This document shows, one piece after another, positions 1-64,000 of a stretch of DNA of 64,000 bases. The stretch covers positions 27,105 to 91,104 of the forward strand of contig JAUSKG010000021.1 of the NCBI GenBank assembly GCA_030647005.1. The letters run 5' to 3'. The notes under the pieces were generated by a model. The model ran no database searches and was not told where the DNA came from. It saw nothing but the letters and a program-made list of their open reading frames with translations. How positions within the stretch are numbered: the first letter of the stretch is position 1; every line of letters starts with the position of its first letter. A program made the translations under genes and the position numbers. Source of the DNA: a bacterium. GTDB lineage: Bacteria; Patescibacteriota; Patescibacteriia; JACPHY01.

Positions 1-7
1 GTGCATT

Positions 8-83
8 CGGGCTATAGCTCAGTTGGTAGAGCGCTTGCATGGGGTGCAAGAGGCCGTCGGTTCAAGTCCGGCTAGCCCGACCA
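8..83 (+). tRNA. tRNA-Pro (anticodon GGG), CCA encoded
   Basis: Cloverleaf readable: acceptor cgggcta/tagcccg, D-arm gctcagttggtagagc, anticodon stem cttgc/gcaag with loop atGGGgt, T-arm ggttcaagtccggc; loop identical to E. coli tRNA-Pro(GGG). Confidence 0.9.
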
Positions 84-117
84 AGTTACAACACGAGCGT
101 GTAGCATTTTTTCGTTC

Positions 118-190
118 GTCATTGCGAGGAGTCCCGAGGCAAGCTCGGGATTCCGGCTTGCCTCCATCTCGCAACGTCGGAGTCCGCGCT
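118..190. repeat. Degenerate copy of palindromic 'GTCATTGCGAGG...GGCAATCCCGG' element (family B)
   Basis: tcgtcattgcgaggagtcccgaggcaagctcgggattccgg... matches left arm of the 38704 and 60555 copies; directly downstream of tRNA-Pro. Confidence 0.5.
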
Positions 191-199
191 TCGCGAAGG

Positions 200-355
200 A
201 GGGTAGCTTTGAGCGAAGGAGGAAGTCGAGAAATCTCACTTCCCCCCTTCGTCATTTCGAGCGAGTCCGCGAGTCGAGAAATCTCGTTGAGCAGGAGGAC
301 GTCGCTCGTGCTGTTGGACGAGATCTCTCCACTCGTTCGAGGACTCACTCGGTCG
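200..355. repeat. Family A dispersed repeat cluster (CGTCATTTCGAGCGAGTCCGCGAGTCGAGAAATCTC unit)
   Basis: 36-nt unit present here and, in either orientation, at 36262-36400, 47283-47467 and 47764-47995. Confidence 0.65.
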
Positions 356-468
356 CAATGACGGAGAGGGAGGAGAAGGGGGAAGAGGGGTGTGATGATC
401 CAAAAAGAAGAGACCCGCCAGAGGTCCCCAAGGACATGGCGGGTCAGTTGAAGTGTCGTGCGTGCAGT

Positions 469-750
469 TCACGCCTTGGAGGCGTTCACCGCGGCGATGA
501 TCAGCTCGGCATCTGCGCGCGACGAAGTGCTCGCGACGAGATCGCCAAAGCGATCCAGGACTGCAAAGTCGCCACGACCGAGACCTCGATCACGGAAACC
601 GAGCTCCCATGGACGAGGATGGGCTGTGAAGTAGCCCTTGCGTTCCAGCAAATCGTGTGCTTCTGCGGGCGTCACGTTCCCTTCCGCTTGCATGGCCTCC
701 AGGAGCGGCGGCCTTCGTCTGTCCACGTACGATTCCGGTGCGTCCTGCAT
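469..750 (-). CDS. hypothetical small protein (93 aa)
   Basis: ATG at 750 preceded by strong SD gggaggtg 7 nt upstream on minus strand; compositionally protein-like; overlapping + strand ORFs judged spurious. Confidence 0.5.
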   Translation of the reverse strand: MQDAPESYVDRRRPPLLEAMQAEGNVTPAEAHDLLERKGYFTAHPRPWELGFRDRGLGRGDFAVLDRFGDLVASTSSRADAELIIAAVNASKA

Positions 751-889
751 GGTCCCACCTCCCGATTTCTTACATTTTTCGTGTGTTCCCTGGACTCGCA
801 TCAAGAATAACAGATACGAGCATGAAAGTCAATAGCTGCATTGAGAAGTTGACTATGCGATGGAGAATTCGCTCAGCTCATGCACTCGG

Positions 890-918
890 TTGACACCGCG
901 GTCTGTTTGTGGTATGGT
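890..918 (+). promoter_or_regulatory. sigma70-like promoter (TTGACA-17-TATGGT) upstream of 1002..1859
   Basis: ttgacaccgcggtctgtttgtggtatggt read directly; followed by SD gaaggagg and ATG at 1002. Confidence 0.4.
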
Positions 919-1001
919 GAATAGTGATCTTTGTAAACGGCGGCCGCCTCCTGCGCATGGTGCGTGAGGGTGCGAAAACCAAGACCGAAGGAGGTATTAT
1001 C

Positions 1002-1859
1002 ATGGCGGCATCGCGTTTTGCTGTCGACGGTGATACGTATTGGAAGATCCGTGGAAAGATGTTGGATATTGAGCGACAGGTGCGGCAGAAGGGTGGATGT
1101 CCGCTCAACCCGCGGCAGTTGCTCGGCGCATTGCAGGCGATTGGTGAGGGTCGCTTCGCACAAGATCCCGCCTCCGCCCTCGTCCTCCCCCAGCGCCCCC
1201 CGCTCATCCACGGAATGTTCGCCAATCTGGAAACCCAGATCGCGAACATGCGAAAGTGGAACGAGCGGCGGAGATGGGGATTCACGTCAGCGGACTTTGT
1301 GCTCGGAGACCCGCCCGCATGGCCAGACGACCGTCTCGTCGCCGTAGTGCTGGTACCCTACCTCCCGGACCACAAGGGAGTAACCGGTATCCAGCGCACC
1401 TTCGACGAGCTGTGGGAAGTTACCTCCCGTCGTCAGCCCAATCGGGACCGATGGAGTGAAGTTCGATCCGACCCGCAGCATCTGACGCTGCTGGACGGCA
1501 TTACCCACACCCCCGGCCTCCGCTGGGAGGTCATTGACCTCGGTGCCAACTGGGACAAGCAGAACGGCATTGCTCCCAACACCGTCCGCTCCCCAGCGTC
1601 ATCTCCCCACGCCGGCATCCTCGCCGCCACAGCCCATCATCCCCGGTGGGTGCGGAAGATGGACAGCACCACCGTTCCATTCGTGTGGGCCCCGGGCTAC
1701 CGCTTAGCGGTTCCCGGCCGCGTTCCCCGCGTGCCGATCGTGGGCTGGAGCCGCGACGAGCGGCTGGTGCACCTGCGCGCGCTCTGGGACGACCGCCGGG
1801 TGCCGGACTACGCTGTTCCCCGTTTTCGTTCGCCGTCTCTCGCAGGGAGTGGCACTTAG
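1002..1859 (+). CDS. hypothetical protein (285 aa)
   Basis: ATG with SD aggagg 7 nt upstream; long high-GC ORF; no family recognised. Confidence 0.55.
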   Translation: MAASRFAVDGDTYWKIRGKMLDIERQVRQKGGCPLNPRQLLGALQAIGEGRFAQDPASALVLPQRPPLIHGMFANLETQIANMRKWNERRRWGFTSADFVLGDPPAWPDDRLVAVVLVPYLPDHKGVTGIQRTFDELWEVTSRRQPNRDRWSEVRSDPQHLTLLDGITHTPGLRWEVIDLGANWDKQNGIAPNTVRSPASSPHAGILAATAHHPRWVRKMDSTTVPFVWAPGYRLAVPGRVPRVPIVGWSRDERLVHLRALWDDRRVPDYAVPRFRSPSLAGSGT

Positions 1860-2097
1860 CCCTTGGACTCTCGGGACTCGGAATACCTTGGCTTCTCTGG
1901 CCTTGGTACTTCCGGGTCCCGTTTCTTTTGCTACCATGGTGATGTGGGAGAGTACGCATATACGCTGCTGTCCACGGATAGCAGTCGCGGAAATCCTTTC
2001 GACACCTCGCATGGAGCAGCCAGAGTTCCATCATTGCCCGTGCGTAATGGAAGCGTGCGGAGCGAGGCGGTCGAGCACTCCGTGCGTTCCTTTGGAG

Positions 2098-2145
2098 ACA
2101 GCGGCCGACTCCAATCGCGCCTTCGCGCACTTCGCGTGGTGATCG
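2098..2145 (+). other. Duplicated fragment of rpsG 3' end (encodes ...[12 protein letters not shown] like the true S7 C-terminus at 6298-6343)
   Basis: 41/44 nt identity with 6301-6343 including stop codon; preceding ORF sequence is not S7-like. Confidence 0.6.
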
Positions 2146-2158
2146 CACTCGTTGGCTA

Positions 2159-2956
2159 GTGCCTATGGTCAATCAACAACTGCTTGAGTATATCAAGCAA
2201 TCAATACAACAGGGGGTGAGTCGTGAGCAGATCAAAAGCACGCTTATGGCGAACGGGTGGCAAGCGCAGGACGTTGAAGAAGGATGGAATAACGTTCATG
2301 CTCCCAGCGTGTCGCGTGCGCATTCGGTAGCCCCCATGAGCACATCAAGCAATACACTGAAAGTGATTGTAGGCATTATGACGGGCATCGTTGTTGTAGG
2401 CGGTGGAACGTATGTGGTCAGTCAAACAATTTTTAAGTCAGAAAAAATGTCCGACGTTTCTCCTGTCGTTGCGCAGCAGCTACCAACCGAAACACCTTTC
2501 GCAATACCCATCCCTCCTCCACCATCTGAACCAGCACCAACTCCTCCTCAACCATCTGAACCAATACCCACGCAAGTGACATCGCAAAATCCTGAGGTGG
2601 TCTTTGCTGATGCATTGCGTTCTTGTACAAAGCATCGCATGACATTTGAACACCCCTTTACGGGAGAAATGTTAGAAAAAGAAATTTTGGGATTCATGAA
2701 CGAAACGTGCAATTATACTGAGCAAATGCCGAATGGCGGAAAAATGGAGTGTCAATATTCCGAGAGCGAGAGGATTGCTGTCGCTCAATATTACAGAGAC
2801 GTTGCAATAGCGGAATCTGTTGGTACAAGTTTGCGTGCTGATCTCGGAAGCGGTGAACAGCAAACGACCTATACTATCAATGGCAAGGTGGTTGATAATC
2901 CCCTGCAAGAAGCAATGGATAGCGGTGCTTGCGTGATCTCGGGTTACGAAAGTTAA
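2159..2956 (+). CDS. hypothetical single-pass membrane protein, Pro-rich linker, Cys-containing extracytoplasmic domain; low-GC gene
   Basis: ~45% GC vs ~65% flanks; cytoplasmic N-domain, TM (IVGIMTGIVVVGGG), PPPPSEPAPTPPQPSEP linker; GTG 2159 or ATG 2165. Confidence 0.6.
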   Translation: MPMVNQQLLEYIKQSIQQGVSREQIKSTLMANGWQAQDVEEGWNNVHAPSVSRAHSVAPMSTSSNTLKVIVGIMTGIVVVGGGTYVVSQTIFKSEKMSDVSPVVAQQLPTETPFAIPIPPPPSEPAPTPPQPSEPIPTQVTSQNPEVVFADALRSCTKHRMTFEHPFTGEMLEKEILGFMNETCNYTEQMPNGGKMECQYSESERIAVAQYYRDVAIAESVGTSLRADLGSGEQQTTYTINGKVVDNPLQEAMDSGACVISGYES

Positions 2957-2960
2957 TATC

Positions 2961-3569
2961 TTGCTTATGAGGATTGTGCAAGAGCATCCGTCGGTCATGA
3001 TCCTGAAAGATAGCAATGTCATTGCCTTTGCTGCTGGAACATTTTTTCTTTTGGTCGGCATTATCGTGATTGTTGAACCAGATCTTTTTACAAACCAACC
3101 TCCTTTTTGGTTGGGATTTGTTTTCATGCTTTTTGGTGGCGGTATGGTCGTTGGGGGAAAAATAATTACGGTGTATCTTGATAAATCGGCGAATAAGCTC
3201 ATTTTTGTGCAAAAGGGACTGAGTGGACGTAAGCGCAAGGAGTACGATCTCAGTCAAATAAAAGAAGTAGAATTATCCGTAGCATACAATGCTGCAAGCA
3301 AGAGCAAGGGCGGCGGACATTCTTATCACGTCGCATTTGTATGCAAGAGCGGCGAAATAATCCAGCTCAATCCCGGTCATGCGTCTGTCCGAAGATTCAT
3401 GGGACGACAGATCATTCCAGAAAAAATCCTTGGTGTAAGGATTGCCGCCTTTTTAGGTGTTCCATTTCAAGAAAGACGACCCCCGACCGTGCAGGAGACC
3501 TTATCAGCCGTCACTTCTGCAATACAGAACGTGGCCGAGCAAGAGGTGACACAACGAAAAACGTTGTGA
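2961..3569 (+). CDS. hypothetical membrane protein, two N-terminal TM helices plus possible bacterial PH-like domain; low-GC gene
   Basis: Low GC, tightly linked to 2159..2956 (5-nt gap); hydrophobic segments FAAGTFFLLVGIIVIV and FWLGFVFMLFGGGMVVGG; PH-like call is weak. Confidence 0.55.
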   Translation: MLMRIVQEHPSVMILKDSNVIAFAAGTFFLLVGIIVIVEPDLFTNQPPFWLGFVFMLFGGGMVVGGKIITVYLDKSANKLIFVQKGLSGRKRKEYDLSQIKEVELSVAYNAASKSKGGGHSYHVAFVCKSGEIIQLNPGHASVRRFMGRQIIPEKILGVRIAAFLGVPFQERRPPTVQETLSAVTSAIQNVAEQEVTQRKTL

Positions 3570-3732
3570 TGTTTGATTGACAGCGGCGCGCGGGAAGCTG
3601 GTAGGCATGTCGAGATGTCCTATTGTTTTGCTTCGACATGTTGACGAAAAACGGCGAGCTCGATTACGCTGGAGAGAGGATCGTGCGCTACGGGAAGCGT
3701 AGGCGCGTTTTTCGTTCTTTCACCCGAGACGT

Positions 3733-4323
3733 GTGGAGGATTCCGTGCAAGAGCATGCTGATGGGAAGCGGAAGCGTGTACCGGTACCAATGCGCGTTGG
3801 GAAGATGCTCACCCTCGTGAACGTGACGTACCAGCGAAGCTGGGATGCGGGCGCGGGTGTGTACCAGTCGCGTGCGGTCGTCGTGCTCCACATGGTTGGA
3901 CACGAGGATATGCTCTGTCACGGGATCGGCAGAGCACCTGCGGGGACGATCACCGCCATCGAACTCGCGCTGCGCGATGCGATCAGCAGAGCCAGTGACA
4001 TCGCGGTGCCACCCCCCGAGCTCCTCGCGTTCGAGATTCACGTCGCGTCCGGCAACACCGAGCCGAGTGCTCCGGCGAACGCGACTGCGGAGGTGAGCGT
4101 GGCGGGCTGCAAGCGGCGCGTGCAGATTGACCACCCCGACGGTGCGACCGCTGGCGCACTCCTCCTTTTCGATGTCTACGATCTCCACCTCTTCGAGCGC
4201 TGGAGTACCCTCCTCAAGGGCGCGCACGTCGATCCCCATGAGGTCCTCGAGCGTGTTCGTACGTATCGCAACCGTCCCGTCGCCGGAGATGGGGTGGGGT
4301 TCCCATCCTCCGACCCTCCGTGA
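3733..4323 (+). CDS. hypothetical protein; start uncertain (GTG 3733/3745 with SD ggagga, or ATG 3790)
   Basis: High-GC ORF followed by a clear hairpin terminator; the overlapping minus ORF 3688..4506 is Arg/Ser-rich antisense-like and was rejected. Confidence 0.4.
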   Translation: MEDSVQEHADGKRKRVPVPMRVGKMLTLVNVTYQRSWDAGAGVYQSRAVVVLHMVGHEDMLCHGIGRAPAGTITAIELALRDAISRASDIAVPPPELLAFEIHVASGNTEPSAPANATAEVSVAGCKRRVQIDHPDGATAGALLLFDVYDLHLFERWSTLLKGAHVDPHEVLERVRTYRNRPVAGDGVGFPSSDPP

Positions 4324-4352
4324 TCGCACTCGCGAGCCCCACGAAACGAAAA

Positions 4353-4386
4353 CCGCTCCGATGAACATCGGAGCGGTTCTCTCTTG
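4353..4386. terminator. Bidirectional intrinsic terminator between convergent genes
   Basis: ccgctccgatg-aac-catcggagcgg followed by ttctctctt on + and a T-rich tract on -. Confidence 0.5.
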
Positions 4387-4396
4387 CGCGTTCTTC

Positions 4397-4591
4397 CTAC
4401 GCCTTTGCCTGCGCCTCCGCGAGGTGCTTCGCGCGCGTACGGAGACAGCTCGTGCAGACGCGCGTGCGCACGCCGTCGAGTCGTTTGCGCACGAGGTTGA
4501 TGCCAAACGTTCGTTTCGTCTTGATGTTTGAGTGGCTCACCGTGTGCCCATTCCCGGAACCACGGCGGCAGACCTCGCATCGCTTCGCCAT
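4397..4591 (-). CDS. rpmB: 50S ribosomal protein L28
   Basis: [38 protein letters not shown]...VCTSCLR matches L28 signature (MAKxCxVC ... VCTxCLR). Confidence 0.8.
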
Positions 4592-4675
4592 ACAGGAGGA
4601 GTACCAATATCCAGCTTCCATCTCCAATGGTCCTACGGTATCATACAGGGAAACGTCGTCAAGTCGGACTGCTCT

Positions 4676-5314
4676 ATGCCCATCACCCTTATCTTCAACC
4701 AGCCAGCAGTTGGTCTCGCGTGGGTCGCAGCCATCCTCGTGGCGCTCGCCATCCATGAGTACGCCCACGCGCTCGTGGGATCATGGCTCGGTGACTCCAC
4801 GGCGCGACACGAGGGGCGACTCACGCTCAACCCGCTCGCGCATGTGGACCCCTTTGGGTTCCTCATGCTCCTCCTTGTGGGATTCGGGTGGGGAAAACCC
4901 GTCCCGTTTGATCCGTCGCAGCTGAAGTACCGCACGTGGGGCCCGGCCATCGTTGCGCTCGCCGGCCCCGCGATGAATCTCATCGGGCTCACGACCGCGG
5001 GTATCCTCCTCGGGGTGCTCGATCGCGTCACCGCGCTCCCGCCGAACAACCTCCTCGTGCTCACCCTCGCGTTCGTCTTCCAGATCAACCTCGTCCTCAT
5101 GCTCTTCAACCTTATCCCCATTCCGCCGCTCGATGGGTCAAAGTTGCTCCTCTCCGCGCTCGCGCACCCTCGATACGACCATGCGCGCTTCGTCCTCACG
5201 ACGCGCGGCCCGATCATCCTCCTCGGTATCATTATCCTCGATCGCGCGATGGGTGGTCTCATCTTCGGTCGTCTCTTCCAGGGCGCCATGGAGCGGATCA
5301 TCGGGTTGTTCTAA
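4676..5314 (+). CDS. site-2 protease family (M50) membrane metalloprotease
   Basis: HEYAHAL (HExxH) in TM helix and [10 protein letters not shown] motif; start by first in-frame ATG, possible upstream non-ATG start. Confidence 0.8.
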
Positions 5315-5455
5315 TCGCTACCGCAGGGCGCACCCCCTTGTGGGTGACCACGCTTGACGGAGAAAACGGCTGTTGCTACAGTAGTTCCTGAAGGCATGAG
5401 GCACTGCCCTTTGGCGTGCTTCCTTTCATTTGCGGGTACTCCAGAATCCTGCGGT

Positions 5456-5872
5456 ATGCCGACGACGAACCAACTCCTCCGCTACGGACGGAAGGCAAAA
5501 TCGAAAAAATCCAAGGCACCGGCGATGCAGTACGTGTTCAACTCCCTGCGCCGCCTGCGGACCAACCTCCCGAAGGGGAGCCCGTTCAAGCGGGGGGTCT
5601 GCCTGAAGGTGACGACGATGACGCCAAAGAAGCCCAACTCCGCGATCCGCAAGATCGCGCGTGTCCGGTTGTCGAACGGTCAGGAAGTGACGGCGTACAT
5701 TCCGGGCATCGGCCACAATCTTCAGGAGCACTCCATCGTGCTCATTCGTGGTGGCCGCGTGCGTGACCTTCCGGGTGTACGCTACCACATCGTCCGCGGT
5801 GTCTACGACTCCACCGGTGTCGAGAATCGCAAGAATAGCCGGTCACTGTACGGCGTGAAGAAGAGCACGTGA
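5456..5872 (+). CDS. rpsL: 30S ribosomal protein S12
   Basis: [13 protein letters not shown]... PNSAIRK ... conserved S12 sequence. Confidence 0.95.
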
Positions 5873-5875
5873 TCT

Positions 5876-6343
5876 ATGCGAGGGAAACAAGCACCACGAC
5901 GCAGCATCACTCCGGATCCGAAGTACGGATCGGTGACGCTTGCGAAGTTCACCAACTACATCATGAAGCGCGGCAAGAAGACCGTTGCGCAGGGGATTGT
6001 GTACGCGGCGTTCGAGGACGTCGCGAAGCGGAGCGAACAGGATCCGCTTGACGTGTTCGCGCGCGCGCTCAAGAACGTCGCACCGGCAATGGAGGTGCGC
6101 TCGAAGCGCGTGGGTGGCGCGAACTACCAGGTGCCCTTCCCCGTACGCGGTGATCGCCGGCAGTCGCTCGCGTTTCGCTGGCTCCTCGGAGCCACGCGGC
6201 AGCGGAAGGGGAAGTCCATGGCGGCACGGCTCGCGGATGAGCTCCTCGCCGCATCGCAGGGCGAGGGTGCTGCCGTGAAGAAGCGCCAGGACGTCCAGCG
6301 CATGGCCGACTCCAACCGCGCTTTCGCACACTTCGCGTGGTGA
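5876..6343 (+). CDS. rpsG: 30S ribosomal protein S7
   Basis: [19 protein letters not shown]... ending [13 protein letters not shown]. Confidence 0.95.
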
Positions 6344-6386
6344 TGACATTCGGTGTTCGCTCCTAGCCCCCTCCTCCCCGTCCCCT

Positions 6387-8474
<2,088 letters not shown>

Positions 8475-8537
8475 GTCAAAAGCGAGCGCGCGGGAGACAC
8501 GCACTTGACGGCCCTTATCCACACCGTATTGTAGACC

Positions 8538-8906
8538 ATGTCAGGACCCACCTCTATGGACCCATCCATGTTCCAGCACCTCTTCGCACTCATCGAGCGC
8601 ACGGGCGACCGGTTGGTTGTCGTAGACCCCGCATCGCGGAAGCCCTATGTGGTCATGGGGCTCGCGCAGTATGAGCAGCTCGTTTCCCCACCATCGCCGA
8701 AGCCGGCTTCGGCGTTCCTCGCGAGCCAGCAGAACTCCGCAAACGAGGATATCGCGGTGTGGCGGGCCATGCAGGAACCGGATGTCGTTGCGCCGGAGGA
8801 GGCGGTAGCGAGCATCCCGATTGGCATGATGGGTAGTTTTGTCCCGGAGCCACTCCAAGCGGCGATCCCGGACGATGACCGCTTCTACGTGGAACCCATC
8901 GAGTGA
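8538..8906 (+). CDS. hypothetical small protein between fusA and tuf; N-terminal part faintly Phd/YefM-antitoxin-like
   Basis: ORF in operon gap; no SD; LVVVDPASRKPYVVMGLAQYEQL pattern; weak call. Confidence 0.35.
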   Translation: MSGPTSMDPSMFQHLFALIERTGDRLVVVDPASRKPYVVMGLAQYEQLVSPPSPKPASAFLASQQNSANEDIAVWRAMQEPDVVAPEEAVASIPIGMMGSFVPEPLQAAIPDDDRFYVEPIE

Positions 8907-9107
8907 GGGGGCTTTGGACAGGGTATCGCTTGGGGAAAATCCCTGGACAGTGCCGGTCCTTGCGCGTTTTTTGGGATGTGCTACGATAGTTTTGACACGC
9001 AATTCTTAAAGGTGGAATCGCTTTTTTTATTGCAACTAAGCCAAGAGTCGGACAGTGGTGTCATCAGCGTCATTGCTGCTGCGCCATGAACGTCACCTAT
9101 TCGAAAT

Positions 9108-10298
9108 ATGGCCGAGAAATTTGAGCGAACAAAGCCACACGTGAACGTCGGAACGATTGGTCACGTGGACCACGGAAAGACAACACTCACCGCAGCGCTC
9201 TTGGCGGTGCTTCGTGCGTCGGGACACCGTGCGTCCGACAAGGGTGTTGATGCGATTGACGTTGCACCCGAAGAGAAGGCGCGCGGGATTACGATCAACA
9301 CGGCACACGTCGAGTACGAGTCCGATGCGCGTCACTACGCGCACATTGATTGTCCCGGACACGCGGACTACGTGAAGAACATGATCACGGGTGCCGCACA
9401 GATGGACGGCGCGATCCTCGTGGTGTCCGCCGCGGATGGTCCCATGCCGCAGACGCGCGAGCACATCCTCCTCGCCCGACAGGTTGGAGTTCCGCAGATC
9501 GTCGTCTTCCTCAACAAGGTAGACCAGGTGGAAGATGCCGAACTCATTGATCTCGTCGAGGAAGAGGTGCGCGACCTCCTCAAGAAGTACGAGTACGACG
9601 GCAATGCCGTCACCATCGTGCGCGGTTCGGCACTCCAGGCGCTCGAAAATCCGACGGATGCAGTGAAGACGAAGCCGATCTTCGATCTCGTTGCAGCACT
9701 CGACACGAAGATTCCGAATCCGGTGCGCGAAGTGGAAAAGCCCTTCCTCATGCCCGTTGAAGACGTCTTCTCCATCGAGGGTCGTGGCACCGTTGCAACG
9801 GGCCGCATCGAGCGCGGACAGGTGCACATCAACGAGGAGGTGGAGCTGATTGGTGTTCGGGCAACGGCGAAGACGGTCGTCACCGGTATCGAGATGTTCA
9901 ACAAGATGCTCGATGAGGGTCTCGCGGGTGACAACGTCGGACTGCTCCTCCGCGGTGTGAAGAAGGAGGACATCGAGCGCGGGCAGGTCATCGCGAAGCC
10001 AGGCAGTGTGACGCCGCACACGGAGTTCGAGGCAGAGGTGTACACGCTCACGAAGGAGGAGGGTGGCCGTCACAAGCCGTTCCTCAAGGGGTACAAGCCA
10101 CAGTTCTACATCCGCACGACGGATGTGACGGGCGAGGTGACGCTGCCCGAGGGGACGGAGATGGTCATGCCGGGTGACACGACGAACCTCAACGTGAAAC
10201 TCCTCGTTCCGGTTGCACTGGAGGAGCGACAGCGCTTTGCGATTCGCGAGGGTGGTCGCACGGTTGGTGCCGGTGTCGTCACGAAGATTCTTGCCTAA
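9108..10298 (+). CDS. tuf: elongation factor Tu
   Basis: [25 protein letters not shown]; 396 aa. Confidence 0.97.
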
Positions 10299-10366
10299 CA
10301 ACGCTGTTCCTCGGTGGGCGCGCAGCGCGCCCACCGCAGGGATGCACACGTACCTTCCTCCCACGC

Positions 10367-10729
10367 ATGCCGAAAGCAAAAGACAAGAAGCAAGCGGCCA
10401 CGACGGCGAGCCCCGAGCGAGAAGAAACATCGCGCATTCGCATCAAGATTCGTGCCTACGATCACAAGATCATTGACGAGTCGGCGAAGACGATCGTGGA
10501 GACCGCGAAGCGCTCCGGTGCGTTGGTGCGCGGGCCTGTGCCGCTGCCGACCGAGCGTCGTCGCTACACGGTGAACCGTTCGCCGTTCAAGCACAAGCGC
10601 GCGCGCGATCAGTACGAGATGCGTATCCACAAGCGCCTGCTCGATATCATGCAGCCAACCCCGAAGACCGTCGAGGCGCTGACGACACTCAACTTGCCGG
10701 CAGGTGTGAATATTGAGGTGAAGATGTAG
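10367..10729 (+). CDS. rpsJ: 30S ribosomal protein S10
   Basis: [40 protein letters not shown]... Confidence 0.95.
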
Positions 10730-10980
10730 GTGGGAGGAGTGAGTATTCGAGTGTGTGAGTATGCGAGTGGTAGGGAGGTACGCTCCCGACCGTTGGCACG
10801 CTCACATACCGAGTGATCGCGCACGACAGGAGATCGAAGGAAGGATTGAGTGGACCCCGTACGGGCACGCCGCTTGAAAACCGCTTCGATCCATACGTAC
10901 ACGTAGCGTTACCAACTTGCAACGGAGACAAAGACCACGAACAGCACCGCGGAGGAGTTCCCTGTTCGTGATGGAGTCGC

Positions 10981-11037
10981 GCGGGACGGATCCGGAGATA
11001 CTTCGGATCGGTCCCGCGGGCCTCCATCGCGTTTTTT
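10981..11037 (+). promoter_or_regulatory. Strong hairpin (13/14 bp) followed by T6 run in the rpsJ-rplC spacer; candidate attenuator/leader
   Basis: gcgggacggatccg-gagatactt-cggatcggtcccgc then gcctccatcgcgtttttt; an in-frame ATG with SD ggaggag lies at 10971. Confidence 0.4.
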
Positions 11038-11066
11038 CGTTCCACGAAGGCCCGTGGTCGGATCCT

Positions 11067-11684
11067 ATGCAGTTTCTCCTCGCACGAAAACTCGAGATGA
11101 CGCAGCGCTACGACGGTGATCGTTCGGTTCCCACCACGATCCTCGTCGTTTCGCCGTGCACCGTCACGCAGGTGCGGACGGAGAAGAAGGATGGGTACGC
11201 GGCGGTCCAAATCGCATCGGGGGTGCGTCGGCATGTGACGAAGGCGCTCCTCGGTCACTTTGGCGGACTGCACCATCGTACTGCGCGTGAGCTGCGGACG
11301 GTTGGTGTCCCTGATGTCAGCGTTGGCGATGTCATGGGTGTCTCCGTGTTCGCGCCGGGTGATCGGGTGAACGTCGTGGCAACGTCAAAGGGGAAGGGGT
11401 TTGCCGGCGTGGTGAAGCGCCATCATTTCCACGGACACAACGCGACGCATGGAACGAAGGACCAGGTCCGCATGCCGGGGTCAATCGGTGCGGGCGGTGT
11501 CCAGCACGTCTTCCGCGGGAAGCGCATGGCGGGCCGAATGGGTGGGGATCGGATCACGGTGAAGAACCTCGTCGTGGTGGCGGTGGATGCTGAGCGACAG
11601 ACGATCGAGCTCCGGGGCGCTGTGCCTGGCGCGCGCGGAGCACTCGTGGAAATTCGCCCCTACGCGGGGTATTGGAAGAGCTAA
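11067..11684 (+). CDS. rplC: 50S ribosomal protein L3 (start at MQFLL...; an upstream in-frame ATG at 10971 would add 32 aa)
   Basis: L3-like body incl. ...FAPGDRVNVVATSKGKGFAGVVKRHHF... Confidence 0.88.
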   Translation: MQFLLARKLEMTQRYDGDRSVPTTILVVSPCTVTQVRTEKKDGYAAVQIASGVRRHVTKALLGHFGGLHHRTARELRTVGVPDVSVGDVMGVSVFAPGDRVNVVATSKGKGFAGVVKRHHFHGHNATHGTKDQVRMPGSIGAGGVQHVFRGKRMAGRMGGDRITVKNLVVVAVDAERQTIELRGAVPGARGALVEIRPYAGYWKS

Positions 11685-11775
11685 CGCAAGACGTATGCGC
11701 GCGTGCGGATCGTGGGGCCGGAGGGCCGCCTGACGACCGGCATGCGCACAGACGGGAAGCGCGTACAGGAGAGAT

Positions 11776-12426
11776 ATGCTGCAAGCAGCGGTATACAACC
11801 AGGCGGGCGAGAAGACGGGGGCCATGGAACTCCCCCCGCAGGTGTTTGGCGTTGCGCCGAGCTCCGCAGTTCTCCACCAGGTCATCGTTGCCCAGGAAGC
11901 AAATGCGCGTCACGCGATTGCACACACGAAGACGCGCGGCGAGGTCTCTGGCGGCGGCAAGAAGCCGTGGAAGCAGAAGGGGACGGGTCGTGCGCGCGCG
12001 GGCTCCACGCGTTCGCCGCTCTGGGTAGGAGGCGGAACCACGTTCGGCCCACGATCCGTGCGAAACTTTGCGCTGCGCATCAATACGAAAATGCGACGCC
12101 AGGCCGTGCGCATGGCGCTCTCGGATAAGGTTTCTGCGGAGCGGTTTCTCATCGTGGAGGAGTTTACGCCCGTTGCGGGCAAGACGAAGGAAGCAGCAGC
12201 GATTCTTCACGCGCTCAGCGCAGTGGTACCAACGGAGCGTCGTGCTCCATCCGTTCTCGTCGTACTCGATCAGTCGCAGCGGGGTGCCGCGCGGAGCATG
12301 CGGAACCTCCCGCGTACGTCTGGCATTGATGCGGCGCACCTCAACACGCGAGACATCGTGAAGCACGATCTCATTGTGGCAACACGTGAGGCGGTTGCAA
12401 CGATGATCGAGCGACTCAACCCGTAG
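11776..12426 (+). CDS. rplD: 50S ribosomal protein L4
   Basis: GGGKKPWKQKGTGRARAGSTRSPLWVGGGTTFGP. Confidence 0.93.
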   Translation: MLQAAVYNQAGEKTGAMELPPQVFGVAPSSAVLHQVIVAQEANARHAIAHTKTRGEVSGGGKKPWKQKGTGRARAGSTRSPLWVGGGTTFGPRSVRNFALRINTKMRRQAVRMALSDKVSAERFLIVEEFTPVAGKTKEAAAILHALSAVVPTERRAPSVLVVLDQSQRGAARSMRNLPRTSGIDAAHLNTRDIVKHDLIVATREAVATMIERLNP

Positions 12427-12427
12427 T

Positions 12428-12826
12428 ATGGCATTCCTCAAGCGCAAGCACACTGCAAAAGATGTCGTGACGCAGCAGGCCTCTGCACCGACACCGCCTG
12501 CTCCGGCGAGTGCTGCGACGATCGCATCGCGCCCGTCGAACGTGTTGCCGTACCCGGTACTCCTCGAGCCCTACCTGACCGAGAAATCGAGCATCCTTGC
12601 GGAGCTGGGACAGTACACGTTCCTCGTGCATGGGAAGTCGGAGAAGGTGCAGATCGCGCGTGCGATCGCGGATCGGTACCATGTGCATCCTGTGCAGGTC
12701 CGCATCATGCGTACGACGGGGAAGCGTGTCCAGCACGGTCGGACCACCGGTTGGCGCAGCGGGGTGAAGAAGGCGGTCATTACCCTCACGGCCGGTGAGA
12801 CGATGCCGTTTGGTGTGCGCACGTGA
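12428..12826 (+). CDS. rplW: 50S ribosomal protein L23 (with ~45-aa N-terminal extension)
   Basis: ...EKSSILAELGQYTFLVHGKSEKVQIARAIADRYHVHPVQVRIM... Confidence 0.9.
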   Translation: MAFLKRKHTAKDVVTQQASAPTPPAPASAATIASRPSNVLPYPVLLEPYLTEKSSILAELGQYTFLVHGKSEKVQIARAIADRYHVHPVQVRIMRTTGKRVQHGRTTGWRSGVKKAVITLTAGETMPFGVRT

Positions 12827-12845
12827 CGCAGCATTCTCGAACACT

Positions 12846-13688
12846 ATGCCCCTCGTCATCTACAAACCAACGAGTGCAGCGCGACGGAAGACCTCCATCG
12901 TGCGTGGTGAGGTGGATACACGGAAACCGGAGAAACGGCTGCTCATCACCAAGAAATCCACCGGAGGGCGAAACGCCCAGGGTCGCATCACCGTCCGCCA
13001 TCGCGGCGGAGGCGTGAAGCGTCGCATCCGATTGGTGGACAACAAGCGACTGCGTTTCCACGATCCGGCAACGGTGATCGCCATTACGTACGATCCGAAC
13101 CGCAATGCACGCCTCGCGCTCGTTTCCTATAAAGATGGCACGAAGTCGTACATCATTGCGCCACATACGATCGAGGTGGGTATGGAAGTGCTCTCCGCAG
13201 CGGAGAAGATCGCCATCCGCGTTGGGAATCGTATGCCGCTCGAGCATATCCCGACGGGGATGCTCGTCCACGATGTCGAACTCCAGCCGATGCAGGGAGC
13301 GAAGCTCGCGCGCGGTGCGGGCGTTGGTGTGCAGCTCATGGCGATTGAGGGGAAGTACGCGCAGCTCAAGTTGCCGTCCGGCGAGGTACGCCTCGTCCCC
13401 AAGACGTGTGCCGCAACGATTGGGCAGGTCGGGAACCCGGATGCGCGTCTCGTGCGCACGGGGAAGGCCGGCCGCACGCGACGGCTGGGCATTCGTCCGA
13501 CGGTCCGCGGGAAGGTCATGAACCCGGTGGACCATCCCCACGGCGGCGGTGAGGGTCGCAACTCCATCGGTCTCACGCACCCGAAGACGAAGTGGGGGCG
13601 ACACGCACTGGGCGTGAAGACGCGCCGGAAGAAGAAGTGGAGCAGCGTGCTCATCGTCAAGCGTCGGAAGCCGAAGAAGCGCAAGTAA
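12846..13688 (+). CDS. rplB: 50S ribosomal protein L2
   Basis: YKPTSAARRKTSIV ... HPHGGGEGRNSIG. Confidence 0.95.
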   Translation: MPLVIYKPTSAARRKTSIVRGEVDTRKPEKRLLITKKSTGGRNAQGRITVRHRGGGVKRRIRLVDNKRLRFHDPATVIAITYDPNRNARLALVSYKDGTKSYIIAPHTIEVGMEVLSAAEKIAIRVGNRMPLEHIPTGMLVHDVELQPMQGAKLARGAGVGVQLMAIEGKYAQLKLPSGEVRLVPKTCAATIGQVGNPDARLVRTGKAGRTRRLGIRPTVRGKVMNPVDHPHGGGEGRNSIGLTHPKTKWGRHALGVKTRRKKKWSSVLIVKRRKPKKRK

Positions 13689-13776
13689 GCTGCAAGCCGA
13701 CAGCTTCAAGCTCCAAGTCAGGAATGCGGTACGACGTCGTTCTGAACTTGCAGCTTGCAGCTGACCGCTGCAGCAC
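13689..13776 (+). repeat. Structured intergenic repeat copy 1 (CAAGC-repeat arm / loop / GCTTG-repeat arm) between rplB and rpsS
   Basis: gctgcaagccgacagcttcaagctccaag...acttgcagcttgcagctgaccgctgcagc; homologous to 16238-16326 and 17803-17895; ends 5 nt before rpsS ATG. Confidence 0.7.
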
Positions 13777-13781
13777 CCCCT

Positions 13782-14069
13782 ATGTCTCGATCCCTCAAGA
13801 AAGGACCGTTCACGGATCCCAAGCTCATGAAGAAGGTTGGGAAGCTCAAGGTTGGTGATCACACGATCATCAAGACGTGGGCTCGTGCGTCGACGATCAC
13901 GCCGGTCATGGTGGGCTTCACGTTCGCCGTACACGATGGTCGCAAGCACGTTCCCGTGAAGATCTCGGAGCAGATGGTGGGGCACAAACTTGGAGAGTTC
14001 GCATCAACCCGAACGTTCCGCAGGCACGGAGGGAAGCTCGTGAAGGCCGAGGCGCAGCAGAAGAAGTAA
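13782..14069 (+). CDS. rpsS: 30S ribosomal protein S19
   Basis: [19 protein letters not shown]...HDGRKHVPV. Confidence 0.95.
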
Positions 14070-14073
14070 CGAT

Positions 14074-14643
14074 ATGCAGGTCACCGCACATCTCAGCCGA
14101 CTCCGCATGTCACCGCGCAAGGTTCGCCTCGTTGCGAATCTCGTGCGTGGTATGGACGTTGTGGAGGCAGATGCACAGCTCGCGAATCTCGCGAAAGCCG
14201 CAGCGCGACCCATGCGGAAGCTCGTTGCTTCCGCGGTAGCGAATGCGGTGCACAATTTCGCGTTCGATGCGGGGAATCTGTTCATCGAGAACGTGCTCGT
14301 GGATCAGGGTCCGACGCTGAAGCGCTTCCGCGCTCGCGCGTTCGGGCGCGCTGCAACGATCCGCAAGCGGACGAGCCACATCACGGTCGTCCTCGGTGAA
14401 CGCACACCGACATCGCCGGAGTCGCGGCCGACTCCTGCGGGCAAGCAGCGGGCCACGCCGATCACCCCAACGATGGTCGCCGATCGCGCGACGGCAGTCC
14501 GTGAACAGGCGACATCTGCAGAGGAGGACGAAGCGGGTGGCGCGCCCACCGCGAAGACCTGGAAGCAGGATGCAGGCAAGAGCGTCGGCAGGCAGCGCGG
14601 GTTCTTCCGTCAGTTCATGAATCGTCGTTCCGGCGAGCGGTAA
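14074..14643 (+). CDS. rplV: 50S ribosomal protein L22 (with ~80-aa C-terminal extension)
   Basis: L22 core MQVTAHLSRLRMSPRKVRLVANLVRGMDV... then low-complexity tail. Confidence 0.92.
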   Translation: MQVTAHLSRLRMSPRKVRLVANLVRGMDVVEADAQLANLAKAAARPMRKLVASAVANAVHNFAFDAGNLFIENVLVDQGPTLKRFRARAFGRAATIRKRTSHITVVLGERTPTSPESRPTPAGKQRATPITPTMVADRATAVREQATSAEEDEAGGAPTAKTWKQDAGKSVGRQRGFFRQFMNRRSGER

Positions 14644-14658
14644 GTGGAACCGAAAGGT

Positions 14659-15345
14659 ATGGGAAAGAAAGTTCACCCAACGGCATTCCGACTTGGTATT
14701 CTCACGACATGGTCGTCGCGTTGGTTCGCCGACCGTCGGTCCTACCGCACGTACCTCGAGCAGGACGTGGGAATTCGTACGATGATCAAGTCGCGGTTCC
14801 GTGAGGCGGGTATCGCGGATGTCGTCATCGAGCGCAACGCGAAGAACATCGCGGTGACGGTTCACGCATCACGCCCCGGTGTCGTCATTGGGCGCGGTGG
14901 ACAGGGCGCAGAGAAGCTCAAGCAGGATATCCGCACGAAGTACTTCGTCGGTGCCGACTCCTCGGTGCTCCAGCTCAACATTGTGGAAGTCGAGCGCGCT
15001 GCGCTCAGTGCGCCCGTCGTTGTGCAGCAGGTGATCCAGGAGATCGAGCAGCGTATGCCATTCCGTCGAGTGCTTCGGCAGGCGTTGGGTCGCGTGGAGC
15101 GTGCCGGCGCGCTCGGTGCACGCATCCAGGTCTCCGGACGCCTGAACGGCGCTGAAATCGCACGGCGGGAGTCGGTGCGTGTCGGATCAGTCCCACTCCA
15201 GACCCTCCGTGCTGATATCAGCTACGCGCAGGACTTCGCCAAAACGATCTACGGTTCGATCGGCGTGAAGGTGTGGATTTACCGTGGCGAGGTGTTCGAG
15301 GAGAAGCGAGGAGAGCACCGTCGCGCTCCTCTTGCACGGAAGTAG
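14659..15345 (+). CDS. rpsC: 30S ribosomal protein S3
   Basis: MGKKVHPTAFRLGILTTWSSRWFA... KH domain. Confidence 0.95.
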   Translation: MGKKVHPTAFRLGILTTWSSRWFADRRSYRTYLEQDVGIRTMIKSRFREAGIADVVIERNAKNIAVTVHASRPGVVIGRGGQGAEKLKQDIRTKYFVGADSSVLQLNIVEVERAALSAPVVVQQVIQEIEQRMPFRRVLRQALGRVERAGALGARIQVSGRLNGAEIARRESVRVGSVPLQTLRADISYAQDFAKTIYGSIGVKVWIYRGEVFEEKRGEHRRAPLARK

Positions 15346-15355
15346 TCCATCATGT

Positions 15356-15766
15356 ATGCTGATGCCGAAGAAGCTCAAACACCGGAAGTTGCACAAGGGC
15401 CGCGGTCGCCGTATGCACCCTGCATCGCGGAAGACGACCGTCGCGTTCGGCGAGCTTGGACTCAAGTCGCTCGGGGAGCACTGGGTGACTGCACGACAGA
15501 TTGAGGCCGCACGTCGTGTCATGAGTCGTGTGACGCGCAAGGGCGGCAAGCTCTGGATTCGCATCTTCCCCGACCATCCGGTGACGGCGAAGGGCAACGA
15601 GGTTCCCATGGGTGGAGGGAAGGGGAATGTGGATCACTACGTCGCGGTGGTGCGTCCGGGGATGGTACTCTTTGAGATTGGCGGGGTCAGCGCAGAGGAG
15701 GCCCGCATGGCCCTGCGACTCGCCGGTCATAAGCTCCCCATGAAGACGAGGGTCGTTGAACGGTAG
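15356..15766 (+). CDS. rplP: 50S ribosomal protein L16
   Basis: MLMPKKLKHRKLHKGRGRR... Confidence 0.93.
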   Translation: MLMPKKLKHRKLHKGRGRRMHPASRKTTVAFGELGLKSLGEHWVTARQIEAARRVMSRVTRKGGKLWIRIFPDHPVTAKGNEVPMGGGKGNVDHYVAVVRPGMVLFEIGGVSAEEARMALRLAGHKLPMKTRVVER

Positions 15767-15781
15767 CGCGACGCGTACGGT

Positions 15782-15988
15782 ATGGATATCAAAACAATTC
15801 GTGAAAAATCAGACGCAGAGATTGTGACGCTGCTCGACGAGTATCGCACGAAACTCGAGGAACTTCGCTTTCGCGTCCGTGCTCGTGAGCTGAAGAACGT
15901 CCATGAACTCCAGCATACTCGACGTGCAATCGCGCGTATGCTCACCGTGCGCAACGAGCGCACGCGTGTCGTCGCCTCACCGGTGTAA
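15782..15988 (+). CDS. rpmC: 50S ribosomal protein L29
   Basis: Short helical protein between L16 and S17: MDIKTIREKSDAEIVTLLDEYRTKLEELRFR... Confidence 0.9.
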   Translation: MDIKTIREKSDAEIVTLLDEYRTKLEELRFRVRARELKNVHELQHTRRAIARMLTVRNERTRVVASPV

Positions 15989-15992
15989 CCCT

Positions 15993-16235
15993 ATGGAGAA
16001 GTCCACGAGTACCCTGCGAAAGCTCGAGGGAACCGTCGTCTCGACGGCGATGGAAAAGACGTGCGTCGTTCGCGTTGATGGTTTGAAGATGCACCCGAAG
16101 TACCAGAAGGCATACCGCGTGAAGCGGAACTACCACGTCCATGATCCGGAAGGCCGTGCGCAGGTCGGCATGGTGGTTCAATTCATTGCCTGTCGCCCCA
16201 TTTCGAAAACGAAGCGTTGGCGACTCCTCGCATAA
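15993..16235 (+). CDS. rpsQ: 30S ribosomal protein S17
   Basis: [41 protein letters not shown]. Confidence 0.93.
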
Positions 16236-16237
16236 GT

Positions 16238-16326
16238 AGCTGCAAGCCGACAGCACCAAGCTCCAAGCTCGGAAGACCGTCCGTAGATTCCGTACTTGCA
16301 GCTTGCGGCTGTCAGCTTCAAACTCG
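16238..16326 (+). repeat. Structured intergenic repeat copy 2 between rpsQ and rplN
   Basis: agctgcaagccgacagcaccaagctccaagctcgg...acttgcagcttgcggctgtcagcttcaaactc; ends 4 nt before rplN ATG. Confidence 0.7.
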
Positions 16327-16330
16327 CCGT

Positions 16331-16702
16331 ATGATCCAGCATCGAACAATGGTGAAGAGTGCGGATAACACCGGAGCGAAGAAGCTCCAGTGCATCCGCG
16401 TGCTCGGCGGGTACCGGAAGCGCACCGCACGTCTTGGCGATGTGGCGACGTTTGTCATTAAGGAAGCGACTCCGCATAGCGGCGTGAAGAAAAGCGACAT
16501 CGTCCACGCGGTGCTCGTGCGCACGAAGAAGGAGACCCGGCGGCAGGATGGGAGCTACGTGCGCTTCGACGAGAACGCCGTCGTCATCGTGGATAAGAAG
16601 TCGAAGGAACCGAAGGGGACGCGCATCTTTGGCCCGATTGCCCGTGAGTTGCGCGGACAGGGATTTCAGAAAATCATCTCACTGGCCCCCGAGGTGGTGT
16701 GA
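16331..16702 (+). CDS. rplN: 50S ribosomal protein L14
   Basis: [27 protein letters not shown]. Confidence 0.95.
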
Positions 16703-16722
16703 TACGCTTACAGCCCACGCAT

Positions 16723-17034
16723 ATGCGCATCAAAAAAGGCGACACCGTGACGATTCGCACCGGACGTGACCGCGGGAAGGCGGGGAAGGTGCTCCGTACC
16801 ATTCCGGGCCGCAGCGCGGTCGTCGTGGAGGGGTTGAATGTGCTCGTGAAGCACCTCCGTCCACGCAAGCAGGGCGAGCACGGACAGCGCGTGCAGTTTC
16901 CGGCACCGCTCCCCGCATCGCGTGTGATGCTCGTTTGCCCCAAGTGCAGTGGGTCAACGCGGATCGGCATGCGGCGGTTGGAGGATGGATCGCGGCAGCG
17001 GCAGTGCAAGAAGTGCGCGCAGACGTTCGCCTGA
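16723..17034 (+). CDS. rplX: 50S ribosomal protein L24 with C-terminal CxxC...CxxC extension
   Basis: KOW-like MRIKKGDTVTIRTGRDRGKAGKVL...; C-terminal CPKCSGSTRIGMRRLEDGSRQRQCKKCAQTF. Confidence 0.88.
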   Translation: MRIKKGDTVTIRTGRDRGKAGKVLRTIPGRSAVVVEGLNVLVKHLRPRKQGEHGQRVQFPAPLPASRVMLVCPKCSGSTRIGMRRLEDGSRQRQCKKCAQTFA

Positions 17035-17053
17035 AGGACTAGTCACTACTGTT

Positions 17054-17590
17054 ATGACCCTCAAGGAACGCTACCACAAGGAGATTATTCCGAAGCTCAT
17101 GGCAGAGCTCGGCACGCCGAACCCGATGGCCATCCCGCGCATCGAGAAGGTTGTATTGAATTCTGGAACGGGCGGTCCGGCGCGCGGTGACAAGATTGCG
17201 GACATCGCGGCGCAGACCCTCGAGCGCATCTCCGGCCAGCACCCCGTTCGGACGATGGCTCGGAAGTCCATCGCGGCGTTCAAGATTCGCGAGGGGAACG
17301 CCGTTGGCGTTATGGTGACGCTCCGCGGGCAGCGGATGTGGGATTTCCTGGAGAAGTTTATAACGGTTTCCCTCCCGCGCGTTCGTGACTTTCGTGGGCT
17401 CTCGCCAACGAATGTTGACACGCAGGGGAATTGTTCGGTAGGATTTCGAGAGCACGTCATGTTCCCGGAGGTGGCGTCGGATGCGGTGGACCAGATCCAC
17501 GGTTTGCAGGTGACGATCGTGACGAGTGCACACGATCGGAAACGCGGCCTCGCGCTCTTCAGCGCACTGGGGTTCCCCTTTCGGTTGTAA
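17054..17590 (+). CDS. rplE: 50S ribosomal protein L5
   Basis: [20 protein letters not shown]... Confidence 0.95.
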
Positions 17591-17600
17591 TACTCCTCAT

Positions 17601-17795
17601 ATGGCTCGAACAGCAATCATCGTGAAGGCCGCGCGCTCCCGTGTGAATCCCAAGTTCTCGTCGCGCGTCCTGCGTCGCTGCTGGCGGTGTGCCCGAGGTC
17701 GCGGGTTTATGCGCGATTTCGAGCTCTGTCGCATCTGCTTCCGCGAACTCGCGAACCGTGGTGAACTTCCGGGAATTAAAAAGGCAAGTTGGTGA
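17601..17795 (+). CDS. rpsZ: 30S ribosomal protein S14, zinc-binding type (64 aa)
   Basis: [13 protein letters not shown]... [23 protein letters not shown] (C4 type-Z S14). Confidence 0.9.
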
Positions 17796-17802
17796 ATTGT
17801 AA

Positions 17803-17895
17803 GCAATAAGCTGACAGCCACAAGCCACAAGCGAGGAACCGTGGACGGCCGAATACACTCCTCACTTGAATCTTGCAGCTGTCAGCTTGCAGCTC
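17803..17895 (+). repeat. Structured intergenic repeat copy 3 between rpsZ and rpsH
   Basis: aagctgacagccacaagccacaagcgagg...cttgaatcttgcagctgtcagcttgcagctc; ends 6 nt before rpsH ATG. Confidence 0.7.
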
Positions 17896-17901
17896 ATACG
17901 T

Positions 17902-18321
17902 ATGATGACCGACCCGATTGCTGACATGCTCACCCGGATCCGGAATGCACAGTCCGTTGGAAGGCCAACGGTGCAGCTTCCGGCGTCCAAGGTGAAGCGC
18001 GCCATTGCGGAGCTCCTCGCACGCGAGGGGTGGCTTGCCCGCGTGGACGTGCGCACGCCATCTACCGGGAAGCGTGGCGAGCAGTCACCGCATCACGAGC
18101 TCGTCCTCACGCTGCGCTACCGTCGGCCTGGAGAACCACAGATTCAGTCCATTCGTCGCATCTCACGGCCGGGTCATCGCGTCTACGTCAAGCATGGAGC
18201 GATCCCGACGGTGAAGCGTGGAGCTGGTATGGCAATCCTTTCCACCCCACAGGGGATTGTGACGAACCGTGAGGCGAAGGTCGCGGGTATCGGCGGCGAA
18301 CTCATTTGTGAACTGTACTGA
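17902..18321 (+). CDS. rpsH: 30S ribosomal protein S8
   Basis: MMTDPIADMLTRIRNA... Confidence 0.95.
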   Translation: MMTDPIADMLTRIRNAQSVGRPTVQLPASKVKRAIAELLAREGWLARVDVRTPSTGKRGEQSPHHELVLTLRYRRPGEPQIQSIRRISRPGHRVYVKHGAIPTVKRGAGMAILSTPQGIVTNREAKVAGIGGELICELY

Positions 18322-18368
18322 AGGAGCCCGTGTGCGTCGCCGTTCGTCAACCGTATACCCACCAACGT

Positions 18369-18917
18369 ATGAGTCGAATCGGGAAACAACCCATCCGCAT
18401 TCCGGACCAGGTCACCGTTACACGGGGAGATGGTCGTGCGGTCGTGCGTGGACCAAAGGGTGAAGTCCTCGTACCAATTCACCGCAACGTGATGGTGGAC
18501 GAGCAGGGAGGAGTGCTCACCGTCACCGTCGTGCGACCGAACGTCAAGGATGATCGCGCGCTCTGGGGGCTCACGACGCGACTCCTCACGAACGCGATCC
18601 TCGGTGTCACCGTTGGCTACACGAAGCGGCTTGAGGTTCATGGCGTTGGTTTTCGCGTGACGGCGAAGGGGAGTACACTCGAGTTCCTCCTTGGATACTC
18701 GCATCCAGTCCCCTTCGAGCTGCCGGACGGCGTGACGGCGACCATCGAGAAGAATACGGTGACCGTTTCCGGTATTGACAAGCAGCTCGTCGGCGAAGTC
18801 GCGGCGAAGATGCACGCGCTCCGGAAACCCGATGCGTACCACGGAAAGGGCGTGCGGTACTCTGGCGTGATCCTGAAGCTCAAGCCCGGGAAGGCCGCGA
18901 AGGGAGCCGGAGGGTAG
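18369..18917 (+). CDS. rplF: 50S ribosomal protein L6
   Basis: MSRIGKQPIRIPDQVTVT... Confidence 0.93.
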   Translation: MSRIGKQPIRIPDQVTVTRGDGRAVVRGPKGEVLVPIHRNVMVDEQGGVLTVTVVRPNVKDDRALWGLTTRLLTNAILGVTVGYTKRLEVHGVGFRVTAKGSTLEFLLGYSHPVPFELPDGVTATIEKNTVTVSGIDKQLVGEVAAKMHALRKPDAYHGKGVRYSGVILKLKPGKAAKGAGG

Positions 18918-18944
18918 GCGTTCACCATTTGTACACTGATACGT

Positions 18945-19310
18945 ATGTCCAAGCGTTTCATCATTCGCATGTCACCGCGAGCACGTCGCCACCGACGCGT
19001 GCGTGCGCGTATCATCGGTACCGCGCAGCGGCCGCGGCTTTCGGTTTTTCGTAGTGCGAAACACGTGTACGCGCAGCTCATTGACGATGCTGCCGGCCGC
19101 ACCGTTGCAGCCGCATCTGATAGCGATGTCTCCGTGAGCGATACCGCATCACGGAAGACCGCCATCGCGCATGCGGTCGGGGGTGTACTCGCGAAGCGTG
19201 CAGTGGCACTCGGGGTCTCTGCGGTGGTGTTCGATCGTGGCGGGTACACGTACCACGGCCGTGTGCAGGCAGTCGCAGACGGCGCGCGTGAGGGCGGTCT
19301 CACTCTGTAG
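18945..19310 (+). CDS. rplR: 50S ribosomal protein L18
   Basis: ...[20 protein letters not shown]... Confidence 0.93.
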
Positions 19311-19335
19311 GTGGCGTTGAGCACCAAATACAACG

Positions 19336-19908
19336 ATGCGTATGCCAGGAATAAAGGACAAGAAGACCGAGGCGCGACCGTCGGGAGCGCGTGGTCGCGG
19401 TGCCGCAGGGGGGCGGGGACGCCCCGATGGTCGCGGGCGCGGGCCACGTCGTGGTGAGCACGAGCGCGAGAAGGAGGAGTTCGAGCAGAAGATTCTCGAC
19501 CTCGCGCGCGTCACACGCGTGACGGCAGGCGGCAAGCGCATGCGTTTCCGTGCGTGCGTTTGCTTGGGTGACAAGAAGGGCCGCGTTGGTATCGGTGTCG
19601 CGAAGGGTGCCGATGTCTCCACCGCGATCTCGAAGGCGACCACGCGCGCGAAGCGGGAGATTATCACCGTGCCGATGGATCGCGAGACCATCCCCCATGA
19701 CATCGAGGTGAAGTTTAAGGCCGCGAAGGTCCTCATGAAGCCCGCACCGAAAGGGAGCGGCATCATTGCCGGTGGTGTGGTGCGGCTCGTCCTCGATCTC
19801 GCAGGCGTGTCGAACGTCTCCGCGAAAATGCTCGGATCATCGAACAAGGTATCCAATGCGAAGGCGACCATGCTCGCGCTCTCCTCGCTTCGTGCTCGCA
19901 CGCGTTGA
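19336..19908 (+). CDS. rpsE: 30S ribosomal protein S5 with RG-rich N-terminal extension
   Basis: S5 core (VTRVTAGGKRMRFRACV...GIGVAKGADV...); N-term RGRGAAGGRGRPDGRGRGPRRG. Confidence 0.93.
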   Translation: MRMPGIKDKKTEARPSGARGRGAAGGRGRPDGRGRGPRRGEHEREKEEFEQKILDLARVTRVTAGGKRMRFRACVCLGDKKGRVGIGVAKGADVSTAISKATTRAKREIITVPMDRETIPHDIEVKFKAAKVLMKPAPKGSGIIAGGVVRLVLDLAGVSNVSAKMLGSSNKVSNAKATMLALSSLRARTR

Positions 19909-19918
19909 GCTCCCACCT

Positions 19919-20368
19919 ATGTACTCCCTCCACACGCTCAAGCCATCTCCGAAGAGCACCCACACGACGAAGCGACTTGGTCGCGGTCATGGTTCTGGTC
20001 GCGGGAAGACCGCAGGGCGCGGCACGAAAGGACAGAAGGCCCGCAGCGGCGGTCGCGGCGGTCTCAAGCGACTCGGCATGCGTCCGATGCTCCTCCAACA
20101 GCCCAAGAAGCGCGGGTTCCGGAGTCCGCACGAGAAGTGCGCTTCGGTGAACATTGGTGATGTCGCCGCTGCGGTTGCCGCGGGGACAACCGTCACGCCA
20201 AAGATTCTCGTCGGTGTGCGGCTCATCGCGCACCGCCGTCACGGCGCGAAGGTACTCGGTGGTGGCACGTGCGACAAGCAGTTGGTCTTCAAAGGCCTCG
20301 AGGTCTCCGCGAGTGCAAAGGCGAAGATTGAAGCAGCGGGCGGTAGCGTCATCACGGAAACGCGTTGA
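19919..20368 (+). CDS. rplO: 50S ribosomal protein L15 (follows S5 directly; no L30 gene)
   Basis: MYSLHTLKPSPKSTHTTKRLGRGHGSGRGKTAGRGTKGQ. Confidence 0.93.
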   Translation: MYSLHTLKPSPKSTHTTKRLGRGHGSGRGKTAGRGTKGQKARSGGRGGLKRLGMRPMLLQQPKKRGFRSPHEKCASVNIGDVAAAVAAGTTVTPKILVGVRLIAHRRHGAKVLGGGTCDKQLVFKGLEVSASAKAKIEAAGGSVITETR

Positions 20369-20402
20369 GCACACGTCGGTGATGCCGACGCGTGCAGGAG
20401 TT

Positions 20403-21686
20403 ATGCTCGATACGCTCAAGACCATGTGGAAGGTGCGCGAGGTCAGGAACGCCATCCTGTTCGTCTTGGGCATGCTCGCCATTTTCCGATTCCTCGCGCA
20501 CATTCCGGTGCCCGGTGTTGATGTTGCAGCACTCGAGCAATTCTTCGCGTCGAGCGCAATCCTCGGACTCCTCAACGTCTTTTCCGGAGGCACCATGGAG
20601 AACTTCTCCATCGTCGCGTTGGGTGTAGCACCGTTCATCACCGCGTCCATCATCTTCCAGCTCCTCGGGATGGTCATTCCGGCGATCGAGGAACTCCAGA
20701 AGGAGGGCGAGTACGGTCGGCGGAAGATCAACCAGTACACGCGTCTCCTCTCCATCCCGCTCTCCATCATGCAGGGGTTTGGACTCATGACGCTCGTGCG
20801 CCAGTCCAATGCGGCAATCCTCCCGGACCTCAGCATCATGCAGACCGTCATGCTCCTCACGACGGTGACCGCGGGCACGGTATTCCTCATGTGGCTCGGC
20901 GAGCTCATCTCGGAGAAGAACGTCGGCAACGGCATTTCGCTCATGATTTTCGCTGGCATCATCTCGATACTCCCGCAGGCCGTCCAGCAGACGGCACTCA
21001 CGTTTGATGTTTCGCGGCTCGTACAGCTCCTCGTCTTCGTCATACTCGCGATCGTGACGATCATTGGCGTGGTCGCGCTCACCGAGGCACAGCGGAACAT
21101 CCCCGTCTCCTACGCGCGGCGCGTTCGCGGGATGCGCATGGTGGGGGGGTTGAACACGCACCTGCCATTGCGCGTGAACATGGCCGGTGTTATCCCCATC
21201 ATCTTCGCAATCTCCATCATCCTCTTCCCACCGCTCCTCGGGCAGTTCTTCATCCACGCGAAGACCGCGTGGATCGCGCGCGGTGCCGAGCTCATGATCA
21301 CCATCTTCCAGAACCAAGTGTTCTACGGCATCGCGTACTTTTCCCTCGTGTTCATCTTCACGTTCTTCTACACTGCCGTCGTGTTCCACCCACAGCAGAT
21401 TGCGGAGAATCTTCAGAAGCAGGGTGGTTTCATTCCAGGCATTCGGCCTGGCCGCGCGACAGCCGAGTATCTCCAGTTCGTGACGAATCGTATCATCTTC
21501 TTTGGCGCGGCATCCCTCGGTCTCATTGCCATCCTCCCGATCCTCACCCAGCCGCTCATCCCGGGCGCCGCGCAGCTCACGACGATCGTCGGCGGCACCT
21601 CACTCCTCATCATCGTCTCCGTCGTCATCGAGAGCGTGAAGCAGGTGGGGAGTCAGCTGACGATGCGCGAGTACGAGGGACTGTGA
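20403..21686 (+). CDS. secY: preprotein translocase SecY
   Basis: 10-TM protein downstream of L15 with SecY-typical pattern; start by first plausible ATG (alt. 20382). Confidence 0.93.
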   Translation: MLDTLKTMWKVREVRNAILFVLGMLAIFRFLAHIPVPGVDVAALEQFFASSAILGLLNVFSGGTMENFSIVALGVAPFITASIIFQLLGMVIPAIEELQKEGEYGRRKINQYTRLLSIPLSIMQGFGLMTLVRQSNAAILPDLSIMQTVMLLTTVTAGTVFLMWLGELISEKNVGNGISLMIFAGIISILPQAVQQTALTFDVSRLVQLLVFVILAIVTIIGVVALTEAQRNIPVSYARRVRGMRMVGGLNTHLPLRVNMAGVIPIIFAISIILFPPLLGQFFIHAKTAWIARGAELMITIFQNQVFYGIAYFSLVFIFTFFYTAVVFHPQQIAENLQKQGGFIPGIRPGRATAEYLQFVTNRIIFFGAASLGLIAILPILTQPLIPGAAQLTTIVGGTSLLIIVSVVIESVKQVGSQLTMREYEGL

Positions 21687-21725
21687 GGAAACGCAGAATG
21701 AAGAACGTAGAATGCAGAACTGAGG

Positions 21726-21758
21726 ACCCCCGCGGCAGATGCCGAACGGGGGTTTGGT
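21726..21758 (+). terminator. hairpin terminator after secY
   Basis: cccccg-cggcagatgccgaa-cggggg then tttggtat. Confidence 0.45.
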
Positions 21759-21790
21759 ATACTGCGGGGGATGAGAGACGATAGTGTACT

Positions 21791-23191
21791 ATGGCCATCG
21801 CCATCGCGACGTTCGTCATCGCCTACCTACTCCTCATTGATGGGTACTATCGTCGTACCGCTGTGGTGCTCGTCGCGTCGGTCTTCCTGTTGCTCACGGG
21901 GATCGTCACGCCGCTTGTCGCGTTTCGGTCCATCGCGTGGGATGTGCTCGGCGTGTTCTTCGGGATGCTCGTCCTCTCGGACCTCTTCGTGGAGTCGCGG
22001 ATGCCGGCGGTGATCGCCGCGTGGATCAGTCGGAAGACCGCGAGTGTCGCCGGTGCGATTTTCGGACTCGCGGCGTGCGCGAGCGTGCTCTCGTTGGTCC
22101 TCGAAAACGTCGCGGTAGTGCTCATTTTTGCACCGGTTGCGCTCGCACTCGCAAAGCGGCTTGGCACGAGCGCAGCGCCGTTGCTCATCGGCATCGCCAT
22201 TGCAGCGAACCTCCAGGCCGCGGCACTGATGGTTGGCGATCCTCCCGCGATGTACCTGGGGACATACGCCGGACTCTCATTCAATGATTTCCTCTGGCAC
22301 GATGGCAGGCCTGGGATCTTCTTCGCCGTTCAACTCGCGACGATGGCCGCGCTCGCGATGTTCTGGTTGCTCATTCGCAAGCATCGTGCAGCCGTCCCTT
22401 CGTTTCCCGTTGAGGTACCAAGTACCGTGATGCCGACGGTGCTGCTCGTGGGTGTTATGGTGGCACTCCCGCTCGTGGTGCTGCTCGCGAGTGGTACGCC
22501 GCACGTCACGACGTACACGGTGCTGACGTTCGCCGCGGTGGGGTGGCTCTGGCACCTCGCGCGACATCACCTGCGAGCAGCGAACGGCAATGAGGGTGGG
22601 CTGGTGCACACGCTCTTCTTCCACCGTATGCCGCGTGCGTCGGAGGTAGGCGTTGCGCGCCCGCTCTCGCAGCTCCAGCGGCGTTTTCTCTCGATACGCG
22701 ATCGGTTCGGTGGTGGTCACCGGCTGCTGCGTGAACTCGATTGGGAGACGATGCTCTTCCTCATCGGCGTGTTCATCCTCGTTCAGGGATTGGTGACCAC
22801 GGGCGCAATTGATGCGCTCGCGGGATGGCTGGCGCACGTCGCGGGCACGAGCACGCTGCGTACGTACGTCCTCCTCATCGTGTTCGCGGTGGTGGTCTCT
22901 GCGTTCGTGGATAACATTCCGTTCATTGTCGCGATGCTGCCGGTCGCTTCCCACCTCGCGCTCGGCCTCGGCATTGATCCCTTCCTCCTCTATGGAGGGC
23001 TGCTCCTGGGCACGTCCGTGGGTGGAAACATCACCCCGATCGGCGCGAGCGCAAACATCGTCGCGTTCCGTTGGCTCCAGCGGTACGCGGATGAGCCGAT
23101 ATCGTTTGGCGGGTTCGTGAAGTTTGGGCTCCCCATGACGCTCGCCGCCATGATCGCTGCCGGTGTCTTTGGCTGGTTCGCGTGGCAGTGA
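21791..23191 (+). CDS. ArsB/NhaD-superfamily anion permease (YbiR/CitMHS-like)
   Basis: ~12 TM; SVGGNITPIGASANIV motif region typical of ArsB/NhaD permeases. Confidence 0.7.
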   Translation: MAIAIATFVIAYLLLIDGYYRRTAVVLVASVFLLLTGIVTPLVAFRSIAWDVLGVFFGMLVLSDLFVESRMPAVIAAWISRKTASVAGAIFGLAACASVLSLVLENVAVVLIFAPVALALAKRLGTSAAPLLIGIAIAANLQAAALMVGDPPAMYLGTYAGLSFNDFLWHDGRPGIFFAVQLATMAALAMFWLLIRKHRAAVPSFPVEVPSTVMPTVLLVGVMVALPLVVLLASGTPHVTTYTVLTFAAVGWLWHLARHHLRAANGNEGGLVHTLFFHRMPRASEVGVARPLSQLQRRFLSIRDRFGGGHRLLRELDWETMLFLIGVFILVQGLVTTGAIDALAGWLAHVAGTSTLRTYVLLIVFAVVVSAFVDNIPFIVAMLPVASHLALGLGIDPFLLYGGLLLGTSVGGNITPIGASANIVAFRWLQRYADEPISFGGFVKFGLPMTLAAMIAAGVFGWFAWQ

Positions 23192-23239
23192 GTAAGTACG
23201 TGCTAGAGTGAGAGAGAGTAGGTTATTGTCAGAAACGTT

Positions 23240-23881
23240 ATGATCTATCGTATTGCTATGCTCGGTCCCCAGGGGTCTGGGAAGGGGACGCAGGCCCGCT
23301 TGCTCGCCGCAGAGCTCGGCGTACCCGTCGTTGCACCCGGGAAGATGTTCCGGCAGGAGATCGCGCGCGACACGGCACTCGGGAGGCGTGTGGCACCGAT
23401 GATCGAGCGCGGGGAGATGGTCCCGAACGCGATTACGAACACGATGGTGCGGGAGCGACTCGCGCAGTCGGACACCGCCGGCGGGTACATCCTCGATGGT
23501 TACCCCCGCGATCGCGAGGAGCTCGAGGCGTACGACGGTTTCGCGGAACCCTTCACGCACGTCGTCCTCCTTGATCTCGACGACGCAACAGCGGTCGAGC
23601 GCCTCGCGCACCGGTGGATCTGCATCTGCGGAGCGCCGCACTCCGATCGGGAGCTCACGCTCAGCCAGGGCGCGGAAGCCGCATGCGCGGCGTGCGATGG
23701 GACGCTCGTCCATCGGAGCGATGACGAGCCGGATGCCATTCGCCGTCGCCTCCGCACGTACCACGCGGAGACCAAACCCGTCCTCGTAGAGGCGCGTGCG
23801 CGGGGCGTGCTCGTGGAGATTGATGGGAGCGGGACGATCGATGAGGTCTTTGGAGTCGTGAAGAACGCACTCGGTCTATGA
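23240..23881 (+). CDS. adk: adenylate kinase (zinc-lid type)
   Basis: GPQGSGKGTQ P-loop; CICGAPH...CAACDG lid cysteines. Confidence 0.95.
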   Translation: MIYRIAMLGPQGSGKGTQARLLAAELGVPVVAPGKMFRQEIARDTALGRRVAPMIERGEMVPNAITNTMVRERLAQSDTAGGYILDGYPRDREELEAYDGFAEPFTHVVLLDLDDATAVERLAHRWICICGAPHSDRELTLSQGAEAACAACDGTLVHRSDDEPDAIRRRLRTYHAETKPVLVEARARGVLVEIDGSGTIDEVFGVVKNALGL

Positions 23882-24657
23882 TCGCACGCAACGCAGAGGA
23901 TCGGAAGACGCTCCGCGAGGGCGGCAAGCGGCTTGGCCGCGTGCTCGCCGCGTGCGCGGCGGCCGCGGTTCCCGGTGTGGCGATCGCAGAGCTTGATATG
24001 CTCGCCGAGCGCCTCATTCTGGAGGCCGGTGGGCGTCCAGCGTTCAAGGGGTACCGCCCGAGCCGTACGTCCGCGCCGTTTCCGGGGACGCTCTGTGTCT
24101 CGGTGAACGACGAGGTGGTCCACGGCGTTCCGACGCGCAGCATCACGCTCGCGGAGAGAGATCTCGTGGGGCTCGATATCGGAATGCAGTGGCCAAGCGC
24201 GGGCGGACTCTACACCGATACCGCGCTGACGGTGTGCGTCGGTGGTTGCACACCGGAGCAGCAACGCCTCGTGGAGGTAACGGAGCGCGCGCTCGCCGCA
24301 GGCATTGCCGCTGCCGCCGTCGGCAGTCGCATATCCGATATCGCGCGCGCGATTCAGGAGATCGTCGAGCCGGCGGGTTTCGCGATTGTCCGCGATCTCG
24401 TTGGTCACGGCGTCGGTGGTGCGGTGCACGAGGACCCGCAGGTTCCCAACTACTGGGACGCGCACCAGGTGGACACGGAGCTCCTCGACGGCCATGTCCT
24501 CGCGCTCGAGCCGATGGTGACGGCAGGTGGGTGGCGCGTCGTAGTGGACGAGGATGCGTGGACGATTCGCACGCAGGATCATTCCCTCGCCGCACACGCC
24601 GAACACACGATTCTCATTACGAAATCCGGTACGGAAATTCTTACCCGCGCCGCGTGA
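23878..24657 (+). CDS. map: methionine aminopeptidase type I
   Basis: pita-bread metalloprotease motifs ...HGVGGAVHEDPQVPNY... Confidence 0.95.
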   Translation: MIARNAEDRKTLREGGKRLGRVLAACAAAAVPGVAIAELDMLAERLILEAGGRPAFKGYRPSRTSAPFPGTLCVSVNDEVVHGVPTRSITLAERDLVGLDIGMQWPSAGGLYTDTALTVCVGGCTPEQQRLVEVTERALAAGIAAAAVGSRISDIARAIQEIVEPAGFAIVRDLVGHGVGGAVHEDPQVPNYWDAHQVDTELLDGHVLALEPMVTAGGWRVVVDEDAWTIRTQDHSLAAHAEHTILITKSGTEILTRAA

Positions 24658-24665
24658 CCGCAGGT

Positions 24666-25043
24666 ATGGTTATCCTCGGCGTTGACTACGGATCGGTGAA
24701 GGTGGGGTTGGCGATCGCTGCGGGTCTGGTTGCTGCCCCGCTGCGCGTCGTCCCCGCACAGGATGCCCGTTTCCTTCGCGAGGAGCTCCGGCGCGCCATT
24801 GTGGAGTACGACGTGGGGATGGTCGTCGTCGGGATGCCGAAGGAGGACCGCGAGCGCGTGGAGGCGTTCGTCGCATGGCTCCGGCGCGAGCTCACGCAGC
24901 CGGTTGTCGTGGAGGACGAGCAGCTCACCACCCAGTTTGCCAAGCGGCTCATGCGCGGTTGGAAGGGGAAAGCCGAAGACGACGCGATCGCCGCCGCGCT
25001 CATCGCTCAGACGTACATCGAGCGGAGCGCGGAAGGAATGTGA
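24666..25043 (+). CDS. ruvX: Holliday-junction resolvase-like RuvX/YqgF
   Basis: MVILGVDYGSVKVGLAIAAG...; long ORF 24189.. begins upstream in GC-rich read-through. Confidence 0.85.
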   Translation: MVILGVDYGSVKVGLAIAAGLVAAPLRVVPAQDARFLREELRRAIVEYDVGMVVVGMPKEDRERVEAFVAWLRRELTQPVVVEDEQLTTQFAKRLMRGWKGKAEDDAIAAALIAQTYIERSAEGM

Positions 25044-25074
25044 GAGATATGAGAAAGCGTGCTTCTCTCTTCGT

Positions 25075-25809
25075 ATGACCTACGCCGCAACCGCCATCAT
25101 CCTCCGGCGGCAGGATGCGCATGAGTGGGATCGCCTCTACACCGTCTACACTCGCGAGTACGGGAAACTCCTGCTCGTGGGGAAGGGGACGCGACGTCCG
25201 CGTGCAAAACTCGCGAGTCACCTCGAGCCATTCGGCGAGACGGAGATCGAGGCCGCGCGTGGGCGTCAGATTGACCGCGTCACCTTCGCTCGTGCCATCC
25301 GAACAAACGATGTGTTCGCTTCGTCCCATGAGCACCTCGCGTGTGCGTCGTTCCTCTGCGAGTCCGTGGACGTCCTCACGAAGCAGGGCCATCCCGACCT
25401 CGCCTGCTACGATCTCCTCCGTGAAGCGCTCCTTCTGCTCCCGACGCTCCCCGCGGGAGATCGCGGTATTATTCCCGCGTTCATCCTGCGTCTCATGAGT
25501 ATCCTCGGCTACGCACCCGCGCTCGCTTCGTGTATCGAATGCCGTGCGACGCTGGCGCAGCAGACCGCTGTCGCGGTGCCTCATCGCGGAGGCGTCCTGT
25601 GCGAGCGGTGTGCACCGCCAGCGGAGCGCGTGCTGCTCCCGCCACGCGACCGCACCGTCATCGAGACGCTCTGCCGTTCCCTCCTTCCGATGCCCGTGAG
25701 CAGTGCCGTTGCCGCGTTCGCCACGGACCTCCTCGCGGCGCACCTCCCGTACGCCATGCGGACGCCCTTGACGGGCGCGACGGGCTCTGCCACAGTGGCC
25801 ATGTCGTGA
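25075..25809 (+). CDS. recO: DNA repair protein RecO
   Basis: N-terminal OB region, C-terminal CIECRA...CERC zinc finger. Confidence 0.85.
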   Translation: MTYAATAIILRRQDAHEWDRLYTVYTREYGKLLLVGKGTRRPRAKLASHLEPFGETEIEAARGRQIDRVTFARAIRTNDVFASSHEHLACASFLCESVDVLTKQGHPDLACYDLLREALLLLPTLPAGDRGIIPAFILRLMSILGYAPALASCIECRATLAQQTAVAVPHRGGVLCERCAPPAERVLLPPRDRTVIETLCRSLLPMPVSSAVAAFATDLLAAHLPYAMRTPLTGATGSATVAMS

Positions 25810-25914
25810 GCGCAGGGAGCGCGTCCCGCTTGTCGGGAGGCGCTCTTCTTTTGTGCGCTGTCCACCACCGCTGACAACTTGCGCGCTTCCTCCAATGGGA
25901 TACGATAGCGTTCT

Positions 25915-27285
25915 ATGCAAGAAACACTTCGCATCGTTGACGTGCCGCAGCAGGTTGGCACAGACGTGACCATTGCCGGTCGGGTCGCATCGCGGCGGGA
26001 CATGGGGAAGATCGTCTTCCTCGACGTTCGCGATCGGTACGGGCTTCTCCAGGTTGTCCTGACACCGGACGTCCCCGTCGAGGATCGCCACGCGCCCCAC
26101 CCGAGCGTTCCCGGGACACCGGTAACGCAGAAGGATGTGCGCGAGGGCTCCTACGTCCGCATCACCGGACGCGTGAAGCAGCGCGGTGAGAAGTACGTGA
26201 ACCCGAACATCGCGACGGGCACCGTGGAGATGGAGGCGGGTCAGATCACGATCATCGCCACATCGCAACCCTTCCCCTTCGATCCCCAGGACGATCTCCA
26301 CATCGACACGTACCTCGATCACCTCCCATTCACGCTCCGTACCGACCGCGGGCGCGCGATCTTCCGCGTGCAGGCCGCTATCGTCGAGGGCTTCCGAAGC
26401 GCGCTCACGAAGCGCGGCTTCACGGAGTTCCACGCGCCGAGCATCGTCGGCGGCTCCACGGAGGGCGGGGCGAACGTCTTCACCATTGACTACTTTGGCA
26501 AGCCCGCGTTCCTCGCGCAGTCCCCGCAGTTCTACAAGCAGATCATGGTCGGCATCTTCGAACGCGCCTTCACCGTCGCCACCGCGTTCCGCGCCGAGCT
26601 CCACGCGACGAGTCGTCACCTCAACGAGTACTGCTCGCTCGACTTTGAGTTTGGCCCCATCACCGACCACCGCGATGTCATGCGCATGCAGAACGACATG
26701 CTCATTGATCTCGTCGCACACGTGCGCGCGGTCTGTGCGGACGAGATCGCCGTGCTCGGTGCCACGCTGCCGGAGGTGCCACCGACCATCCCATCGCTCA
26801 AGCTCCGCGAGGCGCAGGAGGTGCTCAAACGCGAGTTCGGCATGGATTGCGTCGGCGAGCCGGACCTCGAGCCCGAGCACGAGCGCAAGCTCTGCGAGTG
26901 GTCCGCACGGGAGCACAGCTCGGACTTCCTCTACGTCACGCACTACCCCACAGCCAAGCGTCCGCTCTACACCATGCCCGACCCCGAGGACCCCGAGTTC
27001 ACACTCTCCTTTGATTTGCTCTTCCGCGGCGTCGAAATCACCACTGGCGGCCAGCGCATCCACGACTACGAAATGCTCAAAGGCAACATCGTGAAGTGGG
27101 GCCTCGATCCTGCTAAGTTCACCTACTACCTCGAGGCCTTCCAATACGGCATGCCCCCCGAAGGCGGCCTCGCCATCGGCCTCGAACGCCTCACCCAGAA
27201 GCTCCTCGGCCTCGACAACGTCAAACTCGCCACCCTCTTCCCGCGAGACATCGGGCGCATTGATGATCGGCTGTCGGCGGGATAG
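25915..27285 (+). CDS. class IIb aminoacyl-tRNA synthetase, archaeal-type AspRS or AsnRS (456 aa)
   Basis: QSPQFYKQ, FRAE (motif 2), GGLAIGLERL (motif 3), N-terminal OB fold; Asp vs Asn not resolvable by eye. Confidence 0.85.
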   Translation: MQETLRIVDVPQQVGTDVTIAGRVASRRDMGKIVFLDVRDRYGLLQVVLTPDVPVEDRHAPHPSVPGTPVTQKDVREGSYVRITGRVKQRGEKYVNPNIATGTVEMEAGQITIIATSQPFPFDPQDDLHIDTYLDHLPFTLRTDRGRAIFRVQAAIVEGFRSALTKRGFTEFHAPSIVGGSTEGGANVFTIDYFGKPAFLAQSPQFYKQIMVGIFERAFTVATAFRAELHATSRHLNEYCSLDFEFGPITDHRDVMRMQNDMLIDLVAHVRAVCADEIAVLGATLPEVPPTIPSLKLREAQEVLKREFGMDCVGEPDLEPEHERKLCEWSAREHSSDFLYVTHYPTAKRPLYTMPDPEDPEFTLSFDLLFRGVEITTGGQRIHDYEMLKGNIVKWGLDPAKFTYYLEAFQYGMPPEGGLAIGLERLTQKLLGLDNVKLATLFPRDIGRIDDRLSAG

Positions 27286-27317
27286 TGTGTTCGTTCAGGA
27301 GAACATGCAATCACTCT

Positions 27318-27938
27318 ATGGTTATTACTGATCCGCCATCAAACGAAGGGGTTATGGTTCAGCGTGGTTGGGGATGGGTGCTCGCGTCTAGCGATAACGT
27401 CCCTCACGATCCCAGTGAGCATTGTCCAACACGGGATGTGTTTACGGGTCGGTTAGATCATGCCCGCATTCTTCTCGAGCGAGCACCAAAATTTCAGATG
27501 ATAGCATCGGAGCTCATCGCTGCGGTCGGAGAGATTGGGAACAACACGTTTGATCACAACATTGGACAGTGGCGAGATGTTCCAGGGTGTTGGTTCGGGT
27601 GGATGCTTGGAGATGGACATTGGACAGCGGTGATCGCCGATCGCGGCCAGGGTATTCTTGCAACATTGCGTCGTATTCGGCCGGAGCTCCATGATGATAT
27701 GGAGGCGCTTCGTGTTGCGTTCCGCGAGGTGATTTCTGGACGATCTCCCGAGCAGCGGGGGAATGGATTGAAGTTTGTTGCATCCGTCATCGGGCAACGC
27801 GGGGATCGGCAGCTTGAATTTCATTCTGGAGCAGCACAAGTCGTTCTGACATCTCCTAGAAAAGGACGGCACGAGGAATGGTCTCCATCTGTACGGGTGC
27901 TCCCGGGAACCCTTGCCATCCTTTCGGTTATGGTGTAG
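27318..27938 (+). CDS. minimal GHKL-superfamily ATPase, RsbW/SpoIIAB (anti-sigma serine kinase)-like
   Basis: N-box EIGNNTFDH, G1 VIADRGQGI (DxGxG), G2 GRSPEQRGNGLKFV; gene lies at edge of low-GC island; start ATG 27318 (alt GTG 27285). Confidence 0.7.
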   Translation: MVITDPPSNEGVMVQRGWGWVLASSDNVPHDPSEHCPTRDVFTGRLDHARILLERAPKFQMIASELIAAVGEIGNNTFDHNIGQWRDVPGCWFGWMLGDGHWTAVIADRGQGILATLRRIRPELHDDMEALRVAFREVISGRSPEQRGNGLKFVASVIGQRGDRQLEFHSGAAQVVLTSPRKGRHEEWSPSVRVLPGTLAILSVMV

Positions 27939-27953
27939 TATTTTGGTACAACT

Positions 27954-28244
27954 ATGAGAATTGCATTGAGTAAATTTGGGCCCATGTTGGTCTCCCGTCC
28001 CGCAGGTCGTGATGCCCTGTTGATTGCTTCTGCATACCTTACGCCCGTATCGGAAACCGAGTCGATCGAGATCGATTTTACCGGCGTGCATGTACTCACT
28101 CCCTCATGGGCAGACGAGTTTGTTACCGGACTCCGTAAGAAATACGGAGATCGGCTCGTGTTGCTTCCCTCCGATAATGTTTCCGTAAAGCTTACCCTTG
28201 CAACGATCGGTCAATCTCCGAAAACCGGACCTGACGCGGTTTGA
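27954..28244 (+). CDS. small STAS-like protein, DUF4325-type (96 aa)
   Basis: ...SIEIDFTGVHVLTPSWADEFVTGL... pattern of the STAS-like DUF4325 family (assignment from memory, not searched); 16 nt after the ATPase. Confidence 0.6.
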   Translation: MRIALSKFGPMLVSRPAGRDALLIASAYLTPVSETESIEIDFTGVHVLTPSWADEFVTGLRKKYGDRLVLLPSDNVSVKLTLATIGQSPKTGPDAV

Positions 28245-28254
28245 CACGTTCTGT

Positions 28255-28360
28255 GGAAAAAATCGGACCTGACACGATTACCTCTCACCATCTCGTTTTC
28301 ATAGCCCTCCCACACACGGCTGGGCGTTAGAAAAAAATCGGACCTGACACGATTACCGTT
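28255..28360 (+). repeat. Two direct copies of gaaaaaatcggacctgacacgattacc (GACACGATT family)
   Basis: Exact 27-mer at ~28255 and ~28331. Confidence 0.7.
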
Positions 28361-28389
28361 TGCTCGTCGAGAATTTAAAATAGAAACGT

Positions 28390-28584
28390 ATGCTGGACCT
28401 CAAACGCACTCTACTTGCAAAGGAGTTATTTCTGGCTGCCATTATCTTCTATGCCATGGCATGGTTGATCGGAGGTATTTTTGGAGACGCGCTGAAGCTA
28501 ATAGGGTTCATTGCCCTGGCCATGGCAATTATTGCTGCGATTCGTGAAGTCAGGAGAGAGGCAGCAGACAAATCAAAAAAATAA
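28390..28584 (+). CDS. hypothetical 64-aa protein with two TM helices and charged C-terminus
   Basis: MLDLKRTLLAKELFLAAIIFYAMAWLIGGIF...IGFIALAMAIIAAIREVRREAADKSKK; low-GC island. Confidence 0.45.
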   Translation: MLDLKRTLLAKELFLAAIIFYAMAWLIGGIFGDALKLIGFIALAMAIIAAIREVRREAADKSKK

Positions 28585-28602
28585 GGTAAATATAGATAGG
28601 AT

Positions 28603-28836
28603 AATGGTAGGATAATGGTGTCAGGTCTGATTGTCCGTTAAAAAGCGGACCCGACACGATTACTCTTGGGCGGTGGCGGATGTGACGCCGTGATATGATG
28701 ACCGCATGAAACCGGCACAGAGCAACATCGCTCACCTCGACGGCGCGAACGGAACGGAAGGTGCGAGCGATGGGAAAAAGAATCAGACCTGACATCATCA
28801 TCCTTGCTTTCTTCCGCTTGACACCATTATCCTCCA
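28603..28836. mobile_element. ~230-bp GC-rich insert bounded by inverted repeats (aggataatggtgtcaggtctgatt ... aatcagacctgac ... ttgacaccattatcct)
   Basis: Inverted 13-16-mers read directly; internal segment ~62% GC inside ~35% GC surroundings. Confidence 0.4.
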
Positions 28837-28844
28837 CTAAAAAT

Positions 28845-29417
28845 ATGGATAAACTAGAAAATATTTTTATTGGTTTTAGAAATAGTTCATTTGATGAAAT
28901 AATCAAGTTAAATCTTAACCACACTATTTCAAACAAGGAAAAACTAATTTTTAGAACTATTTTTGAAAATTCTGCAAATTTAATTGCTTCGTTTATCAAA
29001 GAAATAAAAGCAAGTAAGTCAATAGAGGAAAAAGATTTTGACTGGATGATGCTACTTTATGTTTTTGTTTGTGTTCAAGAACTTCATGACATACTAGATC
29101 GGGTAGAGAAAACAGACGATGCTCATATAAAAAATACACTGGATGTTAATAAACAAGATTTGATAAATCATCTTAAGAAAATATTAGGTGGTAAAGATAT
29201 GGGTAGTGTTGTGGATAAAACGTTTAATCACATAGAATCTTCTGATAAGGAATCGGGTAATTACAATGAATTTGTTGTTGGAAGAACTTATGTAATTTTT
29301 AGTATGTTAAAAGAAAATCAAGTTAATATTGAAAATATGTCAAGTGAAAAATTACTACAAATTTCAGAAGAAAATTATAAAAATAGTATAGTAAATTTTG
29401 TAAAGATTTGTGTCTAG
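28845..29417 (+). CDS. hypothetical protein, very low GC (~28%), 190 aa
   Basis: ATG 28845 (track ORF starts 28761); Lys/Asn/Ile-rich; no recognisable domain. Confidence 0.5.
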   Translation: MDKLENIFIGFRNSSFDEIIKLNLNHTISNKEKLIFRTIFENSANLIASFIKEIKASKSIEEKDFDWMMLLYVFVCVQELHDILDRVEKTDDAHIKNTLDVNKQDLINHLKKILGGKDMGSVVDKTFNHIESSDKESGNYNEFVVGRTYVIFSMLKENQVNIENMSSEKLLQISEENYKNSIVNFVKICV

Positions 29418-29526
29418 TAAAGAGAGCAAGGTAGAAAAAGGGAAAAAGGAAAGGGGAGATAAAGAGAGATAAAGTGAAAAAATGGACTTGACCCCTTTCT
29501 TGTCTTTCTTGCATTTGCTGCTTTCT

Positions 29527-29583
29527 TGACACTATAAAATCGGACTTGACACGATTTCCGTGGACATGACACGATTTCCGACA
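29527..29583 (+). repeat. Three tandem GACACGATTTCC copies (GACACGATT family)
   Basis: aaaatcggacttgacacgatttccgtggacatgacacgatttccgacacgatttcc immediately upstream of ATG 29594. Confidence 0.7.
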
Positions 29584-29593
29584 CGATTTCCAT

Positions 29594-29899
29594 ATGTGGG
29601 AGGATCTCGACAAAAAAGAAAAAGGGGAAGTCGTGAATTTGGGACTGGCTATTTTGGTCGGCTTGCTTTTCTTGACATATTTTATTCGGGGCGTGAGAGA
29701 TGCTCCTCATGTAGCTGACTACCGTGAGCAATTCAGTGACTGTATGGAGGGTGCAAAGAATGGTCAGGAGCGCTATTTTTGTAAGGAGCATTTTGGTGAA
29801 CCAATGCTTTGGTTACAATTCAAGGAATGCAAGAAGGACCAAAAAAATAAAGTATGTAAAAAAATATTAAATGAACAGCTAATGGATCTTTACAAATAA
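29594..29899 (+). CDS. hypothetical 101-aa protein, N-terminal TM anchor, Cys-rich ectodomain
   Basis: VVNLGLAILVGLLFLTYFI then CMEGAKNGQERYFCKEHF...KECKKDQKNKVCKK. Confidence 0.5.
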   Translation: MWEDLDKKEKGEVVNLGLAILVGLLFLTYFIRGVRDAPHVADYREQFSDCMEGAKNGQERYFCKEHFGEPMLWLQFKECKKDQKNKVCKKILNEQLMDLYK

Positions 29900-29902
29900 T
29901 TT

Positions 29903-29965
29903 GCAGAAATCGTGTCAATGCAGAAATCGTGCGAAAAACCGTGTGCCAAATCGTGTCAGGTCTGC
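29903..29965 (-). repeat. Three inverted-orientation copies of the GACACGATT motif
   Basis: cagaaatcgtgtcaatgcagaaatcgtgcgaaaaaccgtgtgccaaatcgtgtcaggtctg. Confidence 0.65.
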
Positions 29966-29977
29966 TCTGTTAATAAA

Positions 29978-30110
29978 GGGGTCAAGTCCATTTCTTCGAT
30001 GATGACGGCTATAGGGAGCACGAGGTGATCGAGTGCACAGATAAAGGGGTCAAGTCCATTTATTTGACGATGACGGCTATAGGGAGCACGAGGTGATCGA
30101 GTTTGGCCCA
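29978..30110 (+). repeat. Two tandem ~68-bp units (ataaaggggtcaagtccattt...gatgacggctatagggagcacgaggtgatcgagt) plus partial third
   Basis: Near-identical units at 29978-30045 and 30046-30113. Confidence 0.7.
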
Positions 30111-30197
30111 TTTCCCTTTCATAGAGGGAATACGAAGTGATCCAGAGCACTGCTTGGGGGGGGGTAGAGAAGGGTTGATCGAACGCGGCGTGCCGTC

Positions 30198-30659
30198 TCA
30201 TTGCATCGAGCAGAGGGTTGAGAAATCCGAGACCGAGAGCTCCGGGATTGGCGATGTCGTAATGGCAGCGCAATGACGCTTGTCCCTCGTGAAGCGTGCG
30301 AGGTAGAAGGAGCAGCTCCCGCGCTCGCCGTCGTTTTGTTGCTGTGCACACGTTTGCACGGCGTTGGCAGCGTCATTGAGGTCGCAGCGTTCCTCGATAT
30401 CCGCTGGACATGGTGCGTTGACGCAGACAAGTTGGTGTTCCACAGCGCTGTAGGAGCCGTTGAGTTTTCGACACCACTCCTCGGTGCGGCCGGTGACCTC
30501 GTACTGTCGCGCTGCCTGGGCAGGATCATCTGGCCATGCGGCATCATATGCCGCTCGACGTTGATCATCCGCTGCACGCCGCGCAACTGCCATGACAACG
30601 ATCGCGACAACAAGCGCAGCAATGGCGAGGAGTGCGATAGTTTGGTTGCGACGCGACAT
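30198..30659 (-). CDS. hypothetical secreted/membrane-anchored Cys-rich protein (153 aa)
   Basis: N-terminal TM IALLAIAALVVAIVVMAV; 10 Cys; overlapping + ORFs judged spurious. Confidence 0.55.
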   Translation of the reverse strand: MSRRNQTIALLAIAALVVAIVVMAVARRAADDQRRAAYDAAWPDDPAQAARQYEVTGRTEEWCRKLNGSYSAVEHQLVCVNAPCPADIEERCDLNDAANAVQTCAQQQNDGERGSCSFYLARFTRDKRHCAAITTSPIPELSVSDFSTLCSMQ

Positions 30660-30732
30660 ACGAGCTGGTGAGGGCCGATGCTTGAGTTTAGTTTCTTATC
30701 CCGTTCAGTATAGCACGAAAATCGAAGGTGGA

Positions 30733-30822
30733 TAAAGGGGTCAAGTCCATTTCTTTGACGATGGCGGCTATAGGGAGCACGAGGTGATCCAGTGAAAAAT
30801 GGACTTGACCCCTTTCTCCTTT
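30733..30822. mobile_element. MITE-like ~90-bp element with perfect 19-bp terminal inverted repeats (aaaggggtcaagtccattt / aaatggacttgacccctttc)
   Basis: Same internal sequence as the 29978 tandem units; solo right-end copies at ~29468-29496 and ~30823-30850. Confidence 0.6.
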
Positions 30823-30917
30823 CTTTCCGACATTGACCCCTTTCTTTCCGACAGCATCTGGACGCGGTGCTGCTCGTGTGCCATACTGCATGGAGGTCTT
30901 TAGACAAGGAGGAGCTC

Positions 30918-31154
30918 GTGGGAAGAATGATGTACAGGGTGCTTGGTATCTCGGGCGCGATGCTTTCGCTCGCGCATGCTGATCCCGGACTCGTGGCTGC
31001 GGATCCCCATATGAGGGTCAGTCCGGCGAGCCAGTGGATGTTCTTCGCCCTCCTCGTCGCAGTGCTGGCCTTCGTCGCGTTCGTCGAGTACGTTTGCGAA
31101 CGTCTCTCGTACTGGTGGGCGGGTCGCAGTCGCGCAGGCCATCGCCAGGCGTGA
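30918..31154 (+). CDS. small membrane protein upstream of P-type ATPase (signal peptide + TM)
   Basis: SD aaggagga then GTG 30918/ATG 30927; MMYRVLGISGAMLSLAHA...FFALLVAVLAFVAFVEYV. Confidence 0.45.
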   Translation: MGRMMYRVLGISGAMLSLAHADPGLVAADPHMRVSPASQWMFFALLVAVLAFVAFVEYVCERLSYWWAGRSRAGHRQA

Positions 31155-31226
31155 GCAACATCGCGCAGCACCCCGCTCCTCATCGGAGTGGGGTTTTTCG
31201 TTGTGGGTTTGGTACGATAGAGGACT

Positions 31227-33812
31227 ATGGAGGCAAAACAACAAACCCTGAACGATGTCCTCGCGGCACTCGGTACGGATGGGAGCGGCCTCACCGAGGG
31301 CGAGGTCATTCGTCGTCGGCAGCGATTTGGGTGCAACGTGCTGTCGGAGCGCGCGCGGCCGGGTGCGCTCGCGCACGCGGTTCATGAGCTCAAGAACCCC
31401 ATTCTCATCGTGCTCGCGGTAGCGGCGATTGCCGCGATCGCGTTCGGCGAGCGGGTGGATGGTCTCTTCATCCTCGCCACACTCGTGATCACCGCGGGGT
31501 TTGGTATGGTCATGGCACTCCGTGCGGAGCGCGCGCTCGATGCACTCCGGGGATTCCTCCACCCGAAGGCGATCGTGGTGCGGGGTGGTCACGAGGTCGC
31601 GGTGGACACGGAGGAGCTCGTGCCGGGCGACCTTCTCCTCCTGCGGCGCGGGATGCGCATTCCCGCGGACGCGCGCACCATCGAGGCGCGATCGCTCGAG
31701 GTGGATGAATCCATGCTCACGGGAGAGAGTGTGCCGGTACAGAAGACGACACTCGGCGGAACAGGGGAGCACGAGACACTCTCCCAGGGCACCCTCGTGG
31801 TTGAGGGGCAGGGCGTTGCGGTGGTGACGGCGATCGGGGCGGAGACGACATTCGCGAGTATTGCCGCATCGCTCACCGAGGAGCGCGAGCGCACGCCGCT
31901 CCAGGAGCAGCTTGCACAGTTCGCCCGCGTCGTCGCCATCGTCGTGACGGTCGCGGCGGTGACGCTCTCCGCCATCGGCATCGCGCGGGGGCTCGATGCA
32001 GGTGAGATGCTCGCGACGGCGATCGCGGTCGCAGTTGCCGCGGTGCCCGAGGGCCTCGCGGTTGCCATCACCGCCATTCTCGCGGTGGGGACCGTCCGCC
32101 TCGCGCGCAAGCAGTGCCTCGTGCGACGCATCATCGCGGCTGAGACGCTGGGGTCGGTCACCATCATCCTCACGGATAAGACAGGGACGCTCACCGAGGG
32201 TCGCATGCGCACCGTGGCGGTTCACCTCGTGGACGGCGGCGTGGGCGAGGTGCGCGTAGAACCCGGCATGGCGTGCGTCGAGGCGTGCGAGCGCATGATG
32301 GTCGCTGCGGCGATCGGCACCGAGGTGTCCATCGCAAACCCTGAGGCCGCGCCATCGGACTGGGAGTATTTGGGGTCTTCCACCGAGGCCGCACTCGTCA
32401 GTGCCGCAGGTACGGCGGGGGTTGATGTGTTGCGCACGCGCGCGGCGACGACCATCCTCGATCGCCTCCCGTTCTCCGTCGAGCGGAAGTACTCGGCAAC
32501 ATTGATCCAGCGCGCGAGCACGGAGCTCATCATATTGGGCGCGCCAGAGTACGTCACCCACGCACCGCTCCCGCAGCGCATCCTCGAGGAGCTCGACGTG
32601 CGTGCGCGCGAGGGCTTCCGCATCGTCGCGGCTGCGGGCACGCCGGTGTCCAAAAAAATGACGCGCATCGCGGACCTCGGTGACGATCTCGTGGACGGCG
32701 CAGTGCTCCTCGGCCTCTTCTTCATCCGCGATCCGCTTCGGCAAGATGCTGCCCGTGCGATTGCCGCGGCGCAGCAAGCGGGCGTGCGGACGATCATGGT
32801 GACTGGAGATCACCCCGCCACCGCGAAGCGTATTGCCGAGGACGCAGGCCTTGCGGCCGGTGAGCCGGTCGTCATGACCGGCACAGAGCTCGAGGGGCTC
32901 TCCGATACGGCACTCCACGAGCGCATCGCATCGGTGGATATCTTCGCGCGGACGTCGCACGCGCAGAAGGCGCGGCTCGTTGCCGCCTGGCGTGCGCGTG
33001 GCGAGGCGGTCGCGGTGACCGGCGACGGTGTGAACGATGCTCCAGCACTCGCGGCGGCGGACATCGGCATCGCGATGGGGTCGGGCACGGATGTCTCCCG
33101 CGAAGCGGCGGACCTCGTCCTCCTCGACAACAAGTACGAGACCATCGTCGAGGGTATCCGTGGCGGGCGCGCGATGTGGGACAATATCCGGAAGACGGCG
33201 AACTACCTCCTCATCTCCGGCTTCACCGAGCTCCTCCTCGTGGGCGTGTCCGTCTTCACCGGTTTGCCGCTCCTCATACTCCCCGCGCAGATCCTCTGGG
33301 TGAATCTCCTGGAGGACACCCTGCCGGCGGCGGCGCTCGCGTTTGAGCCACCCGAGTCCGGCATCATGGACGAGCCGCCGCGCAAGCGATCCGCGTCGCT
33401 CTTTGATCCCGAGATGCGCGCGTTCGTGTTCGGCGTGGGCCTGGTGACCGACATCTTCCTCATCGGCGCAGGGTTCGCGCTCTACCACATCACCGGTGAC
33501 CTCGATCTCACGCGCACGATTGTCTTTGGTGCACTCGCCGCGAATTCCCTCTTCGTCATCTTCGCGGTTCGGTCGCGTCGTCGCCCGATCTGGCGCACGC
33601 GTCCCTGGGAGAACCCCGCGCTCCTCATCGCGATTGCCATTGCGATTGCACTCCTTCTCTTTGGGCTCCTCGCGCCTGCGGTTCGGCCGCTCTTGCGTAC
33701 GGTGCATATTCCCCTTTGGGGGTGGGGTATCATCATCGGCCTCAGCGTCGTAAACCTCGTTGCCGTGGAGGCAGTGAAAGCAGTATTCCGTATGCGTCGC
33801 TCTCCCGTATGA
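31227..33812 (+). CDS. cation-transporting P-type ATPase (P2-type, Ca2+/Mg2+-like)
   Basis: DKTGTLT phosphorylation site, TGDHPATA, GDGVNDAPALAAADIGIAMG, N-terminal cation-ATPase domain. Confidence 0.93.
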   Translation: MEAKQQTLNDVLAALGTDGSGLTEGEVIRRRQRFGCNVLSERARPGALAHAVHELKNPILIVLAVAAIAAIAFGERVDGLFILATLVITAGFGMVMALRAERALDALRGFLHPKAIVVRGGHEVAVDTEELVPGDLLLLRRGMRIPADARTIEARSLEVDESMLTGESVPVQKTTLGGTGEHETLSQGTLVVEGQGVAVVTAIGAETTFASIAASLTEERERTPLQEQLAQFARVVAIVVTVAAVTLSAIGIARGLDAGEMLATAIAVAVAAVPEGLAVAITAILAVGTVRLARKQCLVRRIIAAETLGSVTIILTDKTGTLTEGRMRTVAVHLVDGGVGEVRVEPGMACVEACERMMVAAAIGTEVSIANPEAAPSDWEYLGSSTEAALVSAAGTAGVDVLRTRAATTILDRLPFSVERKYSATLIQRASTELIILGAPEYVTHAPLPQRILEELDVRAREGFRIVAAAGTPVSKKMTRIADLGDDLVDGAVLLGLFFIRDPLRQDAARAIAAAQQAGVRTIMVTGDHPATAKRIAEDAGLAAGEPVVMTGTELEGLSDTALHERIASVDIFARTSHAQKARLVAAWRARGEAVAVTGDGVNDAPALAAADIGIAMGSGTDVSREAADLVLLDNKYETIVEGIRGGRAMWDNIRKTANYLLISGFTELLLVGVSVFTGLPLLILPAQILWVNLLEDTLPAAALAFEPPESGIMDEPPRKRSASLFDPEMRAFVFGVGLVTDIFLIGAGFALYHITGDLDLTRTIVFGALAANSLFVIFAVRSRRRPIWRTRPWENPALLIAIAIAIALLLFGLLAPAVRPLLRTVHIPLWGWGIIIGLSVVNLVAVEAVKAVFRMRRSPV

Positions 33813-34303
33813 ATCACCCCAATCCCTACGCGTGCATTGTGGCCAAGCTCGAACGTGCAGGTGTGACGTTCAAGCAGCACGAGCACGCGCCGGTGCGCAC
33901 CTCGCAGGAGGCCGCAACGATCCGTGGTACGAGCATTGAAGAAGGTGCGAAGGCACTCGTGTGTCATGTGGATAAGTCACGCTACGTGCTCGCGGTGCTC
34001 TCCGCCGCGTTCCAGGCGGACCTCCCCGCCCTCCGGCGGAAGCTCGGGGCGAAGAAGCTCGCACTCGCGTCGCCAGAGGAGGTGCTGCGGGAGACGGGGT
34101 GCGAGGTGGGTGGCGTGCCACCGTTCGGTTCGTGTATCGGTCTCATGACGTACTGTGACCCCTCACTCCGCGCGCACGAGCATATCTCCTTCAACGCCGG
34201 CCTCCGGACGCACTCCATCGTCATGCGTTTTGTGGATTACCTCGCCATTGAACAGCCCACCGTCACTCCATTCGCCAAACAGGTGCCTGGCGCGGTACAA
34301 TAG
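33809..34303 (+). CDS. YbaK/ProX-family aminoacyl-tRNA deacylase
   Basis: ...ETGCEVGGVPPFG... signature of YbaK/ProX editing domain; ATGA overlap with ATPase stop. Confidence 0.8.
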   Translation: MNHPNPYACIVAKLERAGVTFKQHEHAPVRTSQEAATIRGTSIEEGAKALVCHVDKSRYVLAVLSAAFQADLPALRRKLGAKKLALASPEEVLRETGCEVGGVPPFGSCIGLMTYCDPSLRAHEHISFNAGLRTHSIVMRFVDYLAIEQPTVTPFAKQVPGAVQ

Positions 34304-34327
34304 AGTCCAGTTCTTCTCCCACCATCT

Positions 34328-34921
34328 ATGATCTCCAAACGTCTTCTCAATCACCTCGATAAGCGGGGTATCGCCTATGCGGTTGTGCCGCACCGGAAGG
34401 TCTTCACCGCGTTTGATCTGGCGCAGACCTTGGATGCGGATCCCAAGCACGTCGCGAAGACCGTCCTCGTCCGCGCGGATCGTGACCTCGTGCTCGTGAG
34501 TGTTCCGGCACACAGTCGGTTGGACTTCGCGCGGATGAAGAAGGTGCTCGGCGCGAAGCAGGTGACGCTCGCGTCGGAGCGGGCGATGGAGCAGCTGAAG
34601 ATCAAGGAGGGGACGACACCACCGTTCGCATCGTTCTTCAAGATCGCCTGCGTGCTCGACAGCGGATTGGCGAAGTGCAAGACGATGCTCTGCCGATCTG
34701 GCAGTCACACGGAATCGCTCGACTGCTCCGTTGCGAACTACATTGCGAGCGAGGAACCGACGATTGCGAAAGTGAGCGAGCGCGCGAAGCGAGCACCGGC
34801 GAAGCGGCGTGCGCCTGTAAAAGCGAAGCGTGCACCGGCGAAAGCGAAGCGGACGACCGCGAAGCGTCCCACGAAGCGGAAGGCGGTCCGCAGGAAGCCC
34901 GCAGCGCGGAAGCGGTCGTAG
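34328..34921 (+). CDS. divergent YbaK/ProX-like deacylase with C-terminal Lys/Arg/Ala-rich (KAKRAPA-repeat) tail
   Basis: Parallel architecture to 33809..34303 (…IKEGTTPPFASFF…), then RAKRAPAKRRAPVKAKRAPAKAKRTTAKRPTKRKAVRRKPAARKRS. Confidence 0.65.
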   Translation: MISKRLLNHLDKRGIAYAVVPHRKVFTAFDLAQTLDADPKHVAKTVLVRADRDLVLVSVPAHSRLDFARMKKVLGAKQVTLASERAMEQLKIKEGTTPPFASFFKIACVLDSGLAKCKTMLCRSGSHTESLDCSVANYIASEEPTIAKVSERAKRAPAKRRAPVKAKRAPAKAKRTTAKRPTKRKAVRRKPAARKRS

Positions 34922-34933
34922 TACGCGGGACGC

Positions 34934-35641
34934 ATGCGCCCCGCGCTCCAGCCATTCGACGGGCCGCTCGACCTCCTCCTGCGCCTCATTGAGCAGGAGG
35001 AGCTCGACATCACCACCGTGGCGCTCGCTGGGGTGTGCGAGTCGTACCTCGCGCACCTCAAGCAGGTGGAGCAACGGACGCCGGAAGCCGTGGCGGATTT
35101 CCTCGTCATTGCGGCGAAGCTCCTCTACCTCAAGTCGCTCGTCCTCCTGCCCGAGGCGGAGGGCGACGCGGAGGAGGACGAGACGGGACTCGCGGCGCAG
35201 CTCCGCATCTACCGCGCGTTCGCGGAGGCGGCAACGGGTATCGCCGAGCAGTTCAGCGTGTCTCCACGGATGCACCCGAGCGCGCGGGTGCCGGTGATCG
35301 TACCATCATTTCTCCCGCCGAAGCGCGTTGACCTCGCAATGCTCGGGCAGGTCATGGTGCACCTCATCGCGGAGCTCGAGCCCATCGTGCGGATCCCGAA
35401 GGCGACGATCGGTCGCACCATCTCCATTGAGGATCGCATTGCAGAGTTGCGGGCGCTCGTCGCGGCGCGTTCCCGCGTGACACTCCACGACGTGCTCCGC
35501 GGGCGAACGGGACGTCGGGAACAGATCGTCTCGTTCCTCGCGGTTCTTGAGCTCGTCCGGCAGCAGGAGGTTGTCGCAATCCAGTCCTCGCAGTTCTCCC
35601 CGATTGCCATCGAGCGTTCCTCGGATGGACGCTCGCGTTGA
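34934..35641 (+). CDS. scpA: segregation and condensation protein A
   Basis: MRPALQPFDGPLDLLLRLIEQEELDITTVALAGVCESYL... Confidence 0.85.
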   Translation: MRPALQPFDGPLDLLLRLIEQEELDITTVALAGVCESYLAHLKQVEQRTPEAVADFLVIAAKLLYLKSLVLLPEAEGDAEEDETGLAAQLRIYRAFAEAATGIAEQFSVSPRMHPSARVPVIVPSFLPPKRVDLAMLGQVMVHLIAELEPIVRIPKATIGRTISIEDRIAELRALVAARSRVTLHDVLRGRTGRREQIVSFLAVLELVRQQEVVAIQSSQFSPIAIERSSDGRSR

Positions 35642-35643
35642 AC

Positions 35644-36258
35644 ATGGCCATAGCTATGTCGAAAGATACCGCACCCACCATTGACCTCCACCGCGCGCTC
35701 GAGACCATCCTCTTCCTGTCCGGCAAGCCGCTCACGATGAAGAAGATCGCGGTGCTCCTCGGGAGCGATCTCCAGACCGCACGGGATGCCGTCGCTGCGT
35801 TCCAGACGACATGGAATGCGCGCGGCGGTGGAACGATGGTCGCGGCGACGGAGGAGCAAGTGCAGCTCGTCTCCCACCCGGATTGCCAGGCCATCGCGGA
35901 GACGATAGCGAGCGACGAGGTGCGCGGTGAGCTCACCCGTCCGCAGCTCGAAGCGCTCACGGTCGTCGCGTACCGCGGCCCGATCACGAAGGCGGAGCTC
36001 GAGCACATCCGCGGTGTCCACTGCGGACTCATCATCCGAAACCTCCTCATGCGCGGACTCATCGTGAGCGCGCGCGATCGCGCACGTGGCGAGGATATCT
36101 TCACGGTGTCGATGGATTTCCTCCGTCACCTCGGCATCGCGGATCTCCGCGAGCTCACGGACTACGAGCGGCTCCACAACGACGCGATCATCCGCGAGTA
36201 CCTCGCCATGGCGCACGGCGAGGAGGGCGGTGAAGTGGTCGCGGCACCGCCGGTCTGA
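35644..36258 (+). CDS. scpB: segregation and condensation protein B
   Basis: ScpB winged-helix pattern; follows scpA with overlap. Confidence 0.85.
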   Translation: MAIAMSKDTAPTIDLHRALETILFLSGKPLTMKKIAVLLGSDLQTARDAVAAFQTTWNARGGGTMVAATEEQVQLVSHPDCQAIAETIASDEVRGELTRPQLEALTVVAYRGPITKAELEHIRGVHCGLIIRNLLMRGLIVSARDRARGEDIFTVSMDFLRHLGIADLRELTDYERLHNDAIIREYLAMAHGEEGGEVVAAPPV

Positions 36259-36261
36259 GCT

Positions 36262-36400
36262 CCATCTCCCTCTCGTCATTTCGAGCGAAGTGAGCGCACG
36301 GGCGAACGAAGTCGAGAAATCTCATATGGAGATCTCTCCGCTCTCTGTTGCGGAGCCTGCCCTGAGCGAGTCCGCGAGTCGAACGGGGTCGAGATGACGA
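36262..36400. repeat. Family A repeat copy between scpB and dacA
   Basis: tcgtcatttcgagcgaagtgagcgcacgggcgaacgaagtcgagaaatctc...gagcgagtccgcgagtcgaacggggtcgagatgacg. Confidence 0.65.
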
Positions 36401-36454
36401 AATATAGTGGACGATAAAATAGGAACGCGTAAACGATGCTCGTGATGCTCACCT

Positions 36455-37390
36455 ATGGGTCTCTTCTTCGCCATTCTCTTTGTCGCATTCAGCTCCTGGA
36501 GTGCGCATCCGGCGCTCGCAGAGCCCCTGTCCGTAGGACCTGCTCCTGCGATCGTTGCGACGAGCCCACGCATCCCGACGCGGATCGCGGCGGCGAACGG
36601 CGAGCCGGAGGAACTGGGCCCGGTGCTCACCGCGCAGAGTGCGGCGGTGCTCGATGCGGACTCCGGCGTGCTCCTCTGGGGCAAGCAGCCGTACGCGGTG
36701 CGCCCGCTCGCGAGTATCACGAAGCTCCTCACGGCGATCGCGTACGTCGAGGTACGCGACGATCGCGACGGCGTGTCGCAGGTACAGATCGTCGCTGACG
36801 ACATTCCAGAGGAAGGGAACACCATCGTGGAGTCGGACGACATCTTTGCGGTGCACGACCTCCTGGCTGCGATGCTCATCCGTTCCGACAACGGCGCGGC
36901 GCGTGCGCTCGCGCGGAGCGACGGCGCGTTGGTGTCCGGCGATGCGCAGGAACGCACCGCGCGACGGCTTGGCCTCCGGTCGGTGCGCGTCACCGATCCC
37001 GCAGGCCTTCGCTCCGACAACCGCGGTACCGCAGTGGATGCCGCGCGCCTACTCGCTGCTGCGCTCGCGGAGGACCCCCTCCGATCGCTGCTCGCGACCG
37101 CACGGACCACCGTTGACGCGCATCGCGATGGTCGTCGCGCGTTGCCAATCGTCACGACGAACGCGCTCCTCACGGACGGCCGCGAGCACTCCTATACGCT
37201 CATCGGCGGAAAGACCGGCTACCTCGACGAGGCGGGGTACAATTTTGTCATCGAGGTGGAGCGCGATGGCGCGACGATCGTCGTCGCGGTGCTCGGTGCC
37301 GCGACGCACCTCGATCGGTTTCGCGACGTCGGCGTGCTCGCGGACTGGATTTTTCAACATTTCGACTGGTCGGAAGCACAGCCCGGGTAG
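36455..37390 (+). CDS. dacA: D-alanyl-D-alanine carboxypeptidase (PBP5-like serine peptidase)
   Basis: signal peptide; SITKLLT (SxxK) motif. Confidence 0.85.
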   Translation: MGLFFAILFVAFSSWSAHPALAEPLSVGPAPAIVATSPRIPTRIAAANGEPEELGPVLTAQSAAVLDADSGVLLWGKQPYAVRPLASITKLLTAIAYVEVRDDRDGVSQVQIVADDIPEEGNTIVESDDIFAVHDLLAAMLIRSDNGAARALARSDGALVSGDAQERTARRLGLRSVRVTDPAGLRSDNRGTAVDAARLLAAALAEDPLRSLLATARTTVDAHRDGRRALPIVTTNALLTDGREHSYTLIGGKTGYLDEAGYNFVIEVERDGATIVVAVLGAATHLDRFRDVGVLADWIFQHFDWSEAQPG

Positions 37391-37399
37391 CGCGAGCGT

Positions 37400-38041
37400 A
37401 TGGACATCCTTAACCTCATCACCGGTGCCGGCCTCATCGGCATTACCCTCGTGATCTTCGCGGAGTCCGGACTCCTCATTGGGTTCTTCTTCCCGGGGGA
37501 CTCGCTCCTGTTCACCGCGGGCGTCCTGGCATCAACCGGCGTGTTCAGCATATGGTGGTTGCTCGCGCTCGCGACGGTCGCGGCGATCGTCGGTGACAGC
37601 GTAGGGTACGCGTTCGGCCGCCACGTTGGCGCGCGACTCTTCACGCGTCGGCACTCAATTTTTTTTCACCCGGAACACATCGAGCGTTCCAAGCGTTTCT
37701 TTGAGAAGCACGGGTCGAAGGCCATCGTCCTCGCGCGCTTCATGCCCGTCGTACGCACGTTCACGCCGATGCTCGCTGGTGTGGGTCGCATGCGCTACCC
37801 GACGTTCCTCCTCTACAATGTCATCGGTGGCATCATCTGGGCGACCGGTGTGCCGTTTGCCGGATACGCCCTCGGGCAGCGTATTCCCAACATTGATCAC
37901 TATCTCGCCCCCATCGTCATCGCGATCGTCCTCGCGTCCATTGCACCCGCTGCGTGGCACCTCCTCCGTGATCCCGCCGAGCGCGCGAAGGCGGCGGCGG
38001 GTCTCCGTGCCATTCGCGCGCGTATGCGGCGACGGGCTTGA
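37400..38041 (+). CDS. DedA/SNARE-associated family membrane protein
   Basis: FFFPGDSLLF...ARFMPVVRTFTPMLAGVGRMRYPTFLLYNVIGGIIWA. Confidence 0.85.
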   Translation: MDILNLITGAGLIGITLVIFAESGLLIGFFFPGDSLLFTAGVLASTGVFSIWWLLALATVAAIVGDSVGYAFGRHVGARLFTRRHSIFFHPEHIERSKRFFEKHGSKAIVLARFMPVVRTFTPMLAGVGRMRYPTFLLYNVIGGIIWATGVPFAGYALGQRIPNIDHYLAPIVIAIVLASIAPAAWHLLRDPAERAKAAAGLRAIRARMRRRA

Positions 38042-38109
38042 CGATGGGAGACAGTGGTGGTACGCTCTACGGGCGTGCTGCGTGCATGCGAACAACGGAG
38101 GAGGACGGC

Positions 38110-38322
38110 ATGGCATTTGATTGGAATCGGAAGGAGTTCGATCTCTTTGATGACTTCGGTCTTGGTGAGGAGGGCATTCGTGCGCTCGATCCCGGAGACA
38201 TCCTCGCAGCCCCCACGGCGATTCGTATCACGAGTGGCGGGAAGACCGTCGCCTGGGGTGAGCTCATCGAGGTGAACGATGAGACCTATCTGCGCGTGAC
38301 GCAGATCATCGGCCAGGAGTGA
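38110..38322 (+). CDS. hypothetical small acidic protein (70 aa)
   Basis: SD ggagga 6 nt before ATG 38110. Confidence 0.4.
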   Translation: MAFDWNRKEFDLFDDFGLGEEGIRALDPGDILAAPTAIRITSGGKTVAWGELIEVNDETYLRVTQIIGQE

Positions 38323-38433
38323 CGTTCCCAGCAGGGAGGGCGCAACGCGCCCTCCCATTCCCTTCTCCAGTGGTGCGATAGTTGACAAGATTGGTGCAAT
38401 CATCCACACTACAAGCATGGAGGATCGCTGTAG

Positions 38434-38507
38434 AGCGGGGTGGAGCAGTTTGGCAGCTCGCCAGGCCCATAACCTGGAGGTCGTCGGTTCAAATCCGACC
38501 CCCGCCA
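38434..38507 (+). tRNA. initiator tRNA-Met (CAT); no encoded CCA
   Basis: Acceptor, D and T arms nearly identical to E. coli tRNA-fMet (GCGGGGTGGAGCAG...GGTCGTCGGTTCAAATCCG); 1:72 A-C mismatch; anticodon loop cCCATAA. Confidence 0.85.
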
Positions 38508-38584
38508 TGAAAAGTGCCCCACTTCGCGTGGGGTGTTTTTCGTTGTTGACGCACCATGTATCCTATGGCATCGTAAATGACTAC

Positions 38585-38656
38585 GGCGGGGTAGCTCAGT
38601 GGTAGAGCAGCGGACTCATAAGCCGTTGGTCGCGGGTTCAACCCCCGCCCCCGCTA
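38585..38656 (+). tRNA. tRNA with CAT anticodon (elongator Met or lysidine-dependent Ile)
   Basis: ggcgggg acceptor, D-arm tagctcagtggtagagca, loop ctCATaa, T-arm gcgggttcaaccccc. Confidence 0.8.
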
Positions 38657-38703
38657 GTTTGTAGCATCCGACAGGTTATATCGATGGTGCCTCTATAAAA
38701 GTG

Positions 38704-38791
38704 TGTCATTGCGAGCCGAGTCCTCGAGGCGCGGCAATCCCGGCCACTTGGTTCTGCGGGATTGCCACGTCGAGGACTCCTCGCAATGACA
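38704..38791. repeat. Family B palindromic MITE-like element (perfect ~40-bp arms tgtcattgcgag...ctcgcaatgaca)
   Basis: tgtcattgcgagccgagtcctcgaggcgcggcaatcccggcc | ggccgggattgccacgtcgaggactcctcgcaatgaca; directly after tRNA pair. Confidence 0.75.
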
Positions 38792-38824
38792 GCAAAAAAA
38801 TCCGCAGAGGTCCCCGATTTTTCT

Positions 38825-39313
38825 ATGCTCCTCACCATGCACGCGGCAACTGGTGCGCTCGCCGGTGAACTCTCCCCCAATGCGCTCACTGCGTTCGCGC
38901 TTGGATTCCTGTCGCACTTCCTCCTGGACATGTTCCCGCATGGCGATCGTGGGATTGCGCATGCGACGAAGGCAACGGGGAAAGCGCGACGATTCTACCT
39001 CCTCCTCGCGGTGGACATCGGCGCGAGCATCGCCATCTTCTTCCCTGCGTTCGCGCTGGGGAAGTTTGAGCACCCGCTCTACGCGTACATCGGCATGCTC
39101 GCGGGGCTCCTCCCCGACCTCATCGTGGCCATCCCTGAGTACGCGCTCTACGTGAAGAAGGAGTACCGCGTGCGCCTCCACTGGTTCTACAAGTTCCACG
39201 TCTACGTCCACGATCAGCTCATCAAGCATTTCAACGGCATGCCACTCAAGGTGGGCATCGCATTCCAAGTGGTGCTCCTCGTCCTCATCTGGAAGTACTG
39301 GCCATCGTCGTAG
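38825..39313 (+). CDS. hypothetical integral membrane protein, possibly membrane-bound metal-dependent hydrolase-like
   Basis: 4-5 TM segments, HFLLDMFPHGD motif; track ORF start 38762 lies inside the palindromic repeat, ATG 38825 preferred. Confidence 0.55.
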   Translation: MLLTMHAATGALAGELSPNALTAFALGFLSHFLLDMFPHGDRGIAHATKATGKARRFYLLLAVDIGASIAIFFPAFALGKFEHPLYAYIGMLAGLLPDLIVAIPEYALYVKKEYRVRLHWFYKFHVYVHDQLIKHFNGMPLKVGIAFQVVLLVLIWKYWPSS

Positions 39314-39365
39314 CGTGGGTATTTTCGGTAACGCAAAACACTCCCATCAGCGGGAGTGTTTTGCA

Positions 39366-39449
39366 TGCCGCGGGAGGGGATCGAACCCTCATGACCTTGC
39401 GGCCACAGGAGTTTGAGTCCTGCGCGTCTGCCGGTTCCGCCACCGCGGC
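39366..39449 (-). tRNA. tRNA-Leu (CAA), type II with long variable arm
   Basis: Reverse complement: gccgcggtggcggaaccggcagacgcgcaggactCAAactcctgtggccgcaaggtcatgagggttcgatcccctcccgcggca. Confidence 0.85.
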
Positions 39450-39519
39450 GTAGCGTTATTGTACCAGAGTGCCACGATCCATGGTACGATGGATATCTCG
39501 CATACGCTTGCAGCTCACT

Positions 39520-40281
39520 ATGGCACAGGTCGTCGCGATCGTCAATCAGAAGGGTGGGGTGGGGAAGACGACAACCGCGCTCTCCCTCGCGAGCTTCCTC
39601 GCGGAGCACGGGAAGTTCGTTCTCCTCATTGATATGGACCCGCAGGCCAATGCCGCCTCGGGCTTGGGCATTGACTACCGGAGCGTGTCGCGCGGCGTCT
39701 ACGAAGTCCTCTCGGGGGACTGTCGGCCGCGGGAGGCCGTTGTTGTGACAGCGCAGGAGGGGCTCCACTGCATGCCGTCATCGCCCGCGCTCGCGGGGGC
39801 GAACATCGAGCTCGTCTCCGTCGAGCGGCGCGAGTTTCAGCTCGCCGACGCGCTCGTGGAGCTCCGCAATAGCTACGACATCATCCTCATTGACTGCCCG
39901 CCGTCGCTTGGCCTCCTCACGCTCAACGCCCTCTGCGCGGCAGATCAAGTTCTCATTCCGGTGCAGGCCGAGTACTACGCGCTCGAGGGGTTGGGGCAAC
40001 TCATGGAGACGATCGAGCTTGTGCGCAAGCAGCTCCGGCCGGAACTCCGCGTGCTCGGTGCCGTCATTACGATGTACGAGGGACGCCTCCGCCTCTCGAA
40101 CGACGTCCTCGAGGAGCTCTACCGACACTTCCCGAACCGCGTCTTCCGGTCGGTCATCCCGCGGAACGTCCGCCTCGCCGAGGCACCGTCCCACGGGCTG
40201 CCGATCACGCGGTACGATCCTCGTTCGCGCGGGGCGCGGGCGTACGAGAAGCTGACGGAGGAACTGTTGCAGTGCCTGTGA
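39520..40281 (+). CDS. parA: chromosome partitioning ATPase ParA/Soj
   Basis: VVAIVNQKGGVGKTTTALSLASF deviant Walker A. Confidence 0.92.
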   Translation: MAQVVAIVNQKGGVGKTTTALSLASFLAEHGKFVLLIDMDPQANAASGLGIDYRSVSRGVYEVLSGDCRPREAVVVTAQEGLHCMPSSPALAGANIELVSVERREFQLADALVELRNSYDIILIDCPPSLGLLTLNALCAADQVLIPVQAEYYALEGLGQLMETIELVRKQLRPELRVLGAVITMYEGRLRLSNDVLEELYRHFPNRVFRSVIPRNVRLAEAPSHGLPITRYDPRSRGARAYEKLTEELLQCL

Positions 40282-40371
40282 GGAGATCGCTGCGCAGATC
40301 GCATAGATGATGCGCTGATGATAGCACTTGAGAATTGAGATTGCGAGCGTCGCTCGCCTGTTGTACGAGGT

Positions 40372-41256
40372 ATGACCATCCGTCAACGTGGGCTCGGCAG
40401 AGGACTCTCTGCGCTCATCCCCAGCGTTCCGCCAGCGGCCTTAGAACCGCAGCAGCGCAGCACCTCGGGCATGCTCGTGGTGCCGCCGGAGCAGATCCTC
40501 CCCAACCCCATGCAGCCGCGGCGGGATTTCCCACCCGCGGAGCTTGACGCACTCGCAGCGTCCATCCGCGCGCACGGCATCCTCCAGCCGCTCGTGGTCT
40601 CTCGACGCACCGATGGCCGGTATGAGCTCATCGCGGGGGAACGTCGCTTGCGCGCATCGCGGCGCGCGGGACTCGTCACCGTCCCCATCGTTATCCGTGA
40701 CGGTGTCGTAGATGACCGGACGAAGCTCGAGCTCGCCATTGTGGAGAACGTCCAGCGCGAGCACCTCAACGCGATTGATCGCGCGCTCGCGTACGAGCAG
40801 CTCGCGGAGGAGTTCGGGCTCACGCACGAGCAGATCGCCGAGCGCGTCGGCGTTGCACGTCCGAGCATCACGCACGTCCTCCGGCTCCTCGCGCTCCCCG
40901 AAGATATGCGGCAGGCGGTGCGCGACGGGCGGGTCTCCGAGGGGCACGCGAAGGTGCTCCTCGGCATCGCGGACCCCGCGGAGCAGCGCGCGTGGTTCCT
41001 CCGCATCCTCGAGGGTGGACTCTCGGTTGCACAGGCGGCACGGGAGACGCCGCGCAAGCGGCTAGCCCCGCGATCTCCTCGCGCGGCGACCGGTACGGCA
41101 TCCGATCCCAACCTCCGCGCGAAAGCGCTCGCGCTCCAGCAACGCCTTGGCGCGAAGGTGCGCATCGAGGCGAACGCGAGCGGCGGCGGGACGATTGCCA
41201 TCACGTACACCGACCGTGAGGAGCTCGACGGTATCGTCCAGACCATCACCGCATGA
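40372..41256 (+). CDS. parB: chromosome partitioning protein ParB/Spo0J
   Basis: RGLGRGLSAL, GERRLRASRRAGL, HTH region. Confidence 0.92.
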   Translation: MTIRQRGLGRGLSALIPSVPPAALEPQQRSTSGMLVVPPEQILPNPMQPRRDFPPAELDALAASIRAHGILQPLVVSRRTDGRYELIAGERRLRASRRAGLVTVPIVIRDGVVDDRTKLELAIVENVQREHLNAIDRALAYEQLAEEFGLTHEQIAERVGVARPSITHVLRLLALPEDMRQAVRDGRVSEGHAKVLLGIADPAEQRAWFLRILEGGLSVAQAARETPRKRLAPRSPRAATGTASDPNLRAKALALQQRLGAKVRIEANASGGGTIAITYTDREELDGIVQTITA

Positions 41257-41326
41257 GCACGCAGCGAATACGTCGCGCCGAACGGCGCGACGTATTCGCA
41301 TGTCAGTACTGCGGTGGAGTGGCATC

Positions 41327-42841
41327 TCACCGCGCGGCGTGGTGGCGGAGTTGCACGCGGAGTGCCTCTTTGATCTTCGAGCGCGCGTGCGTCGTGCGCA
41401 CGATGTGGAGCCAGTCCTGGCTCGGCCCCTTGCGCTTGGGGTCGGTGATGATCTCGACGATGTCGCCGCTGTTGAGTGGTCGGTCGAGGGGGTGGAGCGC
41501 GGCGTGTCCGTTGACGCGCGCGCCGATTGTGCGGTTGCCGACGTCGGTATGGATTTGGTACGCGAAGTCGAGTGGCGTCGCTCCCTCGGGGAGGTCAATG
41601 ACATCGCCGCGGGGTGTGAAGAGGAGGATGCGATCGCGGAAGACCTCTGTCTTGAGACCGGCGAGGAAGTCGTGGGGATCGTCCACGGATCGCTGCCAGT
41701 GGATGAGGGAGTCCACCCACGCGACCTGCTTGTTCGGCGCGTGGTACGTGCCGCGCTCGTGGTACCTCCAGGCCGCCGCCGCGCCCCACTCCGCCTCCTC
41801 GTGCATCTGCGGCGTTCGGATTTGGAACTCGACATACGCGCCGTCATCGGTGACGACCGTCGTGTGGATGGAGTGGTAGCCGTTCATTTTTGGGTTCGCG
41901 ATGTAGTCCTTTATGCGCCCCCTCACCGGCTTCCAATGCTGGTGAATCGCGCTGAGGACGGCGTAGCATGTCGTGATATCCTCAATGATCACGCGGAGTG
42001 CGACTATGTCATAGATACGCGTGATGTCTCGCTCGTGGAGTTGGAGTTTTTTGTATAAGCTATACTTCCCTTTCATGCGTGCGGAGGTCCCAATGATGCG
42101 AATGCCGCCCTGCGTGAGGAGCTCGGTGAGCGTCGTGCGGAGCGCGGTGCACTGCGCGCGTCGCTCATCGTATGTTTCTGCGATGAGCGTGTTGACCCAC
42201 GCGGCATCGTCTGGTGCGATGAACGGAAACGCGAGGTCCTCGAGCTGTGTCTTGATTTCCATCATGCCGAGCCGGTTCGCAATCGGCGCATGAATCTCCA
42301 AGCTCTCCTGCGCAATGCGGAGCCGTTTGTGCTCGGGGACGTATGTGAGAGTTTCGAGGTTGTGGATGCGGTCGCAGAACTTAATGATGATGACGCGGAT
42401 GTCCTGCGCCATTGCGACGAACATCTTCCGGAGGTTCTCGATGTAGCGCTGCTCGCCATGGAGACGCACCGTGCCGATTTTCGTGACACCGTCCACGAGG
42501 AAGGCGATGTCTTCTCCAAATCGTTCGCGTACGCGCGCGATCGGTATGCCCGCGTCCTCTACGACATCGTGGAGGAGGCCGGCAGCGATGATCGTCGCGT
42601 CGAGTCGCATTTCCGCAAGTTGCTGGGCAGCACCGATCGGATGGATGATGTAGGGATCGCCAGAGCAGCGTTGCTTCCCCGCGTGTGCCGCTGCGGCAAA
42701 GGCGTACGCGCGCTCGATGAGCGCGGTAGCTTCCGGCGTGCAGTACGCGGCGACGGTCGCGCGGAGCTTCGCGAGGTCGCCGCGCTCGACCGGGCGTGCA
42801 GGCGTGGGTGTCGGCACGTTGGAATCAACCATGTACCGCAA
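41327..42841 (-). CDS. rel: bifunctional (p)ppGpp synthetase/hydrolase Rel (short, 504 aa)
   Basis: HD hydrolase (HDVVEDAGI) and synthetase motifs (DIVALRVI, NGYHSIHTTV, EFQIRT). Confidence 0.92.
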   Translation of the reverse strand: MRYMVDSNVPTPTPARPVERGDLAKLRATVAAYCTPEATALIERAYAFAAAAHAGKQRCSGDPYIIHPIGAAQQLAEMRLDATIIAAGLLHDVVEDAGIPIARVRERFGEDIAFLVDGVTKIGTVRLHGEQRYIENLRKMFVAMAQDIRVIIIKFCDRIHNLETLTYVPEHKRLRIAQESLEIHAPIANRLGMMEIKTQLEDLAFPFIAPDDAAWVNTLIAETYDERRAQCTALRTTLTELLTQGGIRIIGTSARMKGKYSLYKKLQLHERDITRIYDIVALRVIIEDITTCYAVLSAIHQHWKPVRGRIKDYIANPKMNGYHSIHTTVVTDDGAYVEFQIRTPQMHEEAEWGAAAAWRYHERGTYHAPNKQVAWVDSLIHWQRSVDDPHDFLAGLKTEVFRDRILLFTPRGDVIDLPEGATPLDFAYQIHTDVGNRTIGARVNGHAALHPLDRPLNSGDIVEIITDPKRKGPSQDWLHIVRTTHARSKIKEALRVQLRHHAAR

Positions 42842-42884
42842 GGATACCGCTCGACGTGCGACCTGTCAAAGTGTCGCGCGTGCA

Positions 42885-42918
42885 TGAAAACGCGGGACGA
42901 TAGGAGTATCGTCCCGCG
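42885..42918 (-). terminator. intrinsic terminator after the RSH-like gene (perfect 12-bp stem)
   Basis: cgcgggacgata-ggag-tatcgtcccgcg; T-run on minus strand (complement of atgaaaa). Confidence 0.5.
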
Positions 42919-42929
42919 TTGCGTGCATC

Positions 42930-44135
42930 TCACCCATTGATGTGTCCGCGGCGTACCTTGAGGAGGTGCTGTTGACAGAGTCGTGCGGCGTGTTTCCAGT
43001 CCACGCCGGTATGCTCCTTTGGGAAGCAGTGGCGGAAGAAGAGCGCGATGAGCTGGCGGAGGCGATAGAGGTACCAGTTCTCCGAGCCCTTCGAGCACCA
43101 GAGGTTTACGAAGTCCGGCGCGTCCATGAGTTGGAACTCCCACCGTGCGCCGGCGATGTCCGCGCACCACATGGTCACACGAAAGTTTCGCGCCGAGTAC
43201 TGGTTCGGTCGTCGCTCGTTCGTGTGACCGTAGCGATCGAGGTACTGCGTGCGCGTGCGTTCGATGACCGGAAGTCGGTCGTAGAGATGCTGCTCGAACG
43301 CGCGCCGGTCATGCGACGAGCAGCACACGAAGCGGAATCCGAAGGGATCAGGAATCCGCATGGCGTTGAGCGTCCGCTCGCGGAGCATACGGAGGTAGAT
43401 CGAGAATGGTCGCTTCACGCGGATGAAGACACCGACGGGCACCACGCGGTCCGCGAGCTGCACCGCCCGCATCGGCACATCCGGGAACGACTCGCTGATT
43501 GCGTGCGGGTGCGCTGCGACGATGGCGGGATCGAATCCCGCGGCGATGCACCGTTCGTGCCCGTTTCGGTTGCGTGCGTAGTGCAGTGGTAGGTGTTGCT
43601 CATCGGTCTCGAAGCACGGGTGTAGTGCTTTGAGTGCCGCGATGCGTATGAACTCGCGCTCCTCATACGACCACCCAAGTTCGTTGAGTCCCTGGATGAT
43701 CTGCGCGAGGGAGAACACCTGTCTCGCGAAGGCGACATCACGCGCGCGGCTTGCGCGCTCGAGGATCCACGGGATGAAGCTCCCAATTTGCGTTGGCATT
43801 TCGGCGAGTCCTCGTGGTATGAGTTGCCGCTGAAGTTCGCGCGGGAGGTAGTCCGCGCAGACCTGCATGATCTCCGTGTGTGCTTCCTTCAGCGCTTGGT
43901 CAGCGATGGTCTCCGGCAGTCCCATTGGGATGCCGAGGAGTCGCTGGAAGACCTGCGGCGTTGTGTGAAGCTGATCGTTGCGCGGTGCACACATTTCCTG
44001 CGCGACCACGCCGATCGTTCCCATTCTCGCGGGTGGTATGCGGTGCGGCGTGATCGCTGCGTGCTCGAGCGGGTGCTCCGATGCCACGTCCAGTGGCCCG
44101 GCCGCATCCCGCGGACTCGAACCCTGTTGTGTCAT
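42930..44135 (-). CDS. divergent RelA/SpoT-homolog: C-terminal synthetase-like nucleotidyltransferase domain with unknown ~200-aa N-terminal domain
   Basis: SD gaggag 6 nt before ATG 44135; motifs FIRVKRPFSIYLRM (cf. RxKxxxSIYxK), DPFGFRFV (cf. DxxAxR), NQYSARNFRV...EFQLMD...W.YR (cf. NGYQSLHTTV...EVQIRT...HW.YK). Confidence 0.65.
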   Translation of the reverse strand: MTQQGSSPRDAAGPLDVASEHPLEHAAITPHRIPPARMGTIGVVAQEMCAPRNDQLHTTPQVFQRLLGIPMGLPETIADQALKEAHTEIMQVCADYLPRELQRQLIPRGLAEMPTQIGSFIPWILERASRARDVAFARQVFSLAQIIQGLNELGWSYEEREFIRIAALKALHPCFETDEQHLPLHYARNRNGHERCIAAGFDPAIVAAHPHAISESFPDVPMRAVQLADRVVPVGVFIRVKRPFSIYLRMLRERTLNAMRIPDPFGFRFVCCSSHDRRAFEQHLYDRLPVIERTRTQYLDRYGHTNERRPNQYSARNFRVTMWCADIAGARWEFQLMDAPDFVNLWCSKGSENWYLYRLRQLIALFFRHCFPKEHTGVDWKHAARLCQQHLLKVRRGHING

Positions 44136-44647
44136 CGTTTTCTCCTCTCGATCGTGGCACGTTCCTTCGTGTCGATGAGTGTGCGCGGATCCTTTGCCCT
44201 GTTCGTTGGTCGGGTTGTGAAGGTACGGTGCGCACCATGTTTTTCTTCCGCACGTTCTCCCTCCAGTGGGATGACTTACGTCATTTGTTTGTTTGAAGTA
44301 TAGCTCAATCCAGACGCCTGTCAAGTATGCGCAAAAAATGTCGTGACTCCTGTCGTATCGCTCCATAGTGGGGAGGTAATCGCCTGAAATAACCGTGTGA
44401 ATGCTCAGGGATATGCAAGAGTGCTTGACGGGGTCAAGACCCCCCCCTGCATGGAAGGGGTCTGACCCCGTGGGACTTAACCCCCATTATCCGTTCGTCG
44501 AGGCGCGCACCACCTCGCGCAAGCGTCCTAGCGGCTACACGAAACTTTTTATGGGAACGGGAGTGGTTTTCACGTTGTTGCTTGACGCAGTATCGGGGGG
44601 GTACTGTGGAAGTGTCATGGGGCGTATTCATCAACATGGAGGGATCT

Positions 44648-45586
44648 ATGGGAGAACGATTCTTACCGCAGCATCTGGATAGCGAGGCGAAGCGCACGCA
44701 GACCGCGGGGTTGCCGCTCTTTGAGTGGGCACGATCCGAGCGCGTGCGCAAGGAGGGTAAGGAAGCGATTGCTTCCGAGATTGCTCATGATGAGCCGGAT
44801 TACCGATACATTGCGGATACTGCGGCGATCCTCGCGGAGCGCGTGCCGATGATGCACGCAGAGGAGTCGGGGACCATTCCGGAGCAGGGTGTTGAGCCCG
44901 CGGAGACGCGCACCGTACGCGAGGATATTCGCGCACTCGTGGGTGACGAGGATTGGCAGTATTACGCATCGCATTTCCAGCAGGGTTTTTACGGCCCGCT
45001 CGACGATATTGCTGCTGCAGCGTTGCGTACCATTGATCCGGAACGATTTGATCGCGAAGTGTCTCCGAATGATCGCGAGCGATTGTGGGACGCGGCTCGG
45101 CATGACCTCGATGATCGTGTGGGTATGTCGCCCGGAGTGCGGATCGCGACGCTCCAACGGCTATGGCAGCTCGATTCCGATCGGTTTATGCGAGAGGTCA
45201 ACGCCGATGGCAAAGAGTTTGATGACGCGCGTGATGCGATCGGTGCAGTGCTTGCAAATGAGCGTCCCTCATACATCCTTTCCTGTCTCGCTACGGCGAA
45301 GCGCATCTTTGGGCCGGAGGTGCTCGCACCACACGAGGAGACCATTCGCGCTCGTTGGGGCGAGTGGATGAACAATGCGCAGCGCATATATCAGAGCCAT
45401 GCTCCTGAGGGAATATGGCAGATGGCATTGCTCCAGCAGATTGCACCGGAGGGGCACGAGCGACCTCATCCTTCGCGTGCGGCGTGGGAGCGGGCTCGAG
45501 AAGATCTCTCACATCGACCGGCGGCCTCGTCCATGGTTGATTTGATACACCTCATGACACTCGTTGATCTCGAATTTGGCGAGTGA
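44648..45586 (+). CDS. hypothetical protein (~312 aa)
   Basis: SD ggaggg before ATG 44648; no family recognised. Confidence 0.5.
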   Translation: MGERFLPQHLDSEAKRTQTAGLPLFEWARSERVRKEGKEAIASEIAHDEPDYRYIADTAAILAERVPMMHAEESGTIPEQGVEPAETRTVREDIRALVGDEDWQYYASHFQQGFYGPLDDIAAAALRTIDPERFDREVSPNDRERLWDAARHDLDDRVGMSPGVRIATLQRLWQLDSDRFMREVNADGKEFDDARDAIGAVLANERPSYILSCLATAKRIFGPEVLAPHEETIRARWGEWMNNAQRIYQSHAPEGIWQMALLQQIAPEGHERPHPSRAAWERAREDLSHRPAASSMVDLIHLMTLVDLEFGE

Positions 45587-45828
45587 GCAGTATGTGATGG
45601 TGTGGTACAGAGAAGCACCTCGGTTCATATGGGCCGAGGTGTTTTCTTTCCTGCGGTCTGCGTTGCTATGGGTGAGGTCCTTCGGCTTCGCCTCAGGACG
45701 ACGCGGAGGAGGGAGCAGGGCGAAGGAGAGGGTGGCGAGGTGGGTGATGGTCGGGTACAAGTCCTGGTATGCAATGTCAATCAAAGTCATCCCCGATCCG
45801 TGGATCGGGGATGTACGCGTTGTGTGGT

Positions 45829-46383
45829 TTATGTCGGGCGCGTGAGCGCGCGGGCATCGGAGGGGCTGCGTGCGAGCACTCCGTCGCAGGTCGCGTGTTC
45901 GAGCGTGCGTACCATGCAGAGCAGGCCGAACGTCCCGGCGCGGATGCGCATTGCGACGATGCACTGCACGATGTCCAGCAGTGCGGCGTTGAGTATGTGC
46001 GCGAGTGCACGATCGTTCGGGGCGCGTTGTGCGATGCGCTCAATACAGTTCGGCACATCGGTGGATTCGTTCGGCACAAGCAGCGTGCGGAGTGTCTGCG
46101 CGTAGGTGCGCAGGGGCTCATCGAGGTTGCGGAGCAATGATGCGCGCGCACGCTCCGTGATCGTGAAATGTTGTCCGCAGGCGACGAGCTGCCCGTGCAT
46201 CGCATCGAGGCAGTGGGCCTCGATGTCCGGGGTGAACTCGAACAGAGACGCAACGTTGAGCCCGCCATGTTCGGCTGCGTGCGCAGCGATCGTGCGGCCA
46301 CGCGCGATTCCCGCCTTCACCACTTGCGCAACGCGTTCCGCGTTCTCCAGCGTCACACTGCCAGGTCTCGTACTCGTTCCGTG
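45829..46383 (-). CDS. hypothetical protein; boundaries uncertain (possible TTG start at 46383)
   Basis: Only the 3' ~550 nt of minus ORF 45829..46815 look protein-like; upstream part overlaps a better + strand gene. Confidence 0.3.
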   Translation of the reverse strand, partial: HGTSTRPGSVTLENAERVAQVVKAGIARGRTIAAHAAEHGGLNVASLFEFTPDIEAHCLDAMHGQLVACGQHFTITERARASLLRNLDEPLRTYAQTLRTLLVPNESTDVPNCIERIAQRAPNDRALAHILNAALLDIVQCIVAMRIRAGTFGLLCMVRTLEHATCDGVLARSPSDARALTRPT

Positions 46384-46554
46384 CAAGTTTCCTCCTCGCC
46401 ACAAAGGGCTGTGGTCTATGGCAAGTATCGCTCGCGGAGCAGCGAACGTCAACCCCACTGGACATTGCACCTCGCGTGTGCTACATTGTGCCCGTGCAGC
46501 ATTGACGCGGTTTTCGGTCGCACATTTCCAAAACCAAAAGCAAGGGAGAAGTCC

Positions 46555-46803
46555 ATGAAGCGGATGTTTGTGGTGTTGTATGTGGTGATGCTTGCGCTCT
46601 TCGCTGTCGGATGTGACACGCGTTCGCAGAAAGATAGGCTTCGTGAGTGGGAGAAGGAGCAAGGGAACTTGGTGGTGGCCAACATGCACTATATACAGGA
46701 CGCGCGTACCGGTTTGTGCTTCGCCCACGTCTTCAGAGAGTGGTCTCTCGCGACCGTTCCCTGCGAGGCGGTCCCTTCCCACCTGCTGCTCGTGGTGAGG
46801 TGA
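46555..46803 (+). CDS. small lipoprotein (82 aa)
   Basis: SD aagggaga; MKRMFVVLYVVMLALFAVGC lipobox-like LFAVGC. Confidence 0.55.
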   Translation: MKRMFVVLYVVMLALFAVGCDTRSQKDRLREWEKEQGNLVVANMHYIQDARTGLCFAHVFREWSLATVPCEAVPSHLLLVVR

Positions 46804-46809
46804 ATTGCC

Positions 46810-47239
46810 ATGCAATCAGCCCTCCTCGTCTCGGCGGCGATGCTGCTCTACGCGGTGCAGAACGTGGTCATCGAGCAGAAGTTCGTGCGGGTGCCGGTGG
46901 TAGTGCTGCTCGTCATCTGCTACGCGGTGATGCTGCCGCTCGCGCTCCTGCGCTTCTGGCATCTCAGGGGTGTTGCCGGTGCCGCAACGTTGCCAACTGG
47001 CACGCTCCTCGCGCTCGCGCTTGGGATGGGTGTCGTGTTGTTCCTCGCGGACTACTGCTCCATGGGCCTACGCCGCAGGCGGATCGCTCATGTCCATCAC
47101 GGTCATCGCGATCCTGTTGCCGGTGTTCGCATCCATCGCGAAGTTCGCGTGGACGCATGAGCTGCCGAACGGCTACCAGCTCGCCGGCTACGCGCTCGCG
47201 GTCATCGCGATCGTTCTTGTTGGCAAAGGCGACGCGTAA
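46810..47239 (+). pseudogene. small DMT/EamA- or SMR-like 4-TM transporter split by a +1 frameshift near 47060-47075
   Basis: Frame-1 ORF 46810..47160 and frame-2 ORF 46970..47239 each carry two TM-like halves; C-terminus GYALAVIAIVLVGKG. Confidence 0.5.
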
Positions 47240-47282
47240 CGCACGAAAGAACCTCGGTCTTCGGACCGAGGTTCTTCCTTTT

Positions 47283-47467
47283 GAGGGGGGGTGTTGAGGG
47301 GGATGAGATTTCTCGACTCGCGGACTCGCTCGAAATGACGAGGGAGGATAGGACTCGCTCGAAATGACGAAGGAAGGTGGAACCCGCTCGAAATGACGAA
47401 GGAAGTTTGTTCCACCTCATTTACCGTCATCTCGACCAAGCGAGTCCTCGAGCGCGTGGAGAGATCT
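47283..47467. repeat. Family A repeat block incl. 3 tandem ~29-bp units (cgctcgaaatgacgaaggaag) and 70-nt direct repeat shared with 47868-47940
   Basis: Read directly; repeat overlaps 3' end of GIY-YIG gene. Confidence 0.7.
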
Positions 47468-47469
47468 CG

Positions 47470-47763
47470 TCAGCACAGTTCGGGGTACAAGTCGCGCAAT
47501 GCGGGGTTCGTGGCTCTGATGAGTTCCAGCTTCTTAATCCTGCTCCAGCGTTTGAGCTGCTTCTCGCGCTCGATAGCATCCATGGCGGTCGCGTACTGCT
47601 CGTAGTAGATGAGGACAGTGCAGTGGTATCGCTCGGTAAACCCTCTGACAAATTTTTCCTGATGCTCCCAAACGCGGCGGATGAGGTTGTTGGTGATACC
47701 GATGTAGAGGACGGTGCGTTTGACGTTCGTGAGAATGTAGACGTAGTAGTGGCGCTCGTCCAT
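47470..47763 (-). CDS. GIY-YIG domain nuclease, small stand-alone type (97 aa)
   Basis: YYVYILTNVKRTVLYIGITNNLIRRVWEH ... ERE ... KKLELI (GIY-YIG/URI signature). Confidence 0.85.
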   Translation of the reverse strand: MDERHYYVYILTNVKRTVLYIGITNNLIRRVWEHQEKFVRGFTERYHCTVLIYYEQYATAMDAIEREKQLKRWSRIKKLELIRATNPALRDLYPELC

Positions 47764-47995
47764 AGCGTGAGATCTCTCGACTTCGCTCCGCTCCGCTCGA
47801 GATGACGGGGGGGCAGGAAGGGATCGCTCGAGATGACGAGAGTGGGATTGCTTTGTGTTTCATTCCTCGTCATCTCGACCAAGCGAGTCCTCGAGCGCGT
47901 GGAGAGATCTCGTCAGCACAGTTCGGGGCGCATTTCGCGTAGCGCGACAAGATTTCTCCGCTCGCGGACTCGGTCGAAATGACGGAGGAGGAGAG
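47764..47995. repeat. Family A repeat block upstream of GIY-YIG; contains second copy of 70-nt direct repeat incl. a remnant GIY-YIG 3' end (…PELC*)
   Basis: cgtcatctcgaccaagcgagtcctcgagcgcgtggagagatctcgtcagcacagttcgggg repeated at 47425 and 47868. Confidence 0.7.
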
Positions 47996-48001
47996 GTCCA
48001 C

Positions 48002-50368
48002 TCACTTTTTTCGCTTCCCTCCCCACTTCCTCCCGGGCCCGCGTGCGCGTTTTTTCGTGAGGAGCTCCATCGCCGCTTCGAGTGTGATGTCCTCGACGGA
48101 GGACTTCTTGGGGATGCTCGCGTGCGTGGTGCCGTCCGTCACGTACGGGCCAAAGCGGCCGTCCTTCACCTGGATTGGAGTATTCGTGGCGGGGTCCTCG
48201 CCGAGGGTGCGCAAGGGTTCTGCTGCTTTGCGCTTGCGCTCCGTGGCCTCTGCGCAGAGCGTGATAGCGCGCTCGAGCGCGATCGTCGTGGGGTCCTCGC
48301 CTTCGGGAATAGTCGCGTTGCGTGTGCCGCAGGAGACGTACGGGCCAAAGCGTCCGAGGTTCGCGGTCACACGTTCGCCGTCGTGCTCGCCGAGGTCGCG
48401 CGGGAAGTTGAGGAGTGCGAGCGCCTGGTCGAGCGTGAGTGTGTCGCGATCCTGTCCCTTGAGGAGCGATGACGACTTCGGCTTCTGTCGCTTCGGCTTG
48501 GCCTTGGACGGCTTGCCGGACTTCAGCGGCTTCGGCGGGATCATCGGCATGTCCTCGAGGCGGCCGAGCTGCACGTACGGCCCGAAGCGACCGAGGCGCA
48601 CGAGGATGGGGAGACCGGTTTCTCCATCTTCGCCGAGTACGCGCTCCTGCGAGACATCGGCTTTCGTGAGTGCTTCCTGCTTCTCTTGGACTTCTCGCGC
48701 GAATGGCTCCCAGAAGCCCTTGAGGAACGCGACCTCTTCCGTTTTTCCTTCGGCGATATCGTCCAAGTCCTCCTCCATCTTCGCGGTGAATTGGAGGTCA
48801 ACGATGTTCCCGAAGTGCTCGGCGAGGAGGTCGTTCACCATGAACGCGACATCCCCCGGGATGAGCTGCTTGCCGTCGCGTTCGATGTACCCGCGCGCCT
48901 GGATCGTGGAGATCGTGGGCGCGTACGTGGACGGGCGACCGATACCCTCCTCCTCGAGCTTCTTCACGAGCGATGCCTCGGTGTAGCGCGGTGGCGGTTT
49001 CGTGAAGTGCTGTTCCGGGGTGAGTCCGTCAAGCTCGCACTGCTCTCCCTCGCGGAGCGGTGGCAGGAACTTCTCACCCTCGACGTCGTCCTGCTCGCGT
49101 GCGGGCTCGTCTTCATCGCGTCCCTCCTGGTACGCGCGGAGGAACCCATCGAAGATGATGGTCTGTCCGGTGGCGCGGAATGTGTACATGATTGCCGATT
49201 TCGCCTCGATGTTGACGCCCACGCGCTTGAGTTTGGCATCGGGCATCTGGCAGGCCATCGTGCGCATCCAGATGAGTTCGTAGAGCGCGCGCTGCTTGTC
49301 ATCGGCAACCGTGAGCGACGATGGCGTGTGCGTGGCGTCGGTGGGTCGGATGGCCTCGTGCGCCTCCTGCGCGCCCTTCGCTTTCGTCGTGAACGTCCGC
49401 GGCGCGGGGAGGACATACGCGGGTCCGAACTGTTCGCCAACCTGCTTTGTGATGGTCGTGATGGCTTCTGCAGCGATGTTGACCGAGTCCGTTCGCATGT
49501 AGGTGATGTGACCGGTCTCGTAGAGCTTCTGCGCGAGTATCATGGTCTGGCGCACGCCGAAGCCGAGTTTTCGTGACGCCTCCTGCTGGAGCGTCGAGGT
49601 CGTGAACGGTGCGGCCGGTTTCCGTGATGCCTCCTTCTCCTCGACGTTCGCGACCGTCCACGTCGCATCGCGACACGCGCGCACGACTGCGTCCGCCTCC
49701 GCCGCGTCCTTCGGCACGAACTTTTCGTCGTCGCGCTGCTTGAGCGATGCGGAGAACGATTGCTGCGCGCTCGCGTGGAGCATCGCGTCCACGCTCCAGT
49801 ATTCCTCCGGCGTGAACGCCTTGATCTCGCGCTCGCGGTCCACGATGATCTTCACCGCGACGGATTGGACGCGGCCAGCGGAGAGTCCGGGGCCCACCTT
49901 GCGCCAGAGGAGCGGGGAGAGTGTGTAGCCGACGAGCCGGTCGAGGATGCGCCGCGCCTGCTGGGCGGACACGAGCTTCATGTCAATCGAGCGGGGGTGC
50001 GCGAGCGCACGCTCGATGGCCGACTTCGTGATCTCGTGGAACACGATGCGCTTCGTGCGCTCCGGCGGGAGTCCGAGCGCCTCGGCGACGTGCCACGCGA
50101 TGGCCTCTCCCTCGCGGTCTTCGTCGGACGCGAGGATGACCTCATCGGCTGCTTTTGCCGCCTTCTTGAGCGTGGCGACGTGCTGCTTGGAGTCCGGTGG
50201 GACTTCGTACGCTGGTGCGAAATCGTGCGCGACGTCCACGCCCATCTTGCTCTTCGGGAGATCGCGGATGTGCCCGAACGATGACTCCACGGTGAAGTCA
50301 CTGCCGAGGAATTTCTTGATCGTGCGCGCCTTCGTGGGGGACTCGACGATGACGAGGGTTTTTGCCAT
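48002..50368 (-). CDS. topA: DNA topoisomerase I with C-terminal GRFGPYV repeat domain
   Basis: MAKTLVIVESPTKARTIKKFLG...GHIRDLP; start set at internal MAKTLV (track ORF extends to 50476). Confidence 0.95.
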   Translation of the reverse strand: MAKTLVIVESPTKARTIKKFLGSDFTVESSFGHIRDLPKSKMGVDVAHDFAPAYEVPPDSKQHVATLKKAAKAADEVILASDEDREGEAIAWHVAEALGLPPERTKRIVFHEITKSAIERALAHPRSIDMKLVSAQQARRILDRLVGYTLSPLLWRKVGPGLSAGRVQSVAVKIIVDREREIKAFTPEEYWSVDAMLHASAQQSFSASLKQRDDEKFVPKDAAEADAVVRACRDATWTVANVEEKEASRKPAAPFTTSTLQQEASRKLGFGVRQTMILAQKLYETGHITYMRTDSVNIAAEAITTITKQVGEQFGPAYVLPAPRTFTTKAKGAQEAHEAIRPTDATHTPSSLTVADDKQRALYELIWMRTMACQMPDAKLKRVGVNIEAKSAIMYTFRATGQTIIFDGFLRAYQEGRDEDEPAREQDDVEGEKFLPPLREGEQCELDGLTPEQHFTKPPPRYTEASLVKKLEEEGIGRPSTYAPTISTIQARGYIERDGKQLIPGDVAFMVNDLLAEHFGNIVDLQFTAKMEEDLDDIAEGKTEEVAFLKGFWEPFAREVQEKQEALTKADVSQERVLGEDGETGLPILVRLGRFGPYVQLGRLEDMPMIPPKPLKSGKPSKAKPKRQKPKSSSLLKGQDRDTLTLDQALALLNFPRDLGEHDGERVTANLGRFGPYVSCGTRNATIPEGEDPTTIALERAITLCAEATERKRKAAEPLRTLGEDPATNTPIQVKDGRFGPYVTDGTTHASIPKKSSVEDITLEAAMELLTKKRARGPGRKWGGKRKK

Positions 50369-50406
50369 GGGGTGTGATCGCGGATGAAGAGATGTGCGGA
50401 TACCGC

Positions 50407-51498
50407 TCATGATCGAACGTAGCGGGAGCCGCCTACATCCCTCACCACACCATCGAGCTCCAGGGTTGTCAAGCAACTCGCGAGTTCGTGCGCGGGGGCG
50501 TTGACCACTGCGTGGAGGTCATCCACGTGGATGGGCTCGTGCGAGAGCGCGTCTACGATGCGGGCCGAGAGGCCGGTGAGGTGTGGCGCGGGTCTCGCTG
50601 CGGGGTGGAAGAGTTGGTCGAGGTGGAGGGCTTCCACGATGTCCTCCGCGCGCGTGATGGGCGTGGCACCGGACTTGAGCATGGCGAGCGGGCCCCGTGA
50701 CTCCTCCGCGGTGATCGGGCCGGGGACCGCGAAGACCTCGCGGCCAAAATCGAGCGCGAATCGCGCGGTGATGAGCGCGCCGGAATCACGCGGACACTCG
50801 ACGACGACCGTCCCCATCGAGAGGCCGGCGACGATGCGGTTGCGCGCGGGGAAGTGCATCTTGAGGCCCGCGGTGCCCGGGACGTACTCGGAGACGAGCA
50901 CTCCACCGGCGTCGAGGATGTCCCGCGCGAGCCCCCGGTGGTGGCGCGGGTAGATCGCGGCGTCATCAATGCCGGTACCGAGCACCGCGAGCGTGCGGCC
51001 ACCAACCTCGAGCGCCGCGCGGTGCGCAGCGCCATCAATCCCGAGCGCGAGGCCCGACGTGATCGTGAGGCCAGATCGCGCGAGCGGTCCAACGAGGAGA
51101 CGGGTTGCCGCGAGGCCGTAGTCCGTCGCGCGCCGCGTTCCGACGAATGCGATCTGCTGCGTGACGAGCGCGTCGGCTGCGCCGCGGACGAAGAGGACGA
51201 GCGGGGGATCGGGGATGGTCTTGAGGAGCGCGGGGTAGCGCGCGTCCGTGCGCGGGATGAGCACGATGCCGCCTGCGAGCATCGTTGCGGCGAGTGCGGG
51301 GACATCGATCGTCGGGCGTGCACCGAGGACGTTCGCAACGGTTTGCGGCATCATGCCGACCGCTTCAAGGTCTGCGCGGCGCGCTCCCCACGCTGCGGTG
51401 GGTGAGCCGCAGCGCTCGACGAGTCGCCAGAGGCGGACGCTCCCGATGATGTCGGTGAGCGCGGCGAGGCCGATCCAGGAAGTGAGCGTCGCGTCCAT
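50407..51498 (-). CDS. dprA: DNA processing protein DprA/Smf
   Basis: Rossmann-like DprA core ...GLALGIDGAAHRAALEVGGRTLAVLGTGID... Confidence 0.9.
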   Translation of the reverse strand: MDATLTSWIGLAALTDIIGSVRLWRLVERCGSPTAAWGARRADLEAVGMMPQTVANVLGARPTIDVPALAATMLAGGIVLIPRTDARYPALLKTIPDPPLVLFVRGAADALVTQQIAFVGTRRATDYGLAATRLLVGPLARSGLTITSGLALGIDGAAHRAALEVGGRTLAVLGTGIDDAAIYPRHHRGLARDILDAGGVLVSEYVPGTAGLKMHFPARNRIVAGLSMGTVVVECPRDSGALITARFALDFGREVFAVPGPITAEESRGPLAMLKSGATPITRAEDIVEALHLDQLFHPAARPAPHLTGLSARIVDALSHEPIHVDDLHAVVNAPAHELASCLTTLELDGVVRDVGGSRYVRS

Positions 51499-51539
51499 AG
51501 GGTGTGCAGCGTGCGAGGGGCGTGGTAAGATAGCGAGGT

Positions 51540-51947
51540 ATGAAACGTCAACATGAGTTCCCGTTTATGGGACAGGGCGAGGACGCTGCGGAACAACCGC
51601 CGCTGCACACGGATGCCGATGCGCCACTGGAGGACGAGGATGTCCCTCCACCGGAGTCGCCACGCGAGGTTGCTCGGCGCATGGTCGAGCGGGGCGTGAG
51701 TCGTGCGGCGATCCTCGCGCAAATCCGTGAGATTCGCGGGCTGCTCGAGGGACAGGGGCGCTCGTCGGTTCCCGGCACCGCACCACTCGTGGATACGTTC
51801 GAGCGCGCGCAAGCGGAAGCGCGTGACACAGCCGCCAAACGGGACACATCCGACTGGTCCACATCCCTCGATGAGATCGAGGGTATAGACGATGCGCGCG
51901 GGCAGTCCGATGCGGGCGTGGATGACGGGCGAACGGAAAGCCCTTGA
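51540..51947 (+). CDS. hypothetical acidic protein (135 aa)
   Basis: ORF with modest SD; no family recognised. Confidence 0.45.
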   Translation: MKRQHEFPFMGQGEDAAEQPPLHTDADAPLEDEDVPPPESPREVARRMVERGVSRAAILAQIREIRGLLEGQGRSSVPGTAPLVDTFERAQAEARDTAAKRDTSDWSTSLDEIEGIDDARGQSDAGVDDGRTESP

Positions 51948-52080
51948 CGCGCAGGTCTCCTTTCGGTAATATTTGCCTTATGGTGTGCGAGGCCTCCTCT
52001 TCGTGCACCTCCCTCTGAGGTTCGCGCCTCCAGAGGGAAGCCGCGCCGACCCCTGCCACGCGAAAACGTGGCGGGGGTTC

Positions 52081-52632
52081 TCATTGCGCATGAGCTGCAA
52101 TCGCGGTCACTGCAGCGGCGATGGCCTCGTCAATCGCCGGCCGTTCACTGCGTGCGATTTTTTGCAAGACGAATCGTTCCGCGGGAATTCGATGTCCGTC
52201 GCTCGTGGTGTTCGGTCCGATGCCGATGCGCACGCGGGTGAAGTCCTTGGTCCCGAGGTGGTTAATGGTGGACTGGACGCCCTTCTGTCCACCGCTCCTG
52301 CTGCCGACTCCGACGCGGATGTCGCCAACCGGGAGGTCGAGGTCGTCGTGGACTACGATGAGGTGCGCGCTGCTCACTTCGAGGCGCAGGTGTCGGACGA
52401 GCGCGGAGACGGCCCGACCACTCTCGTTCATGTACGTTGTCGGTTGTGCGAGGACGACGCGCTGCCCGTTCACCTCGCACTCGAGGATGCGCGCGTGGAG
52501 GAGCCGCTTCGTGCGCCACGTCGCTCCCGATCCCCATCGCGCCGCTATCGCATCGAGCACTTCCCACCCGACGTTGTGTCGGGTGTGTTCGTACTCCGTT
52601 CCCGGATTGCCGAGGCCAACGATGAGGATCAT
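52081..52632 (-). CDS. pth: peptidyl-tRNA hydrolase
   Basis: MILIVGLGNPGTEYEHTRHNVGW... Confidence 0.93.
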   Translation of the reverse strand: MILIVGLGNPGTEYEHTRHNVGWEVLDAIAARWGSGATWRTKRLLHARILECEVNGQRVVLAQPTTYMNESGRAVSALVRHLRLEVSSAHLIVVHDDLDLPVGDIRVGVGSRSGGQKGVQSTINHLGTKDFTRVRIGIGPNTTSDGHRIPAERFVLQKIARSERPAIDEAIAAAVTAIAAHAQ

Positions 52633-52647
52633 AGCGTGGTGGCGCAG

Positions 52648-53691
52648 TTACGGGCGGCGCGCGAGACGCTCGATGAGGCGGTCGATGACGGTGAACGCTT
52701 TGGTGTTGTCGTGACGGGGGTACCGCGCGAGGGCGTCTGCGTACCCATCCCCATTGTACAGGAATGCCTCGACGCGTTCGCGGTCGAGTGTTTCCCACAT
52801 CTTCCCATATCCGAGCTCCTCGAGGAGGAGCCCGTTTGCGATTTGCTCGAACTGGCCAGCGATCGGGTGGGCGAGGAGGGGTTTCCCAAAGTGGAGCGCC
52901 TCGGTCATGAGTGTGAAGCCGGCGGTTGCGATAACGGCGCGGCACGTCGCGAGGTCGCGGAGGAAGGTGGTGGGGTTCGGTCGCTTGGAGGTGATGTTCG
53001 CCGCACGGCGGCCACGCGGGATGCCGTACACGATGAAGTGCGCGCGCACGCGTTGGAGGACATCGAGGAGCTCGCGATCCGCAGACGTGCTGTACACGAG
53101 TACCGATCGCCCGCGTCGCGGGTGCTGTCGGAGGACGGCATCGCGGAGGAGCGGGGGGACGACGTGCGTGTTTGGCCGCGTTGGCATGAGCGGGGCGAAC
53201 GCTGTGACGACGTACGCATCGCTACCGGCGTTCACGAGCTCCGTGACGGTGCGCGCGGTGCGCGCGGCGAGGGTGTGTCGCGGGGGCACCGCGATGTCGG
53301 TGCGCGTGAGCGCGTGGATGTTGTCAATGGAGAGGAGTGGGCGGTGCTTGAGGCGCGCGATCATGCCGACGATCGGTTCGTAGTCCGAGCAGACGACCTG
53401 CGGGTCAAACGTATCAATAACCCTGCGAACGCGGTCAATGCTCCGCGTGTTCCCCGGTGCGCGGAGCGCGTTCGCGAACGCCGTGCGGATGATCTGCACG
53501 CGGTTTTCTGCGTACGCGATCTCGAGGCCGGTAATCCGCGTCGTCGGGAAGTCGTCGTGGAGGTGCGCGAACGACGCATCATGGGCCACGACGTGCACAT
53601 CGTGGCCCACGGCACGGAGGTGTTCGAGCACTGCACGCGACCGCGTCGCGTGGCCGCTCCCCTGACCGGCAACTCCGTAGAGGATACGCAT
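52648..53691 (-). CDS. GT-B fold glycosyltransferase (MurG-like/GT28-related family)
   Basis: N-terminal GQGSGHATRS glycine-rich motif, C-terminal ...ATAGFTLMTEALHFGKPLL... Confidence 0.75.
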   Translation of the reverse strand: MRILYGVAGQGSGHATRSRAVLEHLRAVGHDVHVVAHDASFAHLHDDFPTTRITGLEIAYAENRVQIIRTAFANALRAPGNTRSIDRVRRVIDTFDPQVVCSDYEPIVGMIARLKHRPLLSIDNIHALTRTDIAVPPRHTLAARTARTVTELVNAGSDAYVVTAFAPLMPTRPNTHVVPPLLRDAVLRQHPRRGRSVLVYSTSADRELLDVLQRVRAHFIVYGIPRGRRAANITSKRPNPTTFLRDLATCRAVIATAGFTLMTEALHFGKPLLAHPIAGQFEQIANGLLLEELGYGKMWETLDRERVEAFLYNGDGYADALARYPRHDNTKAFTVIDRLIERLARRP

Positions 53692-53762
53692 AATCTTCGG
53701 CGCTCCCGCGCCAGCTTCAGAGGGATGGAGGCCTGAAGGCCTCCGCTACACCATTGTTCTCT

Positions 53763-55148
53763 TTAGGCCTTCACGGCTTTCACGGTGACGATGAGCGGGG
53801 TTCCGGTGAAGTCCGCGTGCTCGCGGAGCGCGCGCTCGATGATGTTGGGGATCGCGCGGGGGAGCTTGACGTGGCGTCGTGTGCGGAGGAGGAATTGCGG
53901 TGGCGCGATGCCAACCTGATCGAGGTCTATCATGCGGATCTGTCGCTGCCCCTCGCGATCGCGCGGTGCCGGGATGCGGCTTCGCGCCGCAGCGTAGACC
54001 GCACGCAGCTCCTGGTCCGTGAGCGTCCGGCGCCAGTTCTCAAGCGCGTGGAGCGCGGCCGGCATGATGCGGGCCACCGAAGACCCCGCGGTGACCGAGG
54101 TCATGAGGACGGGTGCAAAGGTGAGGTGCGGGAAGAGTGCGTGAATCGCATCCGTGAGGTCGGGGTGCTCCTCGCCCTCGAGGAGGTCCATCTTGTTCAC
54201 GACGATGATGCAGGCGCGGCGGGTCTCCACGATGGTCTGCGCGAGTTGTCGAACATGGCGCGATGCGCTCCGTGTCGCATCGAGAACGAGCACCGCGACG
54301 TCCGCCCGCCGCACCGCGGCCATGCTCTTTCCCACGGATTCTCGCTCGATGCGGTCAATGCGTTTCTGGACGACCTTCTTCGTGCGCGTCGCAGCGCGTC
54401 GGATGCCTGCGGTATCCAGGAGGACGATGCGTCGCGTGCGTGCCGCGCGTTGCCGTCGCGGTGTGTACACGAACGTCACGTCGTGCACGTCGCGCGTCGT
54501 GTACGGTTCCGGTGAGACGACGGCCTCGTCGCGGCCGAGGATCGCGTTCATGAGCGACGACTTCCCGACGTTCGGTTCGCCGACAATGGCGATGCGTATC
54601 GCCGCAGGAGCATCGTCGGGCGGGAGCAGGAGCACCTCGCCGCTCGGCACATCGTGCACGACGACATCGAGGAGGTCGCCGACGCCCGCGCCGCTCTTCG
54701 CAGAGACGGGGATCGGATCGCCAAAGCCGAGCGTGAGGAACTCATGGCACGCGGCGCGGTGCTGCGCGGTCTCCGCTTTGTTGCACACGATGAGGACCGG
54801 CGTCCCGAGTGCGCGGAGGTGCTGCGCAATCGCGCGTTCACCCGGGAGGATGCCGTCGCGGACATCCACGACGAAGAGGAGGAGGTCTGCTTCGCGTACC
54901 GATCGCTCGGCTTGCTTGCGAATCTCTCCCTCGATGACATCTTCGCCATGCACATGACCGGTGAGCGTCTCGACGCCGCCGGTATCAATGAGGCGGAACG
55001 ACACGCCACGCCAGCCAGATTCGCCGATGTTGCGATCGCGCGTCGTGTGCGGCAGGGGAGAGGCGATGGCCTTCCCCTCGCCGAGGATGCGGTTGAAGAG
55101 CGTGGACTTTCCCACGTTCGTGCGGCCGATGATTGCGACGGTGAACAT
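53763..55148 (-). CDS. der: GTPase Der/EngA (tandem GTPase domains)
   Basis: GRTNVGKSTLFN and GEPNVGKSSLMN P-loops, KH-like C-terminus. Confidence 0.95.
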   Translation of the reverse strand: MFTVAIIGRTNVGKSTLFNRILGEGKAIASPLPHTTRDRNIGESGWRGVSFRLIDTGGVETLTGHVHGEDVIEGEIRKQAERSVREADLLLFVVDVRDGILPGERAIAQHLRALGTPVLIVCNKAETAQHRAACHEFLTLGFGDPIPVSAKSGAGVGDLLDVVVHDVPSGEVLLLPPDDAPAAIRIAIVGEPNVGKSSLMNAILGRDEAVVSPEPYTTRDVHDVTFVYTPRRQRAARTRRIVLLDTAGIRRAATRTKKVVQKRIDRIERESVGKSMAAVRRADVAVLVLDATRSASRHVRQLAQTIVETRRACIIVVNKMDLLEGEEHPDLTDAIHALFPHLTFAPVLMTSVTAGSSVARIMPAALHALENWRRTLTDQELRAVYAAARSRIPAPRDREGQRQIRMIDLDQVGIAPPQFLLRTRRHVKLPRAIPNIIERALREHADFTGTPLIVTVKAVKA

Positions 55149-55210
55149 AATTTACGATTTACGATTTTTGATTTGCATATCGTACATCGCAAATCATATT
55201 TCGTCCATTA

Positions 55211-56653
55211 TTACGATGCTGGCGTACCTTCCGGGCCGTTCGCCGCGCGGACAGACGTGCCGCCGAGGACGATGAGGATGTCCGAATCAATGGAGAGCGC
55301 GTCGAGCAGGGGGAACGTGGGAGAGGTGACGGCGTGGAACTGCTTCACGAGTTCGGCGATGGCGGTTGCGCGCAGGGCATCGTCGCTCTCGTTCCGGTAG
55401 TAGATGATGGTCTCGTCAATCGTGAGACGCGGGGCGTTGCCGATGTGGACGATCGCGAACTGTCGCTCATCGAGGAGTTTCGCGGTCTCGAGTGCGAGTC
55501 CGGCGACGCTCGTCCCGTTGAGGATCACGACGCGCAATCGCGTTGCAGGTGCGGGAGCGGAGGCATCGAGCGCGTGCGCGACGGTCTCGCGGAGGATGTC
55601 GTACGATCCGCCACGCGGACGGAGGACGTACGCACCGTTCCAGCGACTCGCGAGGAGCTCACCGCTCGCGGGATCGTCGGTGAAAACGATCTGCGTGATC
55701 GTTTCGAGCGGGATTGCGTCGAGGAGCTCCGCCATCCGGACGAGTTCCGGCGGGTCGAGGTTCGTGGCGAGGTGGTACTTCCACGTGTTGAGGAGCGCCT
55801 TCACGGTGCGTGCACGCGCGAGGATGCTGTCGTCCTGCGCGGCCGCGCGCACCGCGCGGAGGAGTTGCTGCTGTCGTCGCCCGCGCGCGAAGTCCGATCC
55901 CTCGCTCCCGCGCGCGCTCCGCGACCGCACGTACTTGAGCGCGAGTGCGCCGTCGAGGTGCTGGAGGCCGGCGGGGATGACGAGGTGCTCGTAGCGTTCC
56001 TCCCACGGCGCGTCCTCGTTCCCCGCGATGGGGTACGAGGGATCATCGAGCGTGTGGAGGACATCAACGTCCACGCCGCCGAGCTCATCCACGAGCCCGA
56101 CGAACCCGCGGAAGTCCACGCGAATGAAGTGCGGCACGTCAATGCCGAGCGCGACGTGCAGCGCATCGCGGAGTGCTTCGGCGCCACGCCGATCGCGGTC
56201 TTCCGCATACGCGTGCACCGCGTTCGCTTTCTCGAACGTTCCATCAGGGAGCGGGAGGAGGAGATCGCGCGGGACCGAGATGAGGACGGGGTGCGAGCCG
56301 TCGCGCTCGACGCTCGCAATGAGGATGGTGTCCGCGAGGAGCGGGCCCTCATGGCCAACGCCGCCCATGCCGATGAGGAGCACGTTGATGCGATCGTCGC
56401 CAGCACCCGCGAGTGCCTGCGTGGGATTCGTGATGAGCGAGCGGAGCGTCCGCACGGTCGCCGAGTCGCGCAGTGCGACGTACGGATTAGGATCGGACGA
56501 GCGGGTGGTCCAGGAAAGGACGAGGAAGCCCACGATGAGCGTAATAGCAACCGCGCGGAAGGTCCGGCGCAGCCGACGTCGCACACCGCCGGGGGGCTGG
56601 CGGTGTGGTGGAATCGCCTCGTCGAGGAAGTTGGGGGACGCGGCCGTCTGCAT
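55211..56653 (-). CDS. LytR-CpsA-Psr (LCP) family protein
   Basis: N-terminal TM; NVLLIGMGGVGHEGPLLADTILIASV...VPRDL. Confidence 0.85.
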   Translation of the reverse strand: MQTAASPNFLDEAIPPHRQPPGGVRRRLRRTFRAVAITLIVGFLVLSWTTRSSDPNPYVALRDSATVRTLRSLITNPTQALAGAGDDRINVLLIGMGGVGHEGPLLADTILIASVERDGSHPVLISVPRDLLLPLPDGTFEKANAVHAYAEDRDRRGAEALRDALHVALGIDVPHFIRVDFRGFVGLVDELGGVDVDVLHTLDDPSYPIAGNEDAPWEERYEHLVIPAGLQHLDGALALKYVRSRSARGSEGSDFARGRRQQQLLRAVRAAAQDDSILARARTVKALLNTWKYHLATNLDPPELVRMAELLDAIPLETITQIVFTDDPASGELLASRWNGAYVLRPRGGSYDILRETVAHALDASAPAPATRLRVVILNGTSVAGLALETAKLLDERQFAIVHIGNAPRLTIDETIIYYRNESDDALRATAIAELVKQFHAVTSPTFPLLDALSIDSDILIVLGGTSVRAANGPEGTPAS

Positions 56654-56663
56654 AGGTGAACGC

Positions 56664-56692
56664 TTGACACTACTGTAGCACGATGGTATCTT
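56664..56692 (+). promoter_or_regulatory. sigma70-like promoter (TTGACA-17-TATCTT) upstream of lepB
   Basis: cttgacactactgtagcacgatggtatctt; followed by a 7-bp hairpin catcggc-ggtg-gccgatg. Confidence 0.4.
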
Positions 56693-56783
56693 CAGTGCAG
56701 CTGTGGTATCTTAGAGGTGGTCATCGGCGGTGGCCGATGCTTCTTTATACCATAGGGTTTTTGGTGTTCTGGAGTTCTCGCGT

Positions 56784-57401
56784 ATGGGATTTGACGAGTA
56801 TCGTGGCAGTTTCGATCACGATGAGCCGGCGATGCGTCATCGGCTCCGGTCGTTCGGTGCGTACCTCCTCGAGGTGATCCGCGTGGTGGTCATCGCACTC
56901 GCGATCATCATCCCGATTCGGTACTTCCTCGTGCAGCCCTTCTACGTGAAGGGAGCATCCATGGAGCCAAACTTCGAGGATGATGAGTACCTCGTCATTG
57001 ACGAGTTGAGCTACCGCTTCCGCGAGCCCGTCCGGGGCGATATCATTGTCTTCCGTTACCCATTTGACCCCGGGCAGTTCTTCATCAAGCGAGTGATCGG
57101 GCTTCCCGGTGAGCGCGTGGAAATCGGTGGGGGGTCGGTGCGCATTGCGAATACCGAGCACCCGAACGGGTTCCAACTTGTGGAGTCCTACCTCCCGTCG
57201 GATCGCCAGACACCCGGACAGCGCATCGTTGTGCTCGGCGTGGACGAGTACTTCGTCCTCGGCGATAATCGAACGCAGAGCTTCGACTCGAAGGACTTCG
57301 GTCCCATCAAGCGCCATGCGATCATCGGTCGCGCCTGGCTCCGTGGCTGGCCGGTGACGAAGCTCGGCACGTTCGAGCAGCCAGTGTACGTTACGCCCTG
57401 A
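56784..57401 (+). CDS. lepB: signal peptidase I
   Basis: GASMEPNF (Ser box), VLGDNRTQSFDSKDFGPI; start among ATGs 56730/56784/56827. Confidence 0.85.
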   Translation: MGFDEYRGSFDHDEPAMRHRLRSFGAYLLEVIRVVVIALAIIIPIRYFLVQPFYVKGASMEPNFEDDEYLVIDELSYRFREPVRGDIIVFRYPFDPGQFFIKRVIGLPGERVEIGGGSVRIANTEHPNGFQLVESYLPSDRQTPGQRIVVLGVDEYFVLGDNRTQSFDSKDFGPIKRHAIIGRAWLRGWPVTKLGTFEQPVYVTP

Positions 57402-57439
57402 AGCGAGGAATCACGCGAGGTATAAAATAGTTTCGCACT

Positions 57440-58966
57440 GTGGCAACCCGAGAGACCAACAAGAAGCCGGAGAAGAAGGAGCACGAGAAAGAAGTCGTGG
57501 CGGTGCCGGAGAGTAAGCTCCACCTCCTTCGTGGCTTCAAGGACATCTTCCCGACCGATCAGCCGTACTGGGATCGCGTCCGCGCACTCGCGGATGCGTT
57601 GGCGACATCGTACGGCTACGAACGCATGGATACGCCGATCCTCGAGGAGACGGCGCTCTTCACGCGTGCGGCATCCACGAGTGCCGCGGGAGACGAGCAG
57701 CCCTTCTTTTCGTTCACGGAGTACGGTGGTGAGCAGGTGACGCTCCGGCCAGAAGGTCGGACGGGTGTCGTGCGTGCGTACATCGAGCACGGCATGGTCA
57801 ATCATCCACAGCCGGTGAAGCTCTGGTACCTCGGGCCGATGTTTCGATCGGATCGCCCACAGGCGGGACGGCTGCGGCAGTTCCACCAGTTTGGCCTCGA
57901 AGCACTCGGCGAGCTCCACCCCGCAGCGGATGCAGAGCTCATCGCGATTGCCGCGAGCTTCTTCCGCGACCTCGGGATCGCCATCGTCGCGCAGGTGAAC
58001 TCCATCGGGTGTAGTCAGTGTCGTGAAAAATATCTCGAGGAGCTCACGAACTACCTCAAGGTGCACCGCACGCAGCTCTCAGAAGCCGCACGCGCCATCA
58101 TCGGGCAGTCGCCGTTCACCGTCCTCGAGAGTCGCGCTGCCGAGGACCGCGAGGTCATTGAATCGGCTCCCCAGATGGTGGACTGGCTCTGTGAGCCGTG
58201 CAAGCAGCATTTTATCCGTGTCCTCGAGTACCTCGATGAGTACGATGTGTCATACGCGCTCGCGCCGTTCCTGGTGCGCGGCGTGGACTCGTACACGCGG
58301 ACGATTTTTGAGCTTCTGCCCGCGGAGGCCTTCACGGAAGGTAGCCCCCTCCCGATGCAGAACGCGCTCGCCGCGGGTGGTCGGTACGATACGCTCGTGG
58401 AGCGGCTTGGTGGCCGTGCGACTCCGGCGACGGGCATCGCGTTCGGGCTCGAGCGCATCGTGGCGAAGTACAAGGAGGCCATCGCCGCAGGCACCGCAGC
58501 GCCACCCGCGCCGCGCACGCCCGATGTGTACCTCGCACAGCTCGGCGACCAGGCCAAGCGTAAGGCCATGCGCCTCTTCGATGTGCTTCGGAAAGAGGAG
58601 TTCACCGTTGCTGCACACTTCTCGAAGGATGCGCTCAAGGCGCAGCTCGAGCACGCGAACCGCCTCCAGGCGAAGCTCACGCTCATCCTCGGCCAGAAGG
58701 AGGTCATTGACGAGACGATCATCATCCGTGAGATGAGCTCCGGTATCCAGGAGATCGTGCCGTTCAGCCGCATCGCGGAGGAGGTGAAGAAGCGCCTCGA
58801 GCACGATGAGGTTCATGAGACCGTTGATGAGACCCTCAAGGTGGCGGAGGAACGATCGCTGACGGAAGAGGAGGAGCGCGCACGCGTGCGCACACCGGAG
58901 CCAAAAGAGGAAACAGCAGAAGACGAGGAGGAACCAGGAGCAGGCGGTGAGGGATTCTCGTCGTAG
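57440..58966 (+). CDS. hisS: histidyl-tRNA synthetase with acidic C-terminal tail
   Basis: LRGFKDIFP, class II motifs, anticodon-binding domain; EE-rich tail. Confidence 0.95.
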   Translation: MATRETNKKPEKKEHEKEVVAVPESKLHLLRGFKDIFPTDQPYWDRVRALADALATSYGYERMDTPILEETALFTRAASTSAAGDEQPFFSFTEYGGEQVTLRPEGRTGVVRAYIEHGMVNHPQPVKLWYLGPMFRSDRPQAGRLRQFHQFGLEALGELHPAADAELIAIAASFFRDLGIAIVAQVNSIGCSQCREKYLEELTNYLKVHRTQLSEAARAIIGQSPFTVLESRAAEDREVIESAPQMVDWLCEPCKQHFIRVLEYLDEYDVSYALAPFLVRGVDSYTRTIFELLPAEAFTEGSPLPMQNALAAGGRYDTLVERLGGRATPATGIAFGLERIVAKYKEAIAAGTAAPPAPRTPDVYLAQLGDQAKRKAMRLFDVLRKEEFTVAAHFSKDALKAQLEHANRLQAKLTLILGQKEVIDETIIIREMSSGIQEIVPFSRIAEEVKKRLEHDEVHETVDETLKVAEERSLTEEEERARVRTPEPKEETAEDEEEPGAGGEGFSS

Positions 58967-58981
58967 CTCGCGCGCATCACT

Positions 58982-59314
58982 ATGGCGTGTCTCTTCTGCA
59001 AGATCGCCGCGAAGGAGATTCCTGCAACGATCCGCTACGAGGATGACGACGTCGTCGCGTTTGATGATATCCACCCGAAAGCGCCCACGCACGTGCTCAT
59101 TGTTCCGAGGCGTCACCTGGCACGCGTGCAGGACTTCGATGATGGTGCGATTGCCGGAGCGTTGTTCATTGCAGCGCGCCGCATCGCCATCTCCGCAGAT
59201 ATTGCGGAGACCGGGTACCGACTTGTCGTGAACAATGGCAGTGATGGCGGTCAGGAGGTGGAGCACCTCCACCTCCACCTCATCGGCGGCAAGAAGCTCG
59301 GTGCGATGGCGTGA
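58982..59314 (+). CDS. HIT-family (histidine triad) protein
   Basis: CLFCKI...HLHLHLIGG triad. Confidence 0.9.
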   Translation: MACLFCKIAAKEIPATIRYEDDDVVAFDDIHPKAPTHVLIVPRRHLARVQDFDDGAIAGALFIAARRIAISADIAETGYRLVVNNGSDGGQEVEHLHLHLIGGKKLGAMA

Positions 59315-59399
59315 CGTGGCACTTGACACGAGTGCCGCGTTGTGGTATCTTGTGACTATCGGTTTTTCTCATGCACAGTCGTTGCAAAGGAGGATAGTA

Positions 59400-59597
59400 A
59401 TGAAGGATATCTCGGAGCGTGAAATGTTGGCGTTCATGAGAGGCATGGAAAACATCCATCGGTCCATGGACCGCCTGGAGGAAGCAGGTCTTTGGCCTCA
59501 AGCGGCGTCGGAGCAGATCGAGAGGCGCGTCGCGTCCAAAGCACCTCCTGCGATTCCGGAAGACCCCATCCATGACGGAGGGAATCACGTCTTCTGA
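59400..59597 (+). CDS. hypothetical small protein (65 aa)
   Basis: SD aaaggagga before ATG 59400; followed by terminator. Confidence 0.45.
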   Translation: MKDISEREMLAFMRGMENIHRSMDRLEEAGLWPQAASEQIERRVASKAPPAIPEDPIHDGGNHVF

Positions 59598-59612
59598 CGG
59601 TCGCCTGTCATG

Positions 59613-59650
59613 ACACCCGCCTCCTCGGAGGCGGGTGTCCTATCGTTTGT
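59613..59650 (+). terminator. intrinsic terminator
   Basis: acacccgcctcc-tcgg-ggaggcgggtgt then ctatcgtttgt. Confidence 0.5.
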
Positions 59651-59671
59651 ACGCCGTCCGCTGCCATCGGT

Positions 59672-59700
59672 TTGACAGGAAAAAATGGCTACGGTACGGT
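59672..59700 (+). promoter_or_regulatory. sigma70-like promoter (TTGACA-17-TACGGT) upstream of rpsU
   Basis: tttgacaggaaaaaatggctacggtacggt. Confidence 0.35.
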
Positions 59701-59758
59701 GAGAGCGATAGGGGACCGCGGTCGGCAGGGCCGATCGTTCTTCATTCTCTCGATACCT

Positions 59759-60022
59759 ATGGCAGTTGATGCCCATCGTCGGCGCGGGGAATCGTTCGAT
59801 GCGTTCCTGCGTCGGTTCAGTCGGAAAGTGCAGATGAGCGGGCGCCTCATTCAGGCCCGCAAGATTCGGTTCTACGAGTCGCCGCCATCCAAGGGCGCAA
59901 AGCGCGTGGTGGCATTGCGTCGGGAGCAGAAGAAGGGGTACTTCGCGTACCTCGAGAAGATTGGTAAGCTCGATGAGGAGATTGAGAAGATGCGTGGTCG
60001 TCGTCGTGGGCGGAGGCGGTAA
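59759..60022 (+). CDS. rpsU: 30S ribosomal protein S21
   Basis: RRGESFDAFLRRFSRKVQMSGRLIQARKIRFYESP. Confidence 0.9.
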   Translation: MAVDAHRRRGESFDAFLRRFSRKVQMSGRLIQARKIRFYESPPSKGAKRVVALRREQKKGYFAYLEKIGKLDEEIEKMRGRRRGRRR

Positions 60023-60029
60023 GAGGCCT

Positions 60030-60476
60030 ATGGCAATGCTCGAGCGGATTCAGGGCGATCTCGTGCGTGCGATGAAGGCGAAGGAGGCGCAGCGCGTCTC
60101 CGTGCTCCGCATGCTCAAGGCCGCGCTCGATGACGCTGCACGCGAGGCGATGACCGCGGGCAAGGAGTTCTCGGACGATGCGGCGGTCGCGCGCATGCAG
60201 ACGGAAGCGAAGCGGCTCCGCGATGCCATGGCGGAGTTCCGCGCTGGCGGGCGCGATGATCTCGCCGATACGGCGGTCGCGGAGATTGCGATCATCGGGC
60301 AGTACCTCCCTGTACAGATGGCAGAGGATGCGATCCGTGCAGTGGTGATGGCCAAGCGCACGGAGATGGGCGAGACGGATCTCGGGCCGCTCATGAGTGT
60401 GGTGATGGCCGAGCTCAAGGGGAAGGCCGACGGCGGAACCGTTCGCAGGATTGTTTCCGAGGTGCTCGCGTCGTAG
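60030..60476 (+). CDS. GatB/YqeY domain protein
   Basis: SD aagagg; helical YqeY-like sequence downstream of rpsU (conserved rpsU-yqeY linkage). Confidence 0.85.
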   Translation: MAMLERIQGDLVRAMKAKEAQRVSVLRMLKAALDDAAREAMTAGKEFSDDAAVARMQTEAKRLRDAMAEFRAGGRDDLADTAVAEIAIIGQYLPVQMAEDAIRAVVMAKRTEMGETDLGPLMSVVMAELKGKADGGTVRRIVSEVLAS

Positions 60477-60496
60477 CGCGCGCGTCGGTCGTGGTG

Positions 60497-60527
60497 TGCG
60501 TCCCGCAAGCGGGGCGTTTTTTTGTTT
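60497..60527 (+). terminator. intrinsic terminator after yqeY-like gene
   Basis: gcgtcccgc-aag-cggggcg followed by ttttttt. Confidence 0.55.
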
Positions 60528-60554
60528 TGGGATTTTCGCATCTTTTCACTCTTT

Positions 60555-60677
60555 CTGTCATTGCGAGGAGTCCGCGACGCGGCAATCCCGGCCATACCTG
60601 CACGAGGTGAAGGCCTGGTGCACTGCATGACCGGGATTGCTTCGCCCCAACCAAAGCGTCGGGGCTCGCAATGACAG
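60555..60677. repeat. Family B palindromic MITE-like element (ctgtcattgcgag...ctcgcaatgacag) with ~35-nt central insert
   Basis: Arms gagtccgcgacgcggcaatcccggcc / ccgggattgc...ctcgcaatgacag. Confidence 0.75.
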
Positions 60678-60697
60678 GATAGTGTCGTATGGCTGTC

Positions 60698-60722
60698 GCC
60701 TCACGCAATCGAGGCGTTTTTT
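60698..60722 (+). terminator. intrinsic terminator
   Basis: cgcctc-acgcaatc-gaggcg then tttttt. Confidence 0.55.
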
Positions 60723-60757
60723 GTTGTGAGTGGTACAATGAATAAAACGCTATCCAC

Positions 60758-62773
60758 ATGGTGCATCTGCACGCGGACCGTTCCAAGCCACAAGCGCGAT
60801 GGAGTCGTTGGACGATGGTGAGCATCGCCCTCGTCGTTGTTGTCGGCGTGTGGGTGGCAATCGCACCGGTGCACGCAGTGGAGACCGGACTCGATGCGTT
60901 CGGGCAGGAGACGGTGCTCGGCGGGGAGGACATCCGCATCATCGTCGCGCGCATCATCCGCGGGTTCATCGGGTTGCTCGGTATCGTCGCGGTGGGCACG
61001 ATCCTCTTCGGCGGGTTCATGTGGATGACCTCGCAGGGAGATGAAACGAAGATCACGCAGGCGAAGCGCATCCTCATCAACGGTGCAATCGGTCTCGTCA
61101 TTATCCTCTCCGCGTTCGCGATCGCGCAGTTCGTGCTCTCGCGGCTCGTTGCGGCCGTCGGCGATTCCGGTGGTGGGTCCGGCATCGTTGGACCGTCGCC
61201 GCTTGAAGATGTCTCGCTCACCGGCGCGCTCGGCTCCGGTCCGGTTGCGGATCACTATCCTTCGCGCGATGCGACGGGCATCCCCCCGAACGTGCGCATC
61301 TTTGTGACATTCCGCGACACGCTCGAGGTGACGTCCTTCGTTGCGGATACGAACGGGAACGGCACGTTCGCAGCCGATGGTGACCGATCGCTCGACCTCG
61401 CGCTCGCGGAGGCGATCACCGTCACCCGCGTCGGAACAGATACCTCGACATCCGTTGGCGTGACGATCACCGAGGATCTCCGCACGTTCATTCTCACACC
61501 GGTGGAGCTCAATGACAACGGGACGGTGCGCGCGACCGCATCTGGCAATGCGGTGCGGCAGTGGCTCCAGGGCGACGCGCGCAACCCGCAGGCCTACATC
61601 GTGCGACTCACCAACGCGTTCCGATCGAGCGATGGTAAAGAACTCTTTACCGGTGCGTTCGCAGACGGGTACTCATGGTCCTTCACCGTTTCGGCGGATG
61701 CCGATCTCACGCCGCCAACGATTACGAGCGTCGTTCCGTTTCCGGATAGCGCGCAGGATGGCGCGCAGGTGACGGATCGTCCCGATGTCGCACGGAACGT
61801 CATCGTGCAGGTGAACTTCAGCGAGGCCATGGACCCCACAGTGACGAGCGGTACCTATCGGCAGAGCGAAACGACGCAGCGTTTTACGCATCTCGGCGTG
61901 GAGTATGTCACCGTGCAGAATACCACCGTGCGACTCGACGGAACCTTCACCATCGGCAATGGGTATCGTACCGCTGAGTTTACGACGTTTGTTTCTTGTG
62001 GTGTGAATTCGTGCGGCGGGACCGTGTACTGCCTGCCGGCCTCCGCTGCGTTGACCGCTTGGGCGGAAGCCGCTGTACTTGAAAACCCCGATGATCCTAC
62101 CGCCGTGCCATTCTCCGGCGTGATGGATGCGGCTGGGAATTCGCTCTCCGGTGATGGTGATGGTGTCGCAGAGGGTCCGGGCACACCGCGCTTCGATCGC
62201 CATCCCGACGCAACCAATACCAATGCATTCGACAGTGCGCAGTGGACGTTCTTCACGAACAATGCTATTGATCTCACGCCACCGGCGATCGTGAGCGTTG
62301 AGCACACCAGTCGTGATGACACAGCACTGACCTACGAGACGAACGACACGCTCGCGGATGTTCAGAATGTCTCGCCAACCGCGCCCATCGCCTTCCAGTT
62401 CTCCAAGCTCATGCGGAGCAATGCGACGACGGCATTCTTCTTGGAAGAAGCACTCTCCGGGTGCGATGCGGAAGGCAGCGGCGACGGGTGTTTCTGGCAA
62501 TATGGCCGTCTCGAGCACGTTCCGGCGGGAGCCCCGATCCAGAGTCGCGTGACCATCCACCACGCGCGACTGCTCGAGGTGCCGGAGGTTGAACCACCAC
62601 TACCACAACTACCACCGGCGGAGTACCTCGTGCGCGTGCGGTCGGATGCGCAGGACATCTACCAGAACTGCTTCTTCAATGTCGGTGCACCGCAGAAGGG
62701 ACCACAGGGCCCGAAAGGCGGAGAGGCGTGCTTCACGGTCGGCAATATCGAGACCTGCAACGTCATTCCCTAG
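60758..62773 (+). CDS. large secreted/surface protein with N-terminal TrbC/VirB2-like two-helix membrane domain
   Basis: Signal peptide then conserved ~90-aa module (DIRIIVARIIRGFIGLLGIVAVGTILFGGFMWMTSQGDETKITQAKRILINGAIGLVIILSAFAIAQFVL); true start probably at 60815. Confidence 0.8.
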   Translation: MVHLHADRSKPQARWSRWTMVSIALVVVVGVWVAIAPVHAVETGLDAFGQETVLGGEDIRIIVARIIRGFIGLLGIVAVGTILFGGFMWMTSQGDETKITQAKRILINGAIGLVIILSAFAIAQFVLSRLVAAVGDSGGGSGIVGPSPLEDVSLTGALGSGPVADHYPSRDATGIPPNVRIFVTFRDTLEVTSFVADTNGNGTFAADGDRSLDLALAEAITVTRVGTDTSTSVGVTITEDLRTFILTPVELNDNGTVRATASGNAVRQWLQGDARNPQAYIVRLTNAFRSSDGKELFTGAFADGYSWSFTVSADADLTPPTITSVVPFPDSAQDGAQVTDRPDVARNVIVQVNFSEAMDPTVTSGTYRQSETTQRFTHLGVEYVTVQNTTVRLDGTFTIGNGYRTAEFTTFVSCGVNSCGGTVYCLPASAALTAWAEAAVLENPDDPTAVPFSGVMDAAGNSLSGDGDGVAEGPGTPRFDRHPDATNTNAFDSAQWTFFTNNAIDLTPPAIVSVEHTSRDDTALTYETNDTLADVQNVSPTAPIAFQFSKLMRSNATTAFFLEEALSGCDAEGSGDGCFWQYGRLEHVPAGAPIQSRVTIHHARLLEVPEVEPPLPQLPPAEYLVRVRSDAQDIYQNCFFNVGAPQKGPQGPKGGEACFTVGNIETCNVIP

Positions 62774-62782
62774 CGTCACACC

Positions 62783-64000
62783 ATGTTTCCGTACACCGCA
62801 CCATCGCACCGATCTCGACGAACGCTCAAACGCGCGTTCGTGTGGTTCGTGGTGCCCGCAGCACTGCTCGCGGCGACCGCGCTGCCGGCACTCGCGGCGC
62901 AGGTGGATACCGGCCTTGATGTCGTTGGCGAGACCATCGGACTCTCGGCAACAGACCCACGCATCATCGTCGCGCGCGTCATCCGGACGTTCCTCGGTCT
63001 CCTCGGCATGCTCGGCGTGGGAATCGTGCTGTATGGCGGCGTCCTCTGGATGACCGCGAACGGCGACGAGACAAAAATCACCAAGGCAAAGCAGGTACTC
63101 ATCAACGGCGGCATCGGTCTCGTGCTCGTGCTTACATCGTTCTCCATCGCGCAGTTCGTCCTCACAAAACTCGTTGAGGCAACGGGAGAGGGTGGTGGCG
63201 GGACAACATCGGTTGCGGAAGTATGCGGGAATGACATTGACGATGATGGGGATGGTCTCATTGATGAGGGGTGCGCGGTCATCCCGCCACCATCCGGCTG
63301 CGCAGATCCGGGAGGAACGGATCCGCACATCTGTAGCATTGCACCAACGGAAGGTCCGAGCGGGACGTACGTCACGCTCCGGGGGTATCGGTTTGGTGCG
63401 TACAATGCCGATACTTCCATGGTGCGTTTTGACGACACACCGGCGGCGATCGTCGCGTGCGCAGGCGCGCCGAACTGGAGCGAAACGCTCGTCGTCGTCG
63501 AGGTGCCAGAGCTCGATCCCGCATCCTACACGGTGACACTCGAGCGCGGGGACGGCGCGAGTACGGTGTTCGGCGGTGCCGGACTCGCGAGCGGCTACAC
63601 TGTGACGGCAGGCGCACTCACCGCGCCGCAGATCGCCTGCGTGGTCCCGAACGAGGGTCCGGAAGGGCAGGAGGTGCGCATTGAGGGAAAGCGATTCAGG
63701 AATCCCACTCCCGTACTCGTGAACGGCGGCACGCCACCAGCCGTGCAGTGCGAGCCAGACGGGAGCAACAACTGCGGCATCGTGCGCTTCACCGGCGACC
63801 CGGATCGCGTGCCGGCGCAGACGACCGCGTGGAGCGATACCGAGATCACCGCGTCGGTTCCCGTCGGCGCGCTCGTGGGCGACGCGGATGTGACGGTTGA
63901 CACAAGCGCGTCCAACCCCTATCCGTTCCGTGTGACGTGCACGGCCGATGCACAGTGCGGCGTTTCCAATTGCTGCATCGCGAAAGCGTGCTACGAGGCC
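62783..64000 (+). CDS. paralogous large surface protein (partial, continues beyond window) with same N-terminal module then IPT/TIG-like repeats
   Basis: DPRIIVARVIRTFLGLLGMLGVGIVLYGGVLWMTANGDETKITKAKQVLINGGIGLVLVLTSFSIAQFVL; ICSIAPTEGPSGTYVTLRGYRFG and QIACVVPNEGPEGQEVRIEGKRF repeats; no stop before 64000. Confidence 0.8.
   Translation, partial: MFPYTAPSHRSRRTLKRAFVWFVVPAALLAATALPALAAQVDTGLDVVGETIGLSATDPRIIVARVIRTFLGLLGMLGVGIVLYGGVLWMTANGDETKITKAKQVLINGGIGLVLVLTSFSIAQFVLTKLVEATGEGGGGTTSVAEVCGNDIDDDGDGLIDEGCAVIPPPSGCADPGGTDPHICSIAPTEGPSGTYVTLRGYRFGAYNADTSMVRFDDTPAAIVACAGAPNWSETLVVVEVPELDPASYTVTLERGDGASTVFGGAGLASGYTVTAGALTAPQIACVVPNEGPEGQEVRIEGKRFRNPTPVLVNGGTPPAVQCEPDGSNNCGIVRFTGDPDRVPAQTTAWSDTEITASVPVGALVGDADVTVDTSASNPYPFRVTCTADAQCGVSNCCIAKACYEA

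Follow-up and report, generated by a model that had tools for sequence, protein, structure and literature searches.

What are the near-identical short repeats between which an ORF-sized piece of low-GC CPR DNA lies in the high-GC chromosome of a CPR bacterium, at a spot that varies among its relatives? CPR bacteria (Patescibacteria) are uncultured, have tiny genomes, and are thought to exchange genes mostly among themselves; to our knowledge, the mechanisms of this exchange are almost unknown. The host of the locus is an Uhrbacteria-like CPR bacterium, uncultured and from groundwater, with a GC content of ~63%, and the window (the whole stretch of DNA that was analyzed) spans 64 kb. If the repeats are recombination sites, the locus would point to a cassette-type route by which episymbionts gain genes for small surface or membrane proteins; if they are only operators or debris, it is an ordinary variable island that is unusually dense in repeats.

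The repeats lie in a compositionally mosaic island of ~3.9 kb (27285..31226) between aspS and a P-type ATPase gene, which carries seven ORFs of 28–62% GC. In the closest relative (L032) the island is absent and only 78 bp separate the aspS stop from the ATPase start; the segment 27285-31226 therefore represents an insertion, and its site is variable: at this aspS-ATPase spot, L033 and L034/35 carry other cargo. Measured in steps of 100 nt, the GC content of the island varies between 0.17 and 0.62 (vs. ~0.63 in the host); its pieces differ in origin, and the limits of one foreign ORF are placed to within 6 nt. Chromosomal synteny around the locus is conserved (ribosomal cluster, SecY, Adk, Map, RecO, and AspRS on one side; ATPase, ScpAB, and ParAB on the other), and GC skew has no inflection. 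Mis-assembly or a chimera was ruled out by independent Logan contigs that are identical over 27133-30030 and 30740-36289, across the junctions. The host is otherwise compact, with little intergenic DNA; a search against Rfam returned nothing apart from four tRNAs, and exact-protein look-ups for AspRS and orf153 returned no record.

The island begins with an ORF of 217 aa (27285..27938, + strand), called as a gene in Logan contig L002, which has a weak match to PHROG 3364, GHKL-ATPase-like motifs recognized by eye only, and no Pfam or PDB match. It is followed by the gene for a DUF4325 (STAS-like) protein (27954..28244, +; Pfam PF14213, E = 5.6e-8) and by orf64 (28390..28584, +), which encodes a small predicted membrane protein. 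The horizontally acquired orf190 (28845..29417, +; 28% GC) encodes an all-helical conserved protein; it is 86.5% identical in nucleotide sequence to a CPR genome of 36% GC over 28839-29423 only, and a repeat unit of the A' subtype ends 5 nt before this homology begins. Its dN/dS of 0.11 indicates a functional gene under purifying selection. The search of orf190 for Rep/initiator and HTH profiles that the earlier note had proposed was negative (Pfam, NCBIfam, PHROGs, PADLOC); no DNA-binding fold was seen in it. Next come orf101 (29594..29899, +; 306 bp), an orphan gene for a small membrane-anchored protein with only a self match among 5.8 billion proteins; orf153 (30198..30659, -; 60% GC), for a membrane-anchored Cys-rich protein; and orf75 (30927..31154, +), for a small membrane protein, with a canonical terminator behind it. 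Both orf153 and orf75 are absent from L032, neither orf64 nor orf101 has a Shine-Dalgarno sequence, and searches of the small ORFs against Pfam, NCBIfam, PHROGs, and PADLOC yielded nothing beyond DUF4325.

The earlier note had described a repeat family in both orientations that frames the small genes of the island; this family is real, is confined to the island within the 64-kb window, and exceeds shuffled expectation in its counts. The most visible members are eight exact copies of GACACGATT, all in 28271-29957 (six on the + strand and two on the - strand), compared with 0.98 ± 1.1 expected from shuffling (0 of 100 shuffles reached eight). With up to two mismatches, GACNTGACACGATT has 10 matches, nine of them at 28228-29962; the remaining match, at 59320, belongs to an ordinary promoter (TTGACA-N17-TATCTT). 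The motif scan for island specificity, run over the window with a weight matrix of 24 nt that was derived from the long-form copies (cut-off at least 10 bits), placed all 15 sites in the island, at 28224-30821 (null expectation 0.3 per shuffle); the other 61 kb of the window contain no site, though some intergenic regions occur there.

In total, the family comprises ~20 short units of 12–26 nt, which account for 53% of the intergenic DNA of the island and occur at every joint of its mosaic. Three subtypes (A, A', and B) share a left half that reads AAAAT(C)GGACYTGAC on the + strand, with GGACYTGAC at the center, and differ in their right halves: ACGATTWCC in A, ACCATTATCC in A', and CCCTTTMTCC in B. 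Sister family B (AAATGGACTTGACCCCTTT) has five exact copies, at 29480 (+), 29975 (-), 30043 (-), 30734 (-), and 30797 (+). A "+" unit stands upstream of each small ORF (orf64, orf190, orf101, orf153, and orf75) and is oriented as the gene is. Identity among units is far above that of their flanks (26/26 between units a2 and a3, 19/19 among the five B copies, and 94–95% over 63 nt among three copies), which points to recent copying or strong constraint. Core-to-core spacings are irregular (10, 28, 75, 20, 12, 17, and 12 nt) and are spread over five separate intergenic joints. Internal dyads of the units measure only 5–7 bp, with no GTAG end; the best dyads are 9+7+9 in B (7/9) and 10+9+10 in A (7/10).

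From left to right, the units begin with a1/a1b (28219..28253, +; 19.8 bits), two overlapping degenerate A units (GGACCTGACGCGGTT, TTGACACGTTCTG) of which a1 (28219-28247) is overlapped by the last codons of the DUF4325 gene. The A units a2 (28257..28282, +; AAAAAATCGGACCTGACACGATTACC, 31 bits) and a3 (28332..28357, +) are identical 26-mers, not the 27-mers at 28255 and 28331 reported earlier. Unit r1 (28597..28632, -; 32.8 bits) consists of an A' unit, AATCAGACCTGACACCATTATCCT, whose GGATAATGGT end is duplicated in tandem over 12 nt. The copy expected near 28650 is present as a4 (28639..28664, +), with one core mismatch (GACCCGACACGATT); it forms a 56-bp palindrome with r1 (hairpin fold z -2.3, -2.8). 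A spacer of 112 bp and 62% GC (28665..28776), which has no match elsewhere in the window, precedes the A' units a5 and a5' (28777..28833, +), and these end 11 nt before the orf190 ATG. Unit B1 (29468..29501, +; AAATGGACTTGACCCCTTT) forms an inverted repeat with 29972-29997 (92%). Three direct A units, a6, a7 (long), and a8 (short), occupy 29534..29591 (+) and end 2 nt before ATG 29594, as had been noticed; two are long (29543, 29563) and one is short (29580). Four inverted A units, r3, r4, r5 (short), and r2 (long), begin directly after the orf101 stop codon (29900..29971, -), two of them exact and two degenerate, where three inverted copies had been counted. Adjoining them is a tandem repeat with a period of 68 nt (~2.5 copies; 29972..30145, -), in which each period combines a B unit with a 44-nt tail, CTATAGGGAGCACGAGGTGATC; the reading frame shifts from one copy to the next, and the repeat is therefore non-coding. 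A half B unit, TTGACCCCTTTCTTTCCGACA, lies at 30833..30853 (+). The copies at 28224, 28609-28632 (-), 28777-28804, and 28815-28833 and the whole B family had been overlooked.

Four modules bounded by inverted repeats (90–522 bp) are formed by these units. In U1 (28336-28632; 18/20), a3 is the left arm, complementary to 28613-28632 in 18 of 20 positions (a 20-nt inverted repeat), and orf64 is enclosed between a3 and r1. U2 (28609-28804) has a 24-nt inverted repeat (22/24) around the 62%-GC spacer. U3 (29476-29997) has an outer 26-nt inverted repeat (24/26), with B1 as the outer left arm, and encloses orf101, which is preceded by three direct units and followed by four inverted ones. In U4 (30730..30819), inverted B units (22/23) flank the 44-nt tail between the divergent orf153 and orf75 (hairpin z -4.3, -5.7). 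Inverted pairs frame orf101 (29594-29899) and orf64 (28390-28584), not the interval 28845-29899 as first proposed, and two of the four modules (U1 and U3) each enclose one small membrane-protein ORF. Modules occur in both senses, [+...-] and [-...+], and neighboring modules have arms in common; U2 and U4 have a common terminal repeat that begins with GGATAA. Direct reading of the flanks of all four modules for direct duplications of 2–10 nt revealed no target-site duplication, and the tandem A arrays beside orf101 have no RNA structure (z +0.78 for the 5' array; z +1.41 for the 3' array).

The explanation that best accommodates this arrangement, to which we assign a probability of roughly one in three, is that the units are cis-acting sites for a recombinase or transposase encoded elsewhere and mark the junctions of cassettes. 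We infer that a protein binds the units and that the units mediate recombination. In such a process the units would act as att-like or terminal-repeat-like junction sites, through which ORF-sized cassettes might be inserted, duplicated, and perhaps inverted. The occurrence of the same site on unrelated foreign ORFs fits junction or recombination sites better than operators, and the sharing of left half and core by A, A', and B, which differ in the right half, is the pattern expected of hybrid sites that arise by crossover within a common core. A protein-binding role at the DNA level is favored both by the lack of RNA structure in the arrays and by the finding that no unit is a sigma-70 promoter. 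The earlier note had placed a TTGACA hexamer in each copy; it is exact in only two GACACGATT copies (29546 +, 29913 -), and the others read CTGACA, ATGACA, or CCGACA. Use of these cores in sigma-70 promoters was rejected, as 0 of 6 promoter-like sites in 27900-31300 use a unit, and no unit is placed as a -35 element with a usable -10 (TAnnnT 16–18 nt later). Several observations speak against recombination sites: the ~40 window ORFs scanned include no recombinase, integrase, or transposase (Y1 transposases included), target-site duplications and attC or dif geometry are lacking, and the coexistence of [+...-] and [-...+] modules is not explicable by one definition of a transposase end.

Comparison with known systems yields partial likenesses. 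Mobile insertion cassettes (MICs) and MITEs consist of terminal inverted repeats of IS or Tn type, with passenger ORFs or nothing between them, and are moved in trans, as in the Tn3-family MICs of Xanthomonas (PMC4337579) and the qnrS2 MIC (PMC5444012). The island modules resemble them in being short (90–522 bp), in their inverted repeats of 20–26 nt, in the single passenger ORF of two modules, and in the absence of a transposase inside; they differ in having no target-site duplications and no known dispersed copies or cognate IS, in sharing arms and occurring in both senses, and in the company of solo direct copies and tandem 68-nt blocks. Multi-site transposon ends provide a precedent for the layout of U3, in which three direct and four inverted units hug orf101 inside an outer inverted repeat of 26 nt. 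Such ends include the TnsB sites of Tn7, L1-3/R1-3 of Mu, and the 19-mers of Tn402/Tn5053, with sites of roughly 22 bp. As in these elements, the U3 units are inverted between the ends (a6, a7, a8 on + vs. r3, r4, r5, r2 on -) with long-form units outermost; unlike them, U3 carries a single 306-bp ORF as cargo, no transposition genes, and no 5-bp duplication, and its unit spacing (12–20 nt) is tighter than sites of roughly 22 bp.

Like the cassettes of integron arrays and CALINs, the island ORFs are small, mostly orphan, without Shine-Dalgarno sequences, varied in GC, and packed between similar sites, and, as in CALINs, no integrase is linked (~40 window ORFs scanned). Unlike integrons, most joints of the island are direct arrays and not imperfect palindromes of 57–141 bp, and one ORF lies on the opposite strand; no attC pair of R'' (RYYYAAC) and R' (GTTRRRY) 50–150 nt apart was found on either strand of 28150-30950. 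The pdif modules of Acinetobacter depend on XerC/D, a recombinase encoded elsewhere. Here too short inverted sites flank gene modules and neighboring modules share sites; however, the units have no 11-6-11 architecture, conserved XerD arm, or ATAA-N6-TTAT core, and site orientation does not alternate regularly in the island. Short repeats arrayed in direct orientation, and some inverted copies around genes, are likewise seen in plasmid iterons and partition-site arrays, but the island has no Rep or Par protein, irregular spacing, and a chromosomal context. Unlike REP/REPIN elements with their RAYT, the units have no imperfect palindrome of 20–40 nt or GTAG end, and the scanned ORFs include no Y1 transposase.

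A broader proposal, which is speculative and in our judgment improbable, would make the locus a hitherto undescribed, integron-like system of ORF-cassette capture and shuffling in CPR, with GGACYTGAC-centered sites of ~25 bp, tandem 12-nt accessory units, and an unlinked recombinase. Through this system, single foreign ORFs, such as those of CPR donors of 28–36% GC, would enter the 63%-GC host at a hotspot downstream of aspS, where they could also be inverted. Searches of genomes, metagenomes, viral contigs, phages, and plasmids brought up no second locus with such units; there is therefore no comparative sign of mobility, a further point against recombination sites. Exact patterns (AATCGGACNTGACACGATT, the B 19-mer, and the tandem A dimer) in 185,579 genomes, JGI metagenomes, and viral contigs gave single unrelated matches and no arrays; neither 50,697 phage records nor 72,556 plasmid records contained a DNA match, 296 kb of related loci had no unit copy, and comparable repeat families were found neither at the hotspot in relatives nor around orf190 homologues. 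Several of the single matches represent one conserved fragment, ATCGGACGTGACACGATTATTTTC.

Among the alternatives to recombination sites, it is conceivable, if doubtful, that the units are operators that bind a transcription factor encoded elsewhere and co-regulate, probably silence, the foreign small genes, with tandem and flanking inverted sites allowing cooperative binding or DNA looping. This reading draws on the unit that precedes every small ORF in matching orientation, the tandem units that directly adjoin the orf101 start, the few spacings near helical multiples (10, 20 nt), the failure of the tandem arrays to fold as RNA, and the B palindrome between divergent genes; however, the remaining spacings (12, 17, 28, and 75 nt) do not keep the helical phase, some copies are found downstream of genes and others in tandem 68-nt blocks to which no gene belongs, near-perfect identity over 19–63 nt is unusual for operators, and unrelated ORFs from donors of 28–62% GC would each need the same operator. 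The island contains no regulator or HTH protein, and orf190 has no DNA-binding fold. The operator array of a regulator that the earlier note had suggested is neither demonstrated nor refuted: no regulator is present and no unit serves as a sigma-70 -35 element.

We likewise consider it unlikely that the units are selfish, MITE- or REPIN-like debris, that is, ends of miniature non-autonomous elements that were amplified locally within the one stretch of AT-richer, gene-poor DNA open to them, independently of ORF capture, and of which most copies are now inert. The four inverted-repeat-bounded modules, the GGATAA-initiated repeat common to U2 and U4, the truncated and tandem copies, a subfamily gradient (A to A' to B) as in diverging repeat families, and a compact host with little other intergenic DNA would all be consistent with such an origin. 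The lack of target-site duplications and of a known autonomous partner, and the absence of copies from the 61 kb outside the island despite some intergenic regions there, argue against it. So does the closeness with which units adjoin the ORF boundaries (2 nt, 0–3 nt, 11 nt), which is unexpected for random insertion.

At the RNA level, the mRNAs of orf64 and orf101 could each form a panhandle, in which the inverted units pair the 5' end with the 3' end and so hide the start region, as in the fold-back inhibition of hok-type toxin mRNAs. Both enclosed ORFs encode small hydrophobic proteins and have no Shine-Dalgarno sequence, and in silico the full cassettes fold with their arms paired (z -4.2, -4.5) and the orf101 AUG in the innermost stem; such pairing, however, follows from the inverted repeat itself, and arm mismatches are not preferentially G:U (1 of 2 in U1; 0 of 5 in U3). 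Panhandles do not account for the three to four units per side, for direct copies that stand alone (a1, a2, a4, a5), or for the B units, and no promoter that places the 5' arm inside a transcript and no antisense gene were found. We hold this function to be quite improbable.

The iterons of a plasmid or phage replicon remnant, which the earlier note had also envisaged, are suggested by direct and inverted units of 12–26 nt beside AT-rich DNA and by a resemblance of the right halves of A' and B to a DnaA box (TTATCCACC at 30727), but are largely refuted and very improbable given the absence of a Rep/initiator or HTH protein from the island (Pfam, NCBIfam, PHROGs, PADLOC), the irregular spacing, the distribution of units over five separate joints with no single origin-like block, the core chromosomal context with its conserved synteny and unchanged GC skew, and the lack of similarity to any plasmid or phage record.

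The B tails also contain CTATAGGGAG, which was considered as a phage-type promoter; with no RNA polymerase gene in support and a poor upstream match, we regard this resemblance as a coincidence.

A real and dense family of short repeats, confined within the window to the island, partitions a mosaic of horizontally acquired cassettes in this CPR chromosome. The earlier note had described a clustered family, and this is borne out: GACACGATT occurs in eight exact copies in the 64-kb window, all within 28271–29957, against a chance level of 0.98 copies per shuffle (0 of 100 shuffles reached eight). With up to two mismatches, the 14-mer GACNTGACACGATT has 10 matches in the window, nine of which lie at 28228–29962; the tenth (59320) is an ordinary host promoter (TTGACA-N17-TATCTT). 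TTGACA, read earlier as embedded in every copy, is exact in just two GACACGATT copies, and the exact pair reported as 27-mers at 28255 and 28331 is real but consists of identical 26-mers at 28257–28282 and 28332–28357.

GACACGATT forms one arm of a wider repeat family, whose aligned units have a common left half, AAAT(C)GGACYTGAC, and a right half that varies by subtype: ACGATTWCC (A), ACCATTATCC (A′), or CCCTTTMTCC (B). The B repeat AAATGGACTTGACCCCTTT is found exactly five times, at 29480 (+), 29975 (−), 30043 (−), 30734 (−), and 30797 (+), three of them within 63-nt repeats that are 94–95% identical. The degenerate consensus GGATAAWGGKGTCARGTC (≤3 mismatches) finds 10 sites, all within 28266–30819 (0.18 in shuffles), and a 24-nt matrix (≥10 bits) finds 15, all within 28224–30821 (null 0.3), with 0 sites in the other 61 kb of the window. 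Once short 12-nt forms are counted (the forward A unit a8, the inverted units r3–r5 and a half B unit at 30833), the family totals about 20 units. From 28245 to 30926 there are 1146 nt of intergenic DNA, and the units account for 53% of it. Pattern scans of genomes and metagenomes for the units returned only chance or unrelated single matches. GAAAATCGTGTCAC also occurs twice, possibly by chance, in AT-rich intergenic DNA of an unrelated metagenome contig (JAEIGA010079458.1; 60–85 and 321–345, 258 bp apart).

The surrounding window is a core chromosomal stretch of ~63% GC, in which a ribosomal-protein cluster, SecY, a CitMHS transporter, Adk, Map, RecO, and AspRS precede the island and a P-type ATPase, YbaK, ScpA, ScpB, ParA, and ParB follow it. 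The best relatives of AspRS belong to Candidatus Uhrbacteria and other Patescibacteria (67–72% identity). Synteny is kept in the nearest long-contig relative, where 78 bp separate the aspS stop from the ATPase start, and two other relatives have different cargo straight after aspS (a 626-aa ORF or a Gp49-HTH pair); by this comparison, all of 27285–31226 is an insertion at a variable spot. Seven ORFs lie within it: a 217-aa ORF, a DUF4325/STAS-like gene, orf64, orf190, orf101, orf153 (−), and orf75.

The island is a mosaic, with GC ranging from 0.17 to 0.62 in 100-nt steps. An assembly artefact is ruled out by independent Logan contigs, identical over 27133–30030 and 30740–36289, whose breaks fall solely inside B units. 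The gene orf190 (28% GC) has seven homologues. The nearest comes from a CPR genome of 36% GC found in Hainich groundwater, where it is flanked by an NYN gene and recG. The DNA match to that genome (86.5% identity) is limited to 28839–29423 (the ORF ± 6 nt), and the last A′ unit stops 5 nt ahead of the start of homology. A dN/dS of 0.11, with dS of 0.63, shows orf190 to be functional and unameliorated. In the Hainich genome (contig L014), the NYN gene and the orf190-homologue block lie between 18-nt direct repeats, ATAATGAACAAyAAAATT (9031–9048 and 10573–10590, the second copy being the recG start), so orf190 may be part of a small insertion there as well. Homologues on comparison contigs L022–L031 (56–73% identity) occupy at least four distinct gene neighbourhoods, mostly on 1–3 kb contigs, and the family appears generally to reside in variable or hard-to-assemble regions. 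No orf101 homologue was found among 5.8 billion proteins, and four profile libraries gave no match for the small island ORFs.

A forward unit, in the gene's own orientation, stands ahead of each of orf64, orf190, orf101, orf153, and orf75, and inverted units bound four modules. U1 (28336–28632; arms 18/20) encloses orf64 (28390–28584); U2 (28609–28804; arms 22/24), which has one arm in common with U1, encloses the A unit a4 together with a spacer of 62% GC; U3 (29476–29997; outer B arms 24/26) encloses orf101 (29594–29899); and U4 (30730–30819; arms 22/23) separates the divergently oriented orf153 and orf75. On the left side of U3 are three direct A units, the last ending 2 nt before the orf101 ATG, and on the right are four inverted units starting immediately past the stop codon. 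The inverted arrangement thus frames small genes, as had been proposed, but these are orf64 and orf101 rather than the span 28845–29899. No target-site duplications were found at U1–U4.

We suggest that the units may be junction sites of site-specific recombination or transposition, which would be driven by a putative enzyme encoded elsewhere. Several features fit this reading: ORFs that are unrelated and come from different donors are all flanked by one set of highly conserved units; for at least one ORF the boundary is tight; the left half and centre are common with alternative right halves; and the island is in a hotspot. Its probability is put at about 0.35. No enzyme was identified among the ~40 window ORFs scanned, and no second unit locus was found in the genomes and metagenomes scanned. 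The units fall outside the iteron, attC, dif, REP, and canonical MITE families; they have neither the R″/R′ boxes of attC, nor the 11-6-11 geometry of dif, nor the features of REP, and a weak 9+7+9 dyad in the B unit (GAAAAATGG-ACTTGAC-CCCTTTCTC) is not significant alone. They are best classed as cassette-junction or terminal-repeat sites of a variant type, with a putative enzyme. The three-versus-four unit layout of U3 is similar to that of multi-site transposon ends (Tn7, Mu, or Tn402 type), although U3 has no transposition genes.

Selfish MITE-like debris is a serious alternative. The modules resemble MITE/MIC elements in being small, in having terminal repeats, and in their passenger ORFs, but show no duplications, and no dispersed copies in the other 61 kb of the window or in the genomes and metagenomes scanned. 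The orf64 and orf101 transcripts might form RNA panhandles (fold z of −4.2 and −4.5); this pairing is, however, a consequence of the inverted repeats themselves and leaves most units unexplained. Tandem unit arrays are without RNA structure (z +0.8 and +1.4), and unit palindromes fold as expected. An operator array, in which the units serve a regulator of the adjacent foreign ORFs, requires a regulator not seen here and independent gain of the same site by each ORF. The iteron or replicon remnant of the earlier note is unsupported, since no Rep, initiator, or HTH (nor integrase or transposase) was found among the scanned ORFs (~40 in the window, with housekeeping domains only), unit spacing is irregular, there is no GC-skew inflection, and the island has no match in phage or plasmid records.

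No unit belongs to a sigma-70-like promoter, and host promoters elsewhere look canonical. Matches to the DnaA-box consensus TTATCCACA (≤1 mismatch) number 21 in the window vs. 5.2 expected and are scattered without clustering (exact at, e.g., 8515, 29210, and 33967); A′ and B units also look DnaA-box-like in their right halves (TTATCCWMC), and parA/parB lie at 39469–41256. Within each 63-nt B unit (30007–30030, 30075–30098, and 30766–30789), CTATAGGGAG is identical to T7-group phage promoters from −5 to +5 and is followed by GAGGTGATC, which is complementary over 9 nt to the 16S rRNA 3′ end and so a very strong Shine-Dalgarno-like sequence; TGACACTATA (29527–29536) resembles the SP6 promoter core. 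A phage-type promoter in the B units was rejected, and the likeness is probably coincidence, because there is no gene for a phage-type RNA polymerase and the promoter bases further upstream do not match. Forward B units start with ATGGACTTGACCCCTTT, which opens two short ORFs beginning MDLTPF (15 and 34 aa; 29485–29532 and 30799–30903), the second with a strong GAGGTGATC sequence 11 nt upstream; these could be leader peptides, or meaningless.

Elsewhere in the window, a second lower-GC patch (~50%, 2001–4000) with two ORFs (2166–2957 and 2969–3569) has no A or B repeats and may be another acquired segment. The longest SecY ORF (20154–21686) is 510 aa with the SecY domain from residue 152, relatives being 427 aa, and the extra length is probably an artefact of the ORF listing, which would have taken an upstream TTG as the start. 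A tandem pair of tRNA-Met genes occupies 38434–38507 and 38585–38656, and a stand-alone 97-aa GIY-YIG ORF lies at 47470–47763 (−); GIY-YIG mini-ORFs of similar kind are variably present across Hainich strains.

Follow-up and report, generated by a model that had tools for sequence, protein, structure and literature searches.

Terminal repeats and a gene-less miniature element, probably derived from a TIRtron, in an inserted island of a Patescibacteria-like genome

RAYT-like genes that carry long terminal inverted repeats (TIRs) were named TIRYT by Di Nocera, De Gregorio and Rocco in 2013, and the elements that contain them were named TIRtrons (PMC3733652). TIRtrons have a common TIR motif, GGGGWSAS, and the families of TIR repeats are moderately abundant and occur as singles, dimers or clusters (PMC3733652). 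In the classification of TnpA-REP-like proteins by Quentin et al. (2018), most TIRYTs belong to subclass 2.1, whose members have C-terminal Bac_DnaA_C or helix-turn-helix (HTH) extensions and no REPs nearby (PMC6006769). Other systems suited to comparison are the REPIN/RAYT systems (Bertels and Rainey 2011, PMC3116915; Nunvar 2010, PMC2817692), the IS200/IS605 elements and classical MITEs such as RUP, NEMIS/Correia and ERIC. TIRtrons form a large family that is nearly unstudied, and their DNA ends have been catalogued in few genomes.

The repeats described here lie in the window (the whole 64-kb stretch of DNA that was analyzed), which comes from a Patescibacteria-like metagenome-assembled genome (MAG). 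With a probability of roughly 0.78, they are the TIRs and the gene-less miniature derivatives of an approximately 1-kb TIRtron with a single TIRYT gene, the product of which would act on them in trans. Judging from its predicted domains, TIRYT is an IS200/RAYT-like Y1 (HUH) tyrosine transposase with a C-terminal DnaA-C HTH domain. As in the described TIRtrons, a GGGG-led TIR brackets a Y1/HUH gene with a DnaA-C HTH at locus L013, from a metagenome (related TIRs do so at L028, L029 and L032), the right TIR extends into the gene at its 3' end and the TIR is not palindromic. The window itself contains one solo copy (29476), one dimer (30730-30819) and one tandem group (29972-30145). The window sequence GGGGTCAA fits GGGGWSAS at seven of eight positions, with A instead of S at position 8, and the partner copies at L019 (GGGGTCAG) and L003 (GGGGACAG) fit it fully. 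The locus differs from the described TIRtrons in its Patescibacteria-like MAG host, in the absence of a cognate gene from 64 kb, in the head-to-tail tandem arrangement of its left-end units, in the confinement of all copies to one inserted island and in the presence of a second, related repeat family in the same island. It is thus an element of a known kind, for which only the host and the local arrangement are new.

Five exact copies of the 19-mer AAAGGGGTCAAGTCCATTT are present in the window, all of them in a single 1.35-kb cluster (29480-30815), starting at 29975, 30043 and 30734 on the forward strand and at 29480 and 30797 on the reverse strand. Shuffling gave an expectation of 0.01 copies, and no shuffle attained five. 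The three forward copies stand at the head of units of 63-68 nt, two of which are in tandem, and the inner 23-mer GCTATAGGGAGCACGAGGTGATC occurs exactly three times (30008, 30076 and 30767; 0 expected). TRF reported a tandem repeat at 29973-30102 (period 68, 1.9 copies, 95% matches, score 239), and a repeat search returned three 63-nt copies (29972, 30040 and 30731) with 94-95% identity. Unit 1 (29972-30039, forward strand; repeat search, TRF and motif counts) consists of the left-end-type TIR AATAAAGGGGTCAAGTCCATTT and, after it, an inner segment of 44 nt, and unit 2 (30040-30107, forward strand; TRF, repeat search and alignment) is 94% identical to it. A degenerate third unit without the 19-mer (30100-30145, forward strand; repeat search and alignment) has the inner segment TAGAGGGAATACGAAGTGATCCAG; it lacks the outer 9 nt of the terminal motif and shows 79-83% identity to the other units over 24 nt (30122-30145). 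A reading made earlier from the sequence only had described two near-identical 68-bp units plus a partial third and had argued against a CRISPR array, and both points hold: the units are real, with a more diverged third, and they abut head to tail with a 44-nt inner part that is itself repeated. A CRISPR array was rejected, as there are no unique spacers of similar length between short repeats. The identity of 94-95% between units, the perfect 19-mers and a base composition that has not drifted toward that of the host together point to a recent origin or a recent arrival.

The tandem units alone do not fold significantly (z = -1.6, 0.0 and -0.2). A single TIR folds at just -1.1 kcal/mol and is therefore not self-complementary, as is expected of TIRs and not of REPs. 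In the left-end-type copies (29975, 30043 and 30734) the TTGAC box lies 2-3 nt further inward than it does at L013, and this box is the sole part that the 44-nt inner segment shares with TIRtron leaders or first codons, no convincing alignment to these having been obtained. For the remaining 35-40 nt of the unit, alignment gave no origin in TIRtron leaders. Because the inner segment cannot be aligned past the TTGAC box, the label "left-end type" is tentative and is used here provisionally. The unit also contains CTATAGGGAG, which resembles the T7 promoter core; this idea was dropped because the part upstream of the core mismatches.

The 90-bp miniature (30730-30819, forward strand; repeat search and folds) is formed by a left-end unit (30731-30793) and a right-end TIR (30795-30819), and is predicted to be a hairpin with a 23-bp stem. 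Its arms (30730-30752 and 30797-30819) are 23 nt long and 96% complementary, with the inner 19 nt perfect, which bears out the view in the sequence-only reading that the element is closed by a perfect inverted copy of its first 19 nt. Folding of the 90-bp unit, which had been suggested there as a check, gave one long and stable hairpin both as RNA (-42 kcal/mol, z = -5 to -7) and as single-stranded DNA (-25.8 kcal/mol, z = -7.8). As a side effect, the modeled hairpin can make a strong DNA or RNA stem between ORF153 and the next gene. The same reading had placed two solo right ends near the island's distal boundary, of which one is real. The solo right-end-type TIR GAAAAAATGGACTTGACCCCTTTCTT (29476-29501, reverse strand; repeat search and 19-mer count) has 23 nt identical to 30795-30817, but the supposed second copy near 30823 is only the 14-nt tip fragment TTGACCCCTTTCTT (30833-30846), which lies within the 15-nt direct repeat CCTTTCTTTCCGACA (30818-30832 and 30839-30853; the feature as a whole spans 30833-30853 on the reverse strand; repeat search). 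It had also located the repeats at this distal boundary, but they extend beyond it: a related family, called X below, occurs at 10 or more sites over 28256-29966.

The right-end-type copies (29476 and 30795) read AGTGAAAAA(A)TGGACTTGACCCCTTT and are identical at 24 of 25 positions to the right end of L013. In the right arm of the 90-bp element, AGT GAA AAA TGG ACT TGA (SEKWT-stop) is still in frame at 30795 and corresponds to SQKWT-stop at L013. Alignment showed that the right-end copies of the window retain the last five codons and the stop codon of the transposase gene. No target-site duplication was found around the 90-bp element, the left flank of which ends in CGAAGGT and the right flank of which is TTTCTTTCC, and the flanks of the larger interval 29972-30819 likewise have no direct repeat in common. 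The lack of a target-site duplication at the 90-bp element is consistent with HUH/Y1 chemistry, unlike the situation in classical MITEs.

Exact scans for the 19-mer returned 26 foreign loci, four in species-representative genomes and 22 in metagenomes. The four matches in the species-representative set are to be read against the approximately four expected there by chance in 596 Gb, and the window's own locus was not among them. The TTGA extension of the match is present in approximately 12 of the 26 loci (about 0.1 expected), a second, inverted TIR copy with two or fewer mismatches in six, and TIRYT coding remnants adjoin the 19-mer in eight. Comparison of these loci showed that the 19-mer of the window is identical to the TIR that brackets TIRYT genes elsewhere, and the hosts that share it include a Desulfobacter MAG, a Planctomyces MAG and the window's MAG. 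There is evidence that the right TIR is constrained by its overlap with the last codons of the gene, and this may help to explain why an identical 19-mer occurs in unrelated hosts. Three matches were set aside as coding coincidences: those at L001 (1164-1184) and L027 (1421-1439) fall on the conserved NGLDPF(IG) codons of a Cas1 gene in an organism of 25% GC, and that at L004 lies inside an unrelated ORF. The pattern among the remaining matches is not random. The Cas1 NGLDPF coincidence could mislead motif searches that use the 19-mer.

At L013, bp 74-1117 (1044 bp) constitute an intact element with TIRs at 74-92 and 1099-1117: the left TIR AAAGGGGTCAAGTCCATTC, a 31-nt leader, a gene of 328 aa and the right TIR, which overlaps the last codons and the stop codon of the gene (...AGT CAA AAA TGG ACT TGA-CCCCTTT). 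The encoded protein matches Pfam Y1_Tnp (8e-14) and Bac_DnaA_C (7e-8), and scores 76.3 bits over the whole NCBIfam REP_Tyr_transpos profile, for which the cut-off of 80 is not reached. In intact elements the TTGAC box is the inner part of a 25-nt TIR and is probably the -35 box of the gene's promoter. L002 (690 bp) is an internal-deletion derivative with a 5' deletion, which, from its junction and the L013 protein sequence, apparently arose between two AAGTCCATTC microhomologies. L016 has several internal deletions, L009 (235 bp) retains the leader, 36 codons, the last ~17 codons and both TIRs, and nothing but a TIR dimer with a ~20-40-nt spacer is present at L019, L023 and L014. The sizes run from 1044 bp (L013) through 690 bp (L002) and 235 bp (L009) to TIR dimers of 77-90 bp that include the window's 90-bp element, and alignment of these relatives showed a deletion series with the 90-bp element at its end.

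More distant TIRYT genes (57-70% identity) at L028, L029 and L032 are bracketed by GGGGTCAAGTCCGCYY, so that the core GGGGTCAAGTCC is conserved across the TIRYT family. At E < 1e-10, 6351 homologues of the transposase were found. In 57 of the best 120 TIRYT protein clusters the longest contig is shorter than 1.5 kb, which suggests that TIRYT elements are multi-copy, as multi-copy elements of ~1 kb break assemblies in this way. Several loci have duplications of the outermost 10-13 nt of the TIR tip (L013, 60-95; L017, near 290; L028, 3835-3870; L029, 3940-4060), and at L029 a stretch of 44 nt from the right end, including the terminal codons of the gene, is in addition duplicated in tandem. Several loci also contain a pair of TIRYT genes no more than a few kb apart (L013, 2986-3561; L010, 472-1275; L028, 5573-6418); the second gene at L013 and L010 is a paralogue with 34-36% identity, so that distinct TIRYT lineages co-occur and cluster.

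The 90-bp element resembles REPINs in that it is a non-autonomous inverted-repeat doublet with a long hairpin whose presumed enzyme is a related Y1 tyrosine transposase. Its arm, however, is not itself palindromic (a REP is a 20-40-nt imperfect palindrome), and the GTAG or CGTC tag is absent from the 19-25-nt TIR. The L013 enzyme also has an extra DnaA-C domain and falls short of the RAYT cut-off (76.3 bits versus 80), and TIRtron parents look multi-copy and IS-like, in contrast to single-copy domesticated RAYTs. With IS200/IS605 elements the locus has in common the HUH/Y1 chemistry and the lack of a target-site duplication, and these elements have miniature, palindrome-associated derivatives that are gene-less and retain the ends only. 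Their ends differ from those seen here in being subterminal hairpins that are unlike on the left and right, and not long terminal inverted repeats. Classical MITEs are similar in size (70-300 bp), in having TIRs and strong hairpins without coding capacity, and in being internal-deletion derivatives of an autonomous element with the same TIRs, as in the 1044/690/235/90-bp series. They differ in that here there is no target-site duplication and the parent enzyme is not a DDE transposase. The term "MITE-like" that the sequence-only reading had applied is accordingly apt for a gene-less transposon miniature with TIRs and misplaced as to its parent, which is of the Y1/HUH and not of the DDE type; for these reasons "MITE" is valid only in a loose sense.

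No TIRYT gene was detected in the 64-kb window (best tblastn E-value: 2.1), and the window copies must therefore now be non-autonomous or fossil. A TIRYT supplied in trans would have made or imported them, and by analogy with IS200/IS605 elements, for which this is established, and REP/RAYT systems, for which it is proposed, it would do so through cleavage and joining of single-stranded DNA at the TIRs. Action of a TIRYT on its own TIRs is a proposal of the papers cited, and no biochemical demonstration of it is known to us. Mobility in the window's genome is inferred by analogy with the relatives. The head-to-tail 68-bp units and the duplicated tips could stem from repeated end-directed insertion beside an end already in place, or from slippage there. 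Given the parallels at L029 (the 44-nt duplication) and in the tips at L013, L017, L028 and L029, the tandem units and the tip fragment are probably a recurrent property of TIRtron ends.

All of the repeats fall within a 3.9-kb island (27286-31220) between the genes for AspRS and a P-type ATPase. In the nearest relative for which DNA is available (L033, AspRS 72% identical), the gap between these genes is 78 nt, and tblastx collinearity with L033 is interrupted at window positions 27276 and 31221. The gene order S5-L15-SecY-...-RecO-AspRS-ATPase-YbaK-ScpA-ScpB is common to L033 and the window. The next relatives of the AspRS, the gene for which ends at 27285, have 72-63% identity and include Candidatus Uhrbacteria, and the more distant matches are other Patescibacteria. 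The GC content of the window is ~62%, with a low-GC patch at 28-30 kb, and that of the host is given as 62-67%. By GC content per ORF, the island is a mosaic of six compositionally distinct segments: ORF217 with the DUF4325 gene (0.53), ORF64 (0.46), ORF190 (0.26), ORF101 (0.39), ORF153 (0.59) and ORF95 (0.61). An integron attC array was considered and rejected, as RYYYAAC/GTTRRRY cores are absent at the repeat ends and the genes on either side have housekeeping functions and are collinear with those of L033.

The second repeat, X (GGACYTGACACGATT), is related to the TIR: its sites, of which there are at least 10 over 28256-29966, have the form AAAAATCGGACYTGACACGATTWCC and align in register with the right TIR AAAAATGGACTTGACCCCTTTCT. 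Two copies (GAAAAAAATCGGACCTGACACGATTACC) are at 28256-28282 and 28331-28357 (forward strand; repeat search and TIR alignment). This stretch between the DUF4325 gene and ORF64 (28256-28357) can also be described as two perfect 26-nt direct repeats, AAAAAATCGGACCTGACACGATTACC, with 75 nt spacing. Further X-type sites were identified by repeat search and alignment at 28612-28632 (inverted), 28641-28664 and 28781-28804. Directly upstream of ORF101 there are three in tandem (GGACTTGACACGATTTCC, GGACATGACACGATTTCC and GACACGATTTCC; 29536-29591, forward strand; TRF, repeat search and alignment), and directly downstream of it there are three to four inverted ones (GAAATCGTGTC and variants; 29905-29966, reverse strand; repeat search). 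Wherever two segments of distinct composition meet in the island, X sites or main TIRs are present. Searches with the X repeat did not return an intact element with an X-type end, and each of three scans of viral contigs, for the TIR, for the inner 23-mer and for X, gave 0 matches.

Two of the island's ORFs are closely associated with these repeats. ORF101 (29594-29899, forward strand; ORF list and homologue search) encodes an orphan small protein with one hydrophobic segment and lies between the inverted X arrays and the TIRs; an exhaustive HMMER search returned only itself and one weak match. Its GACACGATTTCC arrays, with three copies on the upstream side and three to four in inverted orientation on the downstream side, are nested within the main TIRs at 29476 and 29972. 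All of the tips at this ORF face it, opposite to the orientation in a normal TIR-bounded element, and ORF101 lies outside both adjacent ends; this layout is unexplained by simple insertion of TIR-bounded elements. ORF153 (30198-30659, reverse strand; ORF list), listed as a hypothetical protein in the annotation of the source MAG, has the tandem left-end units on one side and the 90-bp element on the other, and thus lies between perfect 19-nt inverted TIRs (29975 or 30043 versus 30797). It is an orphan that matched only itself in homologue searches and nothing in Pfam or PADLOC.

This layout could also be produced if the TIR-like sites were the recombination or insertion sites of a cassette array built by a Y1/HUH enzyme, with foreign segments, each bearing one small orphan gene, captured serially at TIRYT-type ends in an integron-like manner. 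The six-segment mosaic (GC 0.26 to 0.61), the TIR or X clusters at all segment boundaries, the inverted sites flanking both ORF101 and ORF64, the perfect 19-nt inverted TIRs around ORF153 and the orphan status of both ORFs tested (ORF153 and ORF101) would suit such an array. However, tblastn found no transposase gene in the window, the orientation of the sites varies from segment to segment, no second array of this kind was present among the 33 loci, and the pattern could equally well have come about if decayed elements had inserted, one within another, at their ends. We consider a cassette array improbable; nothing positive beyond this pattern speaks for it. The same degree of doubt attaches to the form of it in which the interval between the AspRS and ATPase genes is a hot spot where, with TIRYT-type ends as reusable insertion sites, a tiny Patescibacteria genome has gathered small orphan genes from different donors, and there is similarly little reason to favor ORF153 as a passenger that has taken the transposase's place inside a TIR-bounded element. 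A role as a host cis-regulatory element (an iteron bound by a protein, a hairpin serving as terminator or insulator, or a small RNA) is distinctly unlikely: it would account for the high stability of the 90-bp hairpin, its position 72 nt upstream of ORF153 and the TTGAC boxes in the sites, but no Rfam family was matched even at E-values up to 10 (only tRNAs and noise), the tandem units have no significant fold, scans for sigma-70 promoter and terminator consensus sequences stayed at background level with no listed site in the repeats, and the sequence identity with transposon ends from other phyla is explained without invoking regulation.

That the 90-bp element is a classical MITE derived from an insertion sequence with a DDE transposase is very unlikely. 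Its length, its 23-nt TIRs and its lack of coding capacity are as expected of one, but there is no target-site duplication, and the genes that the identical TIR brackets are of the Y1/HUH and not of the DDE type. It is extremely unlikely that the arrangement as a whole is an assembly artefact, whether from a chimeric join or from a repeat that was resolved wrongly. Points in favor of an artefact are the origin of the sequence from a MAG, the AT-rich DNA within a GC-rich contig and the break of a Logan contig inside unit 1. That contig (L005, from SRR13727527), however, is an independent assembly with 100% identity to the window over 27133-30030, including the junction between AspRS and the island, and ends within unit 1; it argues against a chimeric left junction, the tandem copy number being beyond its reach. 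A read of typical length exceeds the 68-nt period, and ORF153 is in the NCBI annotation of the same 121-kb contig. An artefact at the left junction is accordingly unlikely, a statement that applies up to 30030.

Read as TIRtron derivatives, the repeats do not reveal a new mechanism; they are ordinary mobile-DNA debris in an unusual host. The case adds a clean series of deletions that leads from the intact element down to the 90-bp miniature, and provides an example from a Patescibacteria-like genome in which mobile DNA marks a rare insertion hot spot amid conserved gene order. Elsewhere in the window, a GC-rich intergenic stretch at 44420-44490 (GCTTGACGGGGTCAAGACCCCCCCCTGCATGGAAGGGGTCTGACCCCGTGGGACTTAACCCCCATTA) contains an inverted pair of GGGGWSAS-type sequences (GGGGTCAAGACC on the forward strand and GGGGTTAAGTCC on the reverse strand) together with the palindromic GGGGTCTGACCCC. 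Its similarity to the motif means that it may be a diverged TIR dimer in the same genome, and the pair is regarded as doubtful.

DUF4325 was the only match when the ORFs of the island were searched against Pfam and PADLOC. The gene concerned, encoding a DUF4325 STAS-like protein (Pfam E-value: 5.6e-8), forms a pair with ORF217, and the two are the first genes of the island (27285-28244). ORF217 shows motifs resembling those of GHKL/anti-sigma-type kinases by eye and has no Pfam match, and PADLOC returned no match for the pair. At the opposite edge, a hairpin with a T-run that resembles an intrinsic terminator (31170-31194) lies just past ORF95 (30867-31154) and 30 nt before the ATPase start. 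As this terminator-like sequence directly follows ORF95, it suggests that ORF95, at the right edge of the island, is a genuine gene with a terminator of its own.

Follow-up and report, generated by a model that had tools for sequence, protein, structure and literature searches.

YeaK of Escherichia coli (ProXp-ST1) is a Ser/Thr-tRNA deacylase, and YbaK (structures 1DBU and 2DXA) is a Cys-tRNAPro/Cys deacylase. All characterised deacylases of the INS (YbaK/ProX) superfamily have a conserved Lys and a GXXXP loop in common (PMC11286415), and trans-editing domains are generally devoid of RNA-binding domains (PMC11295145). Some superfamily enzymes have an appended terminal extension: in plant ProXp-ala, a C-terminal domain strengthens tRNA binding and speeds up deacylation (PMC9425024), and the trans-editing enzyme MCP3 of T. 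brucei has an N-terminal domain (PMC11286415). Among synthetases, eukaryotic LysRS carries at its N-terminus a disordered appended domain that binds tRNA (PMC6213541). ProXp-ST2 and the functionally unassigned ProXp-8 and ProXp-9 are clusters in the sequence similarity network of Kuzmishin Nagy et al. 2020 (as cited in PMC11295145). Legionella pneumophila lpg1207 (3OP6), a protein with the YbaK fold, was deposited as uncharacterised.

Two members of this superfamily lie side by side in the window analysed here, a 64,000-nucleotide stretch of bacterial DNA. The initial annotation had placed two YbaK-type genes at 33809-34921; these coordinates were exact and both ORFs matched the Pfam tRNA_edit domain. 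The locus contains the following features:

25915-27285, plus strand: non-discriminating AspRS, aspartate-tRNA(Asn) ligase (NCBIfam NF003483, 469 bits against a cut-off of 353)
31227-33812, plus strand: P-type cation ATPase, its stop overlapping the gene 1 start (Pfam E1-E2_ATPase and related domains)
33809-34303, plus strand: gene 1, untailed tRNA_edit protein, YeaK/ProXp-ST1-like, 164 aa (PF04073)
34328-34921, plus strand: gene 2, whole ORF, 197 aa
34328-34783, plus strand: gene 2 catalytic domain, residues 1-152, lpg1207/3OP6-like INS-superfamily fold (PF04073, AlphaFold2, Foldseek)
34784-34921, plus strand: gene 2 polybasic C-terminal tail, residues 153-197, plus stop codon (read from the sequence)
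34784-34851, no strand assigned: degenerate 21-nt tandem repeat in the tail (heptapeptide, AKRAPAK-like; TRF)
34934-35641, plus strand: scpA, 12 nt 3' of gene 2 (Pfam SMC_ScpA, E = 7.6e-21)
35638-36258, plus strand: scpB, overlapping the end of scpA (Pfam SMC_ScpB, E = 1.7e-32)
36455-37390, plus strand: S11 D-Ala-D-Ala carboxy/endopeptidase, conserved downstream block (NCBIfam D-alanyl-D-alanine endopeptidase, E = 3e-24)

Gene 1, whose ATG at 33809 overlaps the TGA stop of the P-type ATPase on its 5' side as ATGA, matched PF04073 with 99 bits (E = 2.7e-28; cut-off 25.5 bits). Its editing motif, GCEVGGVPPFG, was found at residues 97-107, with Lys48 as the catalytic Lys and G101-G-V-P-P105 as the GXXXP loop; K48, G101, P104 and P105 showed no variation across 31 homologs. 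The AlphaFold2 model (mean pLDDT 93) matched YbaK-fold structures in Foldseek (TM 0.8-0.9, normalised to the target, for standalone single-domain structures). E. coli YeaK (39% identity over 152 residues, E = 8e-33) was the closest characterised homolog and fell with gene 1 into an 11-member clade of the neighbour-joining (NJ) tree, which carries no bootstrap support; neither relationship held for gene 2. The gene 1 clade HMM likewise scored YeaK (135 bits) above 3OP6 (110 bits), YbaK (76 bits) and ProXp-x (2CX5, 64 bits). The two proteins share the motifs GAKALVC, TGC-x-x-G-x-PPF and FNAG and are similar in length, single-domain and tailless. Gene 1 is best described as an untailed, YeaK/ProXp-ST1-like member of the INS family with predicted deacylase activity. 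Unlike YeaK, it derives from a Patescibacteria-type MAG, where a P-type ATPase gene precedes it and a second editing-domain gene follows. Proteins ~50% identical to gene 1 were found on multi-megabase contigs, the size of complete genomes, and in a Chloroflexi MAG.

Gene 2 matched PF04073 with 75.7 bits (E = 4.2e-21; cut-off 25.5 bits), and the whole protein matched nothing else in Pfam at E ≤ 1. Its editing motif, KEGTTPPFASFF (residues 93-104), was present as first quoted, as was that of gene 1. Absence of the YbaK fold from the second ORF had been named as grounds for abandoning the initial annotation. The fold is present: residues 1-152 were modelled by AlphaFold2 with pLDDT 95-98, and Foldseek returned target-normalised TM values of 0.81-0.89 to 2DXA, 3OP6, 2CX5, 1DBU and 1WDV, again as standalone single-domain structures. 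The catalytic domain contains His22, Lys44 and the GXXXP loop G95-T-T-P-P99. In an alignment of 42 gene 2 clade members, H22 and K44 were invariant and G95 was conserved in at least 90%, as was P99 among the 13 closest homologs. Both genes carry a tRNA_edit domain with the YbaK fold, the catalytic Lys and the Gly-XXX-Pro loop, the features of the INS superfamily that they share with YbaK. The Lys and GXXXP vary little or not at all within either clade, which suggests that catalysis is under selection.

The two genes nevertheless occupy different parts of the superfamily. The gene 2 clade profile scored 3OP6 at 152 bits (E = 2.5e-43) versus 70 bits for E. coli YbaK, and gene 2 itself was 21% identical to E. 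coli YeaK (E = 5e-4). Of the solved structures, lpg1207 matched gene 2 and its clade best, and it shares with gene 2 the AKT-V/L, LPA and GxxPPFG motifs; unlike gene 2, it is 152 aa long, has no basic tail and is not placed within the tail-bearing clade by the NJ tree. Identity between gene 2 and Patescibacteria proteins was 34-67%. Judged from sequence relationships, its clade is an old branch of the family, separate from that of gene 1 and drawn mostly from Patescibacteria MAGs. The tail-bearing group extends across Patescibacteria and may be previously undescribed; gene 2 and 3OP6 are possible members of ProXp-ST2, ProXp-8 or ProXp-9.

Scores against the YbaK equivalog TIGR00011 were far below its cut-off of 153.25 bits (gene 1, 63.4; gene 2, 39.1), so neither gene encodes YbaK (Cys-tRNAPro deacylase) sensu stricto. 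The NF007951 equivalog (cut-off 243 bits) was also missed (37.8 and 21.6 bits, respectively). ProXp-ala was rejected for either gene, as the clade profiles gave 5VXB, 1VJF, 1VKI and 8HUZ 20-52 bits compared with 113-152 bits for 3OP6; the name 'Ala-tRNA(Pro) deacylase' on some JGI homologs is automatic. ProXp-x was rejected too: with either clade profile, 2CX5 (53 bits for that of gene 2, 64 bits for that of gene 1) ranked behind both 3OP6 and YbaK. The alignment of subtypes and catalytic residues called for initially therefore recovered the Lys and GXXXP in both proteins and led to a YeaK-like gene 1 and a 3OP6-like clade for gene 2, in place of a YbaK or ProXp-ala assignment. With both genes under the YbaK equivalog cut-off and neither closest to ProXp-ala, nothing specific points to the Cys-, Ala- or Ser-tRNAPro substrates that had been proposed.

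Beyond the fold, gene 2 extends into a tail of 45 residues (DNA 34784-34918) rather than the ~55 first estimated; K, R and A each occur 11 times and P five times, and D and E are absent (net charge +22). AlphaFold2 modelled residues 153-197 as coil at pLDDT ~70-82; since these values do not fall below 50, the tail is only putatively fully disordered, which we count against the function proposed below. Such tails are not a general feature of the genome: of the window's 61 ORFs supported by codon usage, ribosomal protein L2 alone had a comparably basic C-terminus. Its description as histone-H1-like was apt for composition, the tail being K/R/A/P-rich and acid-free like Chlamydia Hc1/Hc2-type tails, but not for family, as the likeness is compositional only and the window's tail had no Pfam match at E ≤ 0.01, whether to HC1/HC2 or linker-histone profiles. 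Pfam HC2 weakly matched only one of the 42 clade members (E = 2.8e-4) and, separately, protein P0259.

Maintenance of the tail was apparent well beyond this genome. Over 83 related loci (28-66% GC) its composition was kept (41% K, 14% A, 8.5% R, 0.8% D+E) and its sequence was not. Net charge was at least +3 in 76/83 loci and at least +10 in 47/83, with a median length of 27 aa, and a basic tail of nucleic-acid-binding type, as first suggested, is thus real and evolutionarily maintained. Length ranged from 0 to 78 aa among the loci and reached 229 aa elsewhere. Basic tails occurred in 87 of 155 gene-2-like cluster representatives versus none of 123 gene-1-like ones. Seven representatives carried the basic extension at the N-terminus instead, which fits a position-independent electrostatic role. 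Two tail-bearing members, P0017 and P0259, were encoded away from scpAB, indicating that the tail travels with the enzyme and not with the operon.

We lean towards gene 2 being an active aminoacyl-tRNA deacylase with an appended, non-specific tRNA-binding tail. As in its characterised relatives, the aminoacyl ester at A76 would be held in place and hydrolysed by the globular domain through Lys44 and the G95-xxx-P99 loop. The acid-free tail would serve as a sequence-non-specific tRNA-binding arm, raising the aminoacyl-tRNA affinity of an enzyme that otherwise would touch the acceptor end only. Because this affinity would come from a non-specific tail, the enzyme is probably broad in tRNA specificity. 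The tail-bearing form is the usual one in Patescibacteria, where its gene lies directly upstream of scpA-scpB. Polybasic tails bind polyanions of every kind, DNA, rRNA and acidic lipids among them, and this counts against the deacylase-plus-arm reading. The N-terminal domain of human LysRS offers a working analogy, being a disordered basic extension with non-specific tRNA affinity on a translation enzyme, although such lysine-rich or disordered extensions occur on eukaryotic aminoacyl-tRNA synthetases rather than editing factors and have no sequence homology to the gene 2 tail. Like plant ProXp-ala and MCP3, gene 2 would be an INS-superfamily enzyme with an appended terminal extension; in those eukaryotic enzymes the extension is a folded or helical dimerisation domain, whereas that of gene 2 is low-complexity, polybasic and bacterial, and sits on another branch.

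The genomic neighbourhood of gene 2 was conserved as well. A co-directional scpA was found downstream of gene-2-type genes in 81 of about 82 related loci and scpB in 79, followed by the S11 peptidase gene in 60. Where the gap could be measured (79 loci), scpA was always immediately downstream (median 17 nt; ≤50 nt in 52). This deeply conserved gene 2-scpA-scpB arrangement, absent from the initial annotation, is the strongest contextual signal at the locus. scpA and scpB are chromosome-condensation genes, not translation genes. That gene 2 is linked most strongly to this pair was counted against the tRNA-binding deacylase, as was its looser association with AspRS. AspRS lay upstream and co-directional in 64/82 loci (within 800 nt in 30; median gap 1.1 kb) and is the ancestral upstream neighbour; here a low-GC island intervenes between it and gene 2, together with the ATPase and gene 1. 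The P-type ATPase occupied this position in only five loci retrieved with gene 2 (L002, L003, L006, L014 and L017) and in one retrieved with gene 1 (L087); it is confined to the closest relatives and is inserted.

The conserved operon could instead reflect a physical or functional partnership in which gene 2 encodes a nucleoid-associated protein acting with the SMC-ScpAB condensin, its tail binding DNA and its YbaK-fold domain repurposed or moonlighting, e.g. as a module for interaction or regulation. Besides the near-universal proximity of scpA and scpB, this is in keeping with the tail's resemblance to bacterial H1-like DNA-binding tails, the weak HC2 matches, and a small ORF, X, that precedes gene 2 in 41 loci and gave only non-significant wHTH-type matches. 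However, near-invariant Lys44, His22 and GXXXP across the clade are unexpected for a purely structural role, and tail-bearing members exist outside any scpAB context. Some clade members are nearly tailless, ending in 1-5 basic residues, yet still precede scpA, and in the close relative L087 scpAB is preceded by gene 1 and X with gene 2 absent. In other bacteria, moreover, scpAB is co-operonic with unrelated housekeeping genes. We consider a repurposed condensin partner unlikely.

Less probable still, with perhaps an outside chance, is that the tail tethers the deacylase to rRNA on the ribosome or to another translation component, so that proofreading occurs near the site of aminoacyl-tRNA use without direct tRNA capture. 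The tail is similar in composition to the basic extensions of ribosomal proteins, such as the C-terminus of L2 in the window, the enzyme residues are conserved, and wide variation in tail length and sequence is expected for binding to an rRNA surface. The computational signature is the same as that of direct tRNA binding, and the conserved families in the ±4 kb flanks of related loci included no ribosomal genes.

The initial annotation had regarded the pair as a canonical and a diverged copy, implying that one YbaK/ProX gene was duplicated locally in tandem and that the second copy then diverged, gained its tail de novo and subfunctionalised on Cys/Ala/Ser-tRNAPro. The two genes do lie next to each other in the same orientation and are homologous (26% identity, E = 3e-12; hhalign probability of 100% between clade profiles), and the window encodes a bacterial-type tRNA-Pro (C1:G72, A73). 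Homology therefore stands; in-place duplication does not, and we regard it as very improbable. Each gene has far closer relatives elsewhere, in the YeaK-like and the tail-bearing clade, respectively, the tail long predates this genome, and no second tRNA_edit ORF lay within 4 kb of gene 2 in any of 80 GTDB loci. Family placement already contradicts the duplication, and the two genes represent old, distinct branches rather than fresh local copies. Their adjacency is limited to this sub-lineage. In its close relatives the slot before scpA holds variable mixes of gene 1, X and gene 2: some have only gene 2, some have gene 1 and another small ORF but no gene 2, and some have both genes. Such variation would fit functions that overlap in part. 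Different substrates remain plausible because the genes lie on different INS branches. Equally improbable is a neutral tail arising by repeat slippage or an ORF-calling artefact, which the degenerate repeat (period 21, 3.4 copies, 72% matches) and highly variable length would suit, but which conflicts with charge and acid exclusion kept across many lineages and GC contents, enrichment over flanking ORFs at the same threshold (15/42 clade members versus 3/357), the untailed gene-1-like proteins and an open reading frame that is kept in frame in every homolog.

For the organism, the proposed tailed deacylase and gene 1, being of a different type, would probably act on different, though perhaps overlapping, populations of mischarged tRNAs. 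More speculatively, gene 2 might police the product of the neighbouring non-discriminating AspRS, e.g. Asp-tRNAAsn escaping transamidation. Also speculative, and in our estimate rather unlikely, is that gene 2 is a dedicated SMC-ScpAB partner in Patescibacteria, possibly still catalytic, bound to the nucleoid through its H1-like tail and both co-expressed and co-functional with ScpA/ScpB. If true, this partnership would tie a tRNA-proofreading fold to chromosome organisation.

The two editing genes lie in a run of five closely packed genes (P-type ATPase, gene 1, gene 2, scpA and scpB), in which the ATG of gene 1 shares an ATGA with the TGA stop of the ATPase gene upstream. The genes that follow the ATPase are:

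33809–34303, plus strand, gene 1, untailed tRNA_edit protein of 164 aa, ATG start at 33809
34328–34921, plus strand, gene 2, tRNA_edit protein of 197 aa with a polybasic C-terminal tail
start at 34934, plus strand, scpA, 12 nt after gene 2
start at 35638, plus strand, scpB, overlapping the end of scpA

A consensus scan detected no terminator-like site from the end of the ATPase gene to the scpA coding region, the first further downstream being at 35287–35304, within scpA. One weak promoter-like site was detected at 34272–34301, within the 3' end of gene 1, and no signal in the promoter and terminator scans rose above chance levels. No RNA elements were identified near gene 1 or gene 2 using Rfam, whose sole matches were four tRNAs. 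These were tRNA-Pro(GGG) at 8–83, whose identity elements are the bacterial ones (C1:G72 and A73) and whose CCA end is encoded in the genome, and, downstream of the operon, two tRNA-Met (38434–38507 and 38585–38656) and tRNA-Leu(CAA) (39366–39449, minus strand).

The initial annotation had read two editing-domain ORFs in 33809–34921; both proteins match Pfam PF04073 (tRNA_edit; gene 1, E = 2.7e−28; gene 2, E = 4.2e−21) and each contains the motif it quoted for that gene. It had made the reading of the second ORF depend on the YbaK fold, and structural modelling and Foldseek both give gene 2 this fold. In the AlphaFold2 model built with homolog alignments, residues 1–152 of gene 2 had a pLDDT of 95–98 and residues 153–197 were modelled as coil lacking secondary structure (pLDDT about 70–82). 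The gene 1 model (mean pLDDT 93) matched it in the order of helices and strands. For both genes, Foldseek returned the YbaK-fold structures 3OP6, 2DXA, 1DBU, 2CX5, 1WDV and 1VKI with E values around 1e−11 to 1e−14 and target-normalised TM scores of 0.8–0.9 (standalone single-domain structures). A conserved lysine and a GXXXP loop are the two features common to all characterised deacylases of the INS (YbaK/ProX) superfamily (PMC11286415). In gene 1, K48 and G101-GVP-P105 were invariant (n = 31 homologs); in gene 2, K44 and H22 were invariant (n = 42 homologs) and the GXXXP loop is G95-TTP-P99.

The two proteins share 26% identity and were assigned to separate family branches. Gene 1 was 39% identical (E = 8e−33) to E. 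coli YeaK, named 'mischarged aminoacyl-tRNA deacylase' in RefSeq and belonging to ProXp-ST1, a family of Ser- and Thr-tRNA deacylases (PMC11295145). The profile of gene 1 homologs scored YeaK highest (135 bits), followed by 3OP6, the uncharacterised Legionella lpg1207 (110), YbaK (76) and ProXp-x (64). Gene 2 was 21% identical to YeaK and its clade profile scored 152 bits against 3OP6, compared to 70 for YbaK, 53 for ProXp-x and 47–52 for ProXp-ala; the gene 2/3OP6 lineage may correspond to ProXp-ST2 or to one of the uncharacterised clusters ProXp-8 and -9. Neither gene approached the YbaK equivalog cut-off. In a midpoint-rooted neighbour-joining tree of 132 domains, inferred without bootstrap, gene 1 grouped with YeaK and gene 2 fell within a separate 44-member clade. 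The annotation of gene 1 is corrected on this basis to YeaK/ProXp-ST1-like, and sequence comparison places the two genes on different family branches with no local duplication between them. A recent tandem duplication is rejected on the low identity, the placement in different branches and the lack of tandems elsewhere (a second tRNA_edit ORF occurred within 4 kb in 0/80 GTDB loci), and the reading of gene 2 as a diverged copy next to a canonical one was not upheld. In the representative search, three proteins (P0143, 448 aa; P0174, 491 aa; P0176, 303 aa) were single chains with two or three 3OP6/YeaK-like tRNA_edit domains in a row and no basic tail. Such fused arrays are absent from the INS-superfamily architectures described in a review (PMC11295145).

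The presence of a basic tail on the second ORF was borne out, at about 45 residues and not the ~55 first given. The C-terminal 45 residues of gene 2, AKRAPAKRRAPVKAKRAPAKAKRTTAKRPTKRKAVRRKPAARKRS, comprise 11 K, 11 R, 11 A, 5 P and zero acidic residues, and a degenerate 21-nt repeat lies within their coding DNA. All close gene 2 homologs end in a K/R-rich stretch that differs in length and sequence. When 1.84 billion cluster representatives were searched exhaustively, 306 proteins matched the domain at E ≤ 1e−10, and most of the top matches were 160–260 aa long with C-terminal basic extensions. When classes were assigned by profile preference, basic extensions occurred in 87/155 gene-2-like representatives (80 C-terminal, 7 N-terminal) and in 0/123 gene-1-like proteins. 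The stretch beyond the fold had a median length of 27 aa among 83 gene-2-type ORFs from related loci, of which GTDB species representatives supplied 80 and Logan contigs the rest; the GTDB scan used 13 closer sequences and a single peptide pattern, TA[YF]DLA[QT]TL, and samples part of the clade. Of these ORFs, 76 had a net charge of at least +3 in this stretch, and in 47 it was +10 or more; pooled over genomes ranging from 28 to 66% GC, its composition was 41% K, 14% A, 8.5% R and 0.8% D+E. Conservation of composition but not of sequence, together with extensions at either end, indicates a function that is electrostatic and independent of sequence. The tail opens with a K[LIM]KLQ motif in 19/83 ORFs (L019, L021, L031, L032, L043, L045, L048, L054, L055 and other related loci), and several of these tails run on as KKAKKxxKKVVKK, which looks amphipathic-helical; the tail in the window is proline-rich. 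Tails across the clade may differ in their mode of action.

At one fixed threshold, a basic C-terminus occurred in 15/42 target ORFs compared to 3/357 flanking ORFs. Within the window (61% GC), the sole other strongly basic C-terminus among 61 ORFs called by codon-usage scoring was that of ribosomal protein L2 (12846–13688). These counts rule out a genome-wide compositional habit. L2, confirmed by Pfam, lies in a translation cluster (6387–21686) whose other members are putative, named from size and order. The cluster opens with ORFs of 695 and 385 aa, the sizes of EF-G and EF-Tu, continues with short ORFs in an S10/spc ribosomal-operon-like layout and ends with a 427-aa ORF of SecY size.

Record titles of the gene 2 relatives were overwhelmingly Patescibacteria (Uhr-, Kerfeld-, Falkow- and Veblenbacteria, Parcubacteria), and many others look like placeholder labels. 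Many GTDB loci (L015, L017, L019, L023, L026, L028, L029 and others) were titled 'uncultured Gammaproteobacteria bacterium isolate binchicken_...'; these share the aspS-X-gene 2-scpA-scpB order with Patescibacteria MAGs and their labels look like placeholders or misassignments. Omnitrophica and Acidobacteriota were among the other MAGs that contributed a few tail-bearing members. Judged from these predicted proteins, the polybasic tail is a trait of the whole gene 2 clade, which consists mostly of Patescibacteria MAGs.

The position of gene 2 was strongly conserved. scpA was co-directional with the gene-2-type gene in 81 of about 82 related loci and lay directly downstream at all 79 loci where the gap could be measured (median 17 nt, ≤50 nt in 52). 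scpB came next in 79 loci and an S11 D-Ala-D-Ala peptidase gene occurred in 60. Upstream, a co-directional class IIb synthetase gene was found in 64 loci, within 800 nt in 30. NF003483 (469 bits; cut-off 353 bits) identifies the synthetase of the window (25915–27285) as a non-discriminating AspRS of archaeal type (aspartate-tRNA(Asn) ligase), which implies an indirect Asn-tRNA pathway. A small ORF (ORF X) was present between synthetase and gene 2 in 41/82 related loci, located immediately before the tailed editing gene:

L002:3664–3969, ORF X
L087:4505–4813, ORF X
39 further loci (e.g. L012:3691–3993), ORF X

ORF X has conserved residues Q7, E49, T64, W68, G79 and Q90, no Pfam match and only non-significant PDB matches of winged-helix type (MarR, WRN RQC; E about 1), and tblastn did not find it in the window. 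The conserved positions of scpAB, the synthetase and X give the ancestral Patescibacteria order as aspS(ND) - X - gene 2 - scpA - scpB - dac. The window deviates from this order, with a low-GC island, the ATPase gene and gene 1 between aspS and gene 2, and X missing. The closest relatives with the inserted P-type ATPase showed four combinations in the slot before scpA:

gene 1 and gene 2: the window and L088
gene 1 and ORF X (roughly 100 aa): L087
ORF X and gene 2: L002
gene 2 alone: L003 and L006

The island (27300–31200), between the AspRS and ATPase genes, falls to 29% GC compared to 61% for the window and may be inserted foreign DNA; its ORFs at 27285–27938, 28761–29417 and 30198–30659 (minus strand) had no Pfam match.

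With moderate confidence, we infer that gene 2 encodes an active aminoacyl-tRNA deacylase, whose catalytic domain would deacylate aminoacyl-tRNA while the appended polybasic tail serves as a non-specific tRNA-binding arm, and that gene 1 would be an adjoining YeaK-type deacylase carried beside it by this sub-lineage. The tRNA-binding role is proposed because of three precedents: free-standing INS editing domains are single-domain, normally without RNA-binding modules, and touch only the acceptor end (PMC11295145); a C-terminal domain of plant ProXp-ala increases tRNA binding and deacylation (PMC9425024); and eukaryotic synthetases have disordered basic extensions that bind tRNA (PMC6213541). 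The main rival, that the tail binds DNA and the gene 2 protein works with SMC-ScpAB, draws on the very strong scpA-scpB synteny. However, the catalytic residues are invariant, and tail and operon position are separable, as tail-bearing P0017 and P0259 sit away from scpAB and nearly tail-less members still precede scpA; we consider this rival unlikely. P0017 (L004:3611–4231), from an Omnitrophica MAG, is flanked by methyltransferase and histidine phosphatase genes, and P0259 (L090:4001–5140), which has a basic tail of 229 residues and matches Pfam HC2 faintly, adjoins a spermine-synthase/MFS fusion gene. Less likely still are that the tail tethers the gene 2 protein to the ribosome, which is improbable, and, both highly improbable, that the pair arose by local duplication, as the initial annotation proposed, or that a tail found across the clade is neutral or artefactual.

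A search of the accessible literature returned no account of basic tails on bacterial INS-family editing factors, of these proteins in Patescibacteria or of a YbaK-scpAB association. The components, an editing domain and a polybasic appendage, are of known kinds and form no new category. Several free-standing INS sub-families are still without a known substrate, and the tail and substrate of gene 2 are of interest to specialists in tRNA fidelity. By its fixed position before scpA-scpB, a translation-fidelity fold is linked at the genomic level to condensin genes, an unexpected and unexplained association that deserves follow-up. The tailed clade may offer a natural experiment in which a minimal deacylase gained tRNA affinity, and the gene 2 type is a candidate broad-specificity proofreading factor in very reduced genomes.

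Follow-up and report, generated by a model that had tools for sequence, protein, structure and literature searches.

Background

The closest described relatives of the repeats considered here are the Ssn-related motifs (SRM/NTS) of Chenal et al. (Nat Commun 2025, PMC11893778), of which the NTS (Neisseria Transformation Sequence) contains the repeat dRS3. The ssnA gene has SRMs at its flanks, and the Ssn enzyme, an ssDNA nuclease, is strand-specific and cuts upstream of the motif. The Neisseria and Wolbachia enzymes bind the folded motif only in ssDNA and nick it a few nt 5' of its tag, with no activity on dsDNA or RNA; an altered stem sequence costs SsnA of N. meningitidis its activity even with the hairpin preserved, and the base most critical for its binding is the C that follows the hairpin (PMC11893778). 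A resemblance to insertion sequences (IS) was raised by those authors merely as a hypothesis.

A second set of relatives is formed by the CGTC-1 to CGTC-4 REPs (Di Nocera et al., BMC Genomics 2013, PMC3733652), which include Neisseria dRS3 and Rickettsia RPE-4 and RPE-6 and have been reported in Proteobacteria, Chlorobi, Bacteroidetes, Spirochaetes and Thermotogae. Their stems, of 8-9 bp around loops of 4-5 nt, start with AT and are accompanied by short tails, and they occur predominantly as tags-outward (HH) dimers with spacers of 20-100 bp that may fold as one long stem-loop. They had no known transposase, were never found flanking RAYT genes, and Di Nocera et al. found no enzyme for them (PMC3733652). 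Our own literature search with the motif string returned unrelated primer sequences alone, and one for GIY-YIG nucleases in combination with miniature inverted-repeat elements gave nothing relevant.

We describe repeats of this kind in a 64-kb window (the whole stretch of DNA analysed) from a Patescibacteria genome that is Uhrbacteria-like. The repeat is REPIN-like, dispersed, non-coding and non-autonomous, and belongs to a class that has already been described. We are confident, if short of certain, that its three copies at 38704-38791, 60555-60677 and 118-178 are HH dimers of CGTC/TGTC-tagged REPs or Ssn-related motifs, that is, sites of small GIY-YIG nucleases.

The focal element and its copies

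Three B-type elements occur in the window:

38704-38791, no strand: focal element, a tags-outward (HH) dimer of two B-type modules
60555-60677, no strand: second B-type HH dimer, with arms 60557-60587 (+) and 60635-60675 (-)
~118-178, no strand: degenerate B-type element after tRNA-Pro (8-83), fold z = -3.4

The focal element (TGTCATTGCGAG...CTCGCAATGACA) is an 88-nt imperfect palindrome that starts 48 nt past tRNA-Met (38585-38656) and ends 33 nt short of an ATG at 38825. Module detection and arm alignment place its arms at 38705-38739 (+) and 38760-38790 (-), with a spacer of ~13-20 nt. It folds as one long hairpin of -61 kcal/mol, compared with -29.8 +/- 3.4 for shuffled sequences (z = -9.1; 0/200 shuffles equally good). 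It had been called a near-perfect palindrome of ~40/40; the palindrome stands, but a 2-nt bulge (CC) interrupts the left arm, as does an internal region of mismatch, and ~34-37 pairs form in total. The N-terminus of ORF 38762 is spurious, as was suspected at the outset, since its TTG start lies inside the right arm while translation of the deposited protein (P0166, 162 aa), like that of homologues of 159-163 aa (and one of 181), begins at the ATG at 38825.

The copy at 60555-60677 has 13-nt termini in common with the focal element (CTGTCATTGCGAG / CTCGCAATGACAG), in agreement with the first-pass annotation, and is strongly folded on both strands (z = -7.4 plus, -9.8 minus). Of 34 positions compared, 32 agree between its left arm and the right arm of the focal element; its own right arm, with the interior CCCCGACGCTTTGGTTGGGG, is of another variant and, on the minus strand at 60635-60675, forms a strong inner hairpin (CCCCGAC...GGGG). 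Its spacer, of 47 nt, is itself a hairpin. The two copies thus differ by more than the 35-nt central insert originally put forward. In the degenerate element the head GTCATTGCGAG is intact, but through decay GGGATTCC now stands in place of the closing GCAATC and GACGTTGCGAG in place of the right head; the decayed copy and its position after tRNA-Pro are as first reported, but it ends at ~178 rather than 190. Across the window, GTCATTGCGAG with at most one mismatch occurs 12 times against 2.4 expected. At gathering thresholds Rfam identifies four tRNAs in the window and nothing else. Permissive Rfam searches with the B elements at 38704 and 60555 gave miRNA-family matches, which we regard as chance hairpins, and the drz-agam-1 match (HDV-like ribozyme) to the 60555 spacer is likewise chance, at 22 bits against a gathering threshold of 37 and with the 5' part and P4 missing.

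Module anatomy

Other parts of the window carry related elements of A type:

251-362, no strand: A-type HH dimer, with arm 251-283 (+) and stem ATTTC...GAAAT, fold z = -5.6
36275-36398, no strand: A-type HH dimer in the ScpB-DacA spacer
47307-47397, minus strand: A-type module with two truncated heads, the complete module being 47307-47339

The complete modules of the window number 12 and lie in five intergenic clusters, and five of the window's elements are tags-outward dimers. Each arm is laid out as a 5' YGTC tag, a closing stem of 5 bp, an interior of 12-26 nt that is partly structured, and a C-rich tail (CCC or CTC). All 12 modules start with YGTCAT and read GTCAT-NN-CGA(G/C)...N-ATC; the first two pairs of the stem are A-T and T-A, and a C directly follows the stem in 12/12. 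The closing stems covary between three forms, ATTTC/GAAAT, ATCTC/GAGAT and ATTGC/GCAAT, the last of which defines the B type (ATTGC...GCAAT). The B elements, initially set apart as a family of their own, are instead a sister type of the GTCATTTCGAG / GTCATCTCGAG modules found elsewhere in the window. Forms may also be combined within a dimer: the second arm of 251-362 is a hybrid at ~320-362 on the minus strand (GTCATTGCGACC...GAGAGATC), and 36275-36398 joins an ATTTC...GAAAT arm (36275-36321, +) to an ATCTC...GAGAT arm (36331-36398, -). On the 5' side of the module at 47307-47339 are truncated heads at 47358-47368 and 47387-47397, with a period of 29 nt. Isolated single arms, folded as DNA hairpins, have unexceptional stability (z of -1.6 to +1.2); the case for a hairpin in single modules therefore depends on covariation and on what is seen across the family rather than on energy.

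This anatomy invites comparison with SRMs, in which the tag HGTCWY has a hairpin right behind it and then a C. The window modules are constructed likewise, and all of them (12/12) have the SRM tag directly before the palindrome; the two kinds of repeat are also alike in being intergenic and numerous. The complete SRM string HGTCWYN(0-2)YYVSBRHN(0-5)WNVSBRGN(0-2)RNCYNB is matched nowhere in the window, where chance alone would give 0.7 matches. On the flanks of 80 homologous nuclease loci it matches in only 11/80 upstream and 3/80 downstream and, because so few true homologue flanks match, we judge the string insensitive rather than exclusionary, and closer to a search aid than to a definition of the class. 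The window modules differ from SRM/NTS in their combination of a 5-bp closing stem with a 12-26 nt interior and in the dominance of the paired palindromic form; the host group, moreover, is absent from PMC11893778, and the nuclease homologue of the window is known from sequence.

With the CGTC REPs the window modules share the CGTC/TGTC terminal tag, the AT stem start, the short unpaired tail and the lack of an associated transposase, and the window dimers resemble theirs in orientation, spacing and potential folding. They fall outside CGTC-1 to CGTC-4 in both stem and loop length. The TGCGAG, TTCGAG and CTCGAG types of the window are longer, bulged, and from another phylum than the described CGTC families, to which they would add further families.

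A GIY-YIG gene bracketed by modules

One cluster of modules surrounds a small gene:

47470-47763, minus strand: ssn-like gene, predicted to encode a 97-aa single-domain GIY-YIG nuclease
47426-47466, plus strand: module of ATCTC...GAGAT type, 3 nt from the ssn stop and inverted relative to the gene
47771-47837, minus strand: module (47771-47806, forward relative to the gene) and truncated head
47869-47983, no strand: HH dimer resembling a gene-deleted ssn element, with arms 47869-47909 (+) and 47951-47983 (-)

The product of this ORF matches Pfam PF01541 over residues 6-76 (E = 1.2e-13), and its size, its single GIY-YIG domain and its Tyr/Tyr/Glu residues fit the Ssn family (cd10448; ~94-100 aa). 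Residues Y9, Y20 and E67 are invariant in an alignment of 38 homologues, and their spacing equals that of the catalytic Y6, Y17 and E64 of N. meningitidis SsnA (PMC11893778; mutants in the legend of Fig. 3). NCBIfam and PDB sequence searches with the 97-aa protein gave no match. It has 2555 homologues, many of which lie on contigs of ~1 kb, as multi-copy repeats do.

Modules bracket the gene on both sides. The upstream module (47771-47806) stops 7 nt short of the ATG and is preceded 5' by a truncated head (47827-47837), and the downstream module is 47426-47466. SRM/NTS loci have the same arrangement, a single-domain GIY-YIG gene of ~95 aa bracketed 5' and 3' by inverted motifs, with equal Tyr/Tyr/Glu spacing. 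Beside this unit, the left 60 nt of the dimer 47869-47983 are identical to 47426-47485 (repeat region 47858-47928), including the last ssn codons and stop; 18 of the 60 identical nt are the retained 3' end of ssn.

By analogy with the characterised enzymes, the modules would be cognate DNA sites of small single-domain GIY-YIG nucleases (Ssn). A dimer carries one recognisable motif per strand, so that binding and cutting could take place on either strand, at the element's outer edge, once that strand became single-stranded during replication, repair or DNA uptake. We infer that the Ssn of this organism cuts the window motifs, and that its activity may spread the dimers much as RAYT is thought to spread REPINs. 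The modules around the sole ssn gene in the window are of the ATCTC type and not of the B type, and SsnA is specific for its stem sequence; for this reason the cognate enzyme of the focal B elements is not established. B-type motifs would need their own B-type Ssn, which may be encoded outside the window or have been lost.

Dispersal across phyla and metagenomes

The association of gene and module extends far beyond this genome. At homologous loci we counted as a module any GTCWY tag with a stem of 5 bp or more behind it and then a C. Among 80 homologous ssn loci from many phyla, a forward module was present upstream in 52/80, an inverted module downstream in 51/80, and both in 36/80, compared with 1/69 in control stretches 1.05-1.2 kb away. 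In several cases (L017 and L043, and L065 with GAAC), a homologue with 48-55% identity has at its flank a 24-nt motif core in agreement with the Neisseria NTS consensus GTCATTCCCGCGAAAGCGGGAATC. Modules of the B type are found beside ssn homologues of other genomes (L006, L014, L023, L032, L055, L062, L067, L121). Truncated heads lie only on the 5' side of complete modules, where cleavage is expected (9/171 against 0/171 on the 3' side).

Dimers of the TGCGAG type, searched for as GTCATTGCGAG-N50-80-CTCGCAATGAC, are dispersed over at least 120 metagenome contigs, with locus GC ranging from 0.35 to 0.70. The GCAATC closure, which was not part of the search, is present on both arms in 90/100 metagenome dimers, and the base before the GTC tag is C in 62% and T in 30% of 194 arms of metagenome dimers.

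Empty sites and the question of mobility

The elements are missing from three orthologous positions in related, Uhrbacteria-like genomes. Between tRNA-Met and the following ORF this genome has 168 nt of spacer, compared with 18 nt for L204, ~32 nt for L202 and 115 nt for L203, and no module is present in any of the three; ScpB and DacA overlap in L204, leaving no spacer, and are separated here by a 196-nt gap that contains a dimer; and YqeY is followed by 281 nt of spacer here but by 57 nt in L081. These relatives are distant, with 47-81% amino-acid identity, and their spacers are too diverged to align, such that insertion boundaries are unreadable. From these sequence comparisons the elements were probably gained in this lineage, loss in the distant relatives being the less likely course.

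Mobility of the dimers is plausible but unproven. We tentatively entertain, as a minority possibility, that the arrangement 'module - ssn - module', at ~380 bp, is an autonomous mobile element, which would be the smallest IS-like element known and would be moved by a GIY-YIG ssDNA nuclease, with the tags-outward dimers, 38704-38791 among them, as gene-deleted MITE-like derivatives that could be mobilised in trans. Several observations point towards such a unit: the dimer 47869-47983 that retains the ssn 3' end, the three empty orthologous sites, the occurrence of many ssn homologues on ~1-kb contigs, and the one-sided distribution of truncated heads, which would fit abortive events at the cut site.

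Alternative explanations

The most resilient alternative is that B-type dimers are fossil Ssn motifs whose cognate nuclease has been lost, and which no longer undergo cutting or copying. The 64-kb window contains no B-type ssn gene, although this is a limited view of the genome; the B copies differ from one another, that at 118-178 being degenerate; single B arms fold weakly; and N. meningitidis SsnA is specific for the sequence of its stem. The same differences between copies, and the missing B-type nuclease gene, mean that the first impression of an active or recently active element is not supported where recent activity is concerned. Yet the arms of 38704 still pair over ~35 bp, and arms of different copies retain the 32/34 identity noted above. 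The elements are, furthermore, missing in relatives with 72-81% identity in the neighbouring gene, and are therefore not very old. On balance we consider a purely fossil state rather unlikely.

Alternatively, the palindromes could be locally evolved hairpins, that is, plain intrinsic terminators or RNA-stabilising stem-loops that belong to no mobile or nuclease-linked family. The copies are intergenic and lie downstream of tRNAs and terminators, as had been stated from the beginning, specifically after tRNA-Pro, tRNA-Met and YqeY; their hairpin stability is very high, and REP-type repeats do affect termination and mRNA decay (background cited in PMC3733652). However, no T-run follows the 38704 copy on the transcribed strand, this copy was not called as a terminator, and the 60555 copy sits, as first described, between two separate terminator-like hairpins with T-runs (60498-60517 and 60697-60716). 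The orthologous spacers of relatives do without such elements, and the same 11-nt heads and internal closure recur on the unrelated metagenome contigs and around GIY-YIG genes. As a sole explanation, local origin is contradicted by these dispersal data and is very improbable.

Elements that are small, palindromic, intergenic, multi-copy and non-coding are typical of MITEs such as Correia/NEMIS, RUP and Nezha, and the copies were first labelled MITE-like. A classical MITE would be the deletion derivative of a DDE-type IS, moved by cut-and-paste by a transposase encoded elsewhere and acting on the 12-nt TIRs, and the inverted-repeat termini (TG...CA), the small size, the intergenic copies and the empty orthologous sites are all consistent with this. 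The MITEs named have true TIRs matching an IS and fixed duplications (TA for Correia), and neither feature is present here. Target-site duplications flank no copy in the window. For 97 metagenome dimers the two flanks match over 1.61 nt on average, where shuffled flank pairs give 1.34 +/- 0.13, and no match length is preferred. The 40 window ORFs scanned contain no transposase domain. What appeared to be a TIR is the head of an oriented hairpin module, which also occurs singly and brackets GIY-YIG genes in many phyla, and a classical TIR-type MITE is thus exceedingly improbable.

REPIN-RAYT systems (Bertels and Rainey 2011; Nunvar 2010; Ton-Hoang 2012) provide a structural parallel in which inverted hairpin pairs form a long hairpin and leave no target duplications, and in which a single-copy nuclease gene is flanked by repeats that are presumed to be recognised on single-stranded DNA; they differ in pairing an HUH/Y1 fold with a GTAG tag, where here it is GIY-YIG with YGTC, and for Ssn cleavage alone has been shown, not strand transfer. 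That the dimers are themselves classical REPINs, REP pairs mobilised by an IS200/IS605-like RAYT, can hardly be right, for although the architecture of inverted, intergenic hairpins with outward tags and no duplications is the same (PMC3116915, PMC3337134), the tag is YGTC and not GTAG, CGTC REPs were not found next to RAYT genes (PMC3733652), and the gene bracketed here and at the 80 other loci is a GIY-YIG gene rather than a Y1 transposase.

Significance

Reading these elements as dimers of Ssn-related motifs places the Ssn/SRM system in a Patescibacteria (Uhrbacteria-like) genome. The longer module types escape the published SRM pattern, and surveys based on that pattern will therefore undercount the family. 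If the gene-deleted derivative and the empty sites reflect real mobility, the locus would be a good test case for whether a GIY-YIG ssDNA nuclease can drive transposition; the system would also allow the effect of Ssn sites on DNA uptake and recombination to be tested in organisms thought to rely on scavenged DNA. At a more practical level, such repeats create false N-terminal extensions and small spurious ORFs, and assemblies break at them; their translation yields recurring peptides, such as the 'LLAMT' of ORF 38762.

Paired hairpin modules in the window

As a single strand, the palindrome at 38704-38791 (ends TGTCATTGCGAG...CTCGCAATGACA) folds into one long hairpin of -61 kcal/mol, compared with -29.8 +/- 3.4 for dinucleotide shuffles (z = -9.1), and none of 200 shuffles folded as well. 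The first-pass annotation described it as near-perfect; it is instead an imperfect palindrome, its left arm interrupted by a 2-nt bulge and a mismatched region. The 13-nt termini recur in the copy at 60555-60677, which folds with z = -7.4 and -9.8 on its two strands and lies, as had been noted, between two terminator-like hairpins with T-runs (60498-60517 and 60697-60716). A decayed copy is indeed found 3' of tRNA-Pro, but it covers approximately 118-178 and not 118-190. Allowing one mismatch, the window contains 12 copies of the 11-mer GTCATTGCGAG, where 2.4 are expected and no shuffle reached 12; together, the fold and 11-mer statistics exclude a chance origin, and the palindromes are real and non-random. 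The 38704 copy also creates a spurious N-terminus for ORF 38762, as first proposed: the TTG start lies inside its right arm (translation begins '...LLAMT...'), while P0166, the deposited 162-aa protein, and nearly all homologues (159-163 aa) begin with the ATG at 38825. Separately, a partial match of 60581-60635, in the spacer of the 60555 element, to the HDV-like ribozyme drz-agam-1 (22 bits, gathering threshold 37) was judged to be chance.

One-mismatch matches to the 11-mer led to further intergenic elements with GTCATTTCGAG or GTCATCTCGAG heads, and all 12 complete modules in the window follow a common plan, reading from the head inward: Y-GTC-AT-NN-CGA(G/C), a variable interior in which GAGTCC is often present, N-NN-AT-C, and a pyrimidine-rich tail. 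The stem forms between the five bases that follow GTC and the five that precede the tail C, in three versions, ATTTC/GAAAT and ATCTC/GAGAT (A-type) and ATTGC/GCAAT (B-type). With tag and tail fixed and the stem covarying, each arm is a small hairpin module, and the 'palindromes' are two such modules inverted with their tags outside (HH dimers):

251-362, HH dimer
36275-36398, HH dimer
38704-38791, HH dimer
47869-47983, HH dimer
60555-60677, HH dimer

All five module clusters in the window are intergenic. Arms within one element can differ; the right-arm interior of 60555-60677 is unlike its left, and several A-type dimers combine ATTTC and ATCTC modules. The 'family B' of the original description is not a separate family but a sister type of the modules with GTCATTTCGAG and GTCATCTCGAG heads.

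A GIY-YIG gene between inverted modules

A single-domain nuclease gene, here called ssn, is enclosed by two modules in a unit of approximately 380 bp:

47470-47763, minus strand, ssn-like ORF of 97 aa, between two inverted modules
47771-47806, upstream module, same direction as the gene, ending 7 nt before the ATG
47426-47466, downstream module, inverted relative to the gene, ending 3 nt after the stop

The GIY-YIG catalytic domain (PF01541, E = 1.2e-13) is the only domain match of the protein, which had no match among NCBIfam and PDB sequences. Residues Y9, Y20 and E67 are invariant in its alignment, with the spacing of catalytic Y6, Y17 and E64 in SsnA of Neisseria meningitidis. Database relatives number 2555 at E < 1e-5, many of them on contigs of about 1 kb, and several of their annotated N-terminal extensions are translated module (e.g., '...LRHLDRSGEI...' and '...VISSEPEGRVEKS...'). 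The window also encodes DprA (50407-51498).

The association of gene and module holds generally. Scanning one genome per species gave at least 593 loci with relatives of the ssn protein, of which 80 were kept, from groups including Cloacimonadota, Alpha- and Gammaproteobacteria, Bacteroidales, Chlorobi, Clostridia, Elusimicrobia, Ignavibacteria, Parcubacteria and Saccharibacteria. A module was defined as GTCWY with a perfect stem of 5 bp or more that begins at W and with C after the closing arm.

Modules around ssn homologues
Within 150 nt upstream, forward orientation: 52 of 80 loci
Within 150 nt downstream, inverted orientation: 51 of 80 loci
On both sides: 36 of 80 loci
In a control stretch 1.05-1.2 kb upstream: 1 of 69 loci

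Stems vary widely among genomes (ATTGCCGGG/CCCGGCAAT, ATCCTGAA/TTCAGGAT, ATTCCCGCG/CGCGGGAAT), with GTC-AT and AT-C constant. B-type modules (ATTGC...GCAAT) flank the gene at L006, L014, L023, L032, L055, L062 and L067, and that of L023, GTCATTGCGAGCCCCGACTTGTCGGGGCGTGGCAATC, is strikingly similar to the right arm of 60555-60677. At L017, L043 and L065, a 24-nt motif core matching the consensus of NTS, the Neisseria motif discussed below, flanks homologues that are about 50% identical.

Dispersal of dimers

The pattern GTCATTGCGAG-N(50-80)-CTCGCAATGAC was found in at least 120 metagenome contigs, with a locus GC of 0.35-0.70 among the matches listed. Both arms of 90 of 100 extracted dimers also have the GCAATC closure, although the search pattern did not include it, and these are therefore homologous dimers and not chance matches. 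Among the matches listed, 80 dimer loci totalling 432 kb include only 2 with an ssn homologue; one is L121, where B-type dimers lie on both sides of the gene. Many dispersed sites and few enzyme genes is the expected picture. B-type dimers are partly tandem: L114 (3969-5019) has at least eight matched copies at 121-nt spacing with one gap, and L151 (1897-2223) has three with a 124-nt period. Every copy in these arrays has the same flank, which suggests that dimer and flank were amplified as one unit.

Probable gain and turnover

Relatives of the 162-aa protein beside the 38704 element are 64-81% identical, several being labelled Candidatus Uhrbacteria, and gene order is conserved.

Sites in the window and at related loci
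tRNA-Met to ORF spacer: window 168 nt with the 88-nt element; L204 18 nt, L202 about 32 nt, L203 115 nt, no modules
ScpB-DacA junction: window 196-nt gap with the 36275-36398 dimer; L204 genes overlap
After YqeY: window 281 nt with element and second terminator-like hairpin; L081 57 nt and a single terminator hairpin (identity to the window 56% for YqeY, 47% for the downstream protein)

Gain of the elements in the window lineage is the parsimonious explanation. Exact insertion boundaries cannot be read from relatives this distant. The orthologous spacer of L204 (2140-2330) contains repeats such as GGGTATCGAGCGCAGCGAAGATAC, with an interior like that of the Ssn-related motifs (GAGCGCAGCGAAG) and without the GTCAT head, which may be a divergent or decayed module type. 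In L202 (1-240), the closest relative, the 3' half of tRNA-Met and about 50 nt upstream are duplicated approximately 160 nt apart, immediately 5' of the orthologous ORF and at the contig end; either a rearrangement or an artefact of assembly at the tRNA may account for this.

Two further features concern turnover. First, 47858-47928 and 47415-47485 are identical over 60 nt, comprising a module and 18 nt of the ssn 3' end (the last codons and stop, ...PELC*), before they diverge; the dimer 47869-47983 therefore looks like the ssn unit minus its gene. Second, truncated heads with their 5' flank stand in tandem in the window (47358-47397 and 47827-47837), 5' of complete modules only, and across all loci such heads occur on the 5' side in 9 of 171 cases and on the 3' side in 0 of 171; the 5' side is that of Ssn cutting. 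The tandem unit is a CT-rich 5' flank plus truncated head with a period of about 29 nt (window 47307-47397 and 47806-47837), and the same pattern is seen upstream at L008, L045, L057 and L080, in unrelated phyla, on the presumed cleavage side only.

Relationship to known repeats and a proposed mechanism

CGTC-tagged REPs, defined by Di Nocera et al. 2013 (PMC3733652), have short tails and no associated transposase, and are equivalent to dRS3 of Neisseria and RPE-4 and RPE-6 of Rickettsia. NTS (CGTCATTCCCGCGMAVGCGGGAATCYRG, the Neisseria version) and related SRMs flank ssnA, whose 94-aa product consists of a single GIY-YIG domain (CDD family cd10448; Chenal et al. 2025, PMC11893778); 71% of homologues have at least one SRM and 42% have SRMs on both sides. 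SsnA binds the motif only as single-stranded DNA, and only the tagged strand, and its cut falls a few nucleotides 5' of the motif. Binding depends critically on the C that follows the palindrome and cutting on the three bases that precede it, and the N. meningitidis enzyme is sensitive to stem sequence (PMC11893778). In N. meningitidis it reduces transformation by NTS-bearing DNA, and NTS-ssnA-NTS was likened, as a hypothesis, to an insertion sequence and compared with RAYT/REP (PMC11893778).

The window elements share with these repeats the tag, the AT-initiated stem, the C tail and the HH dimer habit, and their modules likewise flank a single-domain GIY-YIG gene 5' and 3' with catalytic residues kept. 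However, CGTC-1 to CGTC-4 have an 8-9 bp stem and a 4-5 nt loop, whereas in the window modules the closing stem measures 5 bp and the interior 12-26 nt; we therefore file them as class members of longer module types. The published degenerate SRM string has no match in the window, and at homologue loci it detected only 11/80 upstream and 3/80 downstream modules, so that it is an insensitive search aid. On sequence grounds, then, the window elements are HH dimers of CGTC/TGTC-tagged REPs, the motif class of Ssn GIY-YIG ssDNA nucleases. The class is already described; here it occurs in a Patescibacteria-type genome, in longer variants that escape the published search pattern. The host phylum is unnamed in both papers (PMC3733652, PMC11893778).

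We propose a model that builds on observed anatomy, covariation, gene-module linkage, dispersal, lineage-specific presence and a gene-deleted derivative. By analogy with Neisseria and Wolbachia enzymology, Ssn would bind the folded module on the tagged strand of single-stranded DNA and nick just 5' of YGTC; a tags-outward dimer would then offer one Ssn site per strand, at both outer edges of the element. The host could benefit through restricted recombination of incoming single strands; alternatively or additionally, Ssn action could be a route of repeat spread, in the way proposed for RAYTs and REPINs. B-type elements probably need a B-type enzyme, because the sole ssn of the window is flanked by ATCTC-type modules and N. 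meningitidis SsnA is stem-sensitive; if the genome has no B-type enzyme, the focal elements would be relics.

That module-ssn-module is a true minimal transposon, with the dimers as its MITEs, is a tentative reading that we consider somewhat less probable than its converse. A MITE in the classical, DDE-type sense, as first suggested, is contradicted: target duplications are missing at the window copies, none of 40 scanned window ORFs has a transposase domain, and the supposed terminal inverted repeats are modules. In 97 metagenome dimers the flanks matched over a mean of 1.61 nt, where shuffled flank pairs gave 1.34 +/- 0.13, and no match length was favoured. Both the dispersal of the elements and the empty orthologous sites contradict plain terminator hairpins; moreover, no T-run follows the 38704 copy on the transcribed strand, and distinct terminators stand on either side of the 60555 copy. 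A RAYT-driven REPIN is contradicted by the wrong tag and the wrong flanked gene.

Other features of the window

GTGTCARGTCY is present 15 times in the window at one mismatch or fewer (3.4 expected), and 14 of these copies fall in a low-GC island at 28000-30900 (GC 0.35-0.45, window 0.61) whose scanned ORFs had no Pfam match. The 14 copies occur in both orientations, with inverted pairs at 28609-28632/28781-28804 and 30730-30752/30797-30819; the island has an iteron-like or foreign appearance and no connection with the SRM family. A perfect 17-bp palindrome at 41264-41299 (GCGAATACGTCGCGCCG/CGGCGCGACGTATTCGC, 2-nt spacer), directly after the ParB gene (40372-41256) and overlapping the 3' end of a convergent RelA/SpoT-like gene, may be a bidirectional terminator or a protein-binding site. 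Finally, 60758-62773 encodes a 671-aa protein with a T4SS-pilin-like N-terminal segment (PF18895), a type of surface protein typical of Patescibacteria, which is 47% identical in the related genome L081 behind the same upstream order, HisRS-HIT-S21-YqeY.
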